The notes under the pieces were generated by a model that made no database searches, was not told where the DNA came from, and saw only the letters and a program-made list of their open reading frames with translations. The translations under genes and the position numbers were made by a program. From the NCBI GenBank assembly GCA_966112835.1, contig CBHWEI010000001.1:1-49904 (forward strand): a stretch of 49,904 nucleotides of DNA, in the 5' to 3' direction. Shown here piece by piece: positions 1 through 49,904 of this stretch. Position 1 is the first letter of the stretch. Each line of letters starts with the position of its first letter. This DNA comes from an uncultured Acidimicrobiaceae bacterium (lineage in GTDB: Bacteria > Actinomycetota > Acidimicrobiia > Acidimicrobiales > Ilumatobacteraceae).

Positions 1-3000
1 GACCAGAGCCAGACCTACGCGTCGCACCCGTCGCACCAGGTGTTCCTGCGCGAGTACGTGCTGTCGGGCGGCGTCCCCGTCGCCACCGGCCGCCTCATCG
101 AGGGCGAGAACGGCGGGATGTCCACCTGGGCCCGCGTGAAGCAGCAGGCCCGCGAGGTGCTGGGCATCGAGCTGACCGACGCCGATGTGTTCGACGTGCC
201 GCTGCTGGTGACCGACCCGTACGGCAACTTCGTGCCGGGCGACGGCGGGTTCCCCCAGATCGTGCTCGCCGACACGACGCTGCGCGAGGGCTCGCTGCCC
301 GTCGCCGCGGCGACCACCGGCGCGGCCAAGACCGGCCACGCGTTCCTCGACGACATCGCCCACCACGCCGTGCCGAAGGCGGGCCTGGTGCCCGACGCCG
401 ACACGCTGGCCGACCCCACGGCGGGCCCCGACCCGGAGAGCGCGTACGAGGACGACGGCATCGCCGGCACGTACGACGACGAGATGCTGGACAGCCACTT
501 CATCGCCGGTGACGGCCGCGTGAACGAGAACATCGGCCTCACCGCCGTGCACCACGTGTTCCACAGCGAGCACAACCGGTTGACCGAGGAGATCGACGGG
601 ATGCTCCACGACGAGGCCAACGGCTTCACCGCCGCAGAGCTGGCCGAGTGGGAGACGTTCAACGCCTCGAGCCGCTTCGACTACCACGAGCGCCTGTTCC
701 AGGCCGCTCGCTTCGTGACCGAGATGCAGTACCAACACCTGGCGTTCGAGGAGTTCGCCCGCAAGGTGCAGCCCATGGTGAACCTGTTCGGCGAGGGTGG
801 CACCGGCTACCACACCGACATCGACCCGCGGATCACCGCCGAGTTCGCCCATGCCGTCTACCGGTTCGGTCACTCGATGCTCACCGAGACCGTCGACCGC
901 GTCACCACCAACGGTGCGCAGGACCCGATCCCGTTGCTGCAGGCGTTCCTGAACCCGCCGGCCTACTTCGAGAACACCAGCGACGCCTCGGCGGCGGCCG
1001 GTGAGATCGTGATGGGCATGACCCGTCAGGTCGGCAACGAGCTGGACGAGTTCGTGACCGAGGCGCTGCGCAACGATCTGGTCGGCCTGCCGCTGGACCT
1101 GGCGGCGCTGAACATCGCCCGTGGCCGTGAGACCGGCGTTCCGTCGCTGAACTCGTTCCGCCGCACCGTGTACGCCCGTTCGGGTGACAGCGGCCTGGCG
1201 CCGTACACCAGCTGGATCGACTTCGGCTACGCGCTGCGTCACGGCGAGGCCTCGCTGGTGAACTTCGTGGCCGCCTACGGCACCCACGACGCCATCACCG
1301 CCCAGACGACGGCCACCGGCAAGCGCGCCGCTGCACAGGCACTGTTCACACTGGCGGCCTCGCCCGAGCAGGACACCGACCTGGAGCTGGCCGCGGCACG
1401 ACAGGACGCCATCGACTTCCTGGACTCGACCGGACCGTGGTCGAACAACTCGCTCGGCGTCACCATCACCGGCCTCGACGCCGTCGACCTGTGGATGGGC
1501 GGCCTCGCCGAGCGCCAGCAGGTGTTCGGCGGCCTGCTCGGCTCGACGTTCAACTACGTCTTCGAGCGCCAGATGGAGAGCCTGCAGGACGGCGACCGCT
1601 TCTACTACCTGTCGCGCACGGCCGGCCTGAACCTGCTCACCCAGCTGGAGGGCAACTCGTTCTCCGAACTGATCATGCGCAACACCACGGCCGTCGCCCT
1701 GCCCGCCCAGGTGTTCAGCACCCCGGCGTTCATCTTCGACCTGAACGTGCAGAACGCGTCCGGTCCCATCGTCGACGATCCGGCCACCGACTACCAGGAG
1801 AACGGCCCGGGCATGCTCGTCCGCGAGCCGAACGGCACCATCCGCTACACCGGCGCCGAGCACGTCGCGTTCTGGGGCACCCCCGGGCGTGACCGGGCTC
1901 GAGCCAGCGAGGGTGACGACACGTTCCGCGGCAACGACGGCCCCGACGTCTACGAAGGCGGCGACGGCAACGACCACATCATCGGCGGCGACGGCGACGA
2001 CATCCTCACCGACCTGTTCGGCGACGAGATGATCAAGGGCGGACCCGGCAACGACACCCTGTCGTCCGGCCGCGGCTTCGGCGGCGACCTGAACTTCGGC
2101 GGTGCCGGCAGCGACTTCATCATCGGCGGCAACGACATGACCGAGTCGTTCGGCGGCGAAGGCAACGACTTCATCTTCGCCGGCGACGCCGAGGACACCG
2201 TGTTCGGCGACGAGGGCGACGACTGGATCGAAGGCGGTCGTGGACCGTTCGCCCTGCTGCAGGGCGACAGTGGCGCCCCGTTCCAGGACGACCCGAACCA
2301 GCCCGGTCACGACGTGATCTTCGGCTGGGGCGGCGAGCAGGACTACGACGCAGAGGGCGGCGACGACATCATGTTCGCCGGTCCCGGCATCCAGCGTGCC
2401 GAAGGCATGCTCGGCTTCGACTGGGTCACCCACCGCGGCGACCCCGTGCCCGGCAACTCCGACATGAGCTTCTCGGCGCTGCTGCCGCCCGCGGTGGACG
2501 TGAACCGTGACCGCTTCGACCTGGTCGAGGCGCTCTCCGGTTGGCAGTATGCCGACGTGCTGCGAGGCGACGACGGCGACGCCGGCTCCATGACGGGGCA
2601 CGAGCTCAGCGCCGAAGGCGTGGCCCGCATCCTGGGCCTCGCGGCCATCATCGACCCTGCCGGCTTCACCGGCGGCAACATCATCCTCGGCGGTGGCGGC
2701 AGCGACCTGATCGAGGGTCGCGGCGGCGACGACGTGATCGACGGCGACCGTTGGCTCGACGCGCAACTCCGCGTGCCGAACCTGGCGACCGCCGACCCGA
2801 ACGACACCAAGCTGGTCGACAACCTTCCCGTGCTGCGAGCCGACGTGCTCGCCGGCCGCATCAACCCCGGTCAGATCGTCATCGAGCGCAGCGTCAAGCT
2901 CGCCACCGACACGGCGGCCGACACCGCGGTCTTCGCCGGCCTGATGGAGGAGTACGACGTGACGGGTGACATCGACACCGGCATCATCACGGTCGCCCAC

Positions 3001-5091
3001 ATCGGCGGCCTGGCCAACGAGGGCACCGACACGCTGCACAACATCGAGCGGTTGCTGTTCGCCGACGGCGAGATCCTGCGCGGCCAGCTGATCAACCACC
3101 CGGCCACCGGCACGGTGAACGTGATCGGCACGGCCCTGGAGGGCCAGACGCTGACCGCCGTGCCGAACGTGGCCGACGAGGAGGGCGTGAACGCCGCCAG
3201 CCTGGTCATCGAGTGGCAGATCGACGTGGCCGGCGAGTTCGACCTCTTCGAGGACTGGCAGTCGCTGGGCGTGCAGGGCGACACCCTGCTGCTCGACGAC
3301 GCCGTGGTCGGCTTCCCCGTCCGCGCCGTCGCCACCTTCCTTGACGGCGCCGGTGTGAACGAGCAGGTGAACGGTGCGCCGACCGCACCGGTCGAGAACC
3401 TCAACGACACCCCGCAGGGGGCAGCGGTGCTGAGCACCCTCCTGCCCGAGGTCGGCGTGCCGATGAGCGTCGACACCTCCACCATCACCGACGCCGACGG
3501 CCTGCCGTTCAGCCTGGACATCACGTGGTTCGCCGACGGCGACACCGTCGGCACGGGCGCCGGCTACACCCCGACCGCTGCCGACGCCGGCCGTCAGTTG
3601 ACCGCAGTGGTCAGCTGGCTGGACGGTCACGGAACCCCCGAGTCGGTGCAGTCGGACATCACCCAGGCGGTCACGGTTCCGGCCCTGCCGGACCTGAGCG
3701 TCAGCTCCGCCACGCTGAACCTCGGCACCCGTGCCGTGGGCTCGGCGGCGACGGCCGGATCGGTCGCCGTCACCAACGCCGGCAACGCGCCGTTGCTGGT
3801 GACCGCGGCCACGGCCGGTGGGGCGGCTGCAGCTTCGTTCGCTCCCGACAACGGTTGCACCGCCCCGCTGGCCCCTGGCGAGTCCTGCCTCGTGACGGTG
3901 ACGCTGTCGACCGCCGGCCCTGCCGGTGCTCGGTCGGCGACGCTGACGCTGCAGAGCAACGATCCGGGTGGCGACGTGGTCGTGGCGCTGAACGCCACGC
4001 TCGTGGTCAACACGGCACCCACCGGTGCTGCGGCGATCGACGATGTCACCCCGCTCGAGACGCAGGTGCTGAACGCATCGGCCGGCTCGATCGCCGACCT
4101 CGACGGTCTGACGACGGCGACGTTCTCGTTCCGTTGGCAGCAGAGCGGTCTCGGTGGCGGCGGCAACTTCGCCGACATCGCCGGGGCGACGGGCGCCCAG
4201 TTCACCCCCGCCCAGGCGCAGGTGAACCGCCGAGTGCGAGCGATCGCCACGTTCACCGACGATCACGGCACCGTCCAGCAGGTGGCCTCGGCCGCCACGG
4301 GCCTGGTGGGTGACGTGTTCGTCGGCACCATCGCCGCCGAGGTGTGGGCCGGCACCAGCGTCGCCGACGTCGCCAGTGGCGGCGGTGGCGTCGACTCGCT
4401 GGCCGGCAATGCCGGCGACGACGTGCTGGCCGGCAACGCAGGGAACGACACCGTGAACGGCGACGGTGGCAACGACCTCATCCGCTTCGGTGTGGGTGAC
4501 GGCTTCGACATCGTCAACGGCGGCGCCGGTGGCGACATCGTGGAGGCCACGGCCAACAACACCGTCATCGGCCTGCGTGGCATCTCGGGCATCGAGATCA
4601 TCAGGTCGGCCGGCTTCAGCGGCGTCACCATCAGCGGCACCACCGGCGTCGAGAACCTCAACTTCGGTGGCGTCACGCTCATCGGCATCGTCGCCATCAA
4701 CGGCGGCGGCGGCAACGACGTCATCGCCGGATCGGCAGCGGCGGACGACATCCGCGGCGGCACCGGCAACGACACGCTGAGCGGCAACGGTGGCAACGAC
4801 ACCATCCGCGGCGGTGGCGGCACCGACGTGATCGCCCCCGGCGCCGGCAACGACGTCGTGGTGTTCGAAGTGGGTGACGGCACCAACACCGTCAACGGCT
4901 TCGACACCAACCCGACGGGTGGTCAGGACCGGTTGGACGTGCGAGCCCTCGGGGTGACCGCGGCCAACTTCAACGCCCTGGTGCAGCGCACCCAGGTGGG
5001 CGGCAACACCCGCATCACCATCGGCACGGTCGTGATCGTGCTCGCCGGCGTCAACGTCGGCACCATCTCGGTGGCCGACTTCGTGGTCTGA
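1..5091 (+). CDS. Giant secreted-type protein with an animal-haem-peroxidase-family domain, three hemolysin-type (RTX) Ca-binding repeat blocks, Ig-like/choice-of-anchor-D-like modules and a T1SS-like C-terminal tail. The 5' end lies upstream of the window.
   Basis: Frame 1 is open from base 1 (DQSQTYASHPSHQVFLREY precedes the first Met at 40) to the TGA at 5089-5091. The first ~600 aa carry peroxidase-family strings: FLDDIAHHAVP, NENIGLTAVHHVFHSEHNRL, YRFGHSMLT, LAALNIARGRETGVPSLN, DLWMGGLAE and GDRFYY. GGxGxD nonapeptide runs lie at ~1885-2240, ~2690-2750 and ~4330-4900. Confidence 0.8.
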   Translation, partial: DQSQTYASHPSHQVFLREYVLSGGVPVATGRLIEGENGGMSTWARVKQQAREVLGIELTDADVFDVPLLVTDPYGNFVPGDGGFPQIVLADTTLREGSLPVAAATTGAAKTGHAFLDDIAHHAVPKAGLVPDADTLADPTAGPDPESAYEDDGIAGTYDDEMLDSHFIAGDGRVNENIGLTAVHHVFHSEHNRLTEEIDGMLHDEANGFTAAELAEWETFNASSRFDYHERLFQAARFVTEMQYQHLAFEEFARKVQPMVNLFGEGGTGYHTDIDPRITAEFAHAVYRFGHSMLTETVDRVTTNGAQDPIPLLQAFLNPPAYFENTSDASAAAGEIVMGMTRQVGNELDEFVTEALRNDLVGLPLDLAALNIARGRETGVPSLNSFRRTVYARSGDSGLAPYTSWIDFGYALRHGEASLVNFVAAYGTHDAITAQTTATGKRAAAQALFTLAASPEQDTDLELAAARQDAIDFLDSTGPWSNNSLGVTITGLDAVDLWMGGLAERQQVFGGLLGSTFNYVFERQMESLQDGDRFYYLSRTAGLNLLTQLEGNSFSELIMRNTTAVALPAQVFSTPAFIFDLNVQNASGPIVDDPATDYQENGPGMLVREPNGTIRYTGAEHVAFWGTPGRDRARASEGDDTFRGNDGPDVYEGGDGNDHIIGGDGDDILTDLFGDEMIKGGPGNDTLSSGRGFGGDLNFGGAGSDFIIGGNDMTESFGGEGNDFIFAGDAEDTVFGDEGDDWIEGGRGPFALLQGDSGAPFQDDPNQPGHDVIFGWGGEQDYDAEGGDDIMFAGPGIQRAEGMLGFDWVTHRGDPVPGNSDMSFSALLPPAVDVNRDRFDLVEALSGWQYADVLRGDDGDAGSMTGHELSAEGVARILGLAAIIDPAGFTGGNIILGGGGSDLIEGRGGDDVIDGDRWLDAQLRVPNLATADPNDTKLVDNLPVLRADVLAGRINPGQIVIERSVKLATDTAADTAVFAGLMEEYDVTGDIDTGIITVAHIGGLANEGTDTLHNIERLLFADGEILRGQLINHPATGTVNVIGTALEGQTLTAVPNVADEEGVNAASLVIEWQIDVAGEFDLFEDWQSLGVQGDTLLLDDAVVGFPVRAVATFLDGAGVNEQVNGAPTAPVENLNDTPQGAAVLSTLLPEVGVPMSVDTSTITDADGLPFSLDITWFADGDTVGTGAGYTPTAADAGRQLTAVVSWLDGHGTPESVQSDITQAVTVPALPDLSVSSATLNLGTRAVGSAATAGSVAVTNAGNAPLLVTAATAGGAAAASFAPDNGCTAPLAPGESCLVTVTLSTAGPAGARSATLTLQSNDPGGDVVVALNATLVVNTAPTGAAAIDDVTPLETQVLNASAGSIADLDGLTTATFSFRWQQSGLGGGGNFADIAGATGAQFTPAQAQVNRRVRAIATFTDDHGTVQQVASAATGLVGDVFVGTIAAEVWAGTSVADVASGGGGVDSLAGNAGDDVLAGNAGNDTVNGDGGNDLIRFGVGDGFDIVNGGAGGDIVEATANNTVIGLRGISGIEIIRSAGFSGVTISGTTGVENLNFGGVTLIGIVAINGGGGNDVIAGSAAADDIRGGTGNDTLSGNGGNDTIRGGGGTDVIAPGAGNDVVVFEVGDGTNTVNGFDTNPTGGQDRLDVRALGVTAANFNALVQRTQVGGNTRITIGTVVIVLAGVNVGTISVADFVV

Positions 5092-5210
5092 CGATCCCCG
5101 GGACCTCGTTGACGTACCTCCGCGCCGCGATGGGCCGGACGACCCCTTCTCCCGTCGAGGGGGTCGGCCGGCCCGCCGCAGGGTTTCATCGCGGCGGAAT
5201 CCGCGCCACG

Positions 5211-6587
5211 ATGGTGCGGATGCTGCGGGAGAAGCACACTCCACCGAGGGTCGAAGGCGACCCTGACGGCGCGTTCGTCGACCTCAGCGCGGACAACCCC
5301 ACGTCGACCCTGAACCGCGTGGTGGTCATCGTGTGGGTGCTCAGCCTGCTGGTGGTCATCGGCGTGGGCGTCGCCCACGTGGCCATCATGCGCCGCGAAC
5401 TGCGCGACCACGAGATCCAGCGTGCCGTGGAGGACGTGCAGGACCGTGTCGACCTGGTGCTCGAGCACTCGGTCCCCCAGGCCCTCATCGACGGCGACCC
5501 GGCCGCCATCGAGGAGTTCGACGCCATCATCCGCGAGCACATCGTGCGACCCACCACCGCCGGCCTTGCCCTGTGGAGCCCCGACGGCCGCATCCTCTAC
5601 GCACTCGACCCGCAGTTCACCGGCACACAGCACAGCCTGCCCGTCGGCGCGAAGGAAGCACTCGACACCAATCGGGTGGTCGCCGGTCTGCGCGACAGCG
5701 GTGCGGCCGACGCCGACGCCGAAGCCGGCTGGGCGGCGAGCTCGGCCATCGAGGTGTACGCACCGTTCGCCAACGACCAGGGCGACGAGTTCGTGTGGGA
5801 GGTGGGACTGCGCCGCGACCGCGTCACCGAGCAGTCGAACCGCCTGGTGCTCACCGTCGCGCTGCTCACCGCGTTGGGCACCGCGCTGCTGCTCACCATC
5901 CAGGGCCTGCTGGCCCGCAACCTTGTCCGGCGCCACGACCGCGAGCAGTCGTACCGCCGTTGGATCACCCAGCGCGTCAGCGAGGTGGCCACCGTGGAAC
6001 GGCGGCAGATCGCTGCGGACCTGCACGACGGCGTGGTGCAGGACCTCACCGGCATCGCACTGGACCTGGAAGTGCCCATCGGCAAGGGCAAGGTGGCGCC
6101 ACCGCTCGACCCGCAGGAACGATCGTCGCTGGCCACCCGCATCCGCGCCGCGGTGACGGTGCTCCGCGGCCAGGCCGCCGAGCTGCACCCCGTGGCGTCG
6201 TCGGCCATGGAGGTCGAGACCAGCCTGCGCGACATGCTGGGCCGGGTGCCGGCGCACATCGCCACGTCGCTCGTCGTCGAGCCGGGCACCGAGGTGGCGC
6301 CCGGCTACCGCTGGTTGGTCTTCCGTGTGGCGCAGGAAGCGCTGCGCAACGTCGTGCAGCACTCGCGTGCCACCCGAGTGGTCGTGGCCATGCGTCGCGG
6401 CGAGTCGGGTACAGTCATCACGATCGACGACGACGGGGTCGGCTTCTCACCCGAGAAAGATCCCATCGAACCCGGCCACATGGGTCTGTCGCTCCTCAGC
6501 GACATGGCCTCTGCGGCGGGAGGTGTCGTGTTCATCCGTTCGGCCCCCGGGAAGGGTACGACGATCCGCCTGGAGGTTCCGGAATGA
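5211..6587 (+). CDS. Membrane sensor histidine kinase (HisKA_3 / NarL-partner type)
   Basis: Lies in ORF 5109-6587. I prefer the ATG at 5211 (MVRMLREK), but the start is uncertain. Two TM segments (VVVIVWVLSLLVVIGVGVAHVAIM and LVLTVALLTALGTALLLTIQGLL). H-box IAADLHDGVVQDL and an HATPase tail (DDDGVGF, GLSLL, GKGTTIRLEVP). The stop overlaps the next start (ATGA). Confidence 0.8.
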   Translation: MVRMLREKHTPPRVEGDPDGAFVDLSADNPTSTLNRVVVIVWVLSLLVVIGVGVAHVAIMRRELRDHEIQRAVEDVQDRVDLVLEHSVPQALIDGDPAAIEEFDAIIREHIVRPTTAGLALWSPDGRILYALDPQFTGTQHSLPVGAKEALDTNRVVAGLRDSGAADADAEAGWAASSAIEVYAPFANDQGDEFVWEVGLRRDRVTEQSNRLVLTVALLTALGTALLLTIQGLLARNLVRRHDREQSYRRWITQRVSEVATVERRQIAADLHDGVVQDLTGIALDLEVPIGKGKVAPPLDPQERSSLATRIRAAVTVLRGQAAELHPVASSAMEVETSLRDMLGRVPAHIATSLVVEPGTEVAPGYRWLVFRVAQEALRNVVQHSRATRVVVAMRRGESGTVITIDDDGVGFSPEKDPIEPGHMGLSLLSDMASAAGGVVFIRSAPGKGTTIRLEVPE

Positions 6588-7240
6588 TTCGAGTCATCGT
6601 GGTGGACGACCACCCTGTGGTCTGCGCCGGCATGGCCCGCCTCATCTCGAACGAGGACGACATCGAGGTGGTCGCGACGGCGCTCGACGGCGAGAAGGCC
6701 GTCGCGCTCGACGCCGAACTGATGCCCGACGTGGTGCTGATGGACCTGTCCATGCAGCCGGTCGACGGGGTCGAGGCCACCCGCCGCATCAAGTCGGGTC
6801 GCCCCGGCGCGAACGTGCTCATCCTGGCCGCGACGGCCGATCCGCCGCACGTGCTGTCGGCCATCGACGCCGGCGCGCTGGGCTTCCTGCTGAAGGACGG
6901 CGATCCGGCGCTCATCTCCGAGGGCATCCGCTCGGCGGCACGCGGTGAGTCGCCGCTCGACCCCCGCCTGGCCGCCACCCTGGTGCGCGACCGGCATGCC
7001 CGCCGCGCCGGTGTGAAGCTCACCGACCGCGAGGCCGAGGTGCTGAAGCTGGCCGCCCGCGGCCTGTTGAACAAGCAGATCGCCCGCGAGTTGGGCATCG
7101 GCGAGAAGACCGTGAAGGCGCACCTGGGCCGCGTCTACGAGCGCATCGGCGTCACCAACCGTGCCGATGCCGTGGCGTGGGCGGTCGAGGCCGACCTGGC
7201 CGACCCGGCGGTGGCCGCGGTGGCCAACGAGCCCGACTGA
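6584..7240 (+). CDS. NarL/LuxR-family response regulator
   Basis: Receiver domain begins MIRVIVVDDHPVV and includes VVLMDLSM. C-terminal LuxR HTH: LTDREAEVLKLAARGLLNKQIARELGIGEKTVKAHLGRVYERIGV. The ATG at 6584 overlaps the kinase TGA. Confidence 0.9.
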   Translation: MIRVIVVDDHPVVCAGMARLISNEDDIEVVATALDGEKAVALDAELMPDVVLMDLSMQPVDGVEATRRIKSGRPGANVLILAATADPPHVLSAIDAGALGFLLKDGDPALISEGIRSAARGESPLDPRLAATLVRDRHARRAGVKLTDREAEVLKLAARGLLNKQIARELGIGEKTVKAHLGRVYERIGVTNRADAVAWAVEADLADPAVAAVANEPD

Positions 7241-7523
7241 TCTCGCTCCACCCCATCTCACCTTGCATCCCCAGGGGTCTGGGGACGGGTCCTAGGACGG
7301 AAGAAATCCGCGCTGGTCCGGCACGCACGCGCGCCGCGACCTGCACACGATCCGGATGCTCGACGGCCGACCGGACGGCCTTGCTCGGCCGTTCACACCA
7401 CCACGGGTGACCGGCCGATGGCGGCCGGTGGGAGCCGTTGACGTTTACCGTCTTAGGACCCCCGCTAGGACCATCGACCGACATCTTTCGTCGTACCGGC
7501 CGAGGTGATTCAATCCGCAGCAC

Positions 7524-7581
7524 GGGGCATCGACATCCGGATCTTCCCGAGAGATCCGGATTCGACGGGAGTCGATGCCCC
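7524..7581 (+). promoter_or_regulatory. Long interrupted inverted repeat in the leader of the SARP gene (candidate operator or 5'-UTR stem-loop)
   Basis: The outer arms are GGGGCATCGAC (7524-7534) and GTCGATGCCCC (7571-7581). The inner arms are ATCCGGATCT (7535-7544) and AGATCCGGAT (7552-7561). The loop is 7 nt and there is a 9-nt bulge at 7562-7570. The structure ends 16 nt before the ATG at 7598. The structure is certain; its function is unknown. Confidence 0.5.
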
Positions 7582-7597
7582 TCGAAAGGGAACGGCG

Positions 7598-8416
7598 ATG
7601 CGAATCGAACTGTTCGGACCCCTGCGGGTCCACGACGGTGCACGAGTGCTGCGGGGTGGCGACCTGGGCGGGGCCAAGCCGCGCAGCGTGCTGGAACTGC
7701 TGCTGCTCGCCCGCGGGCGTACGGTCAGCAAGGAACGCCTCGCCGAGTCGCTCTGGCACGCCGAGCCGCCGCGCAACGCCTCGAGCACGCTCGAGCACTA
7801 CGTGTGCGTGCTGCGCCGGCGACTGTTCACCGACGCCGCCATGGCCCGCGAGGTGCTGGCCACCGAGGCGGGCGCGTACCGCTTCGACACGTCGATGGTC
7901 GACCTGGACCTGGACCGTTTCGACCGCCTCGTCCGCGAGTCCGAGCGCAGCGACGACGGTCAGTCGCGAGCCCTCCTGGGCGAGGCCGTCGAACTGGCCC
8001 GCCTGGATCTGCTCGACGACGCACCGTACGCACCGTGGGCCGTGGAGGAGCGCGAGCTGTACCGCTCGCGGGTGGCCCGCGCCCACCTGTGGCTGGCCCG
8101 CGACTGCATGGCCGCCGACCAGTTCATCGGCAGCCTGCGCCACGCCGAGGAGGCCCTGCGCTACGCCCCCTACTCGGAGGAGGCGTTCCGCACGATCATG
8201 GTGGCCGACCACGCGCTCGGCCACGCCGATCTGGCCCGACGCGCCCACCTGCGCTGCCGGCAGACGCTCGCCGAGCACCTGGGCGTGGACCCCACCAGCG
8301 AGACCGAGGCCGTGGGTGCCGCCATCGACGGCGGCGTGGCCGCAGCCGAGCTGGTGGCCGCGTTCGTCAGCCGGTCGCTCGGCCGCCTGCAGGGCGGGGT
8401 GTTGGCCGCCGCCTGA
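7598..8416 (+). CDS. Small SARP-family transcriptional regulator (OmpR-type winged helix + BTAD)
   Basis: The ATG at 7598 is preceded by GAAAGGGAA. N-terminal strings are MRIELFGPLRV, AKPRSVLELLLLARG and ERLAESLW. The BTAD-like helical part includes VDLDLDRFDRLV, ELYRSRVARAHLWLA and PYSEEAFRTIMVADHALG. Confidence 0.8.
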   Translation: MRIELFGPLRVHDGARVLRGGDLGGAKPRSVLELLLLARGRTVSKERLAESLWHAEPPRNASSTLEHYVCVLRRRLFTDAAMAREVLATEAGAYRFDTSMVDLDLDRFDRLVRESERSDDGQSRALLGEAVELARLDLLDDAPYAPWAVEERELYRSRVARAHLWLARDCMAADQFIGSLRHAEEALRYAPYSEEAFRTIMVADHALGHADLARRAHLRCRQTLAEHLGVDPTSETEAVGAAIDGGVAAAELVAAFVSRSLGRLQGGVLAAA

Positions 8417-8460
8417 ACCGGCCCGAGCCGGCGGGACGGGCACCTCGCCGAGCCCACCGG

Positions 8461-9906
8461 TCAGAGCGTGCGGGCGATGCGTTCGCCGATCATCAGCGCC
8501 GGCAGGTTCGTGTTCGCCCGGGTGATCTTGGGCATGAGGCTGGCGTCGGCCACCGCGACCCCCGGCACGCCGTGCACGCGGCCGTCGGCGTCGCACACGG
8601 CCATGGCGCCGTCGCCCATCGCGCACGTGCCCACCGGGTGGTAGTAGTGCGCCACCGTGTCGAAGATCGCAGCGTCCGTGCTCATGTCGGTGAGGCGCGG
8701 GCCCAGCACCTCGGCCAGCCGCGGCTGCGACAGCAGCTGCTCGGCGATCACCAGGCCGTCGCGCAACACCGCCAGGTCGTGCCCGGCGGGGTCGCTGAGG
8801 TAGCCGTGGTCGATGTGCGGGTGCGCCTCGGGGTCGGGCGAGGTGAGGTGCACGATGCCGCGGCTGTGCACGTCGACGCACGACACCTCCACGTGCACCC
8901 GGCCGTAGAGCATGCTCGTCTGGTCGCTGGCGCACACCGGGAACAGGTGCAGGTCGTACCGCCCGTCGGCCGACTGGTTCGACACGAACTTGCCCAGGGT
9001 CTGCTCCTCGGGCAGGAAGCCGGTGGCGGCCACGTCGTCGAGCCACCGCTGCAGCTCGGGGCTGACGGCGCGGTCGGCGTGAACGAGCGGGTGGTCGTGG
9101 AGGTTCTCACCGACGCCGGGCAACTCGTGCACCACGTCGACACCCGCGGCGCGCAGGACGTCGGGGTTGCCGATGCCCGAGCGTTCCAGCACCAGCGGCG
9201 TGCCGTACGCGCCGCATGACAGCACCAACGTGCCGGCGACCACCGTGACGGCCTCACCGCGCCGCCGGGCGAGCAGACGCACGCCATCGGCACCCTGTTC
9301 GAACCGGTCGACCAGCGTCTCGTCCAGGATGCTCAGCGAACCACCGCGCACCGGGTCGATGTACGCGAATGCCGCGTTCCAGCGCACGTCGCCCACCACG
9401 TTCACCGTCTCGAGCCCGAACGACGGCCCGGCATCGAGGTCGCACAGGTCGCTGGCGATGGGCCAGCCGAGCGCTTCGGCAGCGTCCATGCACCGCGCGT
9501 GGAACGGCCCGGCCTCGTGGCGTTCGTAGGCACGCACGCGCATGCGGCGCAGCACCTCGTCGTACAGGGGCGCCACGTCGTCGCCGCGCCACCCGGGCAG
9601 CCCCCACTCGTCGTACTCGGCGCGCTGGCCCACGGCGGCGATGGCGCCGTTGTGCGAGCTGCAACCGCCCATCACCCGTGCCCGCTCGAACGTCCACCGG
9701 CCCGACGTGTAGCCCCAGTCGTGCGAGGTGGCCAGCATGCGGGCGCTCATCAGGTCGGCGGGCCAACGGCCCGAGTCGACCGGGCCGTAGTCGGGCCCGG
9801 CCTCCACCAGCAGCACGTCGCGGCCCTGCTCGGCCAGGCGGCCGGCCACCACGCACCCGGCGGACCCGGCACCCACCACCACCACGTCGGCCTGCAGGGT
9901 GCTCAT
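8461..9906 (-). CDS. GMC-family FAD oxidoreductase (choline/alcohol oxidase-dehydrogenase-like)
   Basis: FAD Rossmann motif VVVVGAGSAGCVVAGRLAE followed by VLLVEAG. Also GGCSSHNG, and C-terminal HPVGTCAMG and VADASLMP. The start overlaps the upstream hydrolase stop (ATGA). Confidence 0.85.
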   Translation of the reverse strand: MSTLQADVVVVGAGSAGCVVAGRLAEQGRDVLLVEAGPDYGPVDSGRWPADLMSARMLATSHDWGYTSGRWTFERARVMGGCSSHNGAIAAVGQRAEYDEWGLPGWRGDDVAPLYDEVLRRMRVRAYERHEAGPFHARCMDAAEALGWPIASDLCDLDAGPSFGLETVNVVGDVRWNAAFAYIDPVRGGSLSILDETLVDRFEQGADGVRLLARRRGEAVTVVAGTLVLSCGAYGTPLVLERSGIGNPDVLRAAGVDVVHELPGVGENLHDHPLVHADRAVSPELQRWLDDVAATGFLPEEQTLGKFVSNQSADGRYDLHLFPVCASDQTSMLYGRVHVEVSCVDVHSRGIVHLTSPDPEAHPHIDHGYLSDPAGHDLAVLRDGLVIAEQLLSQPRLAEVLGPRLTDMSTDAAIFDTVAHYYHPVGTCAMGDGAMAVCDADGRVHGVPGVAVADASLMPKITRANTNLPALMIGERIARTL

Positions 9907-10700
9907 CGGTCGGTCTCCTTCGTCGTGGCGGCCATGGTGAAGCCGCCGATGTGGGTGGTGGGGTCGACGAGGTCGTCGACGATGTCGAAGTGGTGGCGCC
10001 CGGTGATCACCCGGTCGGTGGTGGGGCAGCCGGCGGCGCGCAGCCGCGCCGCGTACACGCGCTGCTGGGCGATGAACGCGTCGGTCTCGTTGTCACCCAC
10101 GGCGAGCAGCGTGCGAAGCGTTGCGGCCACGGGCAACAGGGCCGGGCTGGCATCGGCCGCGGTGGTGTCGTCGAGCCCGAGGGGTTCGTTCACAGTGGTG
10201 TGCACCAGCGGACGCAGGTCGTACACGCCGCTGAGCAGCACCACCCGGTCGAGGGGCAGGGGTGGCGGCGACACGAGTGCGCTCATTGCCACCAGGTGGC
10301 CGCCCGCGGAGTGGCCGGCGAGGACGACCTCGCTGAACGGGCCGTGCGTGGCCAGTGCCGCCAGCGCGGCGCGCACCTCGTCGACCATGATGGCCAACCC
10401 GGCGGCGGGCGCCAGTGTGTACTCGATGGCGGCGAACGACCAGCCGCGCGCCAGGGCACCGGGCGCCAGGTACATCGAGTCGGCGGCGCTGAGCGCCTGC
10501 CAGTAGCCGCCGTGCACGAACACCAGCAGCGGCGCGCCGGCGCCGGCCGACACGACGCGCGTGCCGCCGGGCAGCACGGCCACGCGATCTCCGAGCGTCG
10601 CCGACGCCGCGGCGCTGCGCGCGACGTAGTCGTCGATGAACGGGAGCGAGGATCCTCCCACCCGTGAACTGGGCGAATACTCACGCTCGAGGTCGGTCAC
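9903..10700 (-). CDS. Alpha/beta hydrolase (esterase/arylformamidase-like)
   Basis: Oxyanion motif HGGYW (LLVFVHGGYWQ) and nucleophile elbow GHSAGGH. I take the GTG at 10700 as start (alternative GTG at 10709). The upstream part of the 404-aa ORF is low-complexity and overlaps the fasciclin gene on the other strand. Confidence 0.7.
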   Translation of the reverse strand: MTDLEREYSPSSRVGGSSLPFIDDYVARSAAASATLGDRVAVLPGGTRVVSAGAGAPLLVFVHGGYWQALSAADSMYLAPGALARGWSFAAIEYTLAPAAGLAIMVDEVRAALAALATHGPFSEVVLAGHSAGGHLVAMSALVSPPPLPLDRVVLLSGVYDLRPLVHTTVNEPLGLDDTTAADASPALLPVAATLRTLLAVGDNETDAFIAQQRVYAARLRAAGCPTTDRVITGRHHFDIVDDLVDPTTHIGGFTMAATTKETDR

Positions 10701-10800
10701 CCGGGTCACTGTACGCGGCCGCGCGTAGGGTCTTTGGTCCCATCCCCAACGTGTCACGCGCCCCTGCTGAGACTTCCGGCCCACCGGTACCGTCGTCCAC

Positions 10801-11796
10801 GTGTCCGTGAACCGTAAGCCCACACCCCGCCGTCCCCTGTTCCTCACCGTCGCCGTGGTCAGCCTGTTCGGCCTCACCGCTGCCGCGTGCTCGGGCGACC
10901 AGAACGACGCCACCACGACGACCGCAGCCTCCACGGTGCCCGCCGACTCGACGACCACCACCGAGGTGCCGTTGCCCATGGGCGACATCGTCGCGACGGC
11001 CCTCACCGGCCACGTCTTCACCGAGCTCGCCGGCCTGGTGGTCGACGAAGGCCTGGTCGAGACGCTGCGCGGCGGCCCGTTCACCGTGTTCGCCCCCACC
11101 GACGACGCGTTCGCCAAGCTGCCGCTGCCCGTGCTTCACGCCGTGCAGGACAACAGCGACCTGTTGAAGACCGTGCTCCTCCACCACGTGGTCGAGGGCA
11201 CCATCGCCCCCGAGGACATGAAGGAAGGCGAGCTGACGTCGGTCGCCGGCGACAAGCTCACCATCACCAAGGTCGGCGACCAGTTCTTCGTCGACGGCAA
11301 CCCCATCGGCGCCGGCGTGCAGGCCACCAACGGCTACGTGTACGTGATGAGCGACGTGCTCGTCCCGGCAGTCGGCACGGTCGTCGACGTGGCGGTCGCC
11401 TTCAAGGACGCCGGCTTCGGCACCCTGGTCGATGCGGTCACGGCAGCCGGCCTGGTCGACACCCTGTCGGGTGACGGTCCGTTCACGGTGTTCGCTCCGG
11501 TCGACGCCGCCTTCGAGGCGCTCGACCCGGCCACGCTGAAGGCCGCCCTGAACGACCCGACCGGTCTGCTCACCACGGTCCTCACGTACCACGTGGTGCC
11601 CGGCAAGATCACCACCGATCAGTTCGTCGACGGTGGCACGTTGAAGACGGTGCAGGGTGAAGACCTCACCACCACCAAGGACGACAAGGGCAACTGGCTG
11701 ATCAACGGCAACCCCATCGCCGTGCAGAACATCCAGGCCAGCAACGGCGTCATCCACGCCATGGGTGCAGTGCTGCTGCCGCCCTCGCTGGGCTGA
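10801..11796 (+). CDS. Lipoprotein with two fasciclin (FAS1) domains
   Basis: GTG start. Signal peptide plus lipobox (LFGLTAAAC), then a Thr-rich linker. Two halves each carry FTVFAP(T/V)D.AF and NG(Y/V).(Y/H).M strings. Confidence 0.8.
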   Translation: MSVNRKPTPRRPLFLTVAVVSLFGLTAAACSGDQNDATTTTAASTVPADSTTTTEVPLPMGDIVATALTGHVFTELAGLVVDEGLVETLRGGPFTVFAPTDDAFAKLPLPVLHAVQDNSDLLKTVLLHHVVEGTIAPEDMKEGELTSVAGDKLTITKVGDQFFVDGNPIGAGVQATNGYVYVMSDVLVPAVGTVVDVAVAFKDAGFGTLVDAVTAAGLVDTLSGDGPFTVFAPVDAAFEALDPATLKAALNDPTGLLTTVLTYHVVPGKITTDQFVDGGTLKTVQGEDLTTTKDDKGNWLINGNPIAVQNIQASNGVIHAMGAVLLPPSLG

Positions 11797-11831
11797 CCGA
11801 TCCACACCCCCCATTCGCGGATCCCCATGAG

Positions 11832-11857
11832 ATCGGCGGGCCTTCGGGCCCGCCGAT
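11832..11857. terminator. GC-rich hairpin between convergent genes (candidate bidirectional intrinsic terminator without a U-tract)
   Basis: ATCGGCGGGCC-TTCG-GGCCCGCCGAT forms an 11-bp perfect stem with a tetraloop. It lies between the fasciclin stop (11796) and the deacetylase stop (11880). Confidence 0.55.
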
Positions 11858-11879
11858 GTCGCGTCCCCAGGCAAAGGGG

Positions 11880-12632
11880 TCAGAAGGCGAGGGGGTCGAG
11901 GGGGCCGGCGGGGCCGGCGGCGCGGATGAACCACTCGTAGCCGTACACGCCCTCGAAGGTCTCGGCAGGCATCGTGAGGGCCTCGGACCTGGGTGGGATC
12001 TGGCTCACGTGGGCGGCCATCGCCGCCCGCTTCACGGCCGCCTGGGCACGCACGTCGACCGTGACCGACACCTCGACGGTGGGCACGCCCAGCGGTGCGG
12101 CATTGGTGCGCACCTCCATGCCCAGCAGCGACTGGACGGCGTGACCCACCAGGTGCGTCTCGACGAAGTGCAGGTACTCGCGGTCCACCGTCGCCTCGTA
12201 CACCGTGGGCGTGCCGGCCAGCGCGGCGGCCGCCCGGCCCACGCGGTGCACCGCCAGGTGGTCGGGGTGGCCGTAGATGCCACCCACGTCGTAGACCACC
12301 AGCGCGGTGGCCCGCTCGTCGGCCAGCAGGTCGGCCAGGCGGCGGGCGACGGCGGCATGGTCGGCCTGCCAGAACGAGTCGGCACCTGCCCGATCGGCGT
12401 CCATGCCCGAGTCGGCGAAGCCCAGGAACTCCAGACGTTCGACGCCCAGCAGTGCGCACGCCGCGTGGGCCTCGGCCACGCGGGCGCGGGCCATGGGGCT
12501 GTCGGGACGCACGTCGCCGTTGGTGGCCAGCACCACCACGGTCCGCTCGCCGGCGTCGTGCAGACGGCGCAACGTGCCGCCGGTGAAGATCGACTCGTCG
12601 TCGGGGTGGGCGTGCAGGAACACCGTCGTCAT
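11880..12632 (-). CDS. PIG-L/LmbE-family deacetylase
   Basis: N-terminal MTTVFLHAHPDDESIFTGG contains the AHPDDE metal-site motif. The downstream HPDH string also fits. 250 aa. Confidence 0.8.
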   Translation of the reverse strand: MTTVFLHAHPDDESIFTGGTLRRLHDAGERTVVVLATNGDVRPDSPMARARVAEAHAACALLGVERLEFLGFADSGMDADRAGADSFWQADHAAVARRLADLLADERATALVVYDVGGIYGHPDHLAVHRVGRAAAALAGTPTVYEATVDREYLHFVETHLVGHAVQSLLGMEVRTNAAPLGVPTVEVSVTVDVRAQAAVKRAAMAAHVSQIPPRSEALTMPAETFEGVYGYEWFIRAAGPAGPLDPLAF

Positions 12633-12656
12633 GCGGCCGGCTCCACGCTCACGAGC

Positions 12657-13052
12657 TCACTTGAGGCTGATGATGTAGTCGACGATCTGCTGCACATCGG
12701 CGTCGGGCACCCGGTTCACGGGCATCTTCACCTTCGTGCCCTGCGGGATGTCGGCGTTGGGGTCCATGATCGAGCGCACCAGGTAGTCGCGGTCGACGGT
12801 GACGGTCGAGCCGTCCTCCAGCGTCACCTGCGACTCGTACAGGCCCTTCCACGTGGGGCCCACGCCCGGGCGGCCGTCGGTGCTGTGGCAGGCCATGCAG
12901 CCGTAGTCCTGGGCCAGTCCCTTGCCGGGCAGCGCCTGCGGGTCCTTGTTCACGCCACAGGCGGCCAGCGCCACCACGGCCACGGTGAGGGCCGCAGCGG
13001 GTGCCAGGGCGAGCAAGCGGCGAGAAATCGTCGGGTGGGCCACGGCGTTCAT
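12657..13052 (-). CDS. Small class I c-type cytochrome, lipoprotein-anchored
   Basis: ATG at 13052. Signal peptide plus lipobox (VVALAAC) and a single CxxCH haem motif (CMACH). 131 aa. The remaining upstream part of the 453-aa ORF is antisense to hrpA and was rejected. Confidence 0.8.
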   Translation of the reverse strand: MNAVAHPTISRRLLALAPAAALTVAVVALAACGVNKDPQALPGKGLAQDYGCMACHSTDGRPGVGPTWKGLYESQVTLEDGSTVTVDRDYLVRSIMDPNADIPQGTKVKMPVNRVPDADVQQIVDYIISLK

Positions 13053-13058
13053 GGTGCC

Positions 13059-16000
13059 ATGCTGGCAGACGCCATGGAGCATTCCGCCCTTCCCATCGAC
13101 GCGCACCGCGACGAGTTGCTCGCCGCGATCCGCGACCACCAGGTGGTCATCGTCGCGGGCGAGACGGGGTCGGGCAAGAGCACGCAGCTGCCCCAGCTGT
13201 GCCTGCGAGCGGGGCGGGGCGACGGCCGGCTCATCGGCCACACCCAACCCCGGCGCGTGGCAGCGCGCACCATCGCCGAACGCATCGCCGACGAGTTGGG
13301 CACCGAGCTGGGCACCACGGTGGGCTACACCGTGCGCTTCACCGACAAGGTGGGCCCCGACACGCGCATCAAGGTGATGACCGACGGCATCCTGCTGGCC
13401 GAGATCCAGCGTGACCGGCTGCTGCGCCGGTACGACACGCTCATCATCGACGAGGCCCACGAGCGCAGCCTGAACATCGACTTCCTGCTCGGCTACCTGA
13501 AGCAGCTGCTCCCCCAGCGGCCCGACCTGAAGCTCATCGTCACGTCGGCCACCATCGACACCCAGCGCTTCGCCGAGCACTTCGGCACGCCGGGCAAGCC
13601 CGCGCCGGTCATCGAGGTGAGCGGCCGCAGCTATCCCGTCGAGATGCGCTACCGCCCCTACGGCGAAACCGGCGACGACGGCGTGGTCGACGACCGCGAC
13701 CAGGTGCAGGCCGTGCTCGACGCGGTCGACGAGCTGGCCGACGTGGGCGACGGCGACGTGCTCGTCTTCCTGAGCGGCGAACGCGAGATCCACGACATCG
13801 CCGACGCCCTGCGCCGGCGCACGCAGGAGCGCAGCGACCGGCTGGAGGTGCTCCCCCTCTACGCCCGGCTGTCGGCGGTCGAGCAGCACCGCATCTTCCA
13901 GCCGCACCGGCAGCGGCGCGTGGTGCTCAGCACCAACGTCGCCGAGACCTCGCTCACCGTGCCGGGTGTGCGCTACGTGGTCGACGCCGGCACGGCGCGC
14001 ATCAGCCGCTACAGCCACCGGTTGAAGGTGCAGCGGCTGCCCATCGAGGCCGTGTCACAGGCGTCGGCCAACCAGCGTGCCGGCCGCTGCGGTCGCGTGG
14101 CGCCGGGCATCTGCATCCGCCTCTACGACGAGGCCGACTTCGAGTCGCGCGACGAGTTCACCGAGCCCGAGATCCTACGCACCAACCTGGCCTCGGTCAT
14201 CCTGCAGATGACCGCACTCGGGCTGGGCGACGTCGACGCGTTCCCGTTTCTCGACCCGCCCGATCCGCGTTCCGTCCGCGACGGCTACGCGCTGTTGGAA
14301 GAGCTCGGTGCCATCGACGGCGTCCGCCTGACGCACCTGGGCCGCCGCCTGGCCCGCCTGCCCATCGACCCGCGCCTGGGACGGATGGTGCTCGAGGCCG
14401 AGCGCCATGGCTGCGTGCGCGAGGTGCTCGTGGTGACCGCGGCACTCAGCATCCAGGACCCGCGCGAGCGCCCGGCCGACAAGCGCGGCGAGGCCGACGA
14501 ACTGCACCAGCGATTCGTGGTGCCGGGCAGCGACTTCCTGACCTACGTGAAGCTGTGGGACCACCTGCGCGAGCAGCAGCAGGCGCTGGGTAGCAGCCAG
14601 TTCCGCAAGCTGTGCCGCAACGAGTTCCTGAACTACCTGCGGGTGCGCGAGTGGCAGGACCTGTTCAGCCAGTTGCGTCAGGTGGCGGGCCAGCTCGGGC
14701 TGCGGCCCGGCACCGAGGCCGGCCACCCGGACCGCGTCCACCAGGCGCTGCTGGCCGGTCTGCTCAGCCACCTGGGCATGCGCGACGACACCGGAGGCAA
14801 CAGCGGCAGTGGCGGCGGTGGCAGCGGCCCGACGCACCGCGGTCGCGAATACCGCGGCGCGCACGGCAGCCGCTTCGCCATCGGCCGCGAGAGCGCGCTG
14901 GCCAAGAAGAGCCCCAAGTGGGTGGTCGCCGCCGAGCTCGTCGAGACCAATCGGCTGTGGGGCCGCGTGGTGGCCGAGGTGCAGCCCGAGTGGGCCGAGC
15001 GGCTGGGCGCGCACCTGGTGAAGCGTTCGTACGGCGACGCGTACTGGGACGAACGTCGCGGTGGTGCCGTGTGCCGCGAGCAGGTCACCCTGTACGGGCT
15101 GCCGATCGTGAACCGCACCATCGGCTACGACCGCGTCGACAAGGCTGCCGCCCGCGAGTACTTCATCCGCTGCGCGCTGGTGGAGGGCGACTGGACCACC
15201 CGCCACACGTTCTGGGAACGCAACCGGCGATTCCTCGACGACCTGGCCGGCATGGGCGAACGAGTGCGCCGCGTCGACCTGTTCGACCACGAGGCGGTGT
15301 ACGCGTTCTACGAGCGACGCGTGGGGCCCGACGTGGTGACCACACGGCACTTCGACCGCTGGTGGAAGGACGCCAAGTCCGCCGACCCCGACCTGCTCAC
15401 CATGCGCCTCGAGCACTTCGTCAGCGGCTCGGGAGTGCTCAGCGCGCACGACTTCCCCGGCACGTGGGTGCAGGACGAGTTGGCGCTGCCGTTGACCTAC
15501 CGCTTCGACCCGGGTGCCCCCGGCGACGGCGTCACCGTGCACGTGCCGTTGGCCGCGCTGAACCAGGTGAGTGCCGACGGGTTCGACTGGCAGGTGCCGG
15601 GCTTGCGCAACGACCTGGTGGATGCACTGATGCGCTCGCTGCCGAAGGAGCACCGCCGCGAACTGGTGCCCATGGGCGAGGTGGTCGCCAAGGTGACGGC
15701 CGCGTTGGAGGTGAGCGACCGGCCCCTGGCCCACGCGCTGGCCAGTACGGTGCGCGACGTCACGGGCGTCAGCGTCCCCGCGAGCGCCTTCGACCTGTCG
15801 AAGGTGCCCACGCACCTGCGCGTCAACTTCGTCGTCGACGACGAGCACGGCAACCCGTTGGCCGGCGGCAAGGACCTCGACGTGCTGCGGGCCGAGCTGG
15901 CGTCGAAGGTGCGCGCCGCCATCGCCCGTACGGCGCCCATCGAAGAGCGCAAGGGCATCACCACCTGGGACATCGGCGACCTGCCCGAGTCGGTCGAGTC

Positions 16001-16808
16001 GACGCGCAACGGCATCACCGTGCGCGGCTTCCCGACCCTGCTGGACGACGGCGACAGCGTGAGCATTCGCGTGCTCACCAACCCCGAGCTGCAGGCGCGG
16101 GTGATGCGCCTGGGCGTACGCCGGCTGCTGCTGCTCGCCGTGCCGGTCGGCAAGCGGGCCGTGGAGCGCGACCTCACCAACCAGGCCAAGCTGGCCATCG
16201 CCGGCGCGCGCGTGATGTCGCTCGAAGCACTCGAGGCCGACTGCATCACCGCCGCGGCCGACCAGGTGATGGCCGAGCACGGCCAGGTGCCCTTCACCGC
16301 CGACGACTTCGCCGCACTGGTGGCGTACGCCCGCGACCACCTGCCCGACCATGCGGCCCGCCTGCTGCGCACCGCTGCCGACGTGCTCGGTGCCGCGTCG
16401 TCGGTGCAGTCGCGGCTGGCGAAGTTGGTGGCGCCCGCCGTGCTCGCCTCGGCCGACGACGCCGCCGCACAGCTGGCCCGCCTGGTGCGCCCGGGCTTCG
16501 TGGTCACCACCGGGCCGGAACGGCTGGCCGACGTGCTGCGCTACGTGAAGGCCATCGACCTGCGCCTCACCAAGCTGCCCGAGGCCCCGCAGAAGGACCA
16601 GAACAACCTGCGCGACGTGCTGGCGCTGGAACGGCGCTACACCGACCTATTGCGCCGCACCCACCGCGACGACATCACCACCGACCTCATCGAGATCGGC
16701 TGGATGCTGGAGGAGCTGCGCGTCAGCGTGTTCGCCCAGACCCTCGGTGCCGCACGGGGCACCAGCCCGGCGCGCATCCAGAAGGCCCTCCAGGCCCACG
16801 GCGGCTGA
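13059..16808 (+). CDS. hrpA: ATP-dependent RNA helicase HrpA (DEAH box)
   Basis: Helicase motifs GETGSGKSTQLPQ, IIDEAHERS, TSATID, LSTNVAETSLTVPG and QRAGRCGR, followed by a long HrpA-type C-terminal region. Start is the ATG at 13059 (alternative 13074). About 1249 aa. Confidence 0.9.
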   Translation: MLADAMEHSALPIDAHRDELLAAIRDHQVVIVAGETGSGKSTQLPQLCLRAGRGDGRLIGHTQPRRVAARTIAERIADELGTELGTTVGYTVRFTDKVGPDTRIKVMTDGILLAEIQRDRLLRRYDTLIIDEAHERSLNIDFLLGYLKQLLPQRPDLKLIVTSATIDTQRFAEHFGTPGKPAPVIEVSGRSYPVEMRYRPYGETGDDGVVDDRDQVQAVLDAVDELADVGDGDVLVFLSGEREIHDIADALRRRTQERSDRLEVLPLYARLSAVEQHRIFQPHRQRRVVLSTNVAETSLTVPGVRYVVDAGTARISRYSHRLKVQRLPIEAVSQASANQRAGRCGRVAPGICIRLYDEADFESRDEFTEPEILRTNLASVILQMTALGLGDVDAFPFLDPPDPRSVRDGYALLEELGAIDGVRLTHLGRRLARLPIDPRLGRMVLEAERHGCVREVLVVTAALSIQDPRERPADKRGEADELHQRFVVPGSDFLTYVKLWDHLREQQQALGSSQFRKLCRNEFLNYLRVREWQDLFSQLRQVAGQLGLRPGTEAGHPDRVHQALLAGLLSHLGMRDDTGGNSGSGGGGSGPTHRGREYRGAHGSRFAIGRESALAKKSPKWVVAAELVETNRLWGRVVAEVQPEWAERLGAHLVKRSYGDAYWDERRGGAVCREQVTLYGLPIVNRTIGYDRVDKAAAREYFIRCALVEGDWTTRHTFWERNRRFLDDLAGMGERVRRVDLFDHEAVYAFYERRVGPDVVTTRHFDRWWKDAKSADPDLLTMRLEHFVSGSGVLSAHDFPGTWVQDELALPLTYRFDPGAPGDGVTVHVPLAALNQVSADGFDWQVPGLRNDLVDALMRSLPKEHRRELVPMGEVVAKVTAALEVSDRPLAHALASTVRDVTGVSVPASAFDLSKVPTHLRVNFVVDDEHGNPLAGGKDLDVLRAELASKVRAAIARTAPIEERKGITTWDIGDLPESVESTRNGITVRGFPTLLDDGDSVSIRVLTNPELQARVMRLGVRRLLLLAVPVGKRAVERDLTNQAKLAIAGARVMSLEALEADCITAAADQVMAEHGQVPFTADDFAALVAYARDHLPDHAARLLRTAADVLGAASSVQSRLAKLVAPAVLASADDAAAQLARLVRPGFVVTTGPERLADVLRYVKAIDLRLTKLPEAPQKDQNNLRDVLALERRYTDLLRRTHRDDITTDLIEIGWMLEELRVSVFAQTLGAARGTSPARIQKALQAHGG

Positions 16809-16814
16809 CCCCTT

Positions 16815-16840
16815 CCTCCCGAACTCGAGTCCTGCGTGAC
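16815..16840 (-). repeat. Copy A of a ~26-nt intergenic repeat (consensus GTCACGCAGAACTCGAGTTCGGGAG)
   Basis: The reverse complement reads GTCACGCAGGACTCGAGTTCGGGAGG. It lies between the hrpA stop (16808) and the stop of the convergent gene (16849). Confidence 0.8.
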
Positions 16841-16848
16841 CCCGCCGG

Positions 16849-18219
16849 CTAGGAGTCGATGACGCCGGGGGCCATCACGCGCACCGGGCCGGGCGTGTCG
16901 ACCCGGAACGCGGCCATCACCACGGGGACGTCGGCGAACGGCTGGGTGAGCGTGAGCTGCTTGACGCCGGAGTCGCCGTAGAACACCGTCGCGTCGGTGA
17001 CGCCGCTGGAGGCCGGCGCCGAGACGAGCACGTAGGTGACACCATCGACGACGATGCGGTCGGCGAACGGCTCGACCGTGGGCTCGAACCGGATGGGCAC
17101 CGACGTGGACGTGCCCGGCTCGGACGGCACCGTGTACCACCACAGCAGCTTCGTGGCGCCGCCTCGCTCTGCACGCTGCACACCGGCGATCCAGCCGTCG
17201 CCGCGGTCGAGCAGGGCGAAGTCGCCCACTCGGTAGTCGGGCCGCAGGAAGATGAGTTGCGTGTCCCACTCGGCCTTGGTGGCCGGTCGCACCCCACGGC
17301 TGAGGGCGTCGTACCGCTCGGGATTGCCGGGGCCGGTGAGCGACAGCACGTTGCCGTCCTGCTCCCACAGCACCACCGCATCACCGCTGACGGCGAGCTG
17401 GCCCACGTAGCGGTCGCCGCGCACCGTGGCTGCACGGTGGCCCAAGTAGTCGAGCGCCGTCACCTGGTCGGCCAGCGAGCCCTTGGCCACCCGCAACGTG
17501 ACCACGTTCGACGACTCGTCGAGATAGCGCATGGTGGTCTCGACCGTGCCGTACAGCGCTTCGTCGGCCCAGCGGCTGCGGACGACCTCCTTCAGACCCA
17601 GCGATTGCTGCACACTGGTCGGCATGACGATGTCGGTGACGCGGCCGCCGCGCAGCACCACGTTCGTGCCGTTCACGGCGGCGGCGACATCGGCGTCGCT
17701 CAGCCCGGTGGCGCGCACGACCAGGCGCGCGCTGCCCAGGTCGCGCACCACGGTGACCTGCCCGGGGCGTCCCAGCGTGTCGATGAAGCGCAGGCCGTGC
17801 ACGTCGCGCGTCGAGCCGTCGAACATGGTGAACGGGTCGCGAGGGTTCGTGTCGACCTGGATCTCGAGGTGCGGCTCTGCCGGGCCACCCACCGCCCAGA
17901 CCCGGAAACCACCGGCGTCGTCGTACGGCGTCGCCACGTCGGTGGAGTAGTTGCGCAGGCGCGAGTCGACCAGCACGTAGCGGCCGGGCTCGGTGGCGAC
18001 CTTGGCCGAGCGATCGCGCGTGACGACGACGGCAACGACGATGGCGGCCACGATCACGAGCGCTCCGATGGCCCAGGGCCACGGCGAGCGAGTGCGCGGA
18101 GCGCGCGGTTCAGGCCGAGGCGCCGAAGGGGTGGCCGACCGCACCACGCCCCAGTCGATGGACGGATCGTCGGGATCGAGGACGTCGATGATCTCCATGT
18201 CGTCGGGCCGGCGCGGCAT
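16849..18219 (-). CDS. Hypothetical single-pass membrane-anchored protein with a large extracytoplasmic domain
   Basis: Long ORF with coding-like composition. One TM segment (WAIGALVIVAAIVVAVVVT) follows a Pro/Arg-rich cytoplasmic N-terminus. I recognise no family motif. The start is ambiguous (ATG at 18249, 18219 or 18198). Confidence 0.5.
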   Translation of the reverse strand: MPRRPDDMEIIDVLDPDDPSIDWGVVRSATPSAPRPEPRAPRTRSPWPWAIGALVIVAAIVVAVVVTRDRSAKVATEPGRYVLVDSRLRNYSTDVATPYDDAGGFRVWAVGGPAEPHLEIQVDTNPRDPFTMFDGSTRDVHGLRFIDTLGRPGQVTVVRDLGSARLVVRATGLSDADVAAAVNGTNVVLRGGRVTDIVMPTSVQQSLGLKEVVRSRWADEALYGTVETTMRYLDESSNVVTLRVAKGSLADQVTALDYLGHRAATVRGDRYVGQLAVSGDAVVLWEQDGNVLSLTGPGNPERYDALSRGVRPATKAEWDTQLIFLRPDYRVGDFALLDRGDGWIAGVQRAERGGATKLLWWYTVPSEPGTSTSVPIRFEPTVEPFADRIVVDGVTYVLVSAPASSGVTDATVFYGDSGVKQLTLTQPFADVPVVMAAFRVDTPGPVRVMAPGVIDS

Positions 18220-18304
18220 GTCGCAAGTGTGGCACCGAACGCTCCACAACGAGTTCCGGAGCTACGTTCACCTGCTTCCAACCTTCCTGTCGGAGGATGC
18301 CCGC

Positions 18305-19168
18305 ATGAACCCCGATGACATGCCCGCCCTGTCCACCTCGCTCCTGCCCCGCCGCCGGGCCATCGTGCTCATGGCCGGGGCGAGCGCTGCCGTGCTGGCC
18401 GCCTGCAGCAGCGACGGCTCCAGCACCACCGCCACCTCGCCCTCCACCGGCGGCGCCAGCGACTCGACCACCGGTTCCACCGCTGGAGGCACCGACACCA
18501 CGAGCGCCGCCACCGACGGCACCACCGCGGCCACCGATGCCGCCACGTGCAGCACGCCCATCCCCGAGGAGACCGCCGGCCCGTACCCGGGCGACGGCTC
18601 GAACGGCCCCGACATCCTGAGCGACTCGGCCGTCGTCCGCGAAGACATCACCGGCAGCTTCGGCAGCTTCTCGGGCACCGCCCAGGGCGTGCCCATCACC
18701 CTGCACCTGACGGTGCTCGACAGCAGCAAGGGCTGCGCACCGCTCACCGGTGGCGCCATCTACGCCTGGCACGCCGACCGGGACGGGCACTACTCCATGT
18801 ACACCGCGGCCGAGGCCAACTACCTGCGCGGCGTCGGCGAGGCCGACGACACCGGCACGGTGACGTTCCAGTCGATCTTCCCCGGCTGCTACGACGGCCG
18901 CTGGCCGCACATCCACTTCGAGGTGTACCCCAGCATCGATGACGCGCTGAGCACCAGCAACAAGCTGGTCACGTCGCAGCTGGCGCTGCCGCAGGACATG
19001 TGCGAGGTGGCGTACGCCACCGCCGGCTACGAGAGCAGCGTCACCAACCTCACCCATACCTCGCTGTCCACCGACATGGTGTTCCGCGACGGCGTGGACC
19101 AGCAGTTGGCCACGGTCACCGGCGACGCCACGAAGGGCTTCACGGTCGAGCTGACGATGACCGTCTAG
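18305..19168 (+). CDS. Tat/lipobox-exported intradiol-dioxygenase-like protein
   Basis: ATG at 18305. RRR twin-arginine-like motif and lipobox (VLAAC), then an S/T/G-rich linker. The core carries ETAGPYPGDG, YAWHADRDGHYS and GRWPHIHFEV. Confidence 0.7.
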   Translation: MNPDDMPALSTSLLPRRRAIVLMAGASAAVLAACSSDGSSTTATSPSTGGASDSTTGSTAGGTDTTSAATDGTTAATDAATCSTPIPEETAGPYPGDGSNGPDILSDSAVVREDITGSFGSFSGTAQGVPITLHLTVLDSSKGCAPLTGGAIYAWHADRDGHYSMYTAAEANYLRGVGEADDTGTVTFQSIFPGCYDGRWPHIHFEVYPSIDDALSTSNKLVTSQLALPQDMCEVAYATAGYESSVTNLTHTSLSTDMVFRDGVDQQLATVTGDATKGFTVELTMTV

Positions 19169-19181
19169 ACCACCCGCAGGC

Positions 19182-19207
19182 GTCACGCAGAACTCGAGTT
19201 CGGGAGC
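19182..19207 (+). repeat. Copy B of the ~26-nt intergenic repeat
   Basis: GTCACGCAGAACTCGAGTTCGGGAGC, with a perfect 12-bp palindrome GAACTCGAGTTC. It lies between the dioxygenase-like stop (19168) and the gpgS stop (19214). Confidence 0.8.
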
Positions 19208-19213
19208 GAGGCG

Positions 19214-20092
19214 TCAGCCGCGGAGCCAGGCGAGCGGTGGACGCTCGGTGAGGTTCAGCGGAACGGCCGAACCATCGGCCCGGCGCAGGGCCGGGAGCTC
19301 CTGGGGCAACAGATTGCCGTCGGGAACCCGGGCGAGCATCGTCGCCATCACCTCGGCTGCCTGGACGGACAGCGCGTGCAGTGAGCGGTGACGGTGCTCG
19401 CGGGTGCCCAGGTCGACCTGGGCGATGGCCTCGGGCCCGTGGATGCGGGCGATGTCGATGAGCATCGCGATCTCGACGCCCCAGCCCTGCACGAACGGCA
19501 GGTTCTCGAGCACCGTGCGACGACCGGCGTACTCGCCGGCCAACGGCTGGTGCAGCCCCACGAGCTCGGGGTAGTACAGCGACATGAGCGGCCGGGCCAC
19601 CAGCTCGGTGGTGCGACCGCCGCCGCCGAGACGCGTGGGCCGGTGCGACAGCGCCTTCACCAGCGCCACCGTGTCGTCGTCGAGCATCGGCGCAACCAGG
19701 CGCACGATCCAGTCGGGCGTGAAGCTGGTGATGTCGCCGTCGACCCACACCACGAAGTCGCTGTCGCTGGCCGTCAGGCTGGCCCACAGGGCGTTGCCCT
19801 TGCCGTGCCCTTCGCCGTACACGGCGTGCACGTCGCGGATGTCGACCACCCGGGCGCCGGCGCCCGCGGCGACCGAGGCGGTGTCGTCGGTGCTGCGGTC
19901 GTCGAGCACGATGAGCTCGTCGACCAACGGCACGCGGCGCATGAGCTCGCCGCGGATGGTGCTGATGAGCGGGCCGACCGTGGCCGCTTCGTCACGGCAG
20001 GGGATGCACACCGAGATGGTGCGACCGGCCTTGGCCTCGACAAGGGCATCGGCGGCGCAGTCGTCGATCTCGAACAGACGGACCGAGCGCAT
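19214..20092 (-). CDS. gpgS: Glucosyl-3-phosphoglycerate synthase-like GT-A glycosyltransferase
   Basis: ATG at 20092. Strings ISVCIPCRDEAATVG, VLDDRSTDDT and VVWVDGDI (DxD), with a C-terminal region resembling GpgS. It sits next to a folP2-like gene, as gpgS does in mycobacteria (Rv1208/Rv1207, from memory). Confidence 0.7.
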   Translation of the reverse strand: MRSVRLFEIDDCAADALVEAKAGRTISVCIPCRDEAATVGPLISTIRGELMRRVPLVDELIVLDDRSTDDTASVAAGAGARVVDIRDVHAVYGEGHGKGNALWASLTASDSDFVVWVDGDITSFTPDWIVRLVAPMLDDDTVALVKALSHRPTRLGGGGRTTELVARPLMSLYYPELVGLHQPLAGEYAGRRTVLENLPFVQGWGVEIAMLIDIARIHGPEAIAQVDLGTREHRHRSLHALSVQAAEVMATMLARVPDGNLLPQELPALRRADGSAVPLNLTERPPLAWLRG

Positions 20093-20133
20093 CAGCCGAC
20101 CTCTCCGCGGAGCAGCCAGTAGCCTCGCCCACC

Positions 20134-20883
20134 ATGTTCCTGTACGGCGTCGTGAACGCCAGCCCCGACTCCCTGAACACCGATTCCATCGCCACCACGC
20201 CCGAGCAGGCGCTGGCGAGGGCCCGCCGTCTGCTCGCCGACGGTGCCGACGGACTGGACCTGGGCGGCCAGGGCAGCACCGACGTGGCCGAGGTGGTGCC
20301 GTGGGAAGCCGAGTGGGAACGCCTGCGCGACCTCGTGCCGGCACTGGCCACGCTGGGCGTGCCGATGAGCGTCGACACCTGGCGACCGGAGGTGCTGCGC
20401 CGCGCGCTGCAGGCAGGCGCGACCGTCATCAACGCCGCCGACGGCATGCAGGCCGACGCGATGTGGGAGGTGGCCGTCGACTTCGACGTGCCCATCGTGG
20501 TGCCGTTCCTGAGTGGACCGAACCCACGGGCCATGGAGATGGTGGACCGCGACCCGGTGGAGGCGATCATCGAGTTCTTCGACGCCCGCCTGCGCGACGC
20601 CGACCGCTACGGGCTGCGCCACCGCTGCGTGCTCGACCCCGGCACCGGCTTCGCCCCGTCGAACTGGCCGTGGGAGGAGCGCTACGTCTACCAGAAGCGG
20701 GTGTACAGCAACCTCGACGCGATGCGCGTGTTCGATCTGCCGCTGTACATCGCGCTGCCGTGGAAGGAGACCGTGCAGCACGACGAGCTCCTCGAGATCG
20801 TGGTGAAGGCTCGACCCGAGTTCGGTCGGGTGCACTACCCGGCGAAGGTGCGCTCCTTCCAGCGTCGCCTGCTGGGCGACTGA
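20134..20883 (+). CDS. Pterin-binding, dihydropteroate-synthase-like protein (FolP/FolP2-like)
   Basis: DHPS-like strings VNASPDS, DLGGQGST, SVDTWRP, INAADG and DPGTGFAPS. The last replaces the usual GFGK, so the Lys is absent. 249 aa, which is shorter than a typical DHPS. Confidence 0.7.
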   Translation: MFLYGVVNASPDSLNTDSIATTPEQALARARRLLADGADGLDLGGQGSTDVAEVVPWEAEWERLRDLVPALATLGVPMSVDTWRPEVLRRALQAGATVINAADGMQADAMWEVAVDFDVPIVVPFLSGPNPRAMEMVDRDPVEAIIEFFDARLRDADRYGLRHRCVLDPGTGFAPSNWPWEERYVYQKRVYSNLDAMRVFDLPLYIALPWKETVQHDELLEIVVKARPEFGRVHYPAKVRSFQRRLLGD

Positions 20884-20897
20884 CGCATCCGCCACGA

Positions 20898-21740
20898 TCA
20901 CACCACCAGCGGACCGCGCACGAAGATCTGGCTGGGCGGCAGTGACGCGTCCCAGTCCTCGGGGCAGCGCTCCGGGGCGATCTCGCTGAGCGGGGTGAGC
21001 ACGAAACGCCGCTCGTCGATGCGCGGGTGCGGCACGGTGAGACGCTCGCTGGCGATGTGCACGTCGTCGTAGAACAACATGTCGACGTCGAGGGTGCGCG
21101 GGCCCCAGTGGACGATGCGCTGACGCAGTGCGTTGGCCTCGATGCGCTGGCAGCGGCGGATGAACGCGTACGGGTCGAGCGAGGTCTGCACCTTCACCAC
21201 CATGTTCAGGTAGGCGCCCTGGCCGTCGGGGCCGCCGACCGGCTCGGTCTCGTACACCTGGCTCATGGCCACCACGTTGCCCAGTTCGCCGACGGCGAAG
21301 CGCAGGTAGCCCTCGCGGTCACCCAGGTTCGAGCCCAGGGCGACGATGACCTCGTGGTCCTCCAGCGGCGGGGCGGCGGCCTCGGCGCGCGTGCGGGTGA
21401 GGAACACCGACGTGGTGCCGACGGCCTCGGGCACGGGCGGGCGCAACTTGGTGACGGTGACGTCGACCAGTTCGACCAGGTCGAACTCGAGTACGACGTC
21501 GGCCACCTTCGCGGCCAGGCGCTCGAGCAGGATGTCCTTCGAATCGCGGGCCATCTCGACGATGCGTTCGCACACCAGGCCGTAGTGGACGGTGTCGTTC
21601 AGCTCGTCGCTGCGGCCGGCGTTGTGCAGATCGACGCCGATGGAGAGATCGATTCGCAGGGGCTGTGCGAGCTCTCGTTCGTGCGGCAGCGCACCGATGA
21701 TGGTGAGCACCCGCAGGTCTTCGATGAGGATGCGATCCAT
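20898..21740 (-). CDS. folBK: Bifunctional dihydroneopterin aldolase / HPPK (FolB-FolK fusion)
   Basis: The N-terminal half is FolB-like (ILIEDLRVLTIIGALPHERELAQPLRIDL). The C-terminal half is HPPK-like (VIVALGSNLGDR, WGPRTLDVDML, LTVPHPRIDERRFVLTPL). A GGAGG lies 6 nt upstream of the ATG. Confidence 0.85.
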   Translation of the reverse strand: MDRILIEDLRVLTIIGALPHERELAQPLRIDLSIGVDLHNAGRSDELNDTVHYGLVCERIVEMARDSKDILLERLAAKVADVVLEFDLVELVDVTVTKLRPPVPEAVGTTSVFLTRTRAEAAAPPLEDHEVIVALGSNLGDREGYLRFAVGELGNVVAMSQVYETEPVGGPDGQGAYLNMVVKVQTSLDPYAFIRRCQRIEANALRQRIVHWGPRTLDVDMLFYDDVHIASERLTVPHPRIDERRFVLTPLSEIAPERCPEDWDASLPPSQIFVRGPLVV

Positions 21741-21790
21741 GACGGACCTCCTTGTGGGGTCCGGTCAAGTTATCCCCCTACAGTCGGCAC

Positions 21791-22597
21791 ATGGCCAACT
21801 ATGCCGAAGACTTTCCCACCCTGTCGTTCGACGTCCCGGCGCCCGGCGTGCTGCGCATCACGCTCGACGCACCGGGTCTGAATTCTGTGTCACCCGAGTG
21901 TCACCAGCACCTCGCCGACGTGTGGCTGGCCGTGGATCGCGACCCCGACGTGCGGGTCGCCATCATCCAGGGCGCCGGCAAGGCCTTCAGCGCGGGTGGC
22001 AGCTTCGAACTGCTCGACGAGCTCACCAACGACTACGCGGCGCGCACCCGGGCACTGCGCGAGGCCCGCGACATCGTCATGAACGTGGTGAACTGCTCGA
22101 AGCCCATCGTCTCGGCCATCCACGGTCCGGCGGTGGGTGCGGGCCTGGTGTGCGCCCTGCTGGCCGACGTGTCCATCGCGGCCCGCACCGCCCGCATCAT
22201 CGACGGCCACACCCGCCTGGGTGTGGCCGCGGGCGACCATGCCGCCATCTGCTGGCCGCTTCTGTGCGGCATGGCGAAGTCGAAGTACTACCTCCTCACG
22301 TGCGACACGCTGACGGGCGAGGAGGCCGAGCGCATCGGCCTGGTGTCGCTGTGCGTCGATGACGACCAGGTGCAGGTGCGGGCGCTGGAGGTGGCGGCGC
22401 AACTGGCCGGCATGAGCCAGTCGGCCATCCGCTGGACCAAGCACACCCTGAACCACTGGTACCGCCAGGCCGGGCCCATCTTCGACGCCAGCCTTGCCTA
22501 CGAGTTCTTCGGCTTCGGTGGCCCCGACGCCGCCGAGGGGTTGGCCAGCCACCGCGAGAAGCGGGCACCGCACTTCACCGGCCCGGCCAGCGAGTGA
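21791..22597 (+). CDS. Enoyl-CoA hydratase/isomerase (crotonase) family protein
   Basis: ATG at 21791. Crotonase oxyanion regions [15 protein letters not shown] and HGPAVGAGL. Confidence 0.85.
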
Positions 22598-22640
22598 GGG
22601 CCAGCGAGTGAGGCCCGGCGAGTGAGGGCCGGCGAGTGAG
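22585..22640 (+). repeat. 4 x 14-nt tandem repeat (GGCCRGCGAGTGAG) starting inside the crotonase stop region
   Basis: The four units are 22585-22598, 22599-22612, 22613-22626 and 22627-22640. Each unit contains TGA. The TGAs at 22595, 22609, 22623 and 22637 fall in all three frames. Confidence 0.85.
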
Positions 22641-22713
22641 GCCGCCGGTCGGATGCCGAGAATGCACGAGGCCCCGCCGGAGATCCGGACGGGGCCACGG
22701 TGACGACCTGGAG

Positions 22714-22786
22714 TGGAGCTGAGGGGAATTGAACCCCTGACCTCTTCATTGCGAACGAAGCGCTCTGCCAACTGAGCTACAGCCCC
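22714..22786 (-). tRNA. tRNA-Ala (anticodon CGC)
   Basis: 73 nt: GGGGCTGTAGCTCAGTTGGCAGAGCGCTTCGTTCGCAATGAAGAGGTCAGGGGTTCAATTCCCCTCAGCTCCA. It folds into a cloverleaf with a 7-bp acceptor stem that includes the G3:U70 Ala identity pair. The anticodon loop is TTCGCAA and the T-loop is GGTTCAATTCC. CCA is not genome-encoded. Confidence 0.9.
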
Positions 22787-22843
22787 TGGTTGCGGTTCGC
22801 GAGTGTAGCGGTGAACCCGCCACGCCACGCAGGTGACGCCGAC

Positions 22844-23407
22844 TCAGGCGGCGTTGAACCAGTTGTGCTCGCCGTGCTGGCGGTCGAGCTCCAGGGCCCG
22901 GATCTGCGCCAGCTTGTAGCAGTAGCCGCACAGGGCCACGAACGACAGGCCGAACGCCCACACCATGGACGAGGCGTGCGTGGTGGCGGCCAGGAAGCCG
23001 GAGACGCCGACCATGACGACCAGGCCGAACAGCACGTTGGCGCGGCGGCGACGGACGATCTCGCGTTGGCTGACACGGTGCAGGTGCATCTGGCGATGGT
23101 GGTGACCCTCGGCGACGTCGCGCTGCAACGTGGCCTGGTGCATGCGGCCCGTGGGGGCGGCGGCACGACGCACCTGGCCGGGATGGCCGTGCGTGCGGTT
23201 GGCCTGCGGCGCCTGCGTGAGCGGGCGAGCCATGCCCCGCATGGGGACCATGGTGCGGGTGGGGACGGCGCGCTGCAGGGTGCTGAGCTGGCGCCGGAAG
23301 TCGGTGACGGACGAGTTGGGCCGGTTCTCAGACCGCGAACGCAACAGCGGCGGAATGATGACGGCGGCCCAGACGGCGGCGACGGCGAGCAGGACGACGG
23401 GCTGCAT
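22844..23407 (-). CDS. Hypothetical membrane protein (one N-terminal and two C-terminal TM segments)
   Basis: TM segments are VVLLAVAAVWAAVIIPPLL at the N-terminus and VLFGLVVMVGVSGFLAATT and MVWAFGLSFVALCGYCY at the C-terminus. The basic middle region is His/Arg-rich. I recognise no family. Confidence 0.5.
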   Translation of the reverse strand: MQPVVLLAVAAVWAAVIIPPLLRSRSENRPNSSVTDFRRQLSTLQRAVPTRTMVPMRGMARPLTQAPQANRTHGHPGQVRRAAAPTGRMHQATLQRDVAEGHHHRQMHLHRVSQREIVRRRRANVLFGLVVMVGVSGFLAATTHASSMVWAFGLSFVALCGYCYKLAQIRALELDRQHGEHNWFNAA

Positions 23408-23480
23408 TACTGGGCCTCCTGCGGTGCTGAGTGGTGATACATCATGTTCTCGGGACCGTTCCCTTTCGGGGCGCAGTTCA

Positions 23481-23996
23481 TTACGGTTCTACTACGTTCG
23501 TAACGGCCGACGCAATGTTAGCGGGTCGACGGTACGTACCGGACCGCCCCCCGGTTTTCTCCCACAGGGCCACCTCACCGATGACCATGCCGCGATCGGC
23601 CGACTTGCACATGTCGTAGATGGTCAGGGCGGCCACGCTGCACGCATGGAGGGCCTCCATCTCGACACCGGTTCGGTCGACGGTGTCGACCTGCACCTCG
23701 ATCTCGATGTGGTCGTCGCCGATCTCGAAGTTCACCGAGACCGAGCCGACCAGCAGCGGATGGCACAGCGGGATCATGTCGCTGGTGCGTTTCGCTGCCT
23801 GGATGGCGGCCACCCGGGCGACGGCGAGCACGTCACCCTTCTTCACTTCCCGGTTGGCGATGGCCGCCGTGGTCTCGGGTTGCATGAACACCTTGCCGCG
23901 GGCGACCGCTCGCCGATGGGTGGGGTCCTTGGGGGTCACGTCGACCATGCGGGCCCGACCCATGGGATCGAGGTGCGTGAAAGTGAGGTCACTCAT
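23481..23996 (-). CDS. moaC: Cyclic pyranopterin monophosphate synthase MoaC
   Basis: Strings LTHLDPMGRARMVDV, KGDVLAVARVAAIQAAKRTSDMIPLCHPL and EMEALHACSVAALTIYDMCK. It has a ~17-aa C-terminal tail encoded in a locally AT-richer stretch. Confidence 0.9.
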   Translation of the reverse strand: MSDLTFTHLDPMGRARMVDVTPKDPTHRRAVARGKVFMQPETTAAIANREVKKGDVLAVARVAAIQAAKRTSDMIPLCHPLLVGSVSVNFEIGDDHIEIEVQVDTVDRTGVEMEALHACSVAALTIYDMCKSADRGMVIGEVALWEKTGGRSGTYRRPANIASAVTNVVEP

Positions 23997-24091
23997 CCGT
24001 CACGGAACTGTAGTACGTCCGGGCCGAGTGTGTCGGCAGGGTGACGGAACGGTGTCGCGTCGGGATCGCTCGGGCGAGTCGGTCGGCTCGA

Positions 24092-25999
24092 TCAGTACGG
24101 GACGGTGCAGCCCTGGATGGTGGCGCCCGTGACGGTCGTGCCGCTCGCGGTGAGCGACACGCGGCACGTCATCCACGACGTGGCCCCGACCTTGGCGACG
24201 ACCGTGACGTCACCGTCGTTCACGCTGCCGTTGTCCACCGCGACGATGGGGTAGGTGGAGGTCGAGCCCGTGGACTTCACCTTCAGGACGCGCACCACCA
24301 TGCCCAGCGTCGTGAACCCGGCCGAACTGTTCGGCAGTTGGACATTGATCTTCGCCAGCGGGAGGTACACCTCGCCGTCGAACCAGAACGTGTTGTTGTT
24401 GCCGTTCGAGCTGAGGAAGTCGCAGCCCGACGACGCCAGGACGACACACCCCGACTGGGCCTTCACGGTGGGGCCCTGCACGCCTGTGTAGCTGAGCGCC
24501 ACGCCGTCGACGTTCACGGTGCGAGTGCTGCCGCTGTTCAGGGTGGTGATCGTCAGATTCACCTTGAAGCCGGCAGTGAGGGGCTTGGTGCACGTCGGCG
24601 CGAGCGTCACCTTGCTGAGCGCCACCGTCAGCTTCCCTGGCGTGCCCGTCGTGCACAGCGTCGTACCTGCACTGTCGACCACCGTCACCGAGACGGTGTC
24701 GTTGGCGACGGGGCTCGAGGCCGTGACGTCGACCTTCAGCGGTGAGACCACGAACGCGGGGAGAGCGTTCGCGCCCGTGATGTTCGTGAACACCAGGCTG
24801 TTCGTCGTCTTGTTCTTCGCCACGGAGTAGGTGGCCACCTTGGTGTCGACCGACTTCGCGTTGGCGGGGTTCGTCCAGGTGGTGCCCGTCGGGTTGTCAC
24901 CCACGACGAAGGTGTCGCTGTACGTCTTCGACAGGGTCGTCGTCGCGCCGAAGATGGGGAGTCGCACCGACTTGCCGAGCGACGGTTGGTTCACCGAGAG
25001 GCCGCACACTTCCAGGGTCGGCGAGCTGCCGGACAGCTTCACCGTGGCGGTTCCTCCGAAGACGAGCAACGCGCCGTTCCCGGCAGCTCCGCCAGGGACA
25101 CACGCCTTGGAGAAGTCGGTGGAGCTGGTGAAGCCGCTCACCAGCTTGCCGGCGATCGTGCGTTGCTTGATGGTCCAGTCGAACGAGTCGAAGTAGTGCA
25201 CACCGGGCAGGAAGTTGGTGATGCTGCAGCTCCCGACCGCGGCGTCGATCGCCGATTGGGACGCCCAGGTTCCCGGCTGCAGCGACGCCACGCCGGTCTT
25301 CGTGTCGCAGGTCCCGGTCCCCGCTGCCGGGGCCTCGTCGATGCCGGGCACGTAGCCCGGGTCGGTCGCCGGCGGGCTCGCGACCGCGCAGGACGTGAAC
25401 GACGCGCCGTCGACGGTGACGTTCACACCCTTGCAGCCGTACCGCGCCTTCACGGTCCCGCCGTTGACGACCAGGTTGTCGCCCACGATGTCGGAGTTCG
25501 CGGAGACGTTGCCGTTCACCTGCAACGTCCCCGTGATGTCCAGTCCTGCTTCGCCGTTGCGCTTGCCGTCGTCCTCGGCCTTGCCCGTCGCCAACGTCAG
25601 CAGCCCCCACGCGGAGCCCCCGCCCTTCGGGGTGAGCGACGTGCCCTGCGGGCACACCTGGGTGGTCACCTTGTCGCCGCGCACGGTACCGAAGTCGCGC
25701 ACGGGTGCGCAGCTGGGGTTCGTGCCCGCGTTGCCCTCGGAGGGGTTGTTCACGATGTACTCGACGGCCGCCTTCATGGCCGCGTCGGCGGCGTAGAGCT
25801 TGTCGCGGGCCGGGGTGTACGCGTTCGACTGGGCACGCAGGGTCGCCGAGGCGTAGCCCAGCCCCGCCGCCATGGCCAGGCCGATCACGGTCACGAACAC
25901 GATGGCCATGATGAGCGCCGAGCCCTGGTCGGCGCGGCGGGTGTCGCCCGGGGCCCGATCGTCCTGGGGAAGTTCCGGGAGGTCGTGCTGCCGGCTCAT
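24092..25999 (-). CDS. Large PilX/GspK-like minor-pilin-type protein (635 aa) with a Thr/Ser/Gly/Val-rich, Cys-containing extracellular region
   Basis: The ATG at 25999 overlaps the upstream stop (ATGA). The N-terminal segment DQGSALIMAIVFVTVIGLAMAAGLGYASATL resembles PilX_N / TadG-like hydrophobic N-termini and lacks Glu5. The rest looks beta-rich, with multiple Cys. Confidence 0.6.
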   Translation of the reverse strand: MSRQHDLPELPQDDRAPGDTRRADQGSALIMAIVFVTVIGLAMAAGLGYASATLRAQSNAYTPARDKLYAADAAMKAAVEYIVNNPSEGNAGTNPSCAPVRDFGTVRGDKVTTQVCPQGTSLTPKGGGSAWGLLTLATGKAEDDGKRNGEAGLDITGTLQVNGNVSANSDIVGDNLVVNGGTVKARYGCKGVNVTVDGASFTSCAVASPPATDPGYVPGIDEAPAAGTGTCDTKTGVASLQPGTWASQSAIDAAVGSCSITNFLPGVHYFDSFDWTIKQRTIAGKLVSGFTSSTDFSKACVPGGAAGNGALLVFGGTATVKLSGSSPTLEVCGLSVNQPSLGKSVRLPIFGATTTLSKTYSDTFVVGDNPTGTTWTNPANAKSVDTKVATYSVAKNKTTNSLVFTNITGANALPAFVVSPLKVDVTASSPVANDTVSVTVVDSAGTTLCTTGTPGKLTVALSKVTLAPTCTKPLTAGFKVNLTITTLNSGSTRTVNVDGVALSYTGVQGPTVKAQSGCVVLASSGCDFLSSNGNNNTFWFDGEVYLPLAKINVQLPNSSAGFTTLGMVVRVLKVKSTGSTSTYPIVAVDNGSVNDGDVTVVAKVGATSWMTCRVSLTASGTTVTGATIQGCTVPY

Positions 26000-26547
26000 G
26001 AGGTCGCTCCTCGACGGGTGATGTTCAGCGTCCAGCTCTCGGCGGTCACGTCGCCCTTGCCCGCCGCGGTGAACGTGACCGAGATCTTCGCCGCCGTGCA
26101 CGAGGCCGCGCAGGTGCCCGGAGTGAACGCACTGATGTTGGTGGCGACCACGTTCGAACTGGTCTGCGTGCCGCCCGTGCACACCTTGCGGGTGAGGTTC
26201 GTGCCGCTCAACGACCACGCGACCACCACGTCGCGGGTGGCCTTCGTGGCGTCGCTGCGCGACAGGAACTTCAGCGTGGCGGTGCCGCACGTGGCGTCGG
26301 TGCTGTTCACCAGCACAGGCCCCTCGGCGGAGTAGATGTCGCCGGTGAGCGAGCGCGTGACCGCCATCTCGGTCATGCTCTGGTCCAGACGGGTGCTGTT
26401 GTTGTTCGTGGTCTTGATGCCCATGTACAGGGCGCCACCCACGACGGTGCCCACCAGACCGAGCAGCACCACCGAGATGATGAGCTCGACCAGGGTCACG
26501 CCGGCGTCACGGCGGGCGTCGAGCCGGGTGCCGGCGCGCGCGTTCAT
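25996..26547 (-). CDS. Prepilin-type (pseudo)pilin, 183 aa
   Basis: Leader MNARAGTRLDARRDAG followed by VTLVELIISVVLLGLVG, a class III signal with Glu at +5. The ATG at 26547 overlaps the upstream stop (ATGA). Confidence 0.7.
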   Translation of the reverse strand: MNARAGTRLDARRDAGVTLVELIISVVLLGLVGTVVGGALYMGIKTTNNNSTRLDQSMTEMAVTRSLTGDIYSAEGPVLVNSTDATCGTATLKFLSRSDATKATRDVVVAWSLSGTNLTRKVCTGGTQTSSNVVATNISAFTPGTCAASCTAAKISVTFTAAGKGDVTAESWTLNITRRGATS

Positions 26548-26948
26548 CGTGACTTCCCGAGGACCAGCGTGCCGAAGTCGCCACGCGAGTTGCTGAGCTT
26601 GATGGTGATCTGCTGCAGGCCGAGGTCCGTCGTGCACGTCGACCCGAAGCCGGCGGGCAGCTTGCCGTCCCAGTACGAGAGCGTGACGGTCGTGGTGTAG
26701 CCCGTGGGCTTCGTCGCCGCGCTGTAACTGGTGGGCGTCGCGCAGTCGACGTACTTCTGATCGAGGAGCCGCTCCGCGTAGTTGCGGATCTCGGTGTCGA
26801 TCTGCGCGTTGGCGCGCTGGGTCGCCTGGATCTTGAAGAACAGACCCAGGCCACCGAACACCGCGCCGAACGCCACCGCCATGAGGGTGATGGTCACCAG
26901 CAGCTCGATGAGCGTGTAGCCCTGATCGTGGCTACGTCGAGCGTCCAT
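26544..26948 (-). CDS. Prepilin-type (pseudo)pilin, 134 aa
   Basis: Leader MDARRSHDQG followed by YTLIELLVTITLMAVAFG (Glu at +5). Two Cys in the C-terminal half. A GGAGGGGGAG Shine-Dalgarno lies inside the pilC 3' end. Confidence 0.75.
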   Translation of the reverse strand: MDARRSHDQGYTLIELLVTITLMAVAFGAVFGGLGLFFKIQATQRANAQIDTEIRNYAERLLDQKYVDCATPTSYSAATKPTGYTTTVTLSYWDGKLPAGFGSTCTTDLGLQQITIKLSNSRGDFGTLVLGKSR

Positions 26949-26950
26949 GA

Positions 26951-28162
26951 CTACTTCACTCCCCCTCCGAGTGAGCCGTACATGGCCTGCACCAGCGAGA
27001 TGGCGACGAAGCCGACGACCACGCCGACGATGATGATGATCGCCGGCTCGAAATACGTGGTGAGCCGCTTCAGTTTGTACTCCAGCTCGCGGCCGTAGAA
27101 GTTGGCCGCGTTCTCGAGCTGTTCGGCGAGGGTGCCCGATGCCTCGCCCACGGCGATCATCTGCAGCGCCGCGTCGGGGAACAGGTCCACGCTCGCCAGC
27201 GGTTCGGCCAGGCCTTCGCCGGCCAGCACCGCTTCCTGTACGGGAATGAGCCGCTCCTCGAACACCAGGTTGTCGGCGCTCTGCACCGCCGCGGTCATCG
27301 CGTCGGCCACCGGCACGCCGGCCTGCCACAGGGTGGACAGGATGCGGCAGACGCGTTCGACGCTGGCGTACAGCGCGATCTCGCCGATGAGCGGGATCTT
27401 CAGGATCATCTTGTCGCGCATGTAGCGACCCTTCGCCGACCGCTTCAGCCACTGGAGGAAGCCGACGAAGGCCCCGATGGCGATGACGTACAGCCACCAG
27501 TAGTTCGCCGAGAAATCGGCGAAGTTGATCATCAGCTGGGTGGTGAACGGCAGCTCGGTGCCGAGCGACTTGAACAGGTCGACGAACTTCGGCAGCACGA
27601 AGACGGTGAGGATGATGACCGACACCAACGACATGCCGATGATGACCATCGGGTACGCCATCGCCGACTTCACCCGCGCCTTGGCCTCGAGCTCGCGCTC
27701 CATGTAGCCGGCCAGCTGTGCCAGCGCGTCGTCGAGACGACCGGTGAGGCTGGCGGACCGCACGACGCCCACGTAGTAGCGCGGCAGCACCTTCTGGTGC
27801 TCGGCGAGCGCGTCCTCGAAGGGCATGCCCTCACGCACGTCGTCGCGCATCTGGTGGAGCATGTCCGCGAGCGTCGGGTTCGGGGTGTTCTTGGCGATGA
27901 GGTCGAGCCCGTCGATGATGCTCAGACCGGCACCGAGGAACGCCGCCATCTGGTTCGTGAAGTGGAGGATCTCCATCGGCTTGACGCGCTGCTTCTTCAG
28001 CGTCAACTCGCGGCGCAGCAACGGCTCCTTGAGCGTGATGCTCTGCACGTCGAGGTTGGCGAGCAGCAGCTTCTTGCGGGCATCGGACTCGTCGAACGCC
28101 TCGATGTACCGCTTGTCGGTCGCGCCGTGCACGTCGACGGCCACGTACTGGAACCTGGACAT
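26951..28162 (-). CDS. pilC: Type IV pilus / T2SS platform protein (PilC/GspF family)
   Basis: 403 aa with two GspF-type repeats and three TM segments (e.g. AMAYPMVIIGMSLVSVIILTVFVLP and YFEPAIIIIVGVVVGFVAISLV). The ATG at 28162 shares one base with the pilB TGA. Confidence 0.9.
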   Translation of the reverse strand: MSRFQYVAVDVHGATDKRYIEAFDESDARKKLLLANLDVQSITLKEPLLRRELTLKKQRVKPMEILHFTNQMAAFLGAGLSIIDGLDLIAKNTPNPTLADMLHQMRDDVREGMPFEDALAEHQKVLPRYYVGVVRSASLTGRLDDALAQLAGYMERELEAKARVKSAMAYPMVIIGMSLVSVIILTVFVLPKFVDLFKSLGTELPFTTQLMINFADFSANYWWLYVIAIGAFVGFLQWLKRSAKGRYMRDKMILKIPLIGEIALYASVERVCRILSTLWQAGVPVADAMTAAVQSADNLVFEERLIPVQEAVLAGEGLAEPLASVDLFPDAALQMIAVGEASGTLAEQLENAANFYGRELEYKLKRLTTYFEPAIIIIVGVVVGFVAISLVQAMYGSLGGGVK

Positions 28163-29979
28163 CAGATCACCACCACCGTTCGGAGGACTTCGGTCAGCGT
28201 GGTCGTGCCGGCCAGCGCGAGGTCGACGGCACAGCGGGCCATGGTCCGCATGCCTTCCTGCTCGGCGGCGCGACGCACGTCGGTCTGGCTGGCATGGTCG
28301 ACCATGAGACGACGGATGGTGTCGTTCACGGCCAGAACCTCGTACACACCGACTCGTTCGAAGAAGCCGGTGTCGCGGCAGAAGTTGCAGCCGCGGCCCT
28401 TCATGAACTTCGCATCGGAGGGGAGGTCGCCGACGACCTTCTCGAGGAACGCCATCTCCTCCACCGCCGGCTGGTACTGCTCGGAGCAGCGCGGGCAGTT
28501 GCGGCGGACCAGTCGCTGACCGACCACACCGGTGAGCGACGAGGCGAGCAGGAAGGGCTCGATGCCCATGTCGAGGAAGCGGTGCAGCGCGGCCGCGGCG
28601 TCGGTGGCGTGCAGCGACGACATGACGAAGTGGCCGGTGAGCGCGGCCTGCACGGCGATGCGGGCGGTCTCGACGTCGCGGATCTCGCCCACCAGGATGG
28701 TGTCGGGGTCCTGTCGCAGCAGCGCACGCAGGCCGGTGGCGAACGTCAGGCCGGCCGCCTCGTGGATCTGGATCTGGCTGATGCTGGGGATGACGTACTC
28801 CACCGGGTCCTCGATGGTGGCCACCTTGCGGCTCTCGTCGTTGACGGCCGACAGGGTGGCGTACAGCGTGGTGGTCTTGCCGGAACCGGTCGGGCCGGCG
28901 CACACCACCAGGCCGAACGGCAGGCGGATGAGGTCGCGGTAGCTGGCCTCGGCCGCCTCGGGCATGCCCAGGCGCGAGAGCTCGTACAGGCTGCGTCGCT
29001 TGTCGAGCAGTCGCATGACCACCATCTCGCCGAACACGGTCGGCGACGTGGCCACGCGGATGTCGATCTCGCGGCCGAGCGTCTCGGTGGTGAAGTTGCC
29101 GTCCTGCGGGCGGCGGCGCTCGACGATGTTCAGGTTGGCCATCACCTTGATGCGGGACAGCAGCGGCTGCCCCATGCTGATCGGCAGGGTCATCACTTCG
29201 CGGAGCGCGCCGTCGGTGCGCAGCCGCACGCGGACGCACTCGTCGGACGGCTCGATGTGCACGTCGCTGGCACGCTCGCGGGTGGCCTGCTCGAGGATGA
29301 GGTTGATGACACGCACCACCGGCGCGTTCTCGTCGACCATGTTGTTGTACGTCGGTGCGATGGCCGTGGACTCGCGCTTGCGCTGCTCGGCGCGCTCTTC
29401 GAACACGCGCAGTGCCTCGTCCATCTCGCCCACCTTCACGTGGACGGCGGAGATCATCTCCAGGATGTCCAGACCGGCGGCCACCTGCAGGCGCACCGGA
29501 GCGCTGAGGATGGTGATGAGTTCCTGTTGCAGTTCCGACGCGTACGGGTCGGCGACGGCGACGACGATGCGCTCGCCGTCGCGGCGCACCGGCACCGCGA
29601 CGAGACGCTTGGCGTCGCTCTCGGACAACAACTGAGCGACGTCTCGGTCGACGTTCTCGTGGGCCAGGTCGACGAGTTCGAGGCCCGACTGCTCGGCGAG
29701 CGCCTCCGCGAGTTCACGCTCGGTGAGCAGACCCAGGCTGACGAGCGTCGCGCCCAGCCGCTGACCGTGTGTGCTCTGCGTCAGCAGTGCGCTCCGCAAC
29801 TGCTCCGAGTTCACCAGTCCACGGGCGGCCAGCAGGTCGCCCAACTTCTGCGGTTCGCCCGGCTTGGTGCCCGGGCGTGCACCGGTGTTGACCGGCCCCG
29901 CCTCGCCGCTGTACGGCTTCACTTTCCCGCCCCGCCGTTGCGGCTGGGTCGTCACGGTGCTCTCGGTGTCCCTGCTCAC
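28162..29979 (-). CDS. pilB: Type IV pilus / T2SS assembly ATPase (PilB/GspE family) with an N-terminal MshEN-type domain
   Basis: Walker A GPTGSGKTTTLYA, Walker B region ILVGEIRD and a tetracysteine CPRC...CNFC. The N-terminal domain carries tandem RLGxxL..G..L..L..Q motifs. I prefer the GTG at 29979, which is preceded by AGAAGG, but the ATG at 30039 is possible. Confidence 0.9.
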   Translation of the reverse strand: MSRDTESTVTTQPQRRGGKVKPYSGEAGPVNTGARPGTKPGEPQKLGDLLAARGLVNSEQLRSALLTQSTHGQRLGATLVSLGLLTERELAEALAEQSGLELVDLAHENVDRDVAQLLSESDAKRLVAVPVRRDGERIVVAVADPYASELQQELITILSAPVRLQVAAGLDILEMISAVHVKVGEMDEALRVFEERAEQRKRESTAIAPTYNNMVDENAPVVRVINLILEQATRERASDVHIEPSDECVRVRLRTDGALREVMTLPISMGQPLLSRIKVMANLNIVERRRPQDGNFTTETLGREIDIRVATSPTVFGEMVVMRLLDKRRSLYELSRLGMPEAAEASYRDLIRLPFGLVVCAGPTGSGKTTTLYATLSAVNDESRKVATIEDPVEYVIPSISQIQIHEAAGLTFATGLRALLRQDPDTILVGEIRDVETARIAVQAALTGHFVMSSLHATDAAAALHRFLDMGIEPFLLASSLTGVVGQRLVRRNCPRCSEQYQPAVEEMAFLEKVVGDLPSDAKFMKGRGCNFCRDTGFFERVGVYEVLAVNDTIRRLMVDHASQTDVRRAAEQEGMRTMARCAVDLALAGTTTLTEVLRTVVVI

Positions 29980-30126
29980 TCGGACCTTCTTTCGATGCTG
30001 CCGCCGCACCTGGTGCGGCCTGGATCTACATCGGCTCACCTACAGACGATCTTGAGGGACTGTTGAGCAATCGAACAGAGTCTCTGGTCATTCCCGGCCT
30101 GGGGCGGAGCACCAGGAACGTCCTTG

Positions 30127-30175
30127 GGGCGCCACGCAGGGCGCCCGGGAACCACGCACGGCGGGATTCCCGCCG
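30127..30175 (-). terminator. Two GC hairpins directly downstream of moaA (candidate terminator separating moaA from the pil operon)
   Basis: The first hairpin is GGGCGCC-ACGCAG-GGCGCCC (30127-30146). The second is CGGCGGGA-T-TCCCGCCG (30159-30175), 8 nt after the moaA stop. There is no U-tract. Confidence 0.35.
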
Positions 30176-30182
30176 GCGAAGC

Positions 30183-31202
30183 TCAACCGCCGATCTGGCT
30201 CATCGTGCGACGCGGCCGGACGAACGTGACCTGGTTGATCTGGTGGCCCGCCCACTTCGTGCCCACGGCCCGCTGGATCTCGGCGGCCAGGTCGTCGTCG
30301 GTGGCGCCGTCGCGCATGAGGCGCAGCAGGTCGAACTCGGTGGTGGCGAACAGGCAGGTGCGGAACTGGCCGTCGGCCGTCAGGCGCACCCGGTCGCAGT
30401 CGTCGCAGAACGGCTTGGTGACGGTGGGGATGACCCCGACCGTGCCCTTGCCGTCGAGGTAGCGCCACTGGCTGGCCGGGGCGGCGCCCTGGGCCGGCAG
30501 TTGCTCGAGCGGGAACACGGCGTGGAGGGCCGCGACGATCTCGTCCTGGCCGACCACCTTGTCGTTCACCCAGTGACCGGTCGCGTCGAGCGGCATGAAC
30601 TCGATGAACCGCACCTCCACGTCGCGGTCGCGGCCGAACCGGGCCAGATCGACGATCTCGTCGTCGTTCACGCCCCGCTCGACGACGGCGTTGATCTTCA
30701 CCGGCGAGAAACCGGCCTCCTTGGCGGCCTCGATGCCGTCGAGCACGTGCTCGAGCTCGTCGCGCCGGGTCATCTGCTCGAAGCGGGCCCGGTCGAGGGT
30801 GTCGAGGCTGATGTTCACGCGGTCCAGGCCGGCGGCCCTCAGCTCGTGGGCGAGGTTGCGGAACGTGGCCCCGTTCGTGGTGATCGACAGGTCGGGCTTT
30901 CGACCGGCGTACGGCGACGACGAGTGCTCGGGCACCCGCAGCTTCGCCAGCTTCTGCACGAGCAGGGTCATGTGGGCCCGGATGGTGGGCTCGCCACCGG
31001 TGAGGCGCAGGCCGTCGACCTCGAACCGCTCGACGAAGATGCGCGCCAGGCGCTCGATCTCCTCGAATGACAGGACCTCGCTGCGCGGCAGCCACTTCAT
31101 GCCTTCCTCCGGCATGCAGTACGTGCAGCGGAAGTTGCACCGGTCGGTGACCGAGATGCGCAGATCGCGGATCGTCCGTCCGAAGGGGTCGATCAGGTCC
31201 AT
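30183..31202 (-). CDS. moaA: GTP 3',8-cyclase MoaA (radical SAM)
   Basis: MDLIDPFGRTIRDLRISVTDRCNFRCTYCMP contains the CxxxCxxC cluster motif. Also LTGGEPT. 339 aa. Confidence 0.9.
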   Translation of the reverse strand: MDLIDPFGRTIRDLRISVTDRCNFRCTYCMPEEGMKWLPRSEVLSFEEIERLARIFVERFEVDGLRLTGGEPTIRAHMTLLVQKLAKLRVPEHSSSPYAGRKPDLSITTNGATFRNLAHELRAAGLDRVNISLDTLDRARFEQMTRRDELEHVLDGIEAAKEAGFSPVKINAVVERGVNDDEIVDLARFGRDRDVEVRFIEFMPLDATGHWVNDKVVGQDEIVAALHAVFPLEQLPAQGAAPASQWRYLDGKGTVGVIPTVTKPFCDDCDRVRLTADGQFRTCLFATTEFDLLRLMRDGATDDDLAAEIQRAVGTKWAGHQINQVTFVRPRRTMSQIGG

Positions 31203-31206
31203 GTGA

Positions 31207-32439
31207 TCAAACTACCCACAGGAGCATCGTTCGGACAGAGGCGCCCGCCGCGATGCCGTCACCGTCGGGGACGACCGCGATGGCATTGGCCAGCGAGGTG
31301 GCGGCCAGCTGGTGGCTGCCCTGGGCCCCCACCGAGCGGATGTGCACCCGGCCGTCGTCGTGGAACGAGGCGAACACCCGCTGCAGGTGCAGCTTGCCGT
31401 CGGGACGCCGCGACAATCCGTCGTCGGCGATGGCGTCGACCATGGGCCGGTCGGGGTGGGGCAGACCGGCCATCTGGCGGAGCGCGGGGCGGGCCATGAA
31501 CTCGAAGCTCACCAGCGAACTGACCGGGTTGCCCGGCAGGCCGAACACCGGCACCTGGCGGCCGTCGGACGCGGCGAGCAGACCGAACGCGAACGGCTTC
31601 GCCGGGCGGATGGCGATCTGCATCCACTGCATGTCGGCGATGCGCGACAGCACCGCCTTCACCACGTCGTAGTCGCCCATGCTGACGCCACCGCTGGTGA
31701 CGATGGCATCGCACGTGTCGGCCGCCGACCGCAGCACCGCTTCCAGCGCCGCTTCGTCGTCGCGCACGATTCCCAGGTCCACCGCGTCGCAGCCGGCGTC
31801 GCGCACCAGCCCGTGCAACATGGTGCGGTTGCTCTCGCGGATCTGCCCGGGCTGCAGGGGGCCGCCGTCGTCGATCAGTTCGTCGCCGGTGCTGAGCACC
31901 GCCACCCGCACCTGCGGCACCACCGACACCACCGCGGCGTTCACGCTGGCCAGCACCGCGGCGACGGCCGGGGTGACGAGCGTGCCGGCGGAGTACAGCT
32001 CGGTACCCACACGGACGTCGTCGCCGGCGGCACGCACCGCCGCACCGGCGTCGATGGGGCGGAGCACCCGGACGCGGTTCCCGCCGTCGAGGCGCTCGGT
32101 GTCCTCCACCATCACGACCGCATCGGCGCCCGCCGGGATGGGCGCACCCGTCATGATGCGGATTGCCTCGCCGGGGCCGAGCACGCGGTCGGTGTACCCG
32201 CCTGCGGCCACCTCGTCCACCACCGGCAGCTCGACCGGGGCGGACGCCACCGACTCGGCGATGACGGCATACCCGTCGACCGCGCTGTTCGCGAACGGGG
32301 GGACGTCCTCGGCAGCCACGACGGGCGCGGCGAGCACGCAGCCGATGGCCTCACGGAACGGCAGTTCACGCGGCGCGAGCGCCGGGGTGCGCTGCAGGAC
32401 GTGGTCGCGGGCGTCGTCGAGAGGGATCACGGTCGCCAC
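31207..32439 (-). CDS. moeA: Molybdopterin molybdenumtransferase MoeA
   Basis: Strings PPFANSAVDGYAV, RIMTGAPIPAGADAVV and VTSGGVSMGDYD. Start is the GTG at 32439 (alternative 32430). The stop lies 4 nt before the moaA start. Confidence 0.85.
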   Translation of the reverse strand: MATVIPLDDARDHVLQRTPALAPRELPFREAIGCVLAAPVVAAEDVPPFANSAVDGYAVIAESVASAPVELPVVDEVAAGGYTDRVLGPGEAIRIMTGAPIPAGADAVVMVEDTERLDGGNRVRVLRPIDAGAAVRAAGDDVRVGTELYSAGTLVTPAVAAVLASVNAAVVSVVPQVRVAVLSTGDELIDDGGPLQPGQIRESNRTMLHGLVRDAGCDAVDLGIVRDDEAALEAVLRSAADTCDAIVTSGGVSMGDYDVVKAVLSRIADMQWMQIAIRPAKPFAFGLLAASDGRQVPVFGLPGNPVSSLVSFEFMARPALRQMAGLPHPDRPMVDAIADDGLSRRPDGKLHLQRVFASFHDDGRVHIRSVGAQGSHQLAATSLANAIAVVPDGDGIAAGASVRTMLLWVV

Positions 32440-32455
32440 GGTACCGTGGGCACGG

Positions 32456-33025
32456 ATGACCGCATACGCCGCCCTCACCGACGCCCACGGCCCCGACGGC
32501 CACGTCGTGCGCTGGGCGGTGGGCGACGGACCGCATCTCGACACCACCACCATCCGCTGGGAGAACGAGGGCTACACGGTGTCGGGGCGCCTGGACCGCG
32601 AGCAGGTGGAGTACGTGCTGCGGTTGTCGGCCACGTGGCAGGTGCGCCAGTTCATCCTGTTCCGCGACCTGGAGGAGCCCGACCTGTGGCTCGCCACCGA
32701 CGGCGCCGGCCGCTGGGGCGAGATGAACGGCGCGCACCGCACCGAGCTCGACGGCTGCTACGACGTGCACCTGGCCTGTGCGGCGTTCACCGTGTCGTTG
32801 CCCATCCGGCGGCTGCCGCTGCTCGACGGGCACACCGCCGAGATCCCCGTGGTGGTCGTCGACACCGAGACGCTCGAGGTGCGTGCAGTCACGCACCGCT
32901 ACACCCGGGTGGATGCGCTGCACTGGCGCATCGAGACCGACGACCCTGCCACCACCGCCACGGTCGAGCTCGACGCGCACGGCCTGGTGCGGGACTACCC
33001 CGGCGGGTTCCGCCGGCTGTCGTAG
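32456..33025 (+). CDS. Conserved hypothetical protein, probably the 'putative glycolipid-binding' DUF family
   Basis: ATG at 32456, 189 aa. The string FTVSLPIRRLPL and the overall layout resemble that family as I remember it. This is not verifiable here. Confidence 0.5.
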   Translation: MTAYAALTDAHGPDGHVVRWAVGDGPHLDTTTIRWENEGYTVSGRLDREQVEYVLRLSATWQVRQFILFRDLEEPDLWLATDGAGRWGEMNGAHRTELDGCYDVHLACAAFTVSLPIRRLPLLDGHTAEIPVVVVDTETLEVRAVTHRYTRVDALHWRIETDDPATTATVELDAHGLVRDYPGGFRRLS

Positions 33026-33753
33026 AGCTCGCGCAGTTCCTCGCCATCGGCCAGCTTGCGCAGCGGCTCGCGCAGGGTGACCAGGCTGACCTCGTCGATG
33101 TGGTCGCGCAGCCAGGCCGACACCTCGCGCGGATGGTGCGGGGCCACTTCCCGCAGCACCCAGCCGATGGCCTTGCGCACGAAGAACTCGGTGTCGGGCA
33201 GCAGCCGCTCGGCGAAGTCGAACAACACGTCCAGCTGGTCGCCGCGGCGCACGGCCGACCGCAGCCCCAGCACGGCCGAGCGCCGCATCCAGAAGTCGCG
33301 GTCCGTCACCCAACGGTCCAGCTCGGCGATGACGGACGGCGAGCGAGGCACCAGGTCGGCAACCACCAGCCCCGCGAGCGGGTCGACCAACGCCCACGTG
33401 CGGCACTCGCGCAGGTGCTGCTCGAGCCACGGCATGTCGTCGGCGTCGATGCGCCGGGGTACGGCCTGCAGCAGCTCGATCGCGGCGAGTCGCAACTCGT
33501 GCACCGGCTGCTCCCACAACGCGTCGGCGATGGCGAACAGGTCGTCGTGGGCCACCTGCGGATGGTGACGCACCCAGTTGCGCACCACCCGGCGCACCGC
33601 GGGGACGGGTGCACCGACATGGCGGAGCTGACTCTTCAGGTACGACCGCTCGGCGGCCGCCCGTTGCGGTGAGCCGAACTCACCGATCTGGGCGAGCAGG
33701 TCGCTCGCGACTCGTTGCGGGTCGAAGTCAGCGTCGGGCGTCGAGCCACTCAC
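32995..33753 (-). CDS. DNA alkylation repair (AlkD-like HEAT-repeat) protein
   Basis: 252 aa and helical. Strings YLKSQLRHVGAPVP, ELRLAAIELL, FWMRRSAVLGL and FFVRKAIGWVLRE are typical of the family. GTG start at 33753. Confidence 0.65.
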   Translation of the reverse strand: MSGSTPDADFDPQRVASDLLAQIGEFGSPQRAAAERSYLKSQLRHVGAPVPAVRRVVRNWVRHHPQVAHDDLFAIADALWEQPVHELRLAAIELLQAVPRRIDADDMPWLEQHLRECRTWALVDPLAGLVVADLVPRSPSVIAELDRWVTDRDFWMRRSAVLGLRSAVRRGDQLDVLFDFAERLLPDTEFFVRKAIGWVLREVAPHHPREVSAWLRDHIDEVSLVTLREPLRKLADGEELRELYDSRRNPPG

Positions 33754-34591
33754 GGAACGACTCTCCGATGTCGGGATCGGCCAATGCCAACTCGACCACC
33801 GCGGTCAGCCAGCCGAGCGGGTTCCCCGTGTCGAACCGGCGCACCCTGCTGAGCACCCCGTGGAACGGTCCGCTCTCGGCCTGCATGCGCAATGCGTCGG
33901 TGAGCTGGATCTCGCCGCCGGCGCCGGGCTGTACCTCGGCGATGCGGTCGAACACGTCGGGGGTGAGGACGTAACGGCCGATGATGATGAGACGGCTGGG
34001 TGCGTCGGCGGCGGCCGGCTTCTCGACCATGGTGGCGACGGGCAGCACGCCGTCGTCGGTGAGCGGACCGGCGGGTGTGACCACGCCGTACGCGCTGACC
34101 TGCTCGAGGGGCACCTCCATGAGCCCCACCACGCTGCCACCCGTGGACTCGCACAGGTCGACCATCTGGGCCAGCAGCGAACTGTCGCCCATGAGCTCGT
34201 CGGGCAGCATGACGGCGAACGGCTCGCCGCCCACCAGCTCGCGGGCGCAGCCGACGGCGTGCCCCAGACCGAGTGCGACGTCCTGGTAGGCGAAGCTCAC
34301 GCGCAGGTCGCGACCGACCCGCTCGAGCGTGTCGGCCATGCCATGGCGGCCGGTGCTGCGCAACTTGTCGACCACGTGCGGGGCCGGCTCGAAGTACGCC
34401 TCGACGGCCGGCTTGGCCCGGCTGGTGACGATGACCACGTGCTCGATGCCGGCACCGACCGCCTCGTCGAGCACCAGCTGCAGTGCAGGGCGGTCGATGA
34501 TGGGCAGCAGTTCCTTGGGCACCGCCTTGGTCGCGGGAAGGAAACGGGTGCCCATGCCGGCTGCGGGGATGACGGCGGTCCGGGCGCGCAT
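33728..34591 (-). CDS. galU: UTP--glucose-1-phosphate uridylyltransferase
   Basis: AVIPAAGMGTRFLPATKAVPKELLPI at the N-terminus. 287 aa. Confidence 0.9.
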   Translation of the reverse strand: MRARTAVIPAAGMGTRFLPATKAVPKELLPIIDRPALQLVLDEAVGAGIEHVVIVTSRAKPAVEAYFEPAPHVVDKLRSTGRHGMADTLERVGRDLRVSFAYQDVALGLGHAVGCARELVGGEPFAVMLPDELMGDSSLLAQMVDLCESTGGSVVGLMEVPLEQVSAYGVVTPAGPLTDDGVLPVATMVEKPAAADAPSRLIIIGRYVLTPDVFDRIAEVQPGAGGEIQLTDALRMQAESGPFHGVLSRVRRFDTGNPLGWLTAVVELALADPDIGESFREWLDARR

Positions 34592-34681
34592 ATGACGTGA
34601 GACTACGACAGCGCGATTCCGGCACGTGACTCGACCCGGACCGTGCCCGAAAGGGTGTCCGGCCGTCGGACTTGATATCGT

Positions 34682-34708
34682 TTGGCACTCGCCCTTGCCG
34701 ACTGCTAA
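34682..34708 (+). promoter_or_regulatory. CIRCE-like HrcA operator
   Basis: The sequence is TTGGCACTC-gcccttgcc-GACTGCTAA. Against the consensus TTAGCACTC-N9-GAGTGCTAA it matches 8/9 plus 8/9 with an exact 9-nt spacer. It ends 23 nt before the ATG at 34732, and a GGAG lies at 34720-34723. Confidence 0.7.
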
Positions 34709-34731
34709 TCCCCGAACTCGGAGTGCCGCGG

Positions 34732-35067
34732 ATGCCCACCTACGTCTACAAATTCGTCGAGACCGGAGAGACCATCGAGGTCCAGCAGGCCTTCACCGAC
34801 GACGCCCTCACCGAGGCCGTGCACCCGTCGACGGGTGCCACGATGCAGGTGAAGAAGGTGTTCACACCGGTCGGCGTCACCTTCAAGGGTGGCGGCTTCT
34901 ACAAGACGGACAACCGTGGCGGCTCCAGCAAGAGCAGCTCGTCGTCGACCACCAGCAGCGACAGCTCGGCCGGCACCGCCGCCACGAGCACCTCCAGCGA
35001 GTCGTCGAGCTCGCCCACGGCCGCCCCGGCTGCCCCCGCCGCCGCACCGGCGTCGCCCGCCACCTGA
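34732..35067 (+). CDS. FmdB/Ruc-like small protein with a Ser/Thr/Ala/Pro-rich disordered tail and no cysteines
   Basis: MPTYVYKFVETGETIEVQQAFTDDALTEAVHPSTGATMQVKKVFTPVGVTFKGGGFYKTDNRG matches the FmdB-family frame (MPTY.Y...QAFTDDAL...F.G.GFY). Non-Cys residues occupy both CxxC positions. The tail is a poly-S/T/A/P stretch. Confidence 0.65.
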   Translation: MPTYVYKFVETGETIEVQQAFTDDALTEAVHPSTGATMQVKKVFTPVGVTFKGGGFYKTDNRGGSSKSSSSSTTSSDSSAGTAATSTSSESSSSPTAAPAAPAAAPASPAT

Positions 35068-35172
35068 GGCACGCCATCTGACGCACGCGGGCCCGGACGC
35101 TGCCGCACCGGCCGCCGATAGGGTGCGCGCCACGACTTCCCCACGTCCGTCGAACGACCTCAGGAGGTCGCC

Positions 35173-35751
35173 GTGTGGTGGTTGTCGCGTGTTCGCCTGG
35201 TCCTTGCCCGGCGGCCCTGGTTGTACTGGCTGATCGCCGGCACGTTCGCCGCGCTCGCCGCGTTGCAGGTGTGGGCCGCGCACGACGATGCGCTTCGCTC
35301 CCGTGATTCCTGGGGCACCACCCGCCAGGTCTGGGTGGTGTCGGCCGACGTCGCCGCGGGCGGCGCCATCGTGGCCGAACGTCACGAGTACCCGGTGGCG
35401 GTGCTCGCCGGCGACGTGGTCGACGACCTGCCGACCGGCGCCATCGCCGCACGACCGCTCGCACGCGGCTCGGTGCTGACGGCCGACGCGATGGTGGGCG
35501 ACCAGGCCATCGCGCCCGACTGGGTGGTCGTCGCGCTGGCCGCCGAGCACGCACCCACCCTCGTCGACGGCGACGGGGTGACGCTGTTCGCCGGAGGCGT
35601 TCGCCTGTGCGACGGCAGAGTGGTCGGCGTCACCGAGGCGAGCGTCGAGGCCGGCGTCCCGCCCGAGTGCGCCGCCCAGGTGAGCACCCAACTGACTGCC
35701 ACCGACATCCTCCTCGCCCGCCACCCCTGGGCACCGTCACGCAGAACTTGA
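35173..35751 (+). CDS. SAF-domain membrane-anchored protein
   Basis: The GTG at 35173 follows CAGGAGG. N-terminal TM segment (WLYWLIAGTFAALAALQVW), then a SAF-like segment (AARPLARGSVLTADAMV). The stop codon lies inside repeat copy C1. Confidence 0.55.
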   Translation: MWWLSRVRLVLARRPWLYWLIAGTFAALAALQVWAAHDDALRSRDSWGTTRQVWVVSADVAAGGAIVAERHEYPVAVLAGDVVDDLPTGAIAARPLARGSVLTADAMVGDQAIAPDWVVVALAAEHAPTLVDGDGVTLFAGGVRLCDGRVVGVTEASVEAGVPPECAAQVSTQLTATDILLARHPWAPSRRT

Positions 35752-35796
35752 GTTCGGGCGGAGGTGACCCGTCACGCAGAACTCAAGTTCGGGCGA
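35736..35796 (+). repeat. Copies C1 and C2 of the ~26-nt intergenic repeat, in tandem with a 35-nt period
   Basis: C1 is GTCACGCAGAACTTGAGTTCGGGCGG (35736-35761). C2 is GTCACGCAGAACTCAAGTTCGGGCGA (35771-35796). Their cores are reverse complements of each other. Confidence 0.85.
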
Positions 35797-36826
35797 TGAG
35801 GGCTCGGTCGAGGTCGCGCCAGAGGTCGTCGACGTGCTCGATGCCGACGCTCATGCGGATGAGGCCGGGCGGCACATGGGCGTCGCCGGCGTACTTCTGA
35901 CGGCGCTCCATGCTGGTCTCGACACCGCCCAGGCTGGTGGCGGGGACGATCAGCCGCACCGCCGCACAGGCGGCATCGGCGGCCGCGGCACCACCGTGCA
36001 ACTCGAACGACACCATCGCCCCGTTGCCCGGGTAGCGAACACGTGACACCGCCGGGTGGGCGCTGAGCTGCTCGACGAGCACCGCGGCATTGGCCTGGGC
36101 GCGCTCCATGCGCAGCGGCAGGGTGCGCAGGCCGCGCAGGGCCAGGAATGCCTCGAGCGCGCCAGGGGTGCTGCCGTTCACCAGGCGGGCGTGGAACAGA
36201 CGCTCGTGCACCGCCGGATCGGCCGTCACGGTGAGGCCCATGAGCAGGTCGCTGTGCCCGCCGATGAACTTGGTGCCGCTGTGCATGACCACGGTGGCGC
36301 CGTCGGACAGCGGCTGCGCGCAGACGGGCGTGGCGAACGTGCTGTCGACCACCACTGCCGCGCCGGCGGCGCGGGCGGCGTCGCAGATGGCGCGGACGTC
36401 GGCGACCTCGAGGGTCGGGTTGGCCGGCGTCTCGATCCACACCACGTCGGCGCCGGGGATGGCAGCGATCACCTGCGCGGTGTCGGCGACGTCGACCGAC
36501 CGCACTTCCATGCGGGCCTGGTCGACCAGGTCGGTGACGAGTGACCGCACGCCCAGGTACGAGGCGCTGGGTAGCACGAGCACCTTCGGCGCCAGCGCGA
36601 ACAGGCACGCCGCAGCGGCGGCCATGCCCGACGCGTAGGCCAGCGCGGTGCCGCCCTCCATTGCGCCCACCGCTTCCTCCAGCGCGTGCCAGGTGGCAGT
36701 GCCGTGCGTGCGCGAGTAGTCGCCGGCTTCGCCGCGGAAGTTGCTGGCGAGCTCGATGGGGTGGTTCAACGGCTCGCCGACTCCGTGCGGGCGACCGGAC
36801 GAGACGGCGATGGTGGCGGGATGCAT
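35783..36826 (-). CDS. Cys/Met-metabolism PLP-dependent enzyme (cystathionine gamma-synthase/lyase family)
   Basis: ATG at 36826. The PLP-lysine region is HSGTKFIGGHSD. Also VWIETPANPT, and a C-terminal SLGGVETS...IRMSVGIE. Confidence 0.8.
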   Translation of the reverse strand: MHPATIAVSSGRPHGVGEPLNHPIELASNFRGEAGDYSRTHGTATWHALEEAVGAMEGGTALAYASGMAAAAACLFALAPKVLVLPSASYLGVRSLVTDLVDQARMEVRSVDVADTAQVIAAIPGADVVWIETPANPTLEVADVRAICDAARAAGAAVVVDSTFATPVCAQPLSDGATVVMHSGTKFIGGHSDLLMGLTVTADPAVHERLFHARLVNGSTPGALEAFLALRGLRTLPLRMERAQANAAVLVEQLSAHPAVSRVRYPGNGAMVSFELHGGAAAADAACAAVRLIVPATSLGGVETSMERRQKYAGDAHVPPGLIRMSVGIEHVDDLWRDLDRALIART

Positions 36827-36833
36827 CTCCACG

Positions 36834-37889
36834 TCAGCCTGCCGAGCGGACGTCGCCGTCGGCGAGCGTCGGGTCGATGGCCGGGCGCTCGACGCGCCCG
36901 CCGGCGTGACGGGCGAAGCGGGCGGCGTCGCCGCCGTGCACCGGATCGGGTCGGTCCCACGGCCAGCCACCGAAGCCGGTGGACTGGTAGTCGCGGAACG
37001 CCTGCTCGATCTCCTCGCGGGTGTTCATGACGAACGGCCCGTACTGGGCGACGGGCTCGCCGATGGGCCGCGCCTGCAGCACCAGCACCTCAGCACCGTC
37101 GGCGCCGGCATGCAACGGCGTGGCCACCGACGCCTCGACCACCACGCCCGTGTCGCGGCCGGCGTCGGTGTCGTCGACGCGTACGCCGCCCTCGAACACG
37201 TACAGCACACGCACCGTGTCGTCGCCCTCGGCACGGGGCAGGTCGATGACGGCGCCGGGCTGCATGGTGACGTGCCAGATGGCCACATCGGCCTCGGGAC
37301 GCGACGCCCACGAGGCCGGCGGCGGTGCGGGCGGCGTGAGATCGGCGTAGCGGCCGGCGATGACGGTGACGACGCTCGTGGCGCCGGCCGAGTCGACGTG
37401 CTCGTCGCGCGGGATGCGCTCGTCCCACAGCATGGTGAAGTGCGGCTCGACCATCTTGTCGGTGGCCGGCAGGTTCATCCAGATCTGGAACAACTCGACG
37501 GTGTTCTCGCCCTCGGCCGACAGCAGCGGGAACATCTCGCTGTGCACCACACCGCGACCTGCGGTCATCCACTGCACGTCGCCACGGCCGAAGCGGGCGG
37601 CAGCGCCCATGGAGTCACTGTGGTCGATGTAGCCACGGCGCGCGAAGGTGACCGTCTCGAAGCCACGGTGCGGGTGCTCGGGGAAGCCGGGCACGGTGCT
37701 GCCGTGGTACATGCGCCAGCCGTCCTTGGGCTCGAAGTCGTTGCCGATGTTGCGGCCGGCGAGCGTGCCCTGCGGACCGAACGCGGCGTTGCCCGCCGGG
37801 TAGAAGTCGAGGTGGTGGACGCAGAACAGGAAGGGATCGATGGTGGGCCACTGGAAGCCCAGCGGCACGGTCTGCAGGACGGTCGACAT
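36834..37889 (-). CDS. Pirin-family cupin protein
   Basis: Strings GFPEHPHRGFETVTF, DVQWMTAGRGVVHSE and GPFVMNTREEIEQAF. 351 aa. Confidence 0.85.
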   Translation of the reverse strand: MSTVLQTVPLGFQWPTIDPFLFCVHHLDFYPAGNAAFGPQGTLAGRNIGNDFEPKDGWRMYHGSTVPGFPEHPHRGFETVTFARRGYIDHSDSMGAAARFGRGDVQWMTAGRGVVHSEMFPLLSAEGENTVELFQIWMNLPATDKMVEPHFTMLWDERIPRDEHVDSAGATSVVTVIAGRYADLTPPAPPPASWASRPEADVAIWHVTMQPGAVIDLPRAEGDDTVRVLYVFEGGVRVDDTDAGRDTGVVVEASVATPLHAGADGAEVLVLQARPIGEPVAQYGPFVMNTREEIEQAFRDYQSTGFGGWPWDRPDPVHGGDAARFARHAGGRVERPAIDPTLADGDVRSAG

Positions 37890-37893
37890 CCCC

Positions 37894-38535
37894 TCAGCCT
37901 AGGTAGCGCAGCACGGCGAGGACGCGGCGGTGCTCGGATTCCGAGGGCGGCAGGTCGAGCTTGGCGAAGATCGACGAGATGTGCTTCTCGACGGCACCGG
38001 CGCTCACCACCAGCGTGTCGGCGATGGCGACGTTCGACAGGCCCTGCGCCATCAACCCCAACACCTCGCGCTCACGCGGGGTGAGCTGGTCGAGCGGCTC
38101 GCGCCGGCGGCTGCGCACCAGCAGCTGGCCCACCACCTCGGGGTCCAGCGCGGTGCCGCCCTGCGCCACGCGGACGGCGGCATCGATGAACTGGCGCACG
38201 TCGGCCACCCGCTCCTTCAGCAGGTAGCCCACGCCGGCGTTGCCCATCGCCAGCAGCTCGGTGGCATACCGCTCCTCCACGTACTGCGACAGCACCAGCA
38301 CCGGCACCTCGGGCAGACGGGTGCGCAACGCCACCGCGGCACGCAGTCCCTCGTCGGTGTGTGTGGGCGGCATGCGCACGTCGAGCACCACCAGGTCGGG
38401 CCGGTGCACGTCGACCGCGGCGTCCAACCCCTGCGCATCGGGCAGCGCGGCCACCACCTGGTGCTCGTACTCGGCGAGCAGCCGGGTGATGCCTTCGCGC
38501 AGCAGCACCGAATCCTCGGCGATCACGATCCGCAC
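37894..38535 (-). CDS. NarL/LuxR-family response regulator
   Basis: Start is the GTG at 38535 (VRIVIAEDSVLLREG), which overlaps the kinase 3' end by 13 nt; alternative GTGA start at 38526. Receiver strings include VVLDVRMPP. LuxR HTH: LTPREREVLGLMAQGLSNVAIADTLVVSAGAVEKHISSIFAKL. Confidence 0.85.
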   Translation of the reverse strand: MRIVIAEDSVLLREGITRLLAEYEHQVVAALPDAQGLDAAVDVHRPDLVVLDVRMPPTHTDEGLRAAVALRTRLPEVPVLVLSQYVEERYATELLAMGNAGVGYLLKERVADVRQFIDAAVRVAQGGTALDPEVVGQLLVRSRRREPLDQLTPREREVLGLMAQGLSNVAIADTLVVSAGAVEKHISSIFAKLDLPPSESEHRRVLAVLRYLG

Positions 38536-39785
38536 GGCAGCTCCACGAGCAGCACCGTAGGGCCACCCACCGGGCTGGCGATGCGCAGCGTGCCGTCGAC
38601 CGACCGCACCCGGTCGCTCAGGCCGTGCAGGCCGCCACCGGCACCCGCCTGGGCGCCACCGCGGCCGTCGTCGTGCACCTCCACCGACAACGTGGCACCA
38701 CGGTCGACCATGCGCACCGACCCGGAGGTGGCACCGCTGTGCTTGGCCAGGTTGGTGAGTGCTTCGGCCACCACGAAATAGGCCGTCGACTCGACCGGAG
38801 GCGGCAGCCGGCGCGGCAGGTCGCTGTGCACGGCGACCGGCACCGGGCACCGGGCGGCCAGCGCCGACACTGCGGCGTCGAGCCCGCGGTCGGTGAGGAT
38901 GGCCGGGTGGATGCCGCGCACCAGTTCGCGCATCTCGACGATGGCCTGCTTCGCCTCGTCGTGCGCTCGGCTGACCAGCTCGTAAGCCTTCGGGTCGTCG
39001 GCGGGGTCCAGCTGGTCCTTCGCCATGCCCAGGTTCATGGCGACGCTGACCAACCGCTGCTGGGCGCCGTCGTGCAGGTCGCGCTCGATGCGGCGCAGTT
39101 CGTGCGCGGCCGACTCGGTGCCGGCCGCTCGGCTCTCCTCCAGTTCGACCACACGCTGCTGCAGCGCGGCGGCCTCGTCGGGGCCCAACAGTGCGCGGGC
39201 CATCGCTGCGTCCACCATGGCCAGGCCGTGGATCATCCGCGGCAGCAACGCCACCATCAGTCCGCCGACCAGGCCGGTGCCCAGCACCAGGCCCGCCAAC
39301 GCCCACCCGGTGGGATGGAACGAGTCGCTGTCGTTCGGCAGCCACCAGCCGAACAGCGGGAACGCCGCCATCGACCACGCCACCGTCCACAGCGTGACCG
39401 TCGCGGTGAACGTGACGACGCCCCACGGCAGCATCACCAGGCCGTGGGCCAGACCCTTCCAGCCGGGTCCGTCACCGAAGCGGCGGATGGTGCGCTGCCA
39501 CAGCGAGTCGACGGGCGGCATGGCCGGCCAGGCCGGGATGTCGACGTCGAGCAGCGCGCGGACCCTGGCTCGTTCGGCGACGGCGATGATGCGCCCGCTG
39601 CCGATGGCGATGGCCAGCAGCGGCAGGCCGACGAGGGTGACGGCCAGGCCCGCACCGAGGCTGATCATCGTGACCACCCAGGTGAACCCGACGATGCCGA
39701 CGAACAGGTCGACCAACAGGTGGGCCGACTCCTTCCACACCCGGGCGTGGACGTAGGGCGAGAACGCACGACGCACCAGCTTCAC
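38523..39785 (-). CDS. Membrane sensor histidine kinase (actinobacterial multi-TM sensor + HisKA_3)
   Basis: The GTG at 39785 overlaps the mmpL stop (GTGA). It has 4-5 TM segments, the H-box IERDLHDGAQQRLV and an HATPase tail (VHDDGRGG, GLHGLSDRV). Confidence 0.8.
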   Translation of the reverse strand: MKLVRRAFSPYVHARVWKESAHLLVDLFVGIVGFTWVVTMISLGAGLAVTLVGLPLLAIAIGSGRIIAVAERARVRALLDVDIPAWPAMPPVDSLWQRTIRRFGDGPGWKGLAHGLVMLPWGVVTFTATVTLWTVAWSMAAFPLFGWWLPNDSDSFHPTGWALAGLVLGTGLVGGLMVALLPRMIHGLAMVDAAMARALLGPDEAAALQQRVVELEESRAAGTESAAHELRRIERDLHDGAQQRLVSVAMNLGMAKDQLDPADDPKAYELVSRAHDEAKQAIVEMRELVRGIHPAILTDRGLDAAVSALAARCPVPVAVHSDLPRRLPPPVESTAYFVVAEALTNLAKHSGATSGSVRMVDRGATLSVEVHDDGRGGAQAGAGGGLHGLSDRVRSVDGTLRIASPVGGPTVLLVELPCGS

Positions 39786-41848
39786 GACGCCACCTCCGCC
39801 CGTCGACGCGTGGCGAAAGGGCGCGGCCACCACCAGTTCCGTTCGCCGAGCAACTCCATGGTCGCCGGCACCAGCAGCATGCGCACCACGGTGGCGTCGA
39901 GGAACACGGCCACCGCCAGGCCCAGGCCGATCAGCTTGATCGCCCGCAGGTCGCCCATCACGAAGCTGCCGAACACGCACACCATGATGGCAGCGGCGGC
40001 GGTGATGACCCGCGCCGTCGACGCCAGGCCTTCCACCACGGCACGCCCGTTGGGTTCGCCGGCGTCGATGCGCTCCTTCATGGACGACAGCAGGAACACC
40101 TCGTAGTCCATCGACAGGCCGAACACGATGGCGAACAGCATCATCGGCGCCCACGGCTCGATGGGCGCTCCCTGCTCGACGCCCACCAGGCCGCCCAGCC
40201 AGCCCCATTGGAACACGGCGACGAGCACGCCATAGGCGGCGCCGATGGACAGCAGGTTCAGCACCACCGCCTTCAGCGCGACCAGCACCGAGCGGAACAC
40301 GAACATGAGCAGCAGGAAGCTGAGCAGCAGCACGGCACCGATGAACACCGGCAACCGTGACGACATGAGGTCGGCGAAGTCGACGTCGGACGCGGTCTGC
40401 CCACCCACGTGGGCCGGCAGGCCGGCGGCGCGGATGTCGGCCCGCACCCGGTGCACCAGATCGGCCGTCGCGGCCTCCTGCGGGCCGGTGGTCGGGATGA
40501 CCGTCACCAGCGCAGTTGCACCGTCGGGCGACTGCTGCACGCCCACCACCTGGGCCACACCCGGCAGCGTGCTCAGCGACTCGGCGACTGCCTCGGCCGA
40601 GCCGGGGCGGGCGGCCTCGTCGACCACCACCAGCAAGGGGCCGTTCGAACCGACGCCGAAGCCTTCCGCCAAGCGATCGTGCGCCACCCGCGTGGTGCTG
40701 CCCTGTGGGTCGCTGCCCGCGTCGGCCGAGGCGAGGCGCATGGCGAACGCCGGCACCGCCAGCGCACCGAGCAGCACGACACCGCCGATGGCGCCCGCAC
40801 CCGCGTGGCGTTGCACGAAGCGGCTCCAGCGGTGCCACCCGTTCTCGCCCACTCGCTGGGCCCGGCGGTGCACCGAGAACCGGTCCAGGTGGCGGCCCAC
40901 GACGCCCAGCAGCGCGGGCAGCAGGGTGACGGCTGCGAGCACGGCGACGAGCACCGCGGTGGCCGACCCGAAGGCCAACCCGTTCAGGAACGACATGCCC
41001 ATCAGCAGCATGCCCAGCAGCGAGATCATCACCGTCACGCCGGCGAACACCACTGCGTGCCCGGCGGTTGCCAGGGCTTCACCGGCAGCGGCTGCGACGT
41101 CGTCGTGATCGCGCAGCGCGTCGCGGTAGCGGGTGACGATGAAGAGCGAGTAGTCGATGCCCACGCCGAGGCCGATCATCGACGCCACCTGCACGGTGAA
41201 CGACGGCGTCTGCACCACGGCGGCCCACAGCTGCACGCCGGCCAGACCGACCACGAGCCCGGCCACTGCGGTCACGAGCGGCAGCCCCATGGCCACCACC
41301 GAACCGAAGGCCAGCAGCAGGATGACCGCCGCCGCCAACAGGCCGACCGCCTCTGAGCCCGGCACGCCACCCTCCTGGAAGCGCCATCCGGCGGCGGCCA
41401 CGTGTGTGGGCCCCTTGTTGAACTCGTCCATCTCGGCCGCCAACCGCTGCACCACGACCTCGTCGTCATGACGGATCGAGATGCCGACGGCACCGATGGT
41501 GCCGTCGGGCGAGGTCTGCAGCGACGCCGGGTCCGGCGCCTGCACCACGCCGTCGGTGGCGCGCACGCGCTGCAGGAACGCGTCGATGCGCGGTGCAGCT
41601 GCTGTCATGCCCGCCGCATCCTCGAACACCAACTGGGCGGCGTCGCCGGCGATGTTCGGGTCGTCGGGCGCGCCGGCCGCGAGCAGTTCGTAGGCGCGGT
41701 CGCTGTCGGTGCCGGGCAGCCGGCCGTTCTGGCCGTACTCCCCGCCGAAGCTGCCGGCCGCGACCGTGGCCGCGATCACGAAGAGGAGCCATCCGGCCAG
41801 CACCAGTCGGCGGTGGCGGACGCATGTGTGAGCAAGTCGTCTGAGCAT
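39782..41848 (-). CDS. MMPL-family (RND superfamily) membrane transporter
   Basis: Start is the ATG at 41848 (MLRRLAHTCVRHRRLVL). About 688 aa with two repeated halves, each having a TM bundle plus an extracytoplasmic loop. Typical strings include GIDYSLFIVTRY and GLSMDYEVFLLS. Confidence 0.85.
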   Translation of the reverse strand: MLRRLAHTCVRHRRLVLAGWLLFVIAATVAAGSFGGEYGQNGRLPGTDSDRAYELLAAGAPDDPNIAGDAAQLVFEDAAGMTAAAPRIDAFLQRVRATDGVVQAPDPASLQTSPDGTIGAVGISIRHDDEVVVQRLAAEMDEFNKGPTHVAAAGWRFQEGGVPGSEAVGLLAAAVILLLAFGSVVAMGLPLVTAVAGLVVGLAGVQLWAAVVQTPSFTVQVASMIGLGVGIDYSLFIVTRYRDALRDHDDVAAAAGEALATAGHAVVFAGVTVMISLLGMLLMGMSFLNGLAFGSATAVLVAVLAAVTLLPALLGVVGRHLDRFSVHRRAQRVGENGWHRWSRFVQRHAGAGAIGGVVLLGALAVPAFAMRLASADAGSDPQGSTTRVAHDRLAEGFGVGSNGPLLVVVDEAARPGSAEAVAESLSTLPGVAQVVGVQQSPDGATALVTVIPTTGPQEAATADLVHRVRADIRAAGLPAHVGGQTASDVDFADLMSSRLPVFIGAVLLLSFLLLMFVFRSVLVALKAVVLNLLSIGAAYGVLVAVFQWGWLGGLVGVEQGAPIEPWAPMMLFAIVFGLSMDYEVFLLSSMKERIDAGEPNGRAVVEGLASTARVITAAAAIMVCVFGSFVMGDLRAIKLIGLGLAVAVFLDATVVRMLLVPATMELLGERNWWWPRPFATRRRAEVAS

Positions 41849-41932
41849 GCCCCCATCGTGAAGATCACCGTCCGACCGAACCATCCGGCGACCCGGCGTC
41901 GCGAAGGTGGGGCTACCCCCACCCCCGGGGCG

Positions 41933-42763
41933 TCAGCGGACACCGGTGAGCATGAGGATCCACACCAGCACGGCCACCGCGATGCGGTAGATCACGAACG
42001 GGGTGAACGAGCGCGTGCGCACCAGGCGCAACGTGCCCCACACGGCCAGCCAGCCCGAGATGGCCGCTGTGATGATGCCCACCACCATGGGGATGAGCAG
42101 ACCGTCGGGGATGCCGTCCTTGGCCAGCTTCAGCATCTTGAACGCCACGGCACCGGCGGTGACCGGGATGGCCATCAGGAAGCTCGCCCGGGCTGCGGAG
42201 TCGCGGTCGAAGCCCAGGAAGCGGGCCGCGGTGATGGTGATGCCGCTGCGCGACGTGCCGGGGTTCAGCGCCAGCACCTGCGCGGCGCCCACCTTCACGG
42301 CGTCGCCGGTGGTGTAGGTCTCGAGCGCACGCTTGCCCTCGCGACGGTCGGCCCACCACAGCAGCAGCGCGAAGAACAGCATCGAGGCGGCGATGAGCCC
42401 CGGCGTGCCGAGCTTGTCGTCGATGGTCTTCTCGGCGACGGCGCCCACCGCGGCGGCCGGGATGGCGGACAGCACCAACAACCACGCCAGCCGGCCTTCG
42501 GCGTTCACCGGCTTCTCGCGCTTCACCACCAGGCGCAGGCCCTCGCGCACGTACACGACCAGGTCCTTGCGGAAGTAGCCGACGACGGCGATGAGCGTGC
42601 CCAGGTGCAGCGCCACATCGAACGCCTTCTCGATGGACTTGTCGTCGAAGTCGTGCCAGTTGAAGATCCACGGCACCAACAGCAGGTGACCGCTCGACGA
42701 GATGGGCAGGAACTCGGACAGGCCCTGCACGAGGCCGAGCACGATGGCATGGAGGATGGGCAC
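41933..42763 (-). CDS. uppP: Undecaprenyl-diphosphate phosphatase
   Basis: ILHAIVLGLVQGLSEFLPISSSGHLLL, and polytopic throughout. I prefer the GTG at 42763, which gives ~276 aa and does not overlap the upstream gene. The ATG at 42832 would overlap the PHP gene by 58 nt. Confidence 0.85.
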   Translation of the reverse strand: MPILHAIVLGLVQGLSEFLPISSSGHLLLVPWIFNWHDFDDKSIEKAFDVALHLGTLIAVVGYFRKDLVVYVREGLRLVVKREKPVNAEGRLAWLLVLSAIPAAAVGAVAEKTIDDKLGTPGLIAASMLFFALLLWWADRREGKRALETYTTGDAVKVGAAQVLALNPGTSRSGITITAARFLGFDRDSAARASFLMAIPVTAGAVAFKMLKLAKDGIPDGLLIPMVVGIITAAISGWLAVWGTLRLVRTRSFTPFVIYRIAVAVLVWILMLTGVR

Positions 42764-42774
42764 GGTGGTCAGTT

Positions 42775-43488
42775 CTACTCGGTGGACACGCTGGGCACGA
42801 TGCGCGGTGTCCAGGGCCGGTGCTCGTCCCAATGATGTCCCACCACTCGACCGAGCGGCAGCTTCGCCAGGAAGTCGGCCGGCCCGTCGAAGTCGGGCAT
42901 CTCCACGTACGCGCTGCCCAGCGCGTCAGGCACGTGGGCGTCGCTGCCCGCACCGGCCGGCAGCCCGAACTCGTCGGCGAAGTGCGCGGCGCGCTCGTTC
43001 AGGCTGCGCAACGAGGTCTTGGCGTTGATGGCCTCGACGGCGTCGACCAGCCCGGCGCGGGCCAGGTCGTACAGCGCGGCCTCGGTGATGTTGCGGCGCA
43101 TCGGGTCGAACGGGTGCGGGATGTAGACGATGCCGCCCTGGCCGCGGATGGCCTGCGCGGCCTCTGCCGGCGGCGTGCCCATGGGGATGCGCTCGACGAG
43201 GAACAGGCCGATGATCTCGCCGTGTTGGGTGCGCATCTCCTCGCCGACGATCACCCGGCACGGCAGCCGCGACGCCAGTTCGTTGGCGCCGCGTATGGCG
43301 TTGTGGTCGGTGATGCACAGCACGTCGAGGCCGCTCGCCACCACCGCCTCCTCCACCTCGTCCGGGGTGGTGGTGCTGTCGCCGCTCCACATGGTGTGGG
43401 TGTGCAGGTCGACGCGCACCCAGCCCGCGGGCAGCGGCTCGGCCAGGTGGGGGTGACGCTGCACGGCAGCGGATGACGGCGTCGGCAC
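42775..43488 (-). CDS. PHP-domain metal-dependent phosphoesterase
   Basis: Strings VDLHTHTMWSGDS, CITDHNAIRG, YIPHPFDP and GSDAH. Start is the GTG at 43488 (alternative 43464). The rest of the 598-aa ORF runs through tldE in another frame and was rejected. Confidence 0.7.
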   Translation of the reverse strand: MPTPSSAAVQRHPHLAEPLPAGWVRVDLHTHTMWSGDSTTTPDEVEEAVVASGLDVLCITDHNAIRGANELASRLPCRVIVGEEMRTQHGEIIGLFLVERIPMGTPPAEAAQAIRGQGGIVYIPHPFDPMRRNITEAALYDLARAGLVDAVEAINAKTSLRSLNERAAHFADEFGLPAGAGSDAHVPDALGSAYVEMPDFDGPADFLAKLPLGRVVGHHWDEHRPWTPRIVPSVSTE

Positions 43489-43505
43489 GCGGACGACCTG
43501 AGTGT

Positions 43506-44849
43506 CTAGGCGCCGGAGACGGTGACGTCGCGGATGACCAGGCTGACGCCCGCGGCACGCATGGGCAGCCAGTCGACGTCGCCGCCCACCTCGACCACGT
43601 CGAGCAGCATGCGCTGCAGCGTGGACGCGATGGTGAACTCGCGCAGCGGCTTGCCGACCGTGCCGTTGGTGATCTGCAGACCTGAGGCGCCCACCGAGAA
43701 GTCGCCGCTGATGGGGTTCACACCACTGTGCAGTCCCTGCACCGAGGTGATGAGCACACCGTCGGCGACGTCGGCGATGAGCGCCGCCTGGTCGCGCGTG
43801 CCGGGCGTCAGCTGCAGCGCCAGGCAACCGACGCCGGGCGAGCCCTTGAAGCCGGCTCGCACGGCGTTGCCGGTGCTGGCAGCACCCACGCGACGCGCGC
43901 TGTAGGTGTTGTGCACGAAGCCGTGCAGCACGCCGTCGCTGATGAGCACGTTGCGACGCGCCGCCAGCCCTTCGCCGTCGAGGTCGGTGGCGGTGTAGGC
44001 GAGCGGGTTCGTCGGGTCGTCGACCAGCGTGAACATGGGGTGGGCCACCTGGTCGCCGACGCGGTCCTTGAACAGACTGCGGCCCTTGGCCACCGCCTCG
44101 CCGTTCAGGGTGCTGGACACCACGCCCAGCAACATGGCCGTGACGTACGGGTCGAACACCACGGTGGTGCGCTTGCTCTCGGGTTTGGTGGCACCGAGCA
44201 GGCGGGTCGCCCGATCGGCGGCCTCGCGGGCGGCCTTCTCGAGGTCGAACTCGTCGGGCGAGCGACCGACGCTGAAGCCGAAGCCGGTCTGCGTCTCGTC
44301 GCCGTCGTCGGCCATGGTGCTGACGCTGACGTAGCAGCCGTTCTCGCGGCCGCCGCGACGGATGCCGGTGGTGGACGCGACGGCGGACTCGGTGCTCACG
44401 TCGGCGTAGTTCGCGTCGTCGATGCGCACCCGCGAGTCGACGCCGAGCGTGATGCGCTCGAGGTCCTTCGCCAACTGGATCTTCTGCTCGGTCTGGTAGC
44501 CGGCCAGGCGGTCGCTCCACAGCGTCTGCGGCACCACGTCGACGCCGTCGGGCTCGGCCAGGCCGGCCCATTCGTCGTGCGTGCCGAAGTCGACGTTGTC
44601 GCGGGCCTCGGCCAGCACCTCGGCGATGGCCGACGGGTCGAGCGTGCCGGCGTAGGCGAACCCGGTGCGGCCGTCGCGGATGACGCGGATGCCGATGCCT
44701 TCGCTCTGCGCGCTGACGAAGTGCTCGACCTGGCCCTCGTAGATGCGGATGTCGGTCTCGTGGTCGCGCGAGACGAACGCCTCGACCTGCTCGCCCGGCA
44801 GTGCCTGGGCGACCACGCGGTCGGCGAGCGCCAGCAGTTCGTCGCTCAT
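43506..44849 (-). CDS. tldE: PmbA/TldE-family metalloprotease subunit
   Basis: The ATG at 44849 overlaps the tldD stop (ATGA). 447 aa with a PmbA/TldD-fold layout (GIGIRVIRDGRTGFAYA, and a C-terminal GDFSVGASG). Confidence 0.8.
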   Translation of the reverse strand: MSDELLALADRVVAQALPGEQVEAFVSRDHETDIRIYEGQVEHFVSAQSEGIGIRVIRDGRTGFAYAGTLDPSAIAEVLAEARDNVDFGTHDEWAGLAEPDGVDVVPQTLWSDRLAGYQTEQKIQLAKDLERITLGVDSRVRIDDANYADVSTESAVASTTGIRRGGRENGCYVSVSTMADDGDETQTGFGFSVGRSPDEFDLEKAAREAADRATRLLGATKPESKRTTVVFDPYVTAMLLGVVSSTLNGEAVAKGRSLFKDRVGDQVAHPMFTLVDDPTNPLAYTATDLDGEGLAARRNVLISDGVLHGFVHNTYSARRVGAASTGNAVRAGFKGSPGVGCLALQLTPGTRDQAALIADVADGVLITSVQGLHSGVNPISGDFSVGASGLQITNGTVGKPLREFTIASTLQRMLLDVVEVGGDVDWLPMRAAGVSLVIRDVTVSGA

Positions 44850-46288
44850 GCTGCGGTCCCGCCGATGGTGAGGCTCTTCACCCGGAGTGTGGGCTGGCCG
44901 TCGCCCACCGGAACGCCCTGGCCGTCCTTGCCGCACGTGCCCGGGTTGCCCATGGCGAAGTCGTTGCCCAACAGGTCGATGTCGCTGAGCACCTGCGGCC
45001 CGTTGCCGATGAGGTTGCCCTCGCGCAGCGGCTCGGTGATCTGCCCGTTCTCGATGAGGTAGGCCTCAGTCATGCCGAACACGAAGTCGCCGGTGGCGGT
45101 GTTCACGCTGCCGCCGCCGAGCTTGGCGACGTACACGCCGTACTCGGTGGCACGGACGATGTCGTCGGGCTCCTCGGTGCCGTTCAACACGTAGGTGTTG
45201 GTCATGCGCACCATGGGCAGGTGCTGGTAGCTCTGCCGGCGGCCGTTGCCGCTCTGCGGGCGGCCTTCCTTGCGGGCCCGCAGGTAGTCCCACATGTAGT
45301 CGGTGAGCACGCCGTCCTGGATGAGCACGTTGTACTGACTGGCGTGGCCCTCGTCGTCGTAGCCGATGGCGCCCCACTCGCCACTCATGGTGCCGTCGTC
45401 GACGAGCGTGACGAGGGGCGAGGCGACCAGTTCGCCGCGCTTGCCCTTGTAGACGCTGCCGCCCTTGGCGACCAGGTCGGCCTCGAGGCCGTGGCCGCAC
45501 GCCTCGTGGAACAGCACGCCGCCCGAGCCGCGCTTGATGACCACCGGCAGGGCGCCACTGGGCGCCGGGCGGGCGGTGAGCTTGGTGAGCGCCTGGCGCG
45601 CCGCGTCGCGGGCGAGCTCCTCCACGTCGACCTGGTCGAACAGTTCGAAGCCGATGGTGTGGCCGGCGCTCTGGTAGCCGGTCTGCATGCCGGTGTCGCC
45701 GTTCGCCACCACGCTGACGCGCACCAGGGTGCGGACCTGCTCGTCGGTGACGAGCACGCCGTCGGTGTTCGCCACCAGCATGCGGCGGCGGCTGTCGCCG
45801 TAGCCGGCGCTGACCTGGGTGATGGACCCGCCGGCGCTTCGAGCGGCGTCGTCCATGCGCTGCAGCACGGCAACCTTGTCGGCCTTGCGCACGTCGTCGG
45901 GGTAGCGGGTGACCTGGCTGACCGACCGTGCCGGGCTCTGGCTGAGCGAGATGGTGCGGGTGCGACCGTCGCCCTGGCTGGCCGCAGCAGCGGCGGCCTC
46001 GGCAGCGGCGAGCAGGCCGGCCTCGCTGAGGTCGGCCGTGTGGGCGAAGCCGGTGGTGTCGCCCTTGACGACGCGGATGCCGGCACCGCGGTCGCGGCCG
46101 CTGGTGACCTGCTCGACGCGGCCGTCGTCGAGGCCCGCGGACGTCGACCGCTTGTCCTCGGCGAACACTTCGGCGAACTCGGCGCCCGTTCGTACCGCCG
46201 CCCCCAACACCCGTTCCAACACGTCGCTGTCGATCACGCCGGGCACTCTACCGAGCCACTGGTTCGCACGGTTCCGCGCGAAGGGCAT
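44846..46288 (-). CDS. tldD: TldD-family metalloprotease
   Basis: HEACGHGLE metal-binding motif and GAGIRVVKGDTTGFAHT, with a C-terminal TGDFVFG. Start is the ATG at 46288 (GTG alternatives at 46246 and 46237). Confidence 0.85.
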   Translation of the reverse strand: MPFARNRANQWLGRVPGVIDSDVLERVLGAAVRTGAEFAEVFAEDKRSTSAGLDDGRVEQVTSGRDRGAGIRVVKGDTTGFAHTADLSEAGLLAAAEAAAAAASQGDGRTRTISLSQSPARSVSQVTRYPDDVRKADKVAVLQRMDDAARSAGGSITQVSAGYGDSRRRMLVANTDGVLVTDEQVRTLVRVSVVANGDTGMQTGYQSAGHTIGFELFDQVDVEELARDAARQALTKLTARPAPSGALPVVIKRGSGGVLFHEACGHGLEADLVAKGGSVYKGKRGELVASPLVTLVDDGTMSGEWGAIGYDDEGHASQYNVLIQDGVLTDYMWDYLRARKEGRPQSGNGRRQSYQHLPMVRMTNTYVLNGTEEPDDIVRATEYGVYVAKLGGGSVNTATGDFVFGMTEAYLIENGQITEPLREGNLIGNGPQVLSDIDLLGNDFAMGNPGTCGKDGQGVPVGDGQPTLRVKSLTIGGTAA

Positions 46289-46310
46289 AGCCTGCACGGC
46301 CGTGAGCGCA

Positions 46311-46679
46311 GTGGTCGGCCTGAAAGGCCTGGCGAGCATGGAGGTCACCGAAGCCGATACGGCGGTGGCCATGCGATCCGGGTCGGTGCACGTGCTGGCC
46401 ACGCCGCGCATCGTCGCCCTGCTCGAGCAGGCCACGTGCGCCGCACTCGACGGTCACCTCGCACCGGGGTGCACCACCGTCGGCATGCGTGTGCAGGTCG
46501 ACCATCTGCAGCCCACCCCGGTGGGCGGCGTGGTCGACGCCGAAGCCGTCCTGGAGAAGATCGAAGGAAGACGGCTCACGTTCATGGTCTCGGCGTCCGA
46601 TACCAAGGGAGTGGTGGCCGCAGGTCGCGTCACCCGAGTCCTGGTGGAGGTCGACCGATTCATGGACAAGACCCGATGA
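46311..46679 (+). CDS. Hotdog-fold thioesterase (FlK-like family)
   Basis: Strings GSVHVLATPRIVALLEQA, TTVGMRVQVDHLQPTPVG and RLTFMVSASD. The start is ambiguous (GTG at 46302 or 46311, or ATG at 46338). Confidence 0.6.
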   Translation: MVGLKGLASMEVTEADTAVAMRSGSVHVLATPRIVALLEQATCAALDGHLAPGCTTVGMRVQVDHLQPTPVGGVVDAEAVLEKIEGRRLTFMVSASDTKGVVAAGRVTRVLVEVDRFMDKTR

Positions 46680-46978
46680 CACGCACAATCACCGCGCTCG
46701 CTGTCGCCACCGCGGCCCTGATCTCGTTGTCTGCCTGCACGGAGATGTCGAAGGCCCAGTCCGACGGCATCAGCGGCATCCAGGGTGCGTCGCAACTGGC
46801 CTGCAATCAGGCCATGAGCGAGTACCAGCAGGCCATCGACAACTTCTCCATCCTCGAGGGCCGCGCCCCGAAGGACGAGAGCGAGTTGGTGCCCAAGTAC
46901 CTGCGCGCGGTCTCAGACCTGATGGACATCGCTCCCGACGGCACGGTCGTCGTGCAGCCCGGCGGGGCCTGCGCCTGA
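46676..46978 (+). CDS. Small hypothetical lipoprotein (100 aa)
   Basis: The ATG at 46676 overlaps the thioesterase stop (ATGA). Signal peptide plus lipobox (ALISLSAC). The mature part has further Cys residues. I recognise no family. Confidence 0.5.
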   Translation: MTRTITALAVATAALISLSACTEMSKAQSDGISGIQGASQLACNQAMSEYQQAIDNFSILEGRAPKDESELVPKYLRAVSDLMDIAPDGTVVVQPGGACA

Positions 46979-48264
46979 CGGCTCCAGGTCCGCAGCGGCC
47001 GGTGACGGCTCGCGGCGGATGCGCAACACACCGGCCGCGGCCACCAGGCACGCGGCGCCGGCGGCGATGAACGCGGGCCGGTAGCTGCCCGTGCTGTCGT
47101 GCAGCGCGCCGGCACCCCACGCCGCCAACGCCCCGCCCACCTGGTGCCCGGCGAACACCCAGCCGTACACCAGCGGGCCACGGTCGCGCCCGAAGTGGGC
47201 GATGCACAGGGCGATGGTGGGCGGCACGGTGGCCACCCAGTCCAGCCCGTAGAACGCCATGAACCCGAGCAGCCCGCCGCCGCCGTGGGCGAGCGCGGGG
47301 TCCAGTACGAACAGGCTCAGGCCGCGCAGCAGGTAGTACGCCATCAGCAGCTTCCGCGGATCCCAGCGGTCGGTCAACCAGCCGCTGGCGATGGTGCCGA
47401 TGACGTCGAAGCCGCCGATGAGCGCCAGGTAGGTGCCGGCCTGCGTGTGGCTCATGCCGTGGTCGTGCGCGGCACTGATGAAGTGCGTCTGCACGAGGCC
47501 GGTGGTGCTCAACCCGCACACCGCGAAGCTGCCCCACAACAACCAGAACGTGCCGGTGCGCCAGGCGCTCGACAGCGCTCCGAACGCGTTGGCGATGGGG
47601 CTGCCGGTGGTGACGGGGCTGACGTAGGTGTCTGCCGCACCATATGGCCGCAGACCGATGTCCTCGGGCCGGTCGCGCAGGAACAGCAGCACCACGGGAT
47701 GACCGCAGCGGTCGCGGCCGCCACGGTGACGGACACCCAGCGCCACCCGTACGTCTCGGCCAGGTGGGTGAGCAACGGCAGGAAGATGAGCTGACCGCTC
47801 GCCGTGGCAGCGGTGAGGACACCGGTGACGACGCCGCGACGGGCGAGGAACCAACGCGACGCGACGGTGCTGGCGAACACGGTGGCCATGCACCCGGTGC
47901 CGACGCCGACGACGAAACCCCACAGCAGGAACAGCTGCCACGGTTGCGTCATCTGCGTGGTGAGCGCCGCGCCCGTGGCGATGATGACCAGCGCGATGGT
48001 GGTGACCCGGCGCAACCCGTAGCGCAGTTGCAGCGCCGCGGCGAACGGGCCGATGAACCCGAACAGCAGCACGTTGATGCTGACCGCGAAGCCGACGGTG
48101 GCGCGCGACCAGCCGAATTCGTCGCGCAGCGGGTCCATCAGGACGCTCGGGGTGCTGCGCACGCCGGCGGCGCCGAGCAGCACCACGAACGCGGCGACCA
48201 CCACCACCCAGTGGTACGTGAGGCGCCGCCGGGACGACGGCGCGGGACGAACTGCCGCGCTCAT
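46913..48264 (-). pseudogene. MFS transporter interrupted by a single-base frameshift
   Basis: The N-terminal half is in ORF 47509-48264 and stays MFS-like up to ...VTVAAATAAVIP. The C-terminal half is in ORF 46913-47941 and is MFS-like from VVLLFLRDRPEDIGL onward. The frames join at the GGG run 47696-47698 (CCC on the coding strand), where one extra base would restore ...AAVIPVVLLFL... Confidence 0.7.
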
Positions 48265-49901
48265 CCCAGGTTGCTGGTGCGCGGGTAGACGTCGGCCGGG
48301 TCGGTGAGCACGTTCACCAGGTACGGCACGCCCGACGCGAACGCACGGTCCAGCGCAGGGCCGATGTCGGCGGCGTCGCGCACGGTCTCACCCGCGCCGC
48401 CCAACGCCTTCACGACGTCGTCGTAGCGCAGCTCGGGCTGCAGGTCGCAGGCCATGTCCCACCCGTCGTAGATGAACTGCATGGGGTGCTTCTCGAGGCC
48501 CCAGATGCCGTTGTTGCCGACGATCATCACCACGGGCAGGCCGTGCCGCACCATCGAGTCGACGTCCATCAGGCTGAAGCCGGCGGCACCGTCGCCCAAG
48601 AGGAGCACGATCTGGCTCTGCGGCCGGGCCACCCGCGCCGCGATGGCATAGCCGGGGCCGTTGCCCAGGCAGCCGAACGGGCCCGTGTCCAGCCAGCAGC
48701 CGGGCTCGAACACCTCCACGAACTTGCCCGCGTAGCTGGCGAAGTCGCCGCCGTCGCAGATGACCACCGCGTCGCGTTCCAGGCGGCGGGCGAGCTCGCC
48801 GTAGATGCGGCTGGGCTTGATGGGGCTGGCGTCGGCGGTGAGCAGCGGCACGTCGGTAGCGCGGCCCGCCTCTTCGGCCGTGCGCAGCTCGGCGATCCAG
48901 TCGGTGTGGTCCACGCGCGCGCCGCTGTGGTCGGCGAGTGCGCGCAGCACCAGGTTCGTGTCGCCGGCCACGGTGAGCACGTCGACGTGCTGCGCCGTCT
49001 GCCCCACCGAGTCGACCACGTGGGCGACGCGGGCGTTGCCGAACGTGCCGAAGCCCAGGCGGAAGTCGAGCGGCGTGCCCAGCACCACCACCAGGTCGGC
49101 GCGGGCCTTCAGCAGGCCACGGGTGCGCAGGAACGCCAGCGGGTGGTCGGCGGGAAGCGTGCCGCGACCGAGCCCGTTGAAGAAGCACGGCACGCCCAAC
49201 GCCTCGGCGGCGGCACGCAGCGGCTCCCACGCGCCGTCCCAGTACACGTCGCTGCCCACGATGAACGCCGGCCGCTCGGCGCCGGCCACCGCCGCGGCGA
49301 GCTGGTCGACCAGGTCGCTGTCGGGCGCCGCACCGAGGCCGATGCACTCGTCGGGGACGGGCACGTCGACCGAGGCCGGCGTGAAGATGGAGTCGAACGG
49401 GAAGTCGAGGAACACCGGGCCGCGGTGCGGCGTGACCGCCTCGCGCACTGCGGCGTGCACGGTGGATGCCACGAGCGTCGGGTCCTTCACCGTGGCCGCG
49501 TGCTTGGTGATGGGGGTCATCACGGGCACGTGGTCGAACTCCTGCAGCGAGCCACTGCCCCACCGCGACTCGGCGGCACGGCCACCGAGCACCACGAGCG
49601 GCGTGCCGTTGAAGTACGCCGAGGTGATGGCCGACGTGCCGTTGGTGATGCCGGGACCGGCGGTGAGCGCCGCCAGACCGGGGCGACGGGTGAGCTTGGC
49701 GTACGCCTCCGCAGCGAACGTGGCCGTCTGCTCGTGCCGAGTGTCGACGACGCGCACGTCCTGGTCTCGGGCGCCCTCGTAGAACGGCCAGATGTGCGCG
49801 CCGTTCAGCGTGAACAACGTGTCGGTGCCGAACGCCTTGATGGCGGCGATGGCTTGCTGGCCGGCGTGGCCGTCGATGTGGTGCGGTGCGGGGGCGTCCA
49901 T
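48261..49901 (-). CDS. Thiamine-diphosphate-dependent enzyme (acetolactate synthase large-subunit-like)
   Basis: The N-terminal pyrimidine-binding domain includes RHEQTATFAAEAYAK and AGPGITNG. The C-terminal ThDP motif is LLGDGAAGFSLMDVDSMVRHGLPVVMIVGNNGIWG. The stop overlaps the MFS start (ATGA). Confidence 0.85.
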   Translation of the reverse strand: MDAPAPHHIDGHAGQQAIAAIKAFGTDTLFTLNGAHIWPFYEGARDQDVRVVDTRHEQTATFAAEAYAKLTRRPGLAALTAGPGITNGTSAITSAYFNGTPLVVLGGRAAESRWGSGSLQEFDHVPVMTPITKHAATVKDPTLVASTVHAAVREAVTPHRGPVFLDFPFDSIFTPASVDVPVPDECIGLGAAPDSDLVDQLAAAVAGAERPAFIVGSDVYWDGAWEPLRAAAEALGVPCFFNGLGRGTLPADHPLAFLRTRGLLKARADLVVVLGTPLDFRLGFGTFGNARVAHVVDSVGQTAQHVDVLTVAGDTNLVLRALADHSGARVDHTDWIAELRTAEEAGRATDVPLLTADASPIKPSRIYGELARRLERDAVVICDGGDFASYAGKFVEVFEPGCWLDTGPFGCLGNGPGYAIAARVARPQSQIVLLLGDGAAGFSLMDVDSMVRHGLPVVMIVGNNGIWGLEKHPMQFIYDGWDMACDLQPELRYDDVVKALGGAGETVRDAADIGPALDRAFASGVPYLVNVLTDPADVYPRTSNLG

Positions 49902-49904
49902 GCC

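Follow-up and report, generated by a model that had tools for sequence, protein, structure and literature searches.

A five-gene operon in an uncultured Acidimicrobiaceae bacterium encodes an undescribed variant of type IV pilus machinery. The genes specify an extension ATPase, an inner-membrane platform, two prepilins and a large pilin-like protein (table 1). We consider it a slightly better than even prospect that the operon is a lineage-specific, reduced cassette of type IVa descent that makes a c-di-GMP-controlled adhesive pilus, with the prepilin peptidase and probably the major pilin encoded elsewhere. To our knowledge, the actinobacterial pili studied so far are almost all of the Tad/Flp kind, and PilB-type pili come from only a few genera of the phylum. 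The cassette, which recurs in many uncultured Actinomycetota, specifies PilB-type machinery that is very compact and without PilMNO. Its last gene stands for an uncharacterised family of putative K-type tip proteins, in which the pilin part is joined to beta-helix and CBM-like modules. It offers a test case both for the minimal machinery of type IV filament assembly in monoderms and for the manner in which tip-initiation complexes bear adhesins.

Table 1. Position of the operon, its sequence motifs and its flanking genes in the window, the whole 49.9-kb stretch of DNA that was analysed.
Feature	Position	Strand	Description
moaC	23481-23996	-	downstream flank; Pfam MoaC, E = 1.2e-55
big	24092-25999	-	635-aa pilin-like protein without Glu5; ATGA overlap with pil2
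pil2	25996-26547	-	183-aa prepilin; ATGA overlap with pil1
pil1	26544-26948	-	134-aa prepilin; 2-nt gap from pilC
pilC	26951-28162	-	inner-membrane platform, 403 aa; 1-nt overlap with pilB
pilB	28162-29979	-	605-aa extension ATPase; MshEN domain at the N-terminus, T2SSE ATPase core
MshEN motif	29689-29847	-	PilB residues 45-97; KLGDLLAARGLVNSEQLRSALLTQ-STHGQ-RLGATLVSLGLLTERELAEALAEQ
sigma-28/WhiG-like promoter motif	30028-30055	-	TCAAGATCGTCTGTAGGTGAGCCGATGT; begins 76 nt upstream of the pilB start
hairpins after moaA stop	30095-30182	-	CGGCGGG-AAU-CCCGCCG and GGGCGCC-N6-GGCGCCC
moaA	30183-31202	-	upstream flank; Radical_SAM and Mob_synth_C
moeA	31207-32553	-	upstream flank; MoeA_N, MoCF_biosynth and MoeA_C

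Motor proteins and their predicted control

The operon occupies positions 24092-29979 of the minus strand. An initial annotation, made from the sequence without database searches, had described five translationally coupled genes, and its coordinates and all four junctions are exact. The end that it gave, 30039, corresponds to the longest possible pilB reading frame; the likely start is instead the GTG at 29979, because an SD and the sequence (G/A)TGAGCAGGGA are kept there across seven orthologous loci. Its assignment of the products to a PilB ATPase, a PilC platform, two prepilins and a large protein without Glu5 agrees with a Pfam profile search. Among the approximately 40 other open reading frames of the 50-kb window, the Pfam search found no Peptidase_A24, PilM/N/O, PilT-type ATPase or secretin, and a six-frame scan of the window for class III signal motifs found three, all within the operon. 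Both searches bear out the earlier statement that peptidase, PilM/N/O, PilT, secretin and major pilin are missing from the 50 kb. Since the window is a whole contig, the absences of peptidase, PilT and major pilin cover only 49.9 kb of the genome, and the supply of these three in trans is an assumption. The prepilin peptidase of a type IV filament may be shared with another system.

From its sequence, PilB is a full-length ATPase of the T4aP type with an MshEN domain. It matches Pfam T2SSE at E = 1.2e-120 (403 bits) and MshEN at E = 1.4e-13 (51 bits). The best NCBIfam model is PilB itself (TIGR02538, 528.5 bits, cut-off 675.65), with GspE at 517.9 bits (cut-off 630); the ComGA model reaches 254 bits (cut-off 300) and covers only residues 228-492. 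The closest solved relatives, aligned over residues 40-603, are PilF of T. thermophilus (444 bits) and PilB of Geobacter and Myxococcus (about 415 bits). PilC carries two stretches of Pfam T2SSF (E = 3.6e-54) and aligns over its full length with M. xanthus PilC (3jc8, E = 5.8e-65). It stays below all cut-offs, with 306 bits on GspF (424), 271 on PilC and 130 on ComGB (240). As had been stated, the system is not of the Tad/Flp (T4cP) kind: PilB scores 43 bits on the TadA-family model against a cut-off of 373, the platform is a single two-domain PilC as opposed to the two paralogues TadB and TadC of Tad systems, and there is no Flp_Fap match in the window.

[quoted passage not shown] In PilB the second copy follows the strict motif, and the first, with K for R (K1) and A7, lies within the relaxed motif. 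The region scores 59.6 bits on NCBIfam NF053729, an MshE-related c-di-GMP-binding domain (cut-off 38). The tandem motif is intact, and PilB is a predicted c-di-GMP receptor.

The promoter motif upstream of pilB is a phylogenetic footprint in an alignment of seven intergenic regions. The search pattern T[AC]AA-N15-16-[GA]CCGA-N-[AGT]-[AT], which was derived partly from related sequences, occurs 10 times in 500 kb of cassette loci; nine of these matches lie less than 300 nt upstream of pilB (0.007 expected), the distant loci L010 and L011 included. The sigma-28 consensus has TAAA at -35 and GCCGATAA at -10 (PMC8325347), from which the motif of the window, TCAA-N16-GCCGATGT, differs by three mismatches. 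We infer that the putative promoter of the pilB operon is of sigma-28/WhiG type. WhiG has been tied to gene clusters for type IV pili in Actinomycetota (PMC8325347, PMC12871210). The window contains neither a sigma factor gene nor a gene for a c-di-GMP enzyme. Together, the MshEN domain and the sigma-28-like promoter suggest that the WhiG/c-di-GMP link to pili may reach Acidimicrobiia-like lineages.

Prepilins and the large pilin-like protein

The two short proteins had been read as prepilins, and both pass the N_methyl cut-off of 21.2 bits, pil1 with 29.7 and pil2 with 23.9. The leader of pil1, MDARRSHDQG, ends at a cleavage site between G and YTLIE; that of pil2 comprises 16 aa and ends between G and VTLVE. 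Glu5 is present in both. The best specific match of pil1 is XpsI/GspI (E = 3.7e-4, residues 9-71), and its matches to GspI, GspH and GspJ models are weak and driven by the N-terminal helix. The AlphaFold model of pil1 (pLDDT 86) has a helix at residues 13-63 and a three-stranded sheet. It has no significant fold match in the PDB, the best pilin being the Thermus type IV-like pilin TTHA1218 (probability 0.85). Just 32 homologues were found, nearly all of them 134 aa long. We propose that pil1 is a PilI/GspI-like minor pilin. The prepilin domain of pil2 is matched by 10 of 10 orthologues, and the C-terminus SWTL.V.RRG(V/A)TS is conserved. Weak matches of pil2 to GspH, GspJ, ComGF and other models are again driven by the N-terminal helix; its proposed identity as a PilJ/GspJ-like minor pilin is based only on gene order and size. 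Sequence models thus assign neither pil1 nor pil2 to I or J. Beyond that helix, the pilins of the cassette show no significant sequence match to solved pilins.

The large protein has a 26-aa leader, in which DQG precedes SALIMAIVF, and no Glu5: at position +5, Met stands in all but one of the 17 aligned sequences, and the exception (P0013) has Leu. The N-terminus, 11 Cys and the C-terminus QGCTVP(R/Y) are conserved over the 17 sequences. PilX_N is matched with E = 0.09 (13.2 bits, cut-off 25.5) in the window protein and at E <= 0.01 in four of 45 family members (best 3e-5), in line with the earlier description of a PilX/GspK-like protein. The window protein has no Pfam domain and the family no reliable one. 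This family, which comprises 876 representative clusters at E <= 1e-3, has no characterised member, and no named member appeared among 30 clusters checked. A structure model (pLDDT 81.2, pTM 0.66) has a pilin helix at residues 27-84 and is otherwise all-beta. Foldseek matches it to beta-helices of phage tailspikes and depolymerases (E = 2e-5, low TM) and to CBM4/6/22/35-type beta-sandwiches (probability about 1, target TM 0.4-0.5).

K-type subunits are without Glu5, provide the final beta-strand in cis and may bear adhesin domains; GspK and CpaL are examples (PMC13533445). The large protein shares with them the absence of Glu5 and a conserved C-terminus, and in the model its N-terminal helix is followed by large beta domains. 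We propose that it is a tip subunit of PilK/GspK/PilX type with adhesin modules attached, the suggested adhesin role coming from low-TM fold matches to a multi-domain model. The order I-J-K is nearly invariant in type IV filaments (PMC13533445), and the order pil1-pil2-big, with sizes of 134, 183 and 635 aa, is compatible with it. The initial annotation had pictured a GspH/J/K-style tip set without a major pilin; the likeness to a tip set stands, but order and sizes favour I-J-K over H-J-K. By analogy, the three proteins would fit a PilI-J-K tip-initiation set.

The cassette in relatives and its insertion site

The gene order pilB-pilC-pilin-pilin-large protein was found at 17 loci of uncultured Actinomycetota in about six genomic neighbourhoods. 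A small GspG/PilA-like pilin of 84-182 aa, with best matches to GspG, PilA and ComGC, belongs to 11 of the 17 cassettes. A short T2SSE ATPase adjoins the cassette in four loci, and the two that were tested are of the PilT family (444 and 460 bits, cut-off 319). PilM/N/O and Peptidase_A24 are absent from the 10 related loci with gene tables. These additions in relatives, a pilin and sometimes PilT, correct the initial picture of a minimal five-gene operon: the five genes are not self-contained. The window operon appears instead to be a reduced form of a wider cassette, with the small pilin lost in its lineage. Loss of this gene is reconstructed at least twice, in the clade of the window, L001, L004 and L005 and again in L006; the small pilin is also missing from L092.

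A locus that has shed its small pilin and PilT, unlike its relatives, might be a decaying remnant whose function was lost once the major pilin gene was deleted. Against this, all five reading frames are intact and their junctions coupled in the window, L001, L005 and L006; dN/dS values of 0.11-0.58 for the five genes indicate purifying selection, in genomes without the small pilin; and conservation extends to the promoter motif, the SD and the start codon. The sole frameshift, in L004, occurs in an assembly in which housekeeping genes are also split. Decay is the explanation to which we give the least credence.

Alternatively, the five genes may be self-sufficient and build a pseudopilus from the tip complex or from pil1 repeats, with a length that barely suffices to carry the adhesin across the wall and with no separate major pilin in the genome. 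Such a short filament is supported by the repeated loss of the small pilin from operons whose remaining genes are still intact and coupled and evolve under purifying selection, by the SD of pil1, the strongest among the pilin genes, and by the absence of small-pilin homologues from the contigs of five-gene genomes, one of which measures 2.58 Mb (CAWGHJ010000003.1). However, the homologue search, in which 23 candidates were scored, requires shared 5-residue words, so that a divergent pilin would escape it, and major pilin genes of T4aP frequently sit away from the machinery genes. Since the length and conservation of pil1 are alike in five-gene and six-gene lineages, a change in its role is also argued against. 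We hold the self-sufficient filament to be unlikely. Rather less likely still, in our view, is a 'tip-only' filament with no major pilin, in which PilB and PilC would put together nothing but the initiation complex of three proteins or a short pil1 stalk beneath it. If true, no smaller working type IV filament would be known; it would have neither PilMNO nor a fibre subunit, and its sole job would be to drive a large glycan-binding adhesin across the actinobacterial wall under c-di-GMP control. The repeated loss of the in-cassette pilin, with the remainder under selection, provides a handle on an initiation complex that may have a function of its own.

The cassette was thought to have entered a molybdenum-cofactor locus, and comparison with relatives supports this. 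In 51 related loci moaA and moaC occur without it, either adjacent or parted by other genes, and in nine loci it lies between them, with PilB identity down to 73%. Because the site is the same in these nine loci, GC3 is host-like and no flanking repeats were found at the insertion, the event appears to be ancient and clade-wide, not recent. The hairpins reported after moaA are present as two GC-rich structures beyond the stop codon (MFE -50.6 kcal/mol, z = -3.07; equal folding in 0 of 200 shuffles). They have no T-tract, and a simple terminator scan gave nothing at the site. They probably delimit the moeA-moaA transcript from the pilus operon.

Proposed function and comparison with known systems

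The 'generic' type IV filament model of Denise et al. 2019 reportedly consists of an ATPase, a platform and a pilin. All three are encoded here, and the 50-kb window has no prepilin peptidase. Function had been considered impossible to choose from the sequence, but three features point to regulated adhesion, namely the MshEN motif of PilB, the sigma-28-like promoter in front of it and the beta-helix and CBM-like modules of the large protein. The adhesive pilus that we prefer would work as follows. (i) A sigma factor of the sigma-28/WhiG family would transcribe the five genes from their own promoter. (ii) A PilB hexamer, with c-di-GMP on its MshEN domain, would drive PilC; the domains are observed and the activity is predicted. 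(iii) The I-like pil1, the J-like pil2 and the K-like large protein would be cut by a prepilin peptidase encoded elsewhere. (iv) These three would form the tip-initiation complex. (v) The large protein would top the tip and show its beta-helix and CBM-like modules outward as an adhesin. (vi) The fibre underneath would be the GspG/PilA-like major pilin that relatives carry in the cassette, here either encoded elsewhere or substituted by pil1. (vii) The outcome would be a c-di-GMP-regulated adhesive pilus, probably for glycans or particles, without a PilMNO alignment complex.

Pseudopili of the type II secretion system (T2SS) are the first comparison. Three consecutive pilin genes of rising size, the last without Glu5, are shared with GspI-J-K/PilI-J-K and CpaL, and the large non-pilin insertion and conserved extreme C-terminus of the large protein match those of K-type subunits. 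The insertion is predicted to be beta-helix and CBM-like, whereas GspK has an alpha-domain. A T2SS-like pseudopilus driving folded proteins through the monoderm wall would accord with this GspK-like subunit, with ATPase and platform scores that are nearly equal on GspE/GspF and PilB/PilC, and with the JGI name 'GspG' for the small pilin of relatives. Yet PilB and PilC fall below the GspE and GspF cut-offs, GspL, GspM, GspC and a secretin are all missing from the window, and no conserved candidate substrate gene is tied to the cassette across contexts. The presence of true PilT retraction ATPases beside the cassette in relatives fits pili better than a T2SS, and we regard secretion as very unlikely.

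The Com pilus of Bacillota (ComG, 'T4dP') shares the compact single operon of ATPase, platform and pilins with the peptidase elsewhere, and its I-J-K homologues are ComGE, ComGF and ComGG (PMC13533445). The 'ComG-like minimal layout' of the initial annotation is sound as an analogy of layout, but not of components: the genes are arranged differently, the ATPase, at 605 aa and with MshEN, is of PilB type and not a short ComGA, the ComGA and ComGB models remain under their cut-offs, the tip subunit has 635 aa with candidate adhesin modules, and PilT occurs in relatives. A competence pilus equivalent in function to the monoderm Com pilus would suit the layout, which does without PilMNO or a peptidase in the operon, and one actinobacterium, Micrococcus luteus, does take up DNA by means of pili (PMC6916266). 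It is at odds with the PilB-type N-terminal region of the ATPase, absent from ComGA, with the lack of comEA/comEC-like domains in the window and in the 10 related loci that have gene tables, and with a tip protein whose CBM-like and beta-helix modules are not known DNA-binding features. DNA uptake is improbable in our estimation.

The MSHA pilus of Vibrio cholerae, with its ATPase MshE, has the same tandem MshEN c-di-GMP motif in the extension ATPase and an adhesive function like the one proposed here. MSH loci are without a prepilin peptidase and borrow that of another system (PMC6668835). MSHA differs in being large and in belonging to a diderm; its secretin and numerous Msh-specific genes have no counterpart in the window. 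The type IV pili of Rubrobacter and Actinoplanes missouriensis belong to the same phylum, are of PilB type, are controlled by sigma factors of the WhiG/FliA family and combine sigma-28-type pil promoters with a c-di-GMP link (PMC8325347, PMC12871210). Their pil genes, 9 to 13 per cluster, are spread over several transcription units, whereas the window has one short operon with a predicted promoter.

Monoderm T4aP, as in Streptococcus sanguinis and Clostridium, share the PilB-type ATPase, PilC, Glu5-bearing prepilins, the lack of a secretin and, on the reading proposed here, the fusion of adhesive modules to pilins; their PilT is present in relatives of the cassette and not in the window. PilM/N/O, treated by Pelicic as specific to Tfpa (PMC6916266), are absent from the window and from the 10 related loci with gene tables, and the window is also without a peptidase and a major pilin. 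Of the modular minor pilins of S. sanguinis, PilC bears a lectin module and PilB a vWA module (PMC9934059, PMC8179133), whereas in the cassette the proposed adhesin is carried on a K-type subunit without Glu5.

Gene content of the operon and its relatives

Recomputation of the window recovers the five minus-strand genes first reported, the flanking moaC, moaA and moeA, and the gene junctions: a 1-nt overlap of pilB and pilC at 28162, a 2-nt gap between pilC and pil1, and ATGA overlaps of pil1 with pil2 and of pil2 with the large gene. The initial annotation ended the operon at 30039. A Shine–Dalgarno sequence and (G/A)TGAGCAGGGA are conserved in the moaA–pilB spacer of seven aligned orthologous loci; the pilB start is therefore placed at GTG 29979, which yields a protein of 605 aa. 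Two GC-rich hairpins lie 3' of the moaA stop codon, as described (MFE −50.6 kcal/mol, z = −3.07), and simple scans of the operon for sigma-70 promoters and terminators gave no useful match. Pfam supports the assignment of an ATPase and a platform protein: the first protein matches T2SSE (E = 1.2e-120) and MshEN, the second matches T2SSF twice. The two short prepilins (134 and 183 aa) exceed the N_methyl threshold. The 635-aa product of the large gene had been called PilX/GspK-like and devoid of Glu5. Glu5 is indeed absent, because the predicted cleavage site is DQG|SALIM; the match to PilX_N is sub-threshold (E = 0.09). Class III signal motifs were found by six-frame scan of the window in these three genes only. 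Among some 40 further window ORFs, Pfam detects no prepilin peptidase, PilM/N/O, PilT-type ATPase or secretin, in line with the first reading, and no Flp pilin. The original observation is confirmed.

The window begins inside a very large ORF (more than 1696 aa), whose product joins HYDIN/VesB-like Ig domains and RTX calcium-binding repeats to an animal haem peroxidase domain. The product is probably a secreted peroxidase. Behind it come genes encoding a histidine kinase and a response regulator of the LuxR type.

The description of a minimal five-gene operon holds for gene content, but not for standing: the operon represents a wider cassette in reduced form, an in-cassette small pilin having been lost. 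Gene order is uniform in all ten neighbourhoods of large-protein relatives: pilB (MshEN and T2SSE), pilC, a pilin of 134–180 aa, a pilin of 166–201 aa and the large protein. Across 17 cassette loci, window included, a small pilin of 108–120 aa lies between the second pilin and the large gene in six (L002, L003, L007, L008, L009, L093), and one of 84–182 aa directly follows the large gene in five (L010, L011, L094, L095 and the contig of P0084). The remaining six (window, L001, L004, L005, L006, L092) have none in the cassette. The small pilin has a canonical major-pilin N-terminus, such as G|FTLIELLVVVAILGILAA in L009, and its best family matches are GspG, PilA and ComGC. In a neighbour-joining tree of PilB and PilC, the window clusters with L001 and L004, all five-gene, as sister to the six-gene loci L002, L093, L003 and L008. 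Five-gene L006 branches outside both groups, and beyond it come six-gene L007 and L009. This topology implies at least two losses of the small pilin. An ATPase of 353–384 aa adjoins the cassette in four loci; both of the two checked belong to the PilT/PilU family, at 444 and 460 bits where the cut-off is 319. Peptidase_A24 and PilM/N/O are absent from all ten relatives' loci with gene tables.

Three relatives show further variation. L092 carries tandem large-protein paralogues (621 and 641 aa) after its two pilin genes, with no small major-type pilin. A second, shorter MshEN and T2SSE ATPase gene (350 aa) lies directly upstream of pilB in L009. In the contig of P0084, a gene for a PMT-family protein O-mannosyltransferase directly follows the small pilin gene, a hint that pilins may be glycosylated in that lineage.

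Loss of the in-cassette major pilin would have left the tip set, motor and platform in place. The main alternative is a self-sufficient filament, either 'tip-only' or a short one built from pil1. It would need no major pilin from another locus. In a search for a relocated one, the L002 small pilin as query gave 14 matches, none on contigs of the five-gene genomes, with just 23 candidates scored, so that this is not evidence of absence. One of these contigs, CAWGHJ010000003.1 of 2.58 Mb, belongs to a near-complete relative whose PilB is 92% identical.

Motor, candidate regulation and pilin-like proteins

PilB residues 40–603 align with Thermus PilF, Geobacter PilB and Myxococcus PilB, and the match of PilC to M. 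xanthus PilC is full-length. NCBIfam ranks the window ATPase as PilB (528 bits) and GspE (518) ahead of ComGA (254), none of the three models reaching its equivalog cut-off. The c-di-GMP-binding MshEN motif consists of tandem 24-residue units with a 5-residue spacer (PMC5013675). PilB residues 45–97, KLGDLLAARGLVNSEQLRSALLTQ-STHGQ-RLGATLVSLGLLTERELAEALAEQ, form a tandem motif of this kind and so a predicted c-di-GMP-binding site; the cut-off of the NCBIfam model for the domain is 38 bits, and the match reaches 59.6.

All seven aligned loci share a footprint in the moaA–pilB spacer, in which CCTCAAGA is followed, some 14 nt on, by (G/A)CCGA(N)GA. Promoters of the sigma-28 type usually have 15 nt between the −35 and −10 elements. 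The footprint resembles their FliA/WhiG-family consensus of −35 TAAA and −10 GCCGATAA (PMC8325347), from which the window copy departs at three positions. The pattern T[AC]AA-N15-16-[GA]CCGA-N-[AGT]-[AT] has 10 matches in 500 kb of twelve cassette loci. The 300 nt upstream of pilB hold nine of them, where 0.007 would be expected, although the pattern was shaped on related sequences. A bipartite sigma-28/WhiG-like motif is conserved before pilB in 9 of the 12 loci, two of them in unrelated neighbourhoods. Motif conservation of this kind suggests that WhiG/FliA-family control of PilB-type pili may reach these uncultured lineages. A type IV pilus cluster of Rubrobacter is under WhiG-RsiG-c-di-GMP control, WhiG-like control of type IV pili is described in Actinoplanes and predicted for four more families, and RsiG is present in three of four Acidimicrobiales examined (PMC8325347, PMC12871210). 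An Rfam scan of 22000–35500 found no c-di-GMP or Moco riboswitch, and no other element besides a tRNA.

Type IV filaments have a nearly invariant pilI-pilJ-pilK gene order and a K subunit without Glu5, and K-type proteins, among them GspK and CpaL with its adhesin, provide a C-terminal strand in cis (PMC13533445). The window's three pilin-like genes match this set in order, in size and in the features of the last one. The proposal of a tip set is consistent with a tip-initiation pattern, and the genes fit I-J-K better than the H-J-K first suggested. We infer that pil1 is I and pil2 is J; these assignments stay tentative because family models give weak matches driven by the N-terminal helix. 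Attempts to place pil1 and pil2 by sequence as GspH/I/J, PilV/W or ComGD-G failed for the same reason, and profile searches of PDB sequences with the pilins gave no match beyond the class III signal and alpha1N. The confident pil1 model is a pilin 'lollipop' (pLDDT 86; helix 13–63 and a three-stranded sheet); no structural neighbour was significant in its fold search, where Thermus TTHA1218 was the best match among pilins.

The large-protein model (pLDDT 81, pTM 0.66) opens with a 58-residue N-terminal helix, and the domains after it are all-beta. Foldseek relates it to phage tailspike and depolymerase beta-helices (E = 2e-5, with low TM for a multi-domain query), and to CBM4/6/22/35-type beta-sandwiches and a Bacteroides surface glycan-binding protein (probability ~1, target TM 0.3–0.5). 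Its N-terminus is conserved, as are eleven cysteines and the QGCTVP(R/Y) at the very C-terminus. Only 16 relatives emerged when 5.8 billion proteins were searched with a word index. Among 1.84 billion cluster representatives searched with a profile, 876 match at E ≤ 1e-3, of which 158 reach E ≤ 1e-30; most are 600–700 aa long and align full-length. Thirty family members looked up for a cultured or named organism were all metagenomic and 'hypothetical protein' at best, bar one JGI 'PilX' label and one NCBI Actinomycetota MAG. PLSDB plasmids hold no homologue.

Coordinates of features in the window and in related loci
Feature	Location	Strand	Detail
Peroxidase-domain ORF	window 1-5091	+	
Histidine kinase and response regulator genes	window 5109-7240		
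tRNA-Ala (CGC)	window 22713-22786	-	between enoyl-CoA hydratase gene and conserved 187-aa gene adjoining moaC
Sigma-28/WhiG-like motif	window 30055-30028	-	TCAA-N16-GCCGATGT, starting 76 nt before start codon
Motif upstream of pilB	L010:6004-6030		TCAA-N15-GCCGACTA
Motif upstream of pilB	L011:3575-3601		TAAA-N15-GCCGAGGA
Tandem large-protein genes	L092:1574-3439, 3671-5596		
Second ATPase gene	L009:4233-5285		
PMT-family gene	contig of P0084, 12557-13990 (locus coordinates)		
Frameshifted large gene	L004:13966-15833		
Junction gap genes	L006:8801-9856; L013:5065-6027; L038:2773-3576		
purL and purF around cassette	L010:1572-3755, 13774-15234		
Context of cassette after dxr	L095:3896-5116		dxr, Peptidase_M50 gene, ispG

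The cassette at the moaA–moaC junction

A metagenome scan with MoaC as query gave 80 loci (MoaC 78–96% identical), 51 of them with both moaA and moaC. The gap between the two genes is at most 110 bp in 29 loci, 466 bp in one, 0.9–1.2 kb in 18 and 1.8–2.8 kb in three. Five of the 18 were inspected, and each holds one unrelated gene, for a secreted protein of ~320–350 aa or, on the minus strand, a product of ~267 aa. The secreted protein has no Pfam match, and its gene also occurs upstream of pilB in L006. None of the 51 loci has the cassette or a large-protein homologue; nine others have the cassette at this junction (window, L001–L006, L008, L093). The initial proposal of an insertion into a molybdenum-cofactor locus is supported by this comparison. 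The variable gap and the nine cassette loci together mark moaA|moaC as a variable spot at which the cassette was gained in one subclade; the junction is a recurrent insertion spot. Elsewhere the cassette lies between purL and purF (L010 and the contig of P0084), after dxr, a Peptidase_M50 gene and ispG (L095), or in other contexts (L007, L009, L011, L092, L094). In other Actinomycetota it is repeatedly wedged into conserved rows of housekeeping genes.

The insertion is an old, clade-specific event. Cassette GC is 67.4% against 70.8% in the rest of the window. Recent horizontal transfer was considered and rejected: GC3 is host-like (0.91–0.94), codon positions 1 and 2 account for the GC deficit, a search for direct repeats flanking the cassette found none, and the nearest tRNA, tRNA-Ala, is two genes away and not at the cassette border. 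With PilB as query, a scan of one genome per species matched six loci (PilB 73–94% identical), all MAGs labelled Acidimicrobiaceae, Actinomycetota or Actinomycetes. The row moeA-moaA-[cassette]-moaC-hyp-ech-folBK is present in five; the sixth, L005, begins within pilB and shows the downstream half. Identity among these loci is 87–97% for housekeeping proteins, 54–72% for the short pilins and 47–67% for the large protein, the usual pattern of surface proteins. Relative to three relatives, dN/dS is 0.11–0.34 for pilB and pilC and 0.30–0.58 for the three pilin-like genes, so the cassette genes are kept by selection. The large gene of L004 is frameshifted; since galU, a DNA-alkylation-repair gene and moeA are likewise split in that assembly, these are probably sequencing errors, not pseudogenes.

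Relation to known type IV filaments

The first interpretation was largely right, but the operon is better described as a reduced cassette of T4aP origin that was inserted long ago in one clade. It comprises a motor, a platform and a probable I-J-K tip set with a fused adhesin, and has lost its in-cassette major pilin. For its function we lean slightly towards adhesion regulated by c-di-GMP and a sigma-28-type factor as the most likely reading, in which prepilin peptidase, and probably a major pilin and PilT, would come from elsewhere in the genome.

No published description of the compact cassette or of the large-protein family was found in open-access text, and a study of Acidimicrobiia (UBA5794) gives pilABCEMOTY1 annotations only. 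Denise et al. placed some T4aP clades in Firmicutes and Actinobacteria and left many actinobacterial systems 'generic'. The actinobacterial pili studied experimentally are of the Tad type, and PilMNO and PilT are the marks of Tfpa (Pelicic, PMC6916266).
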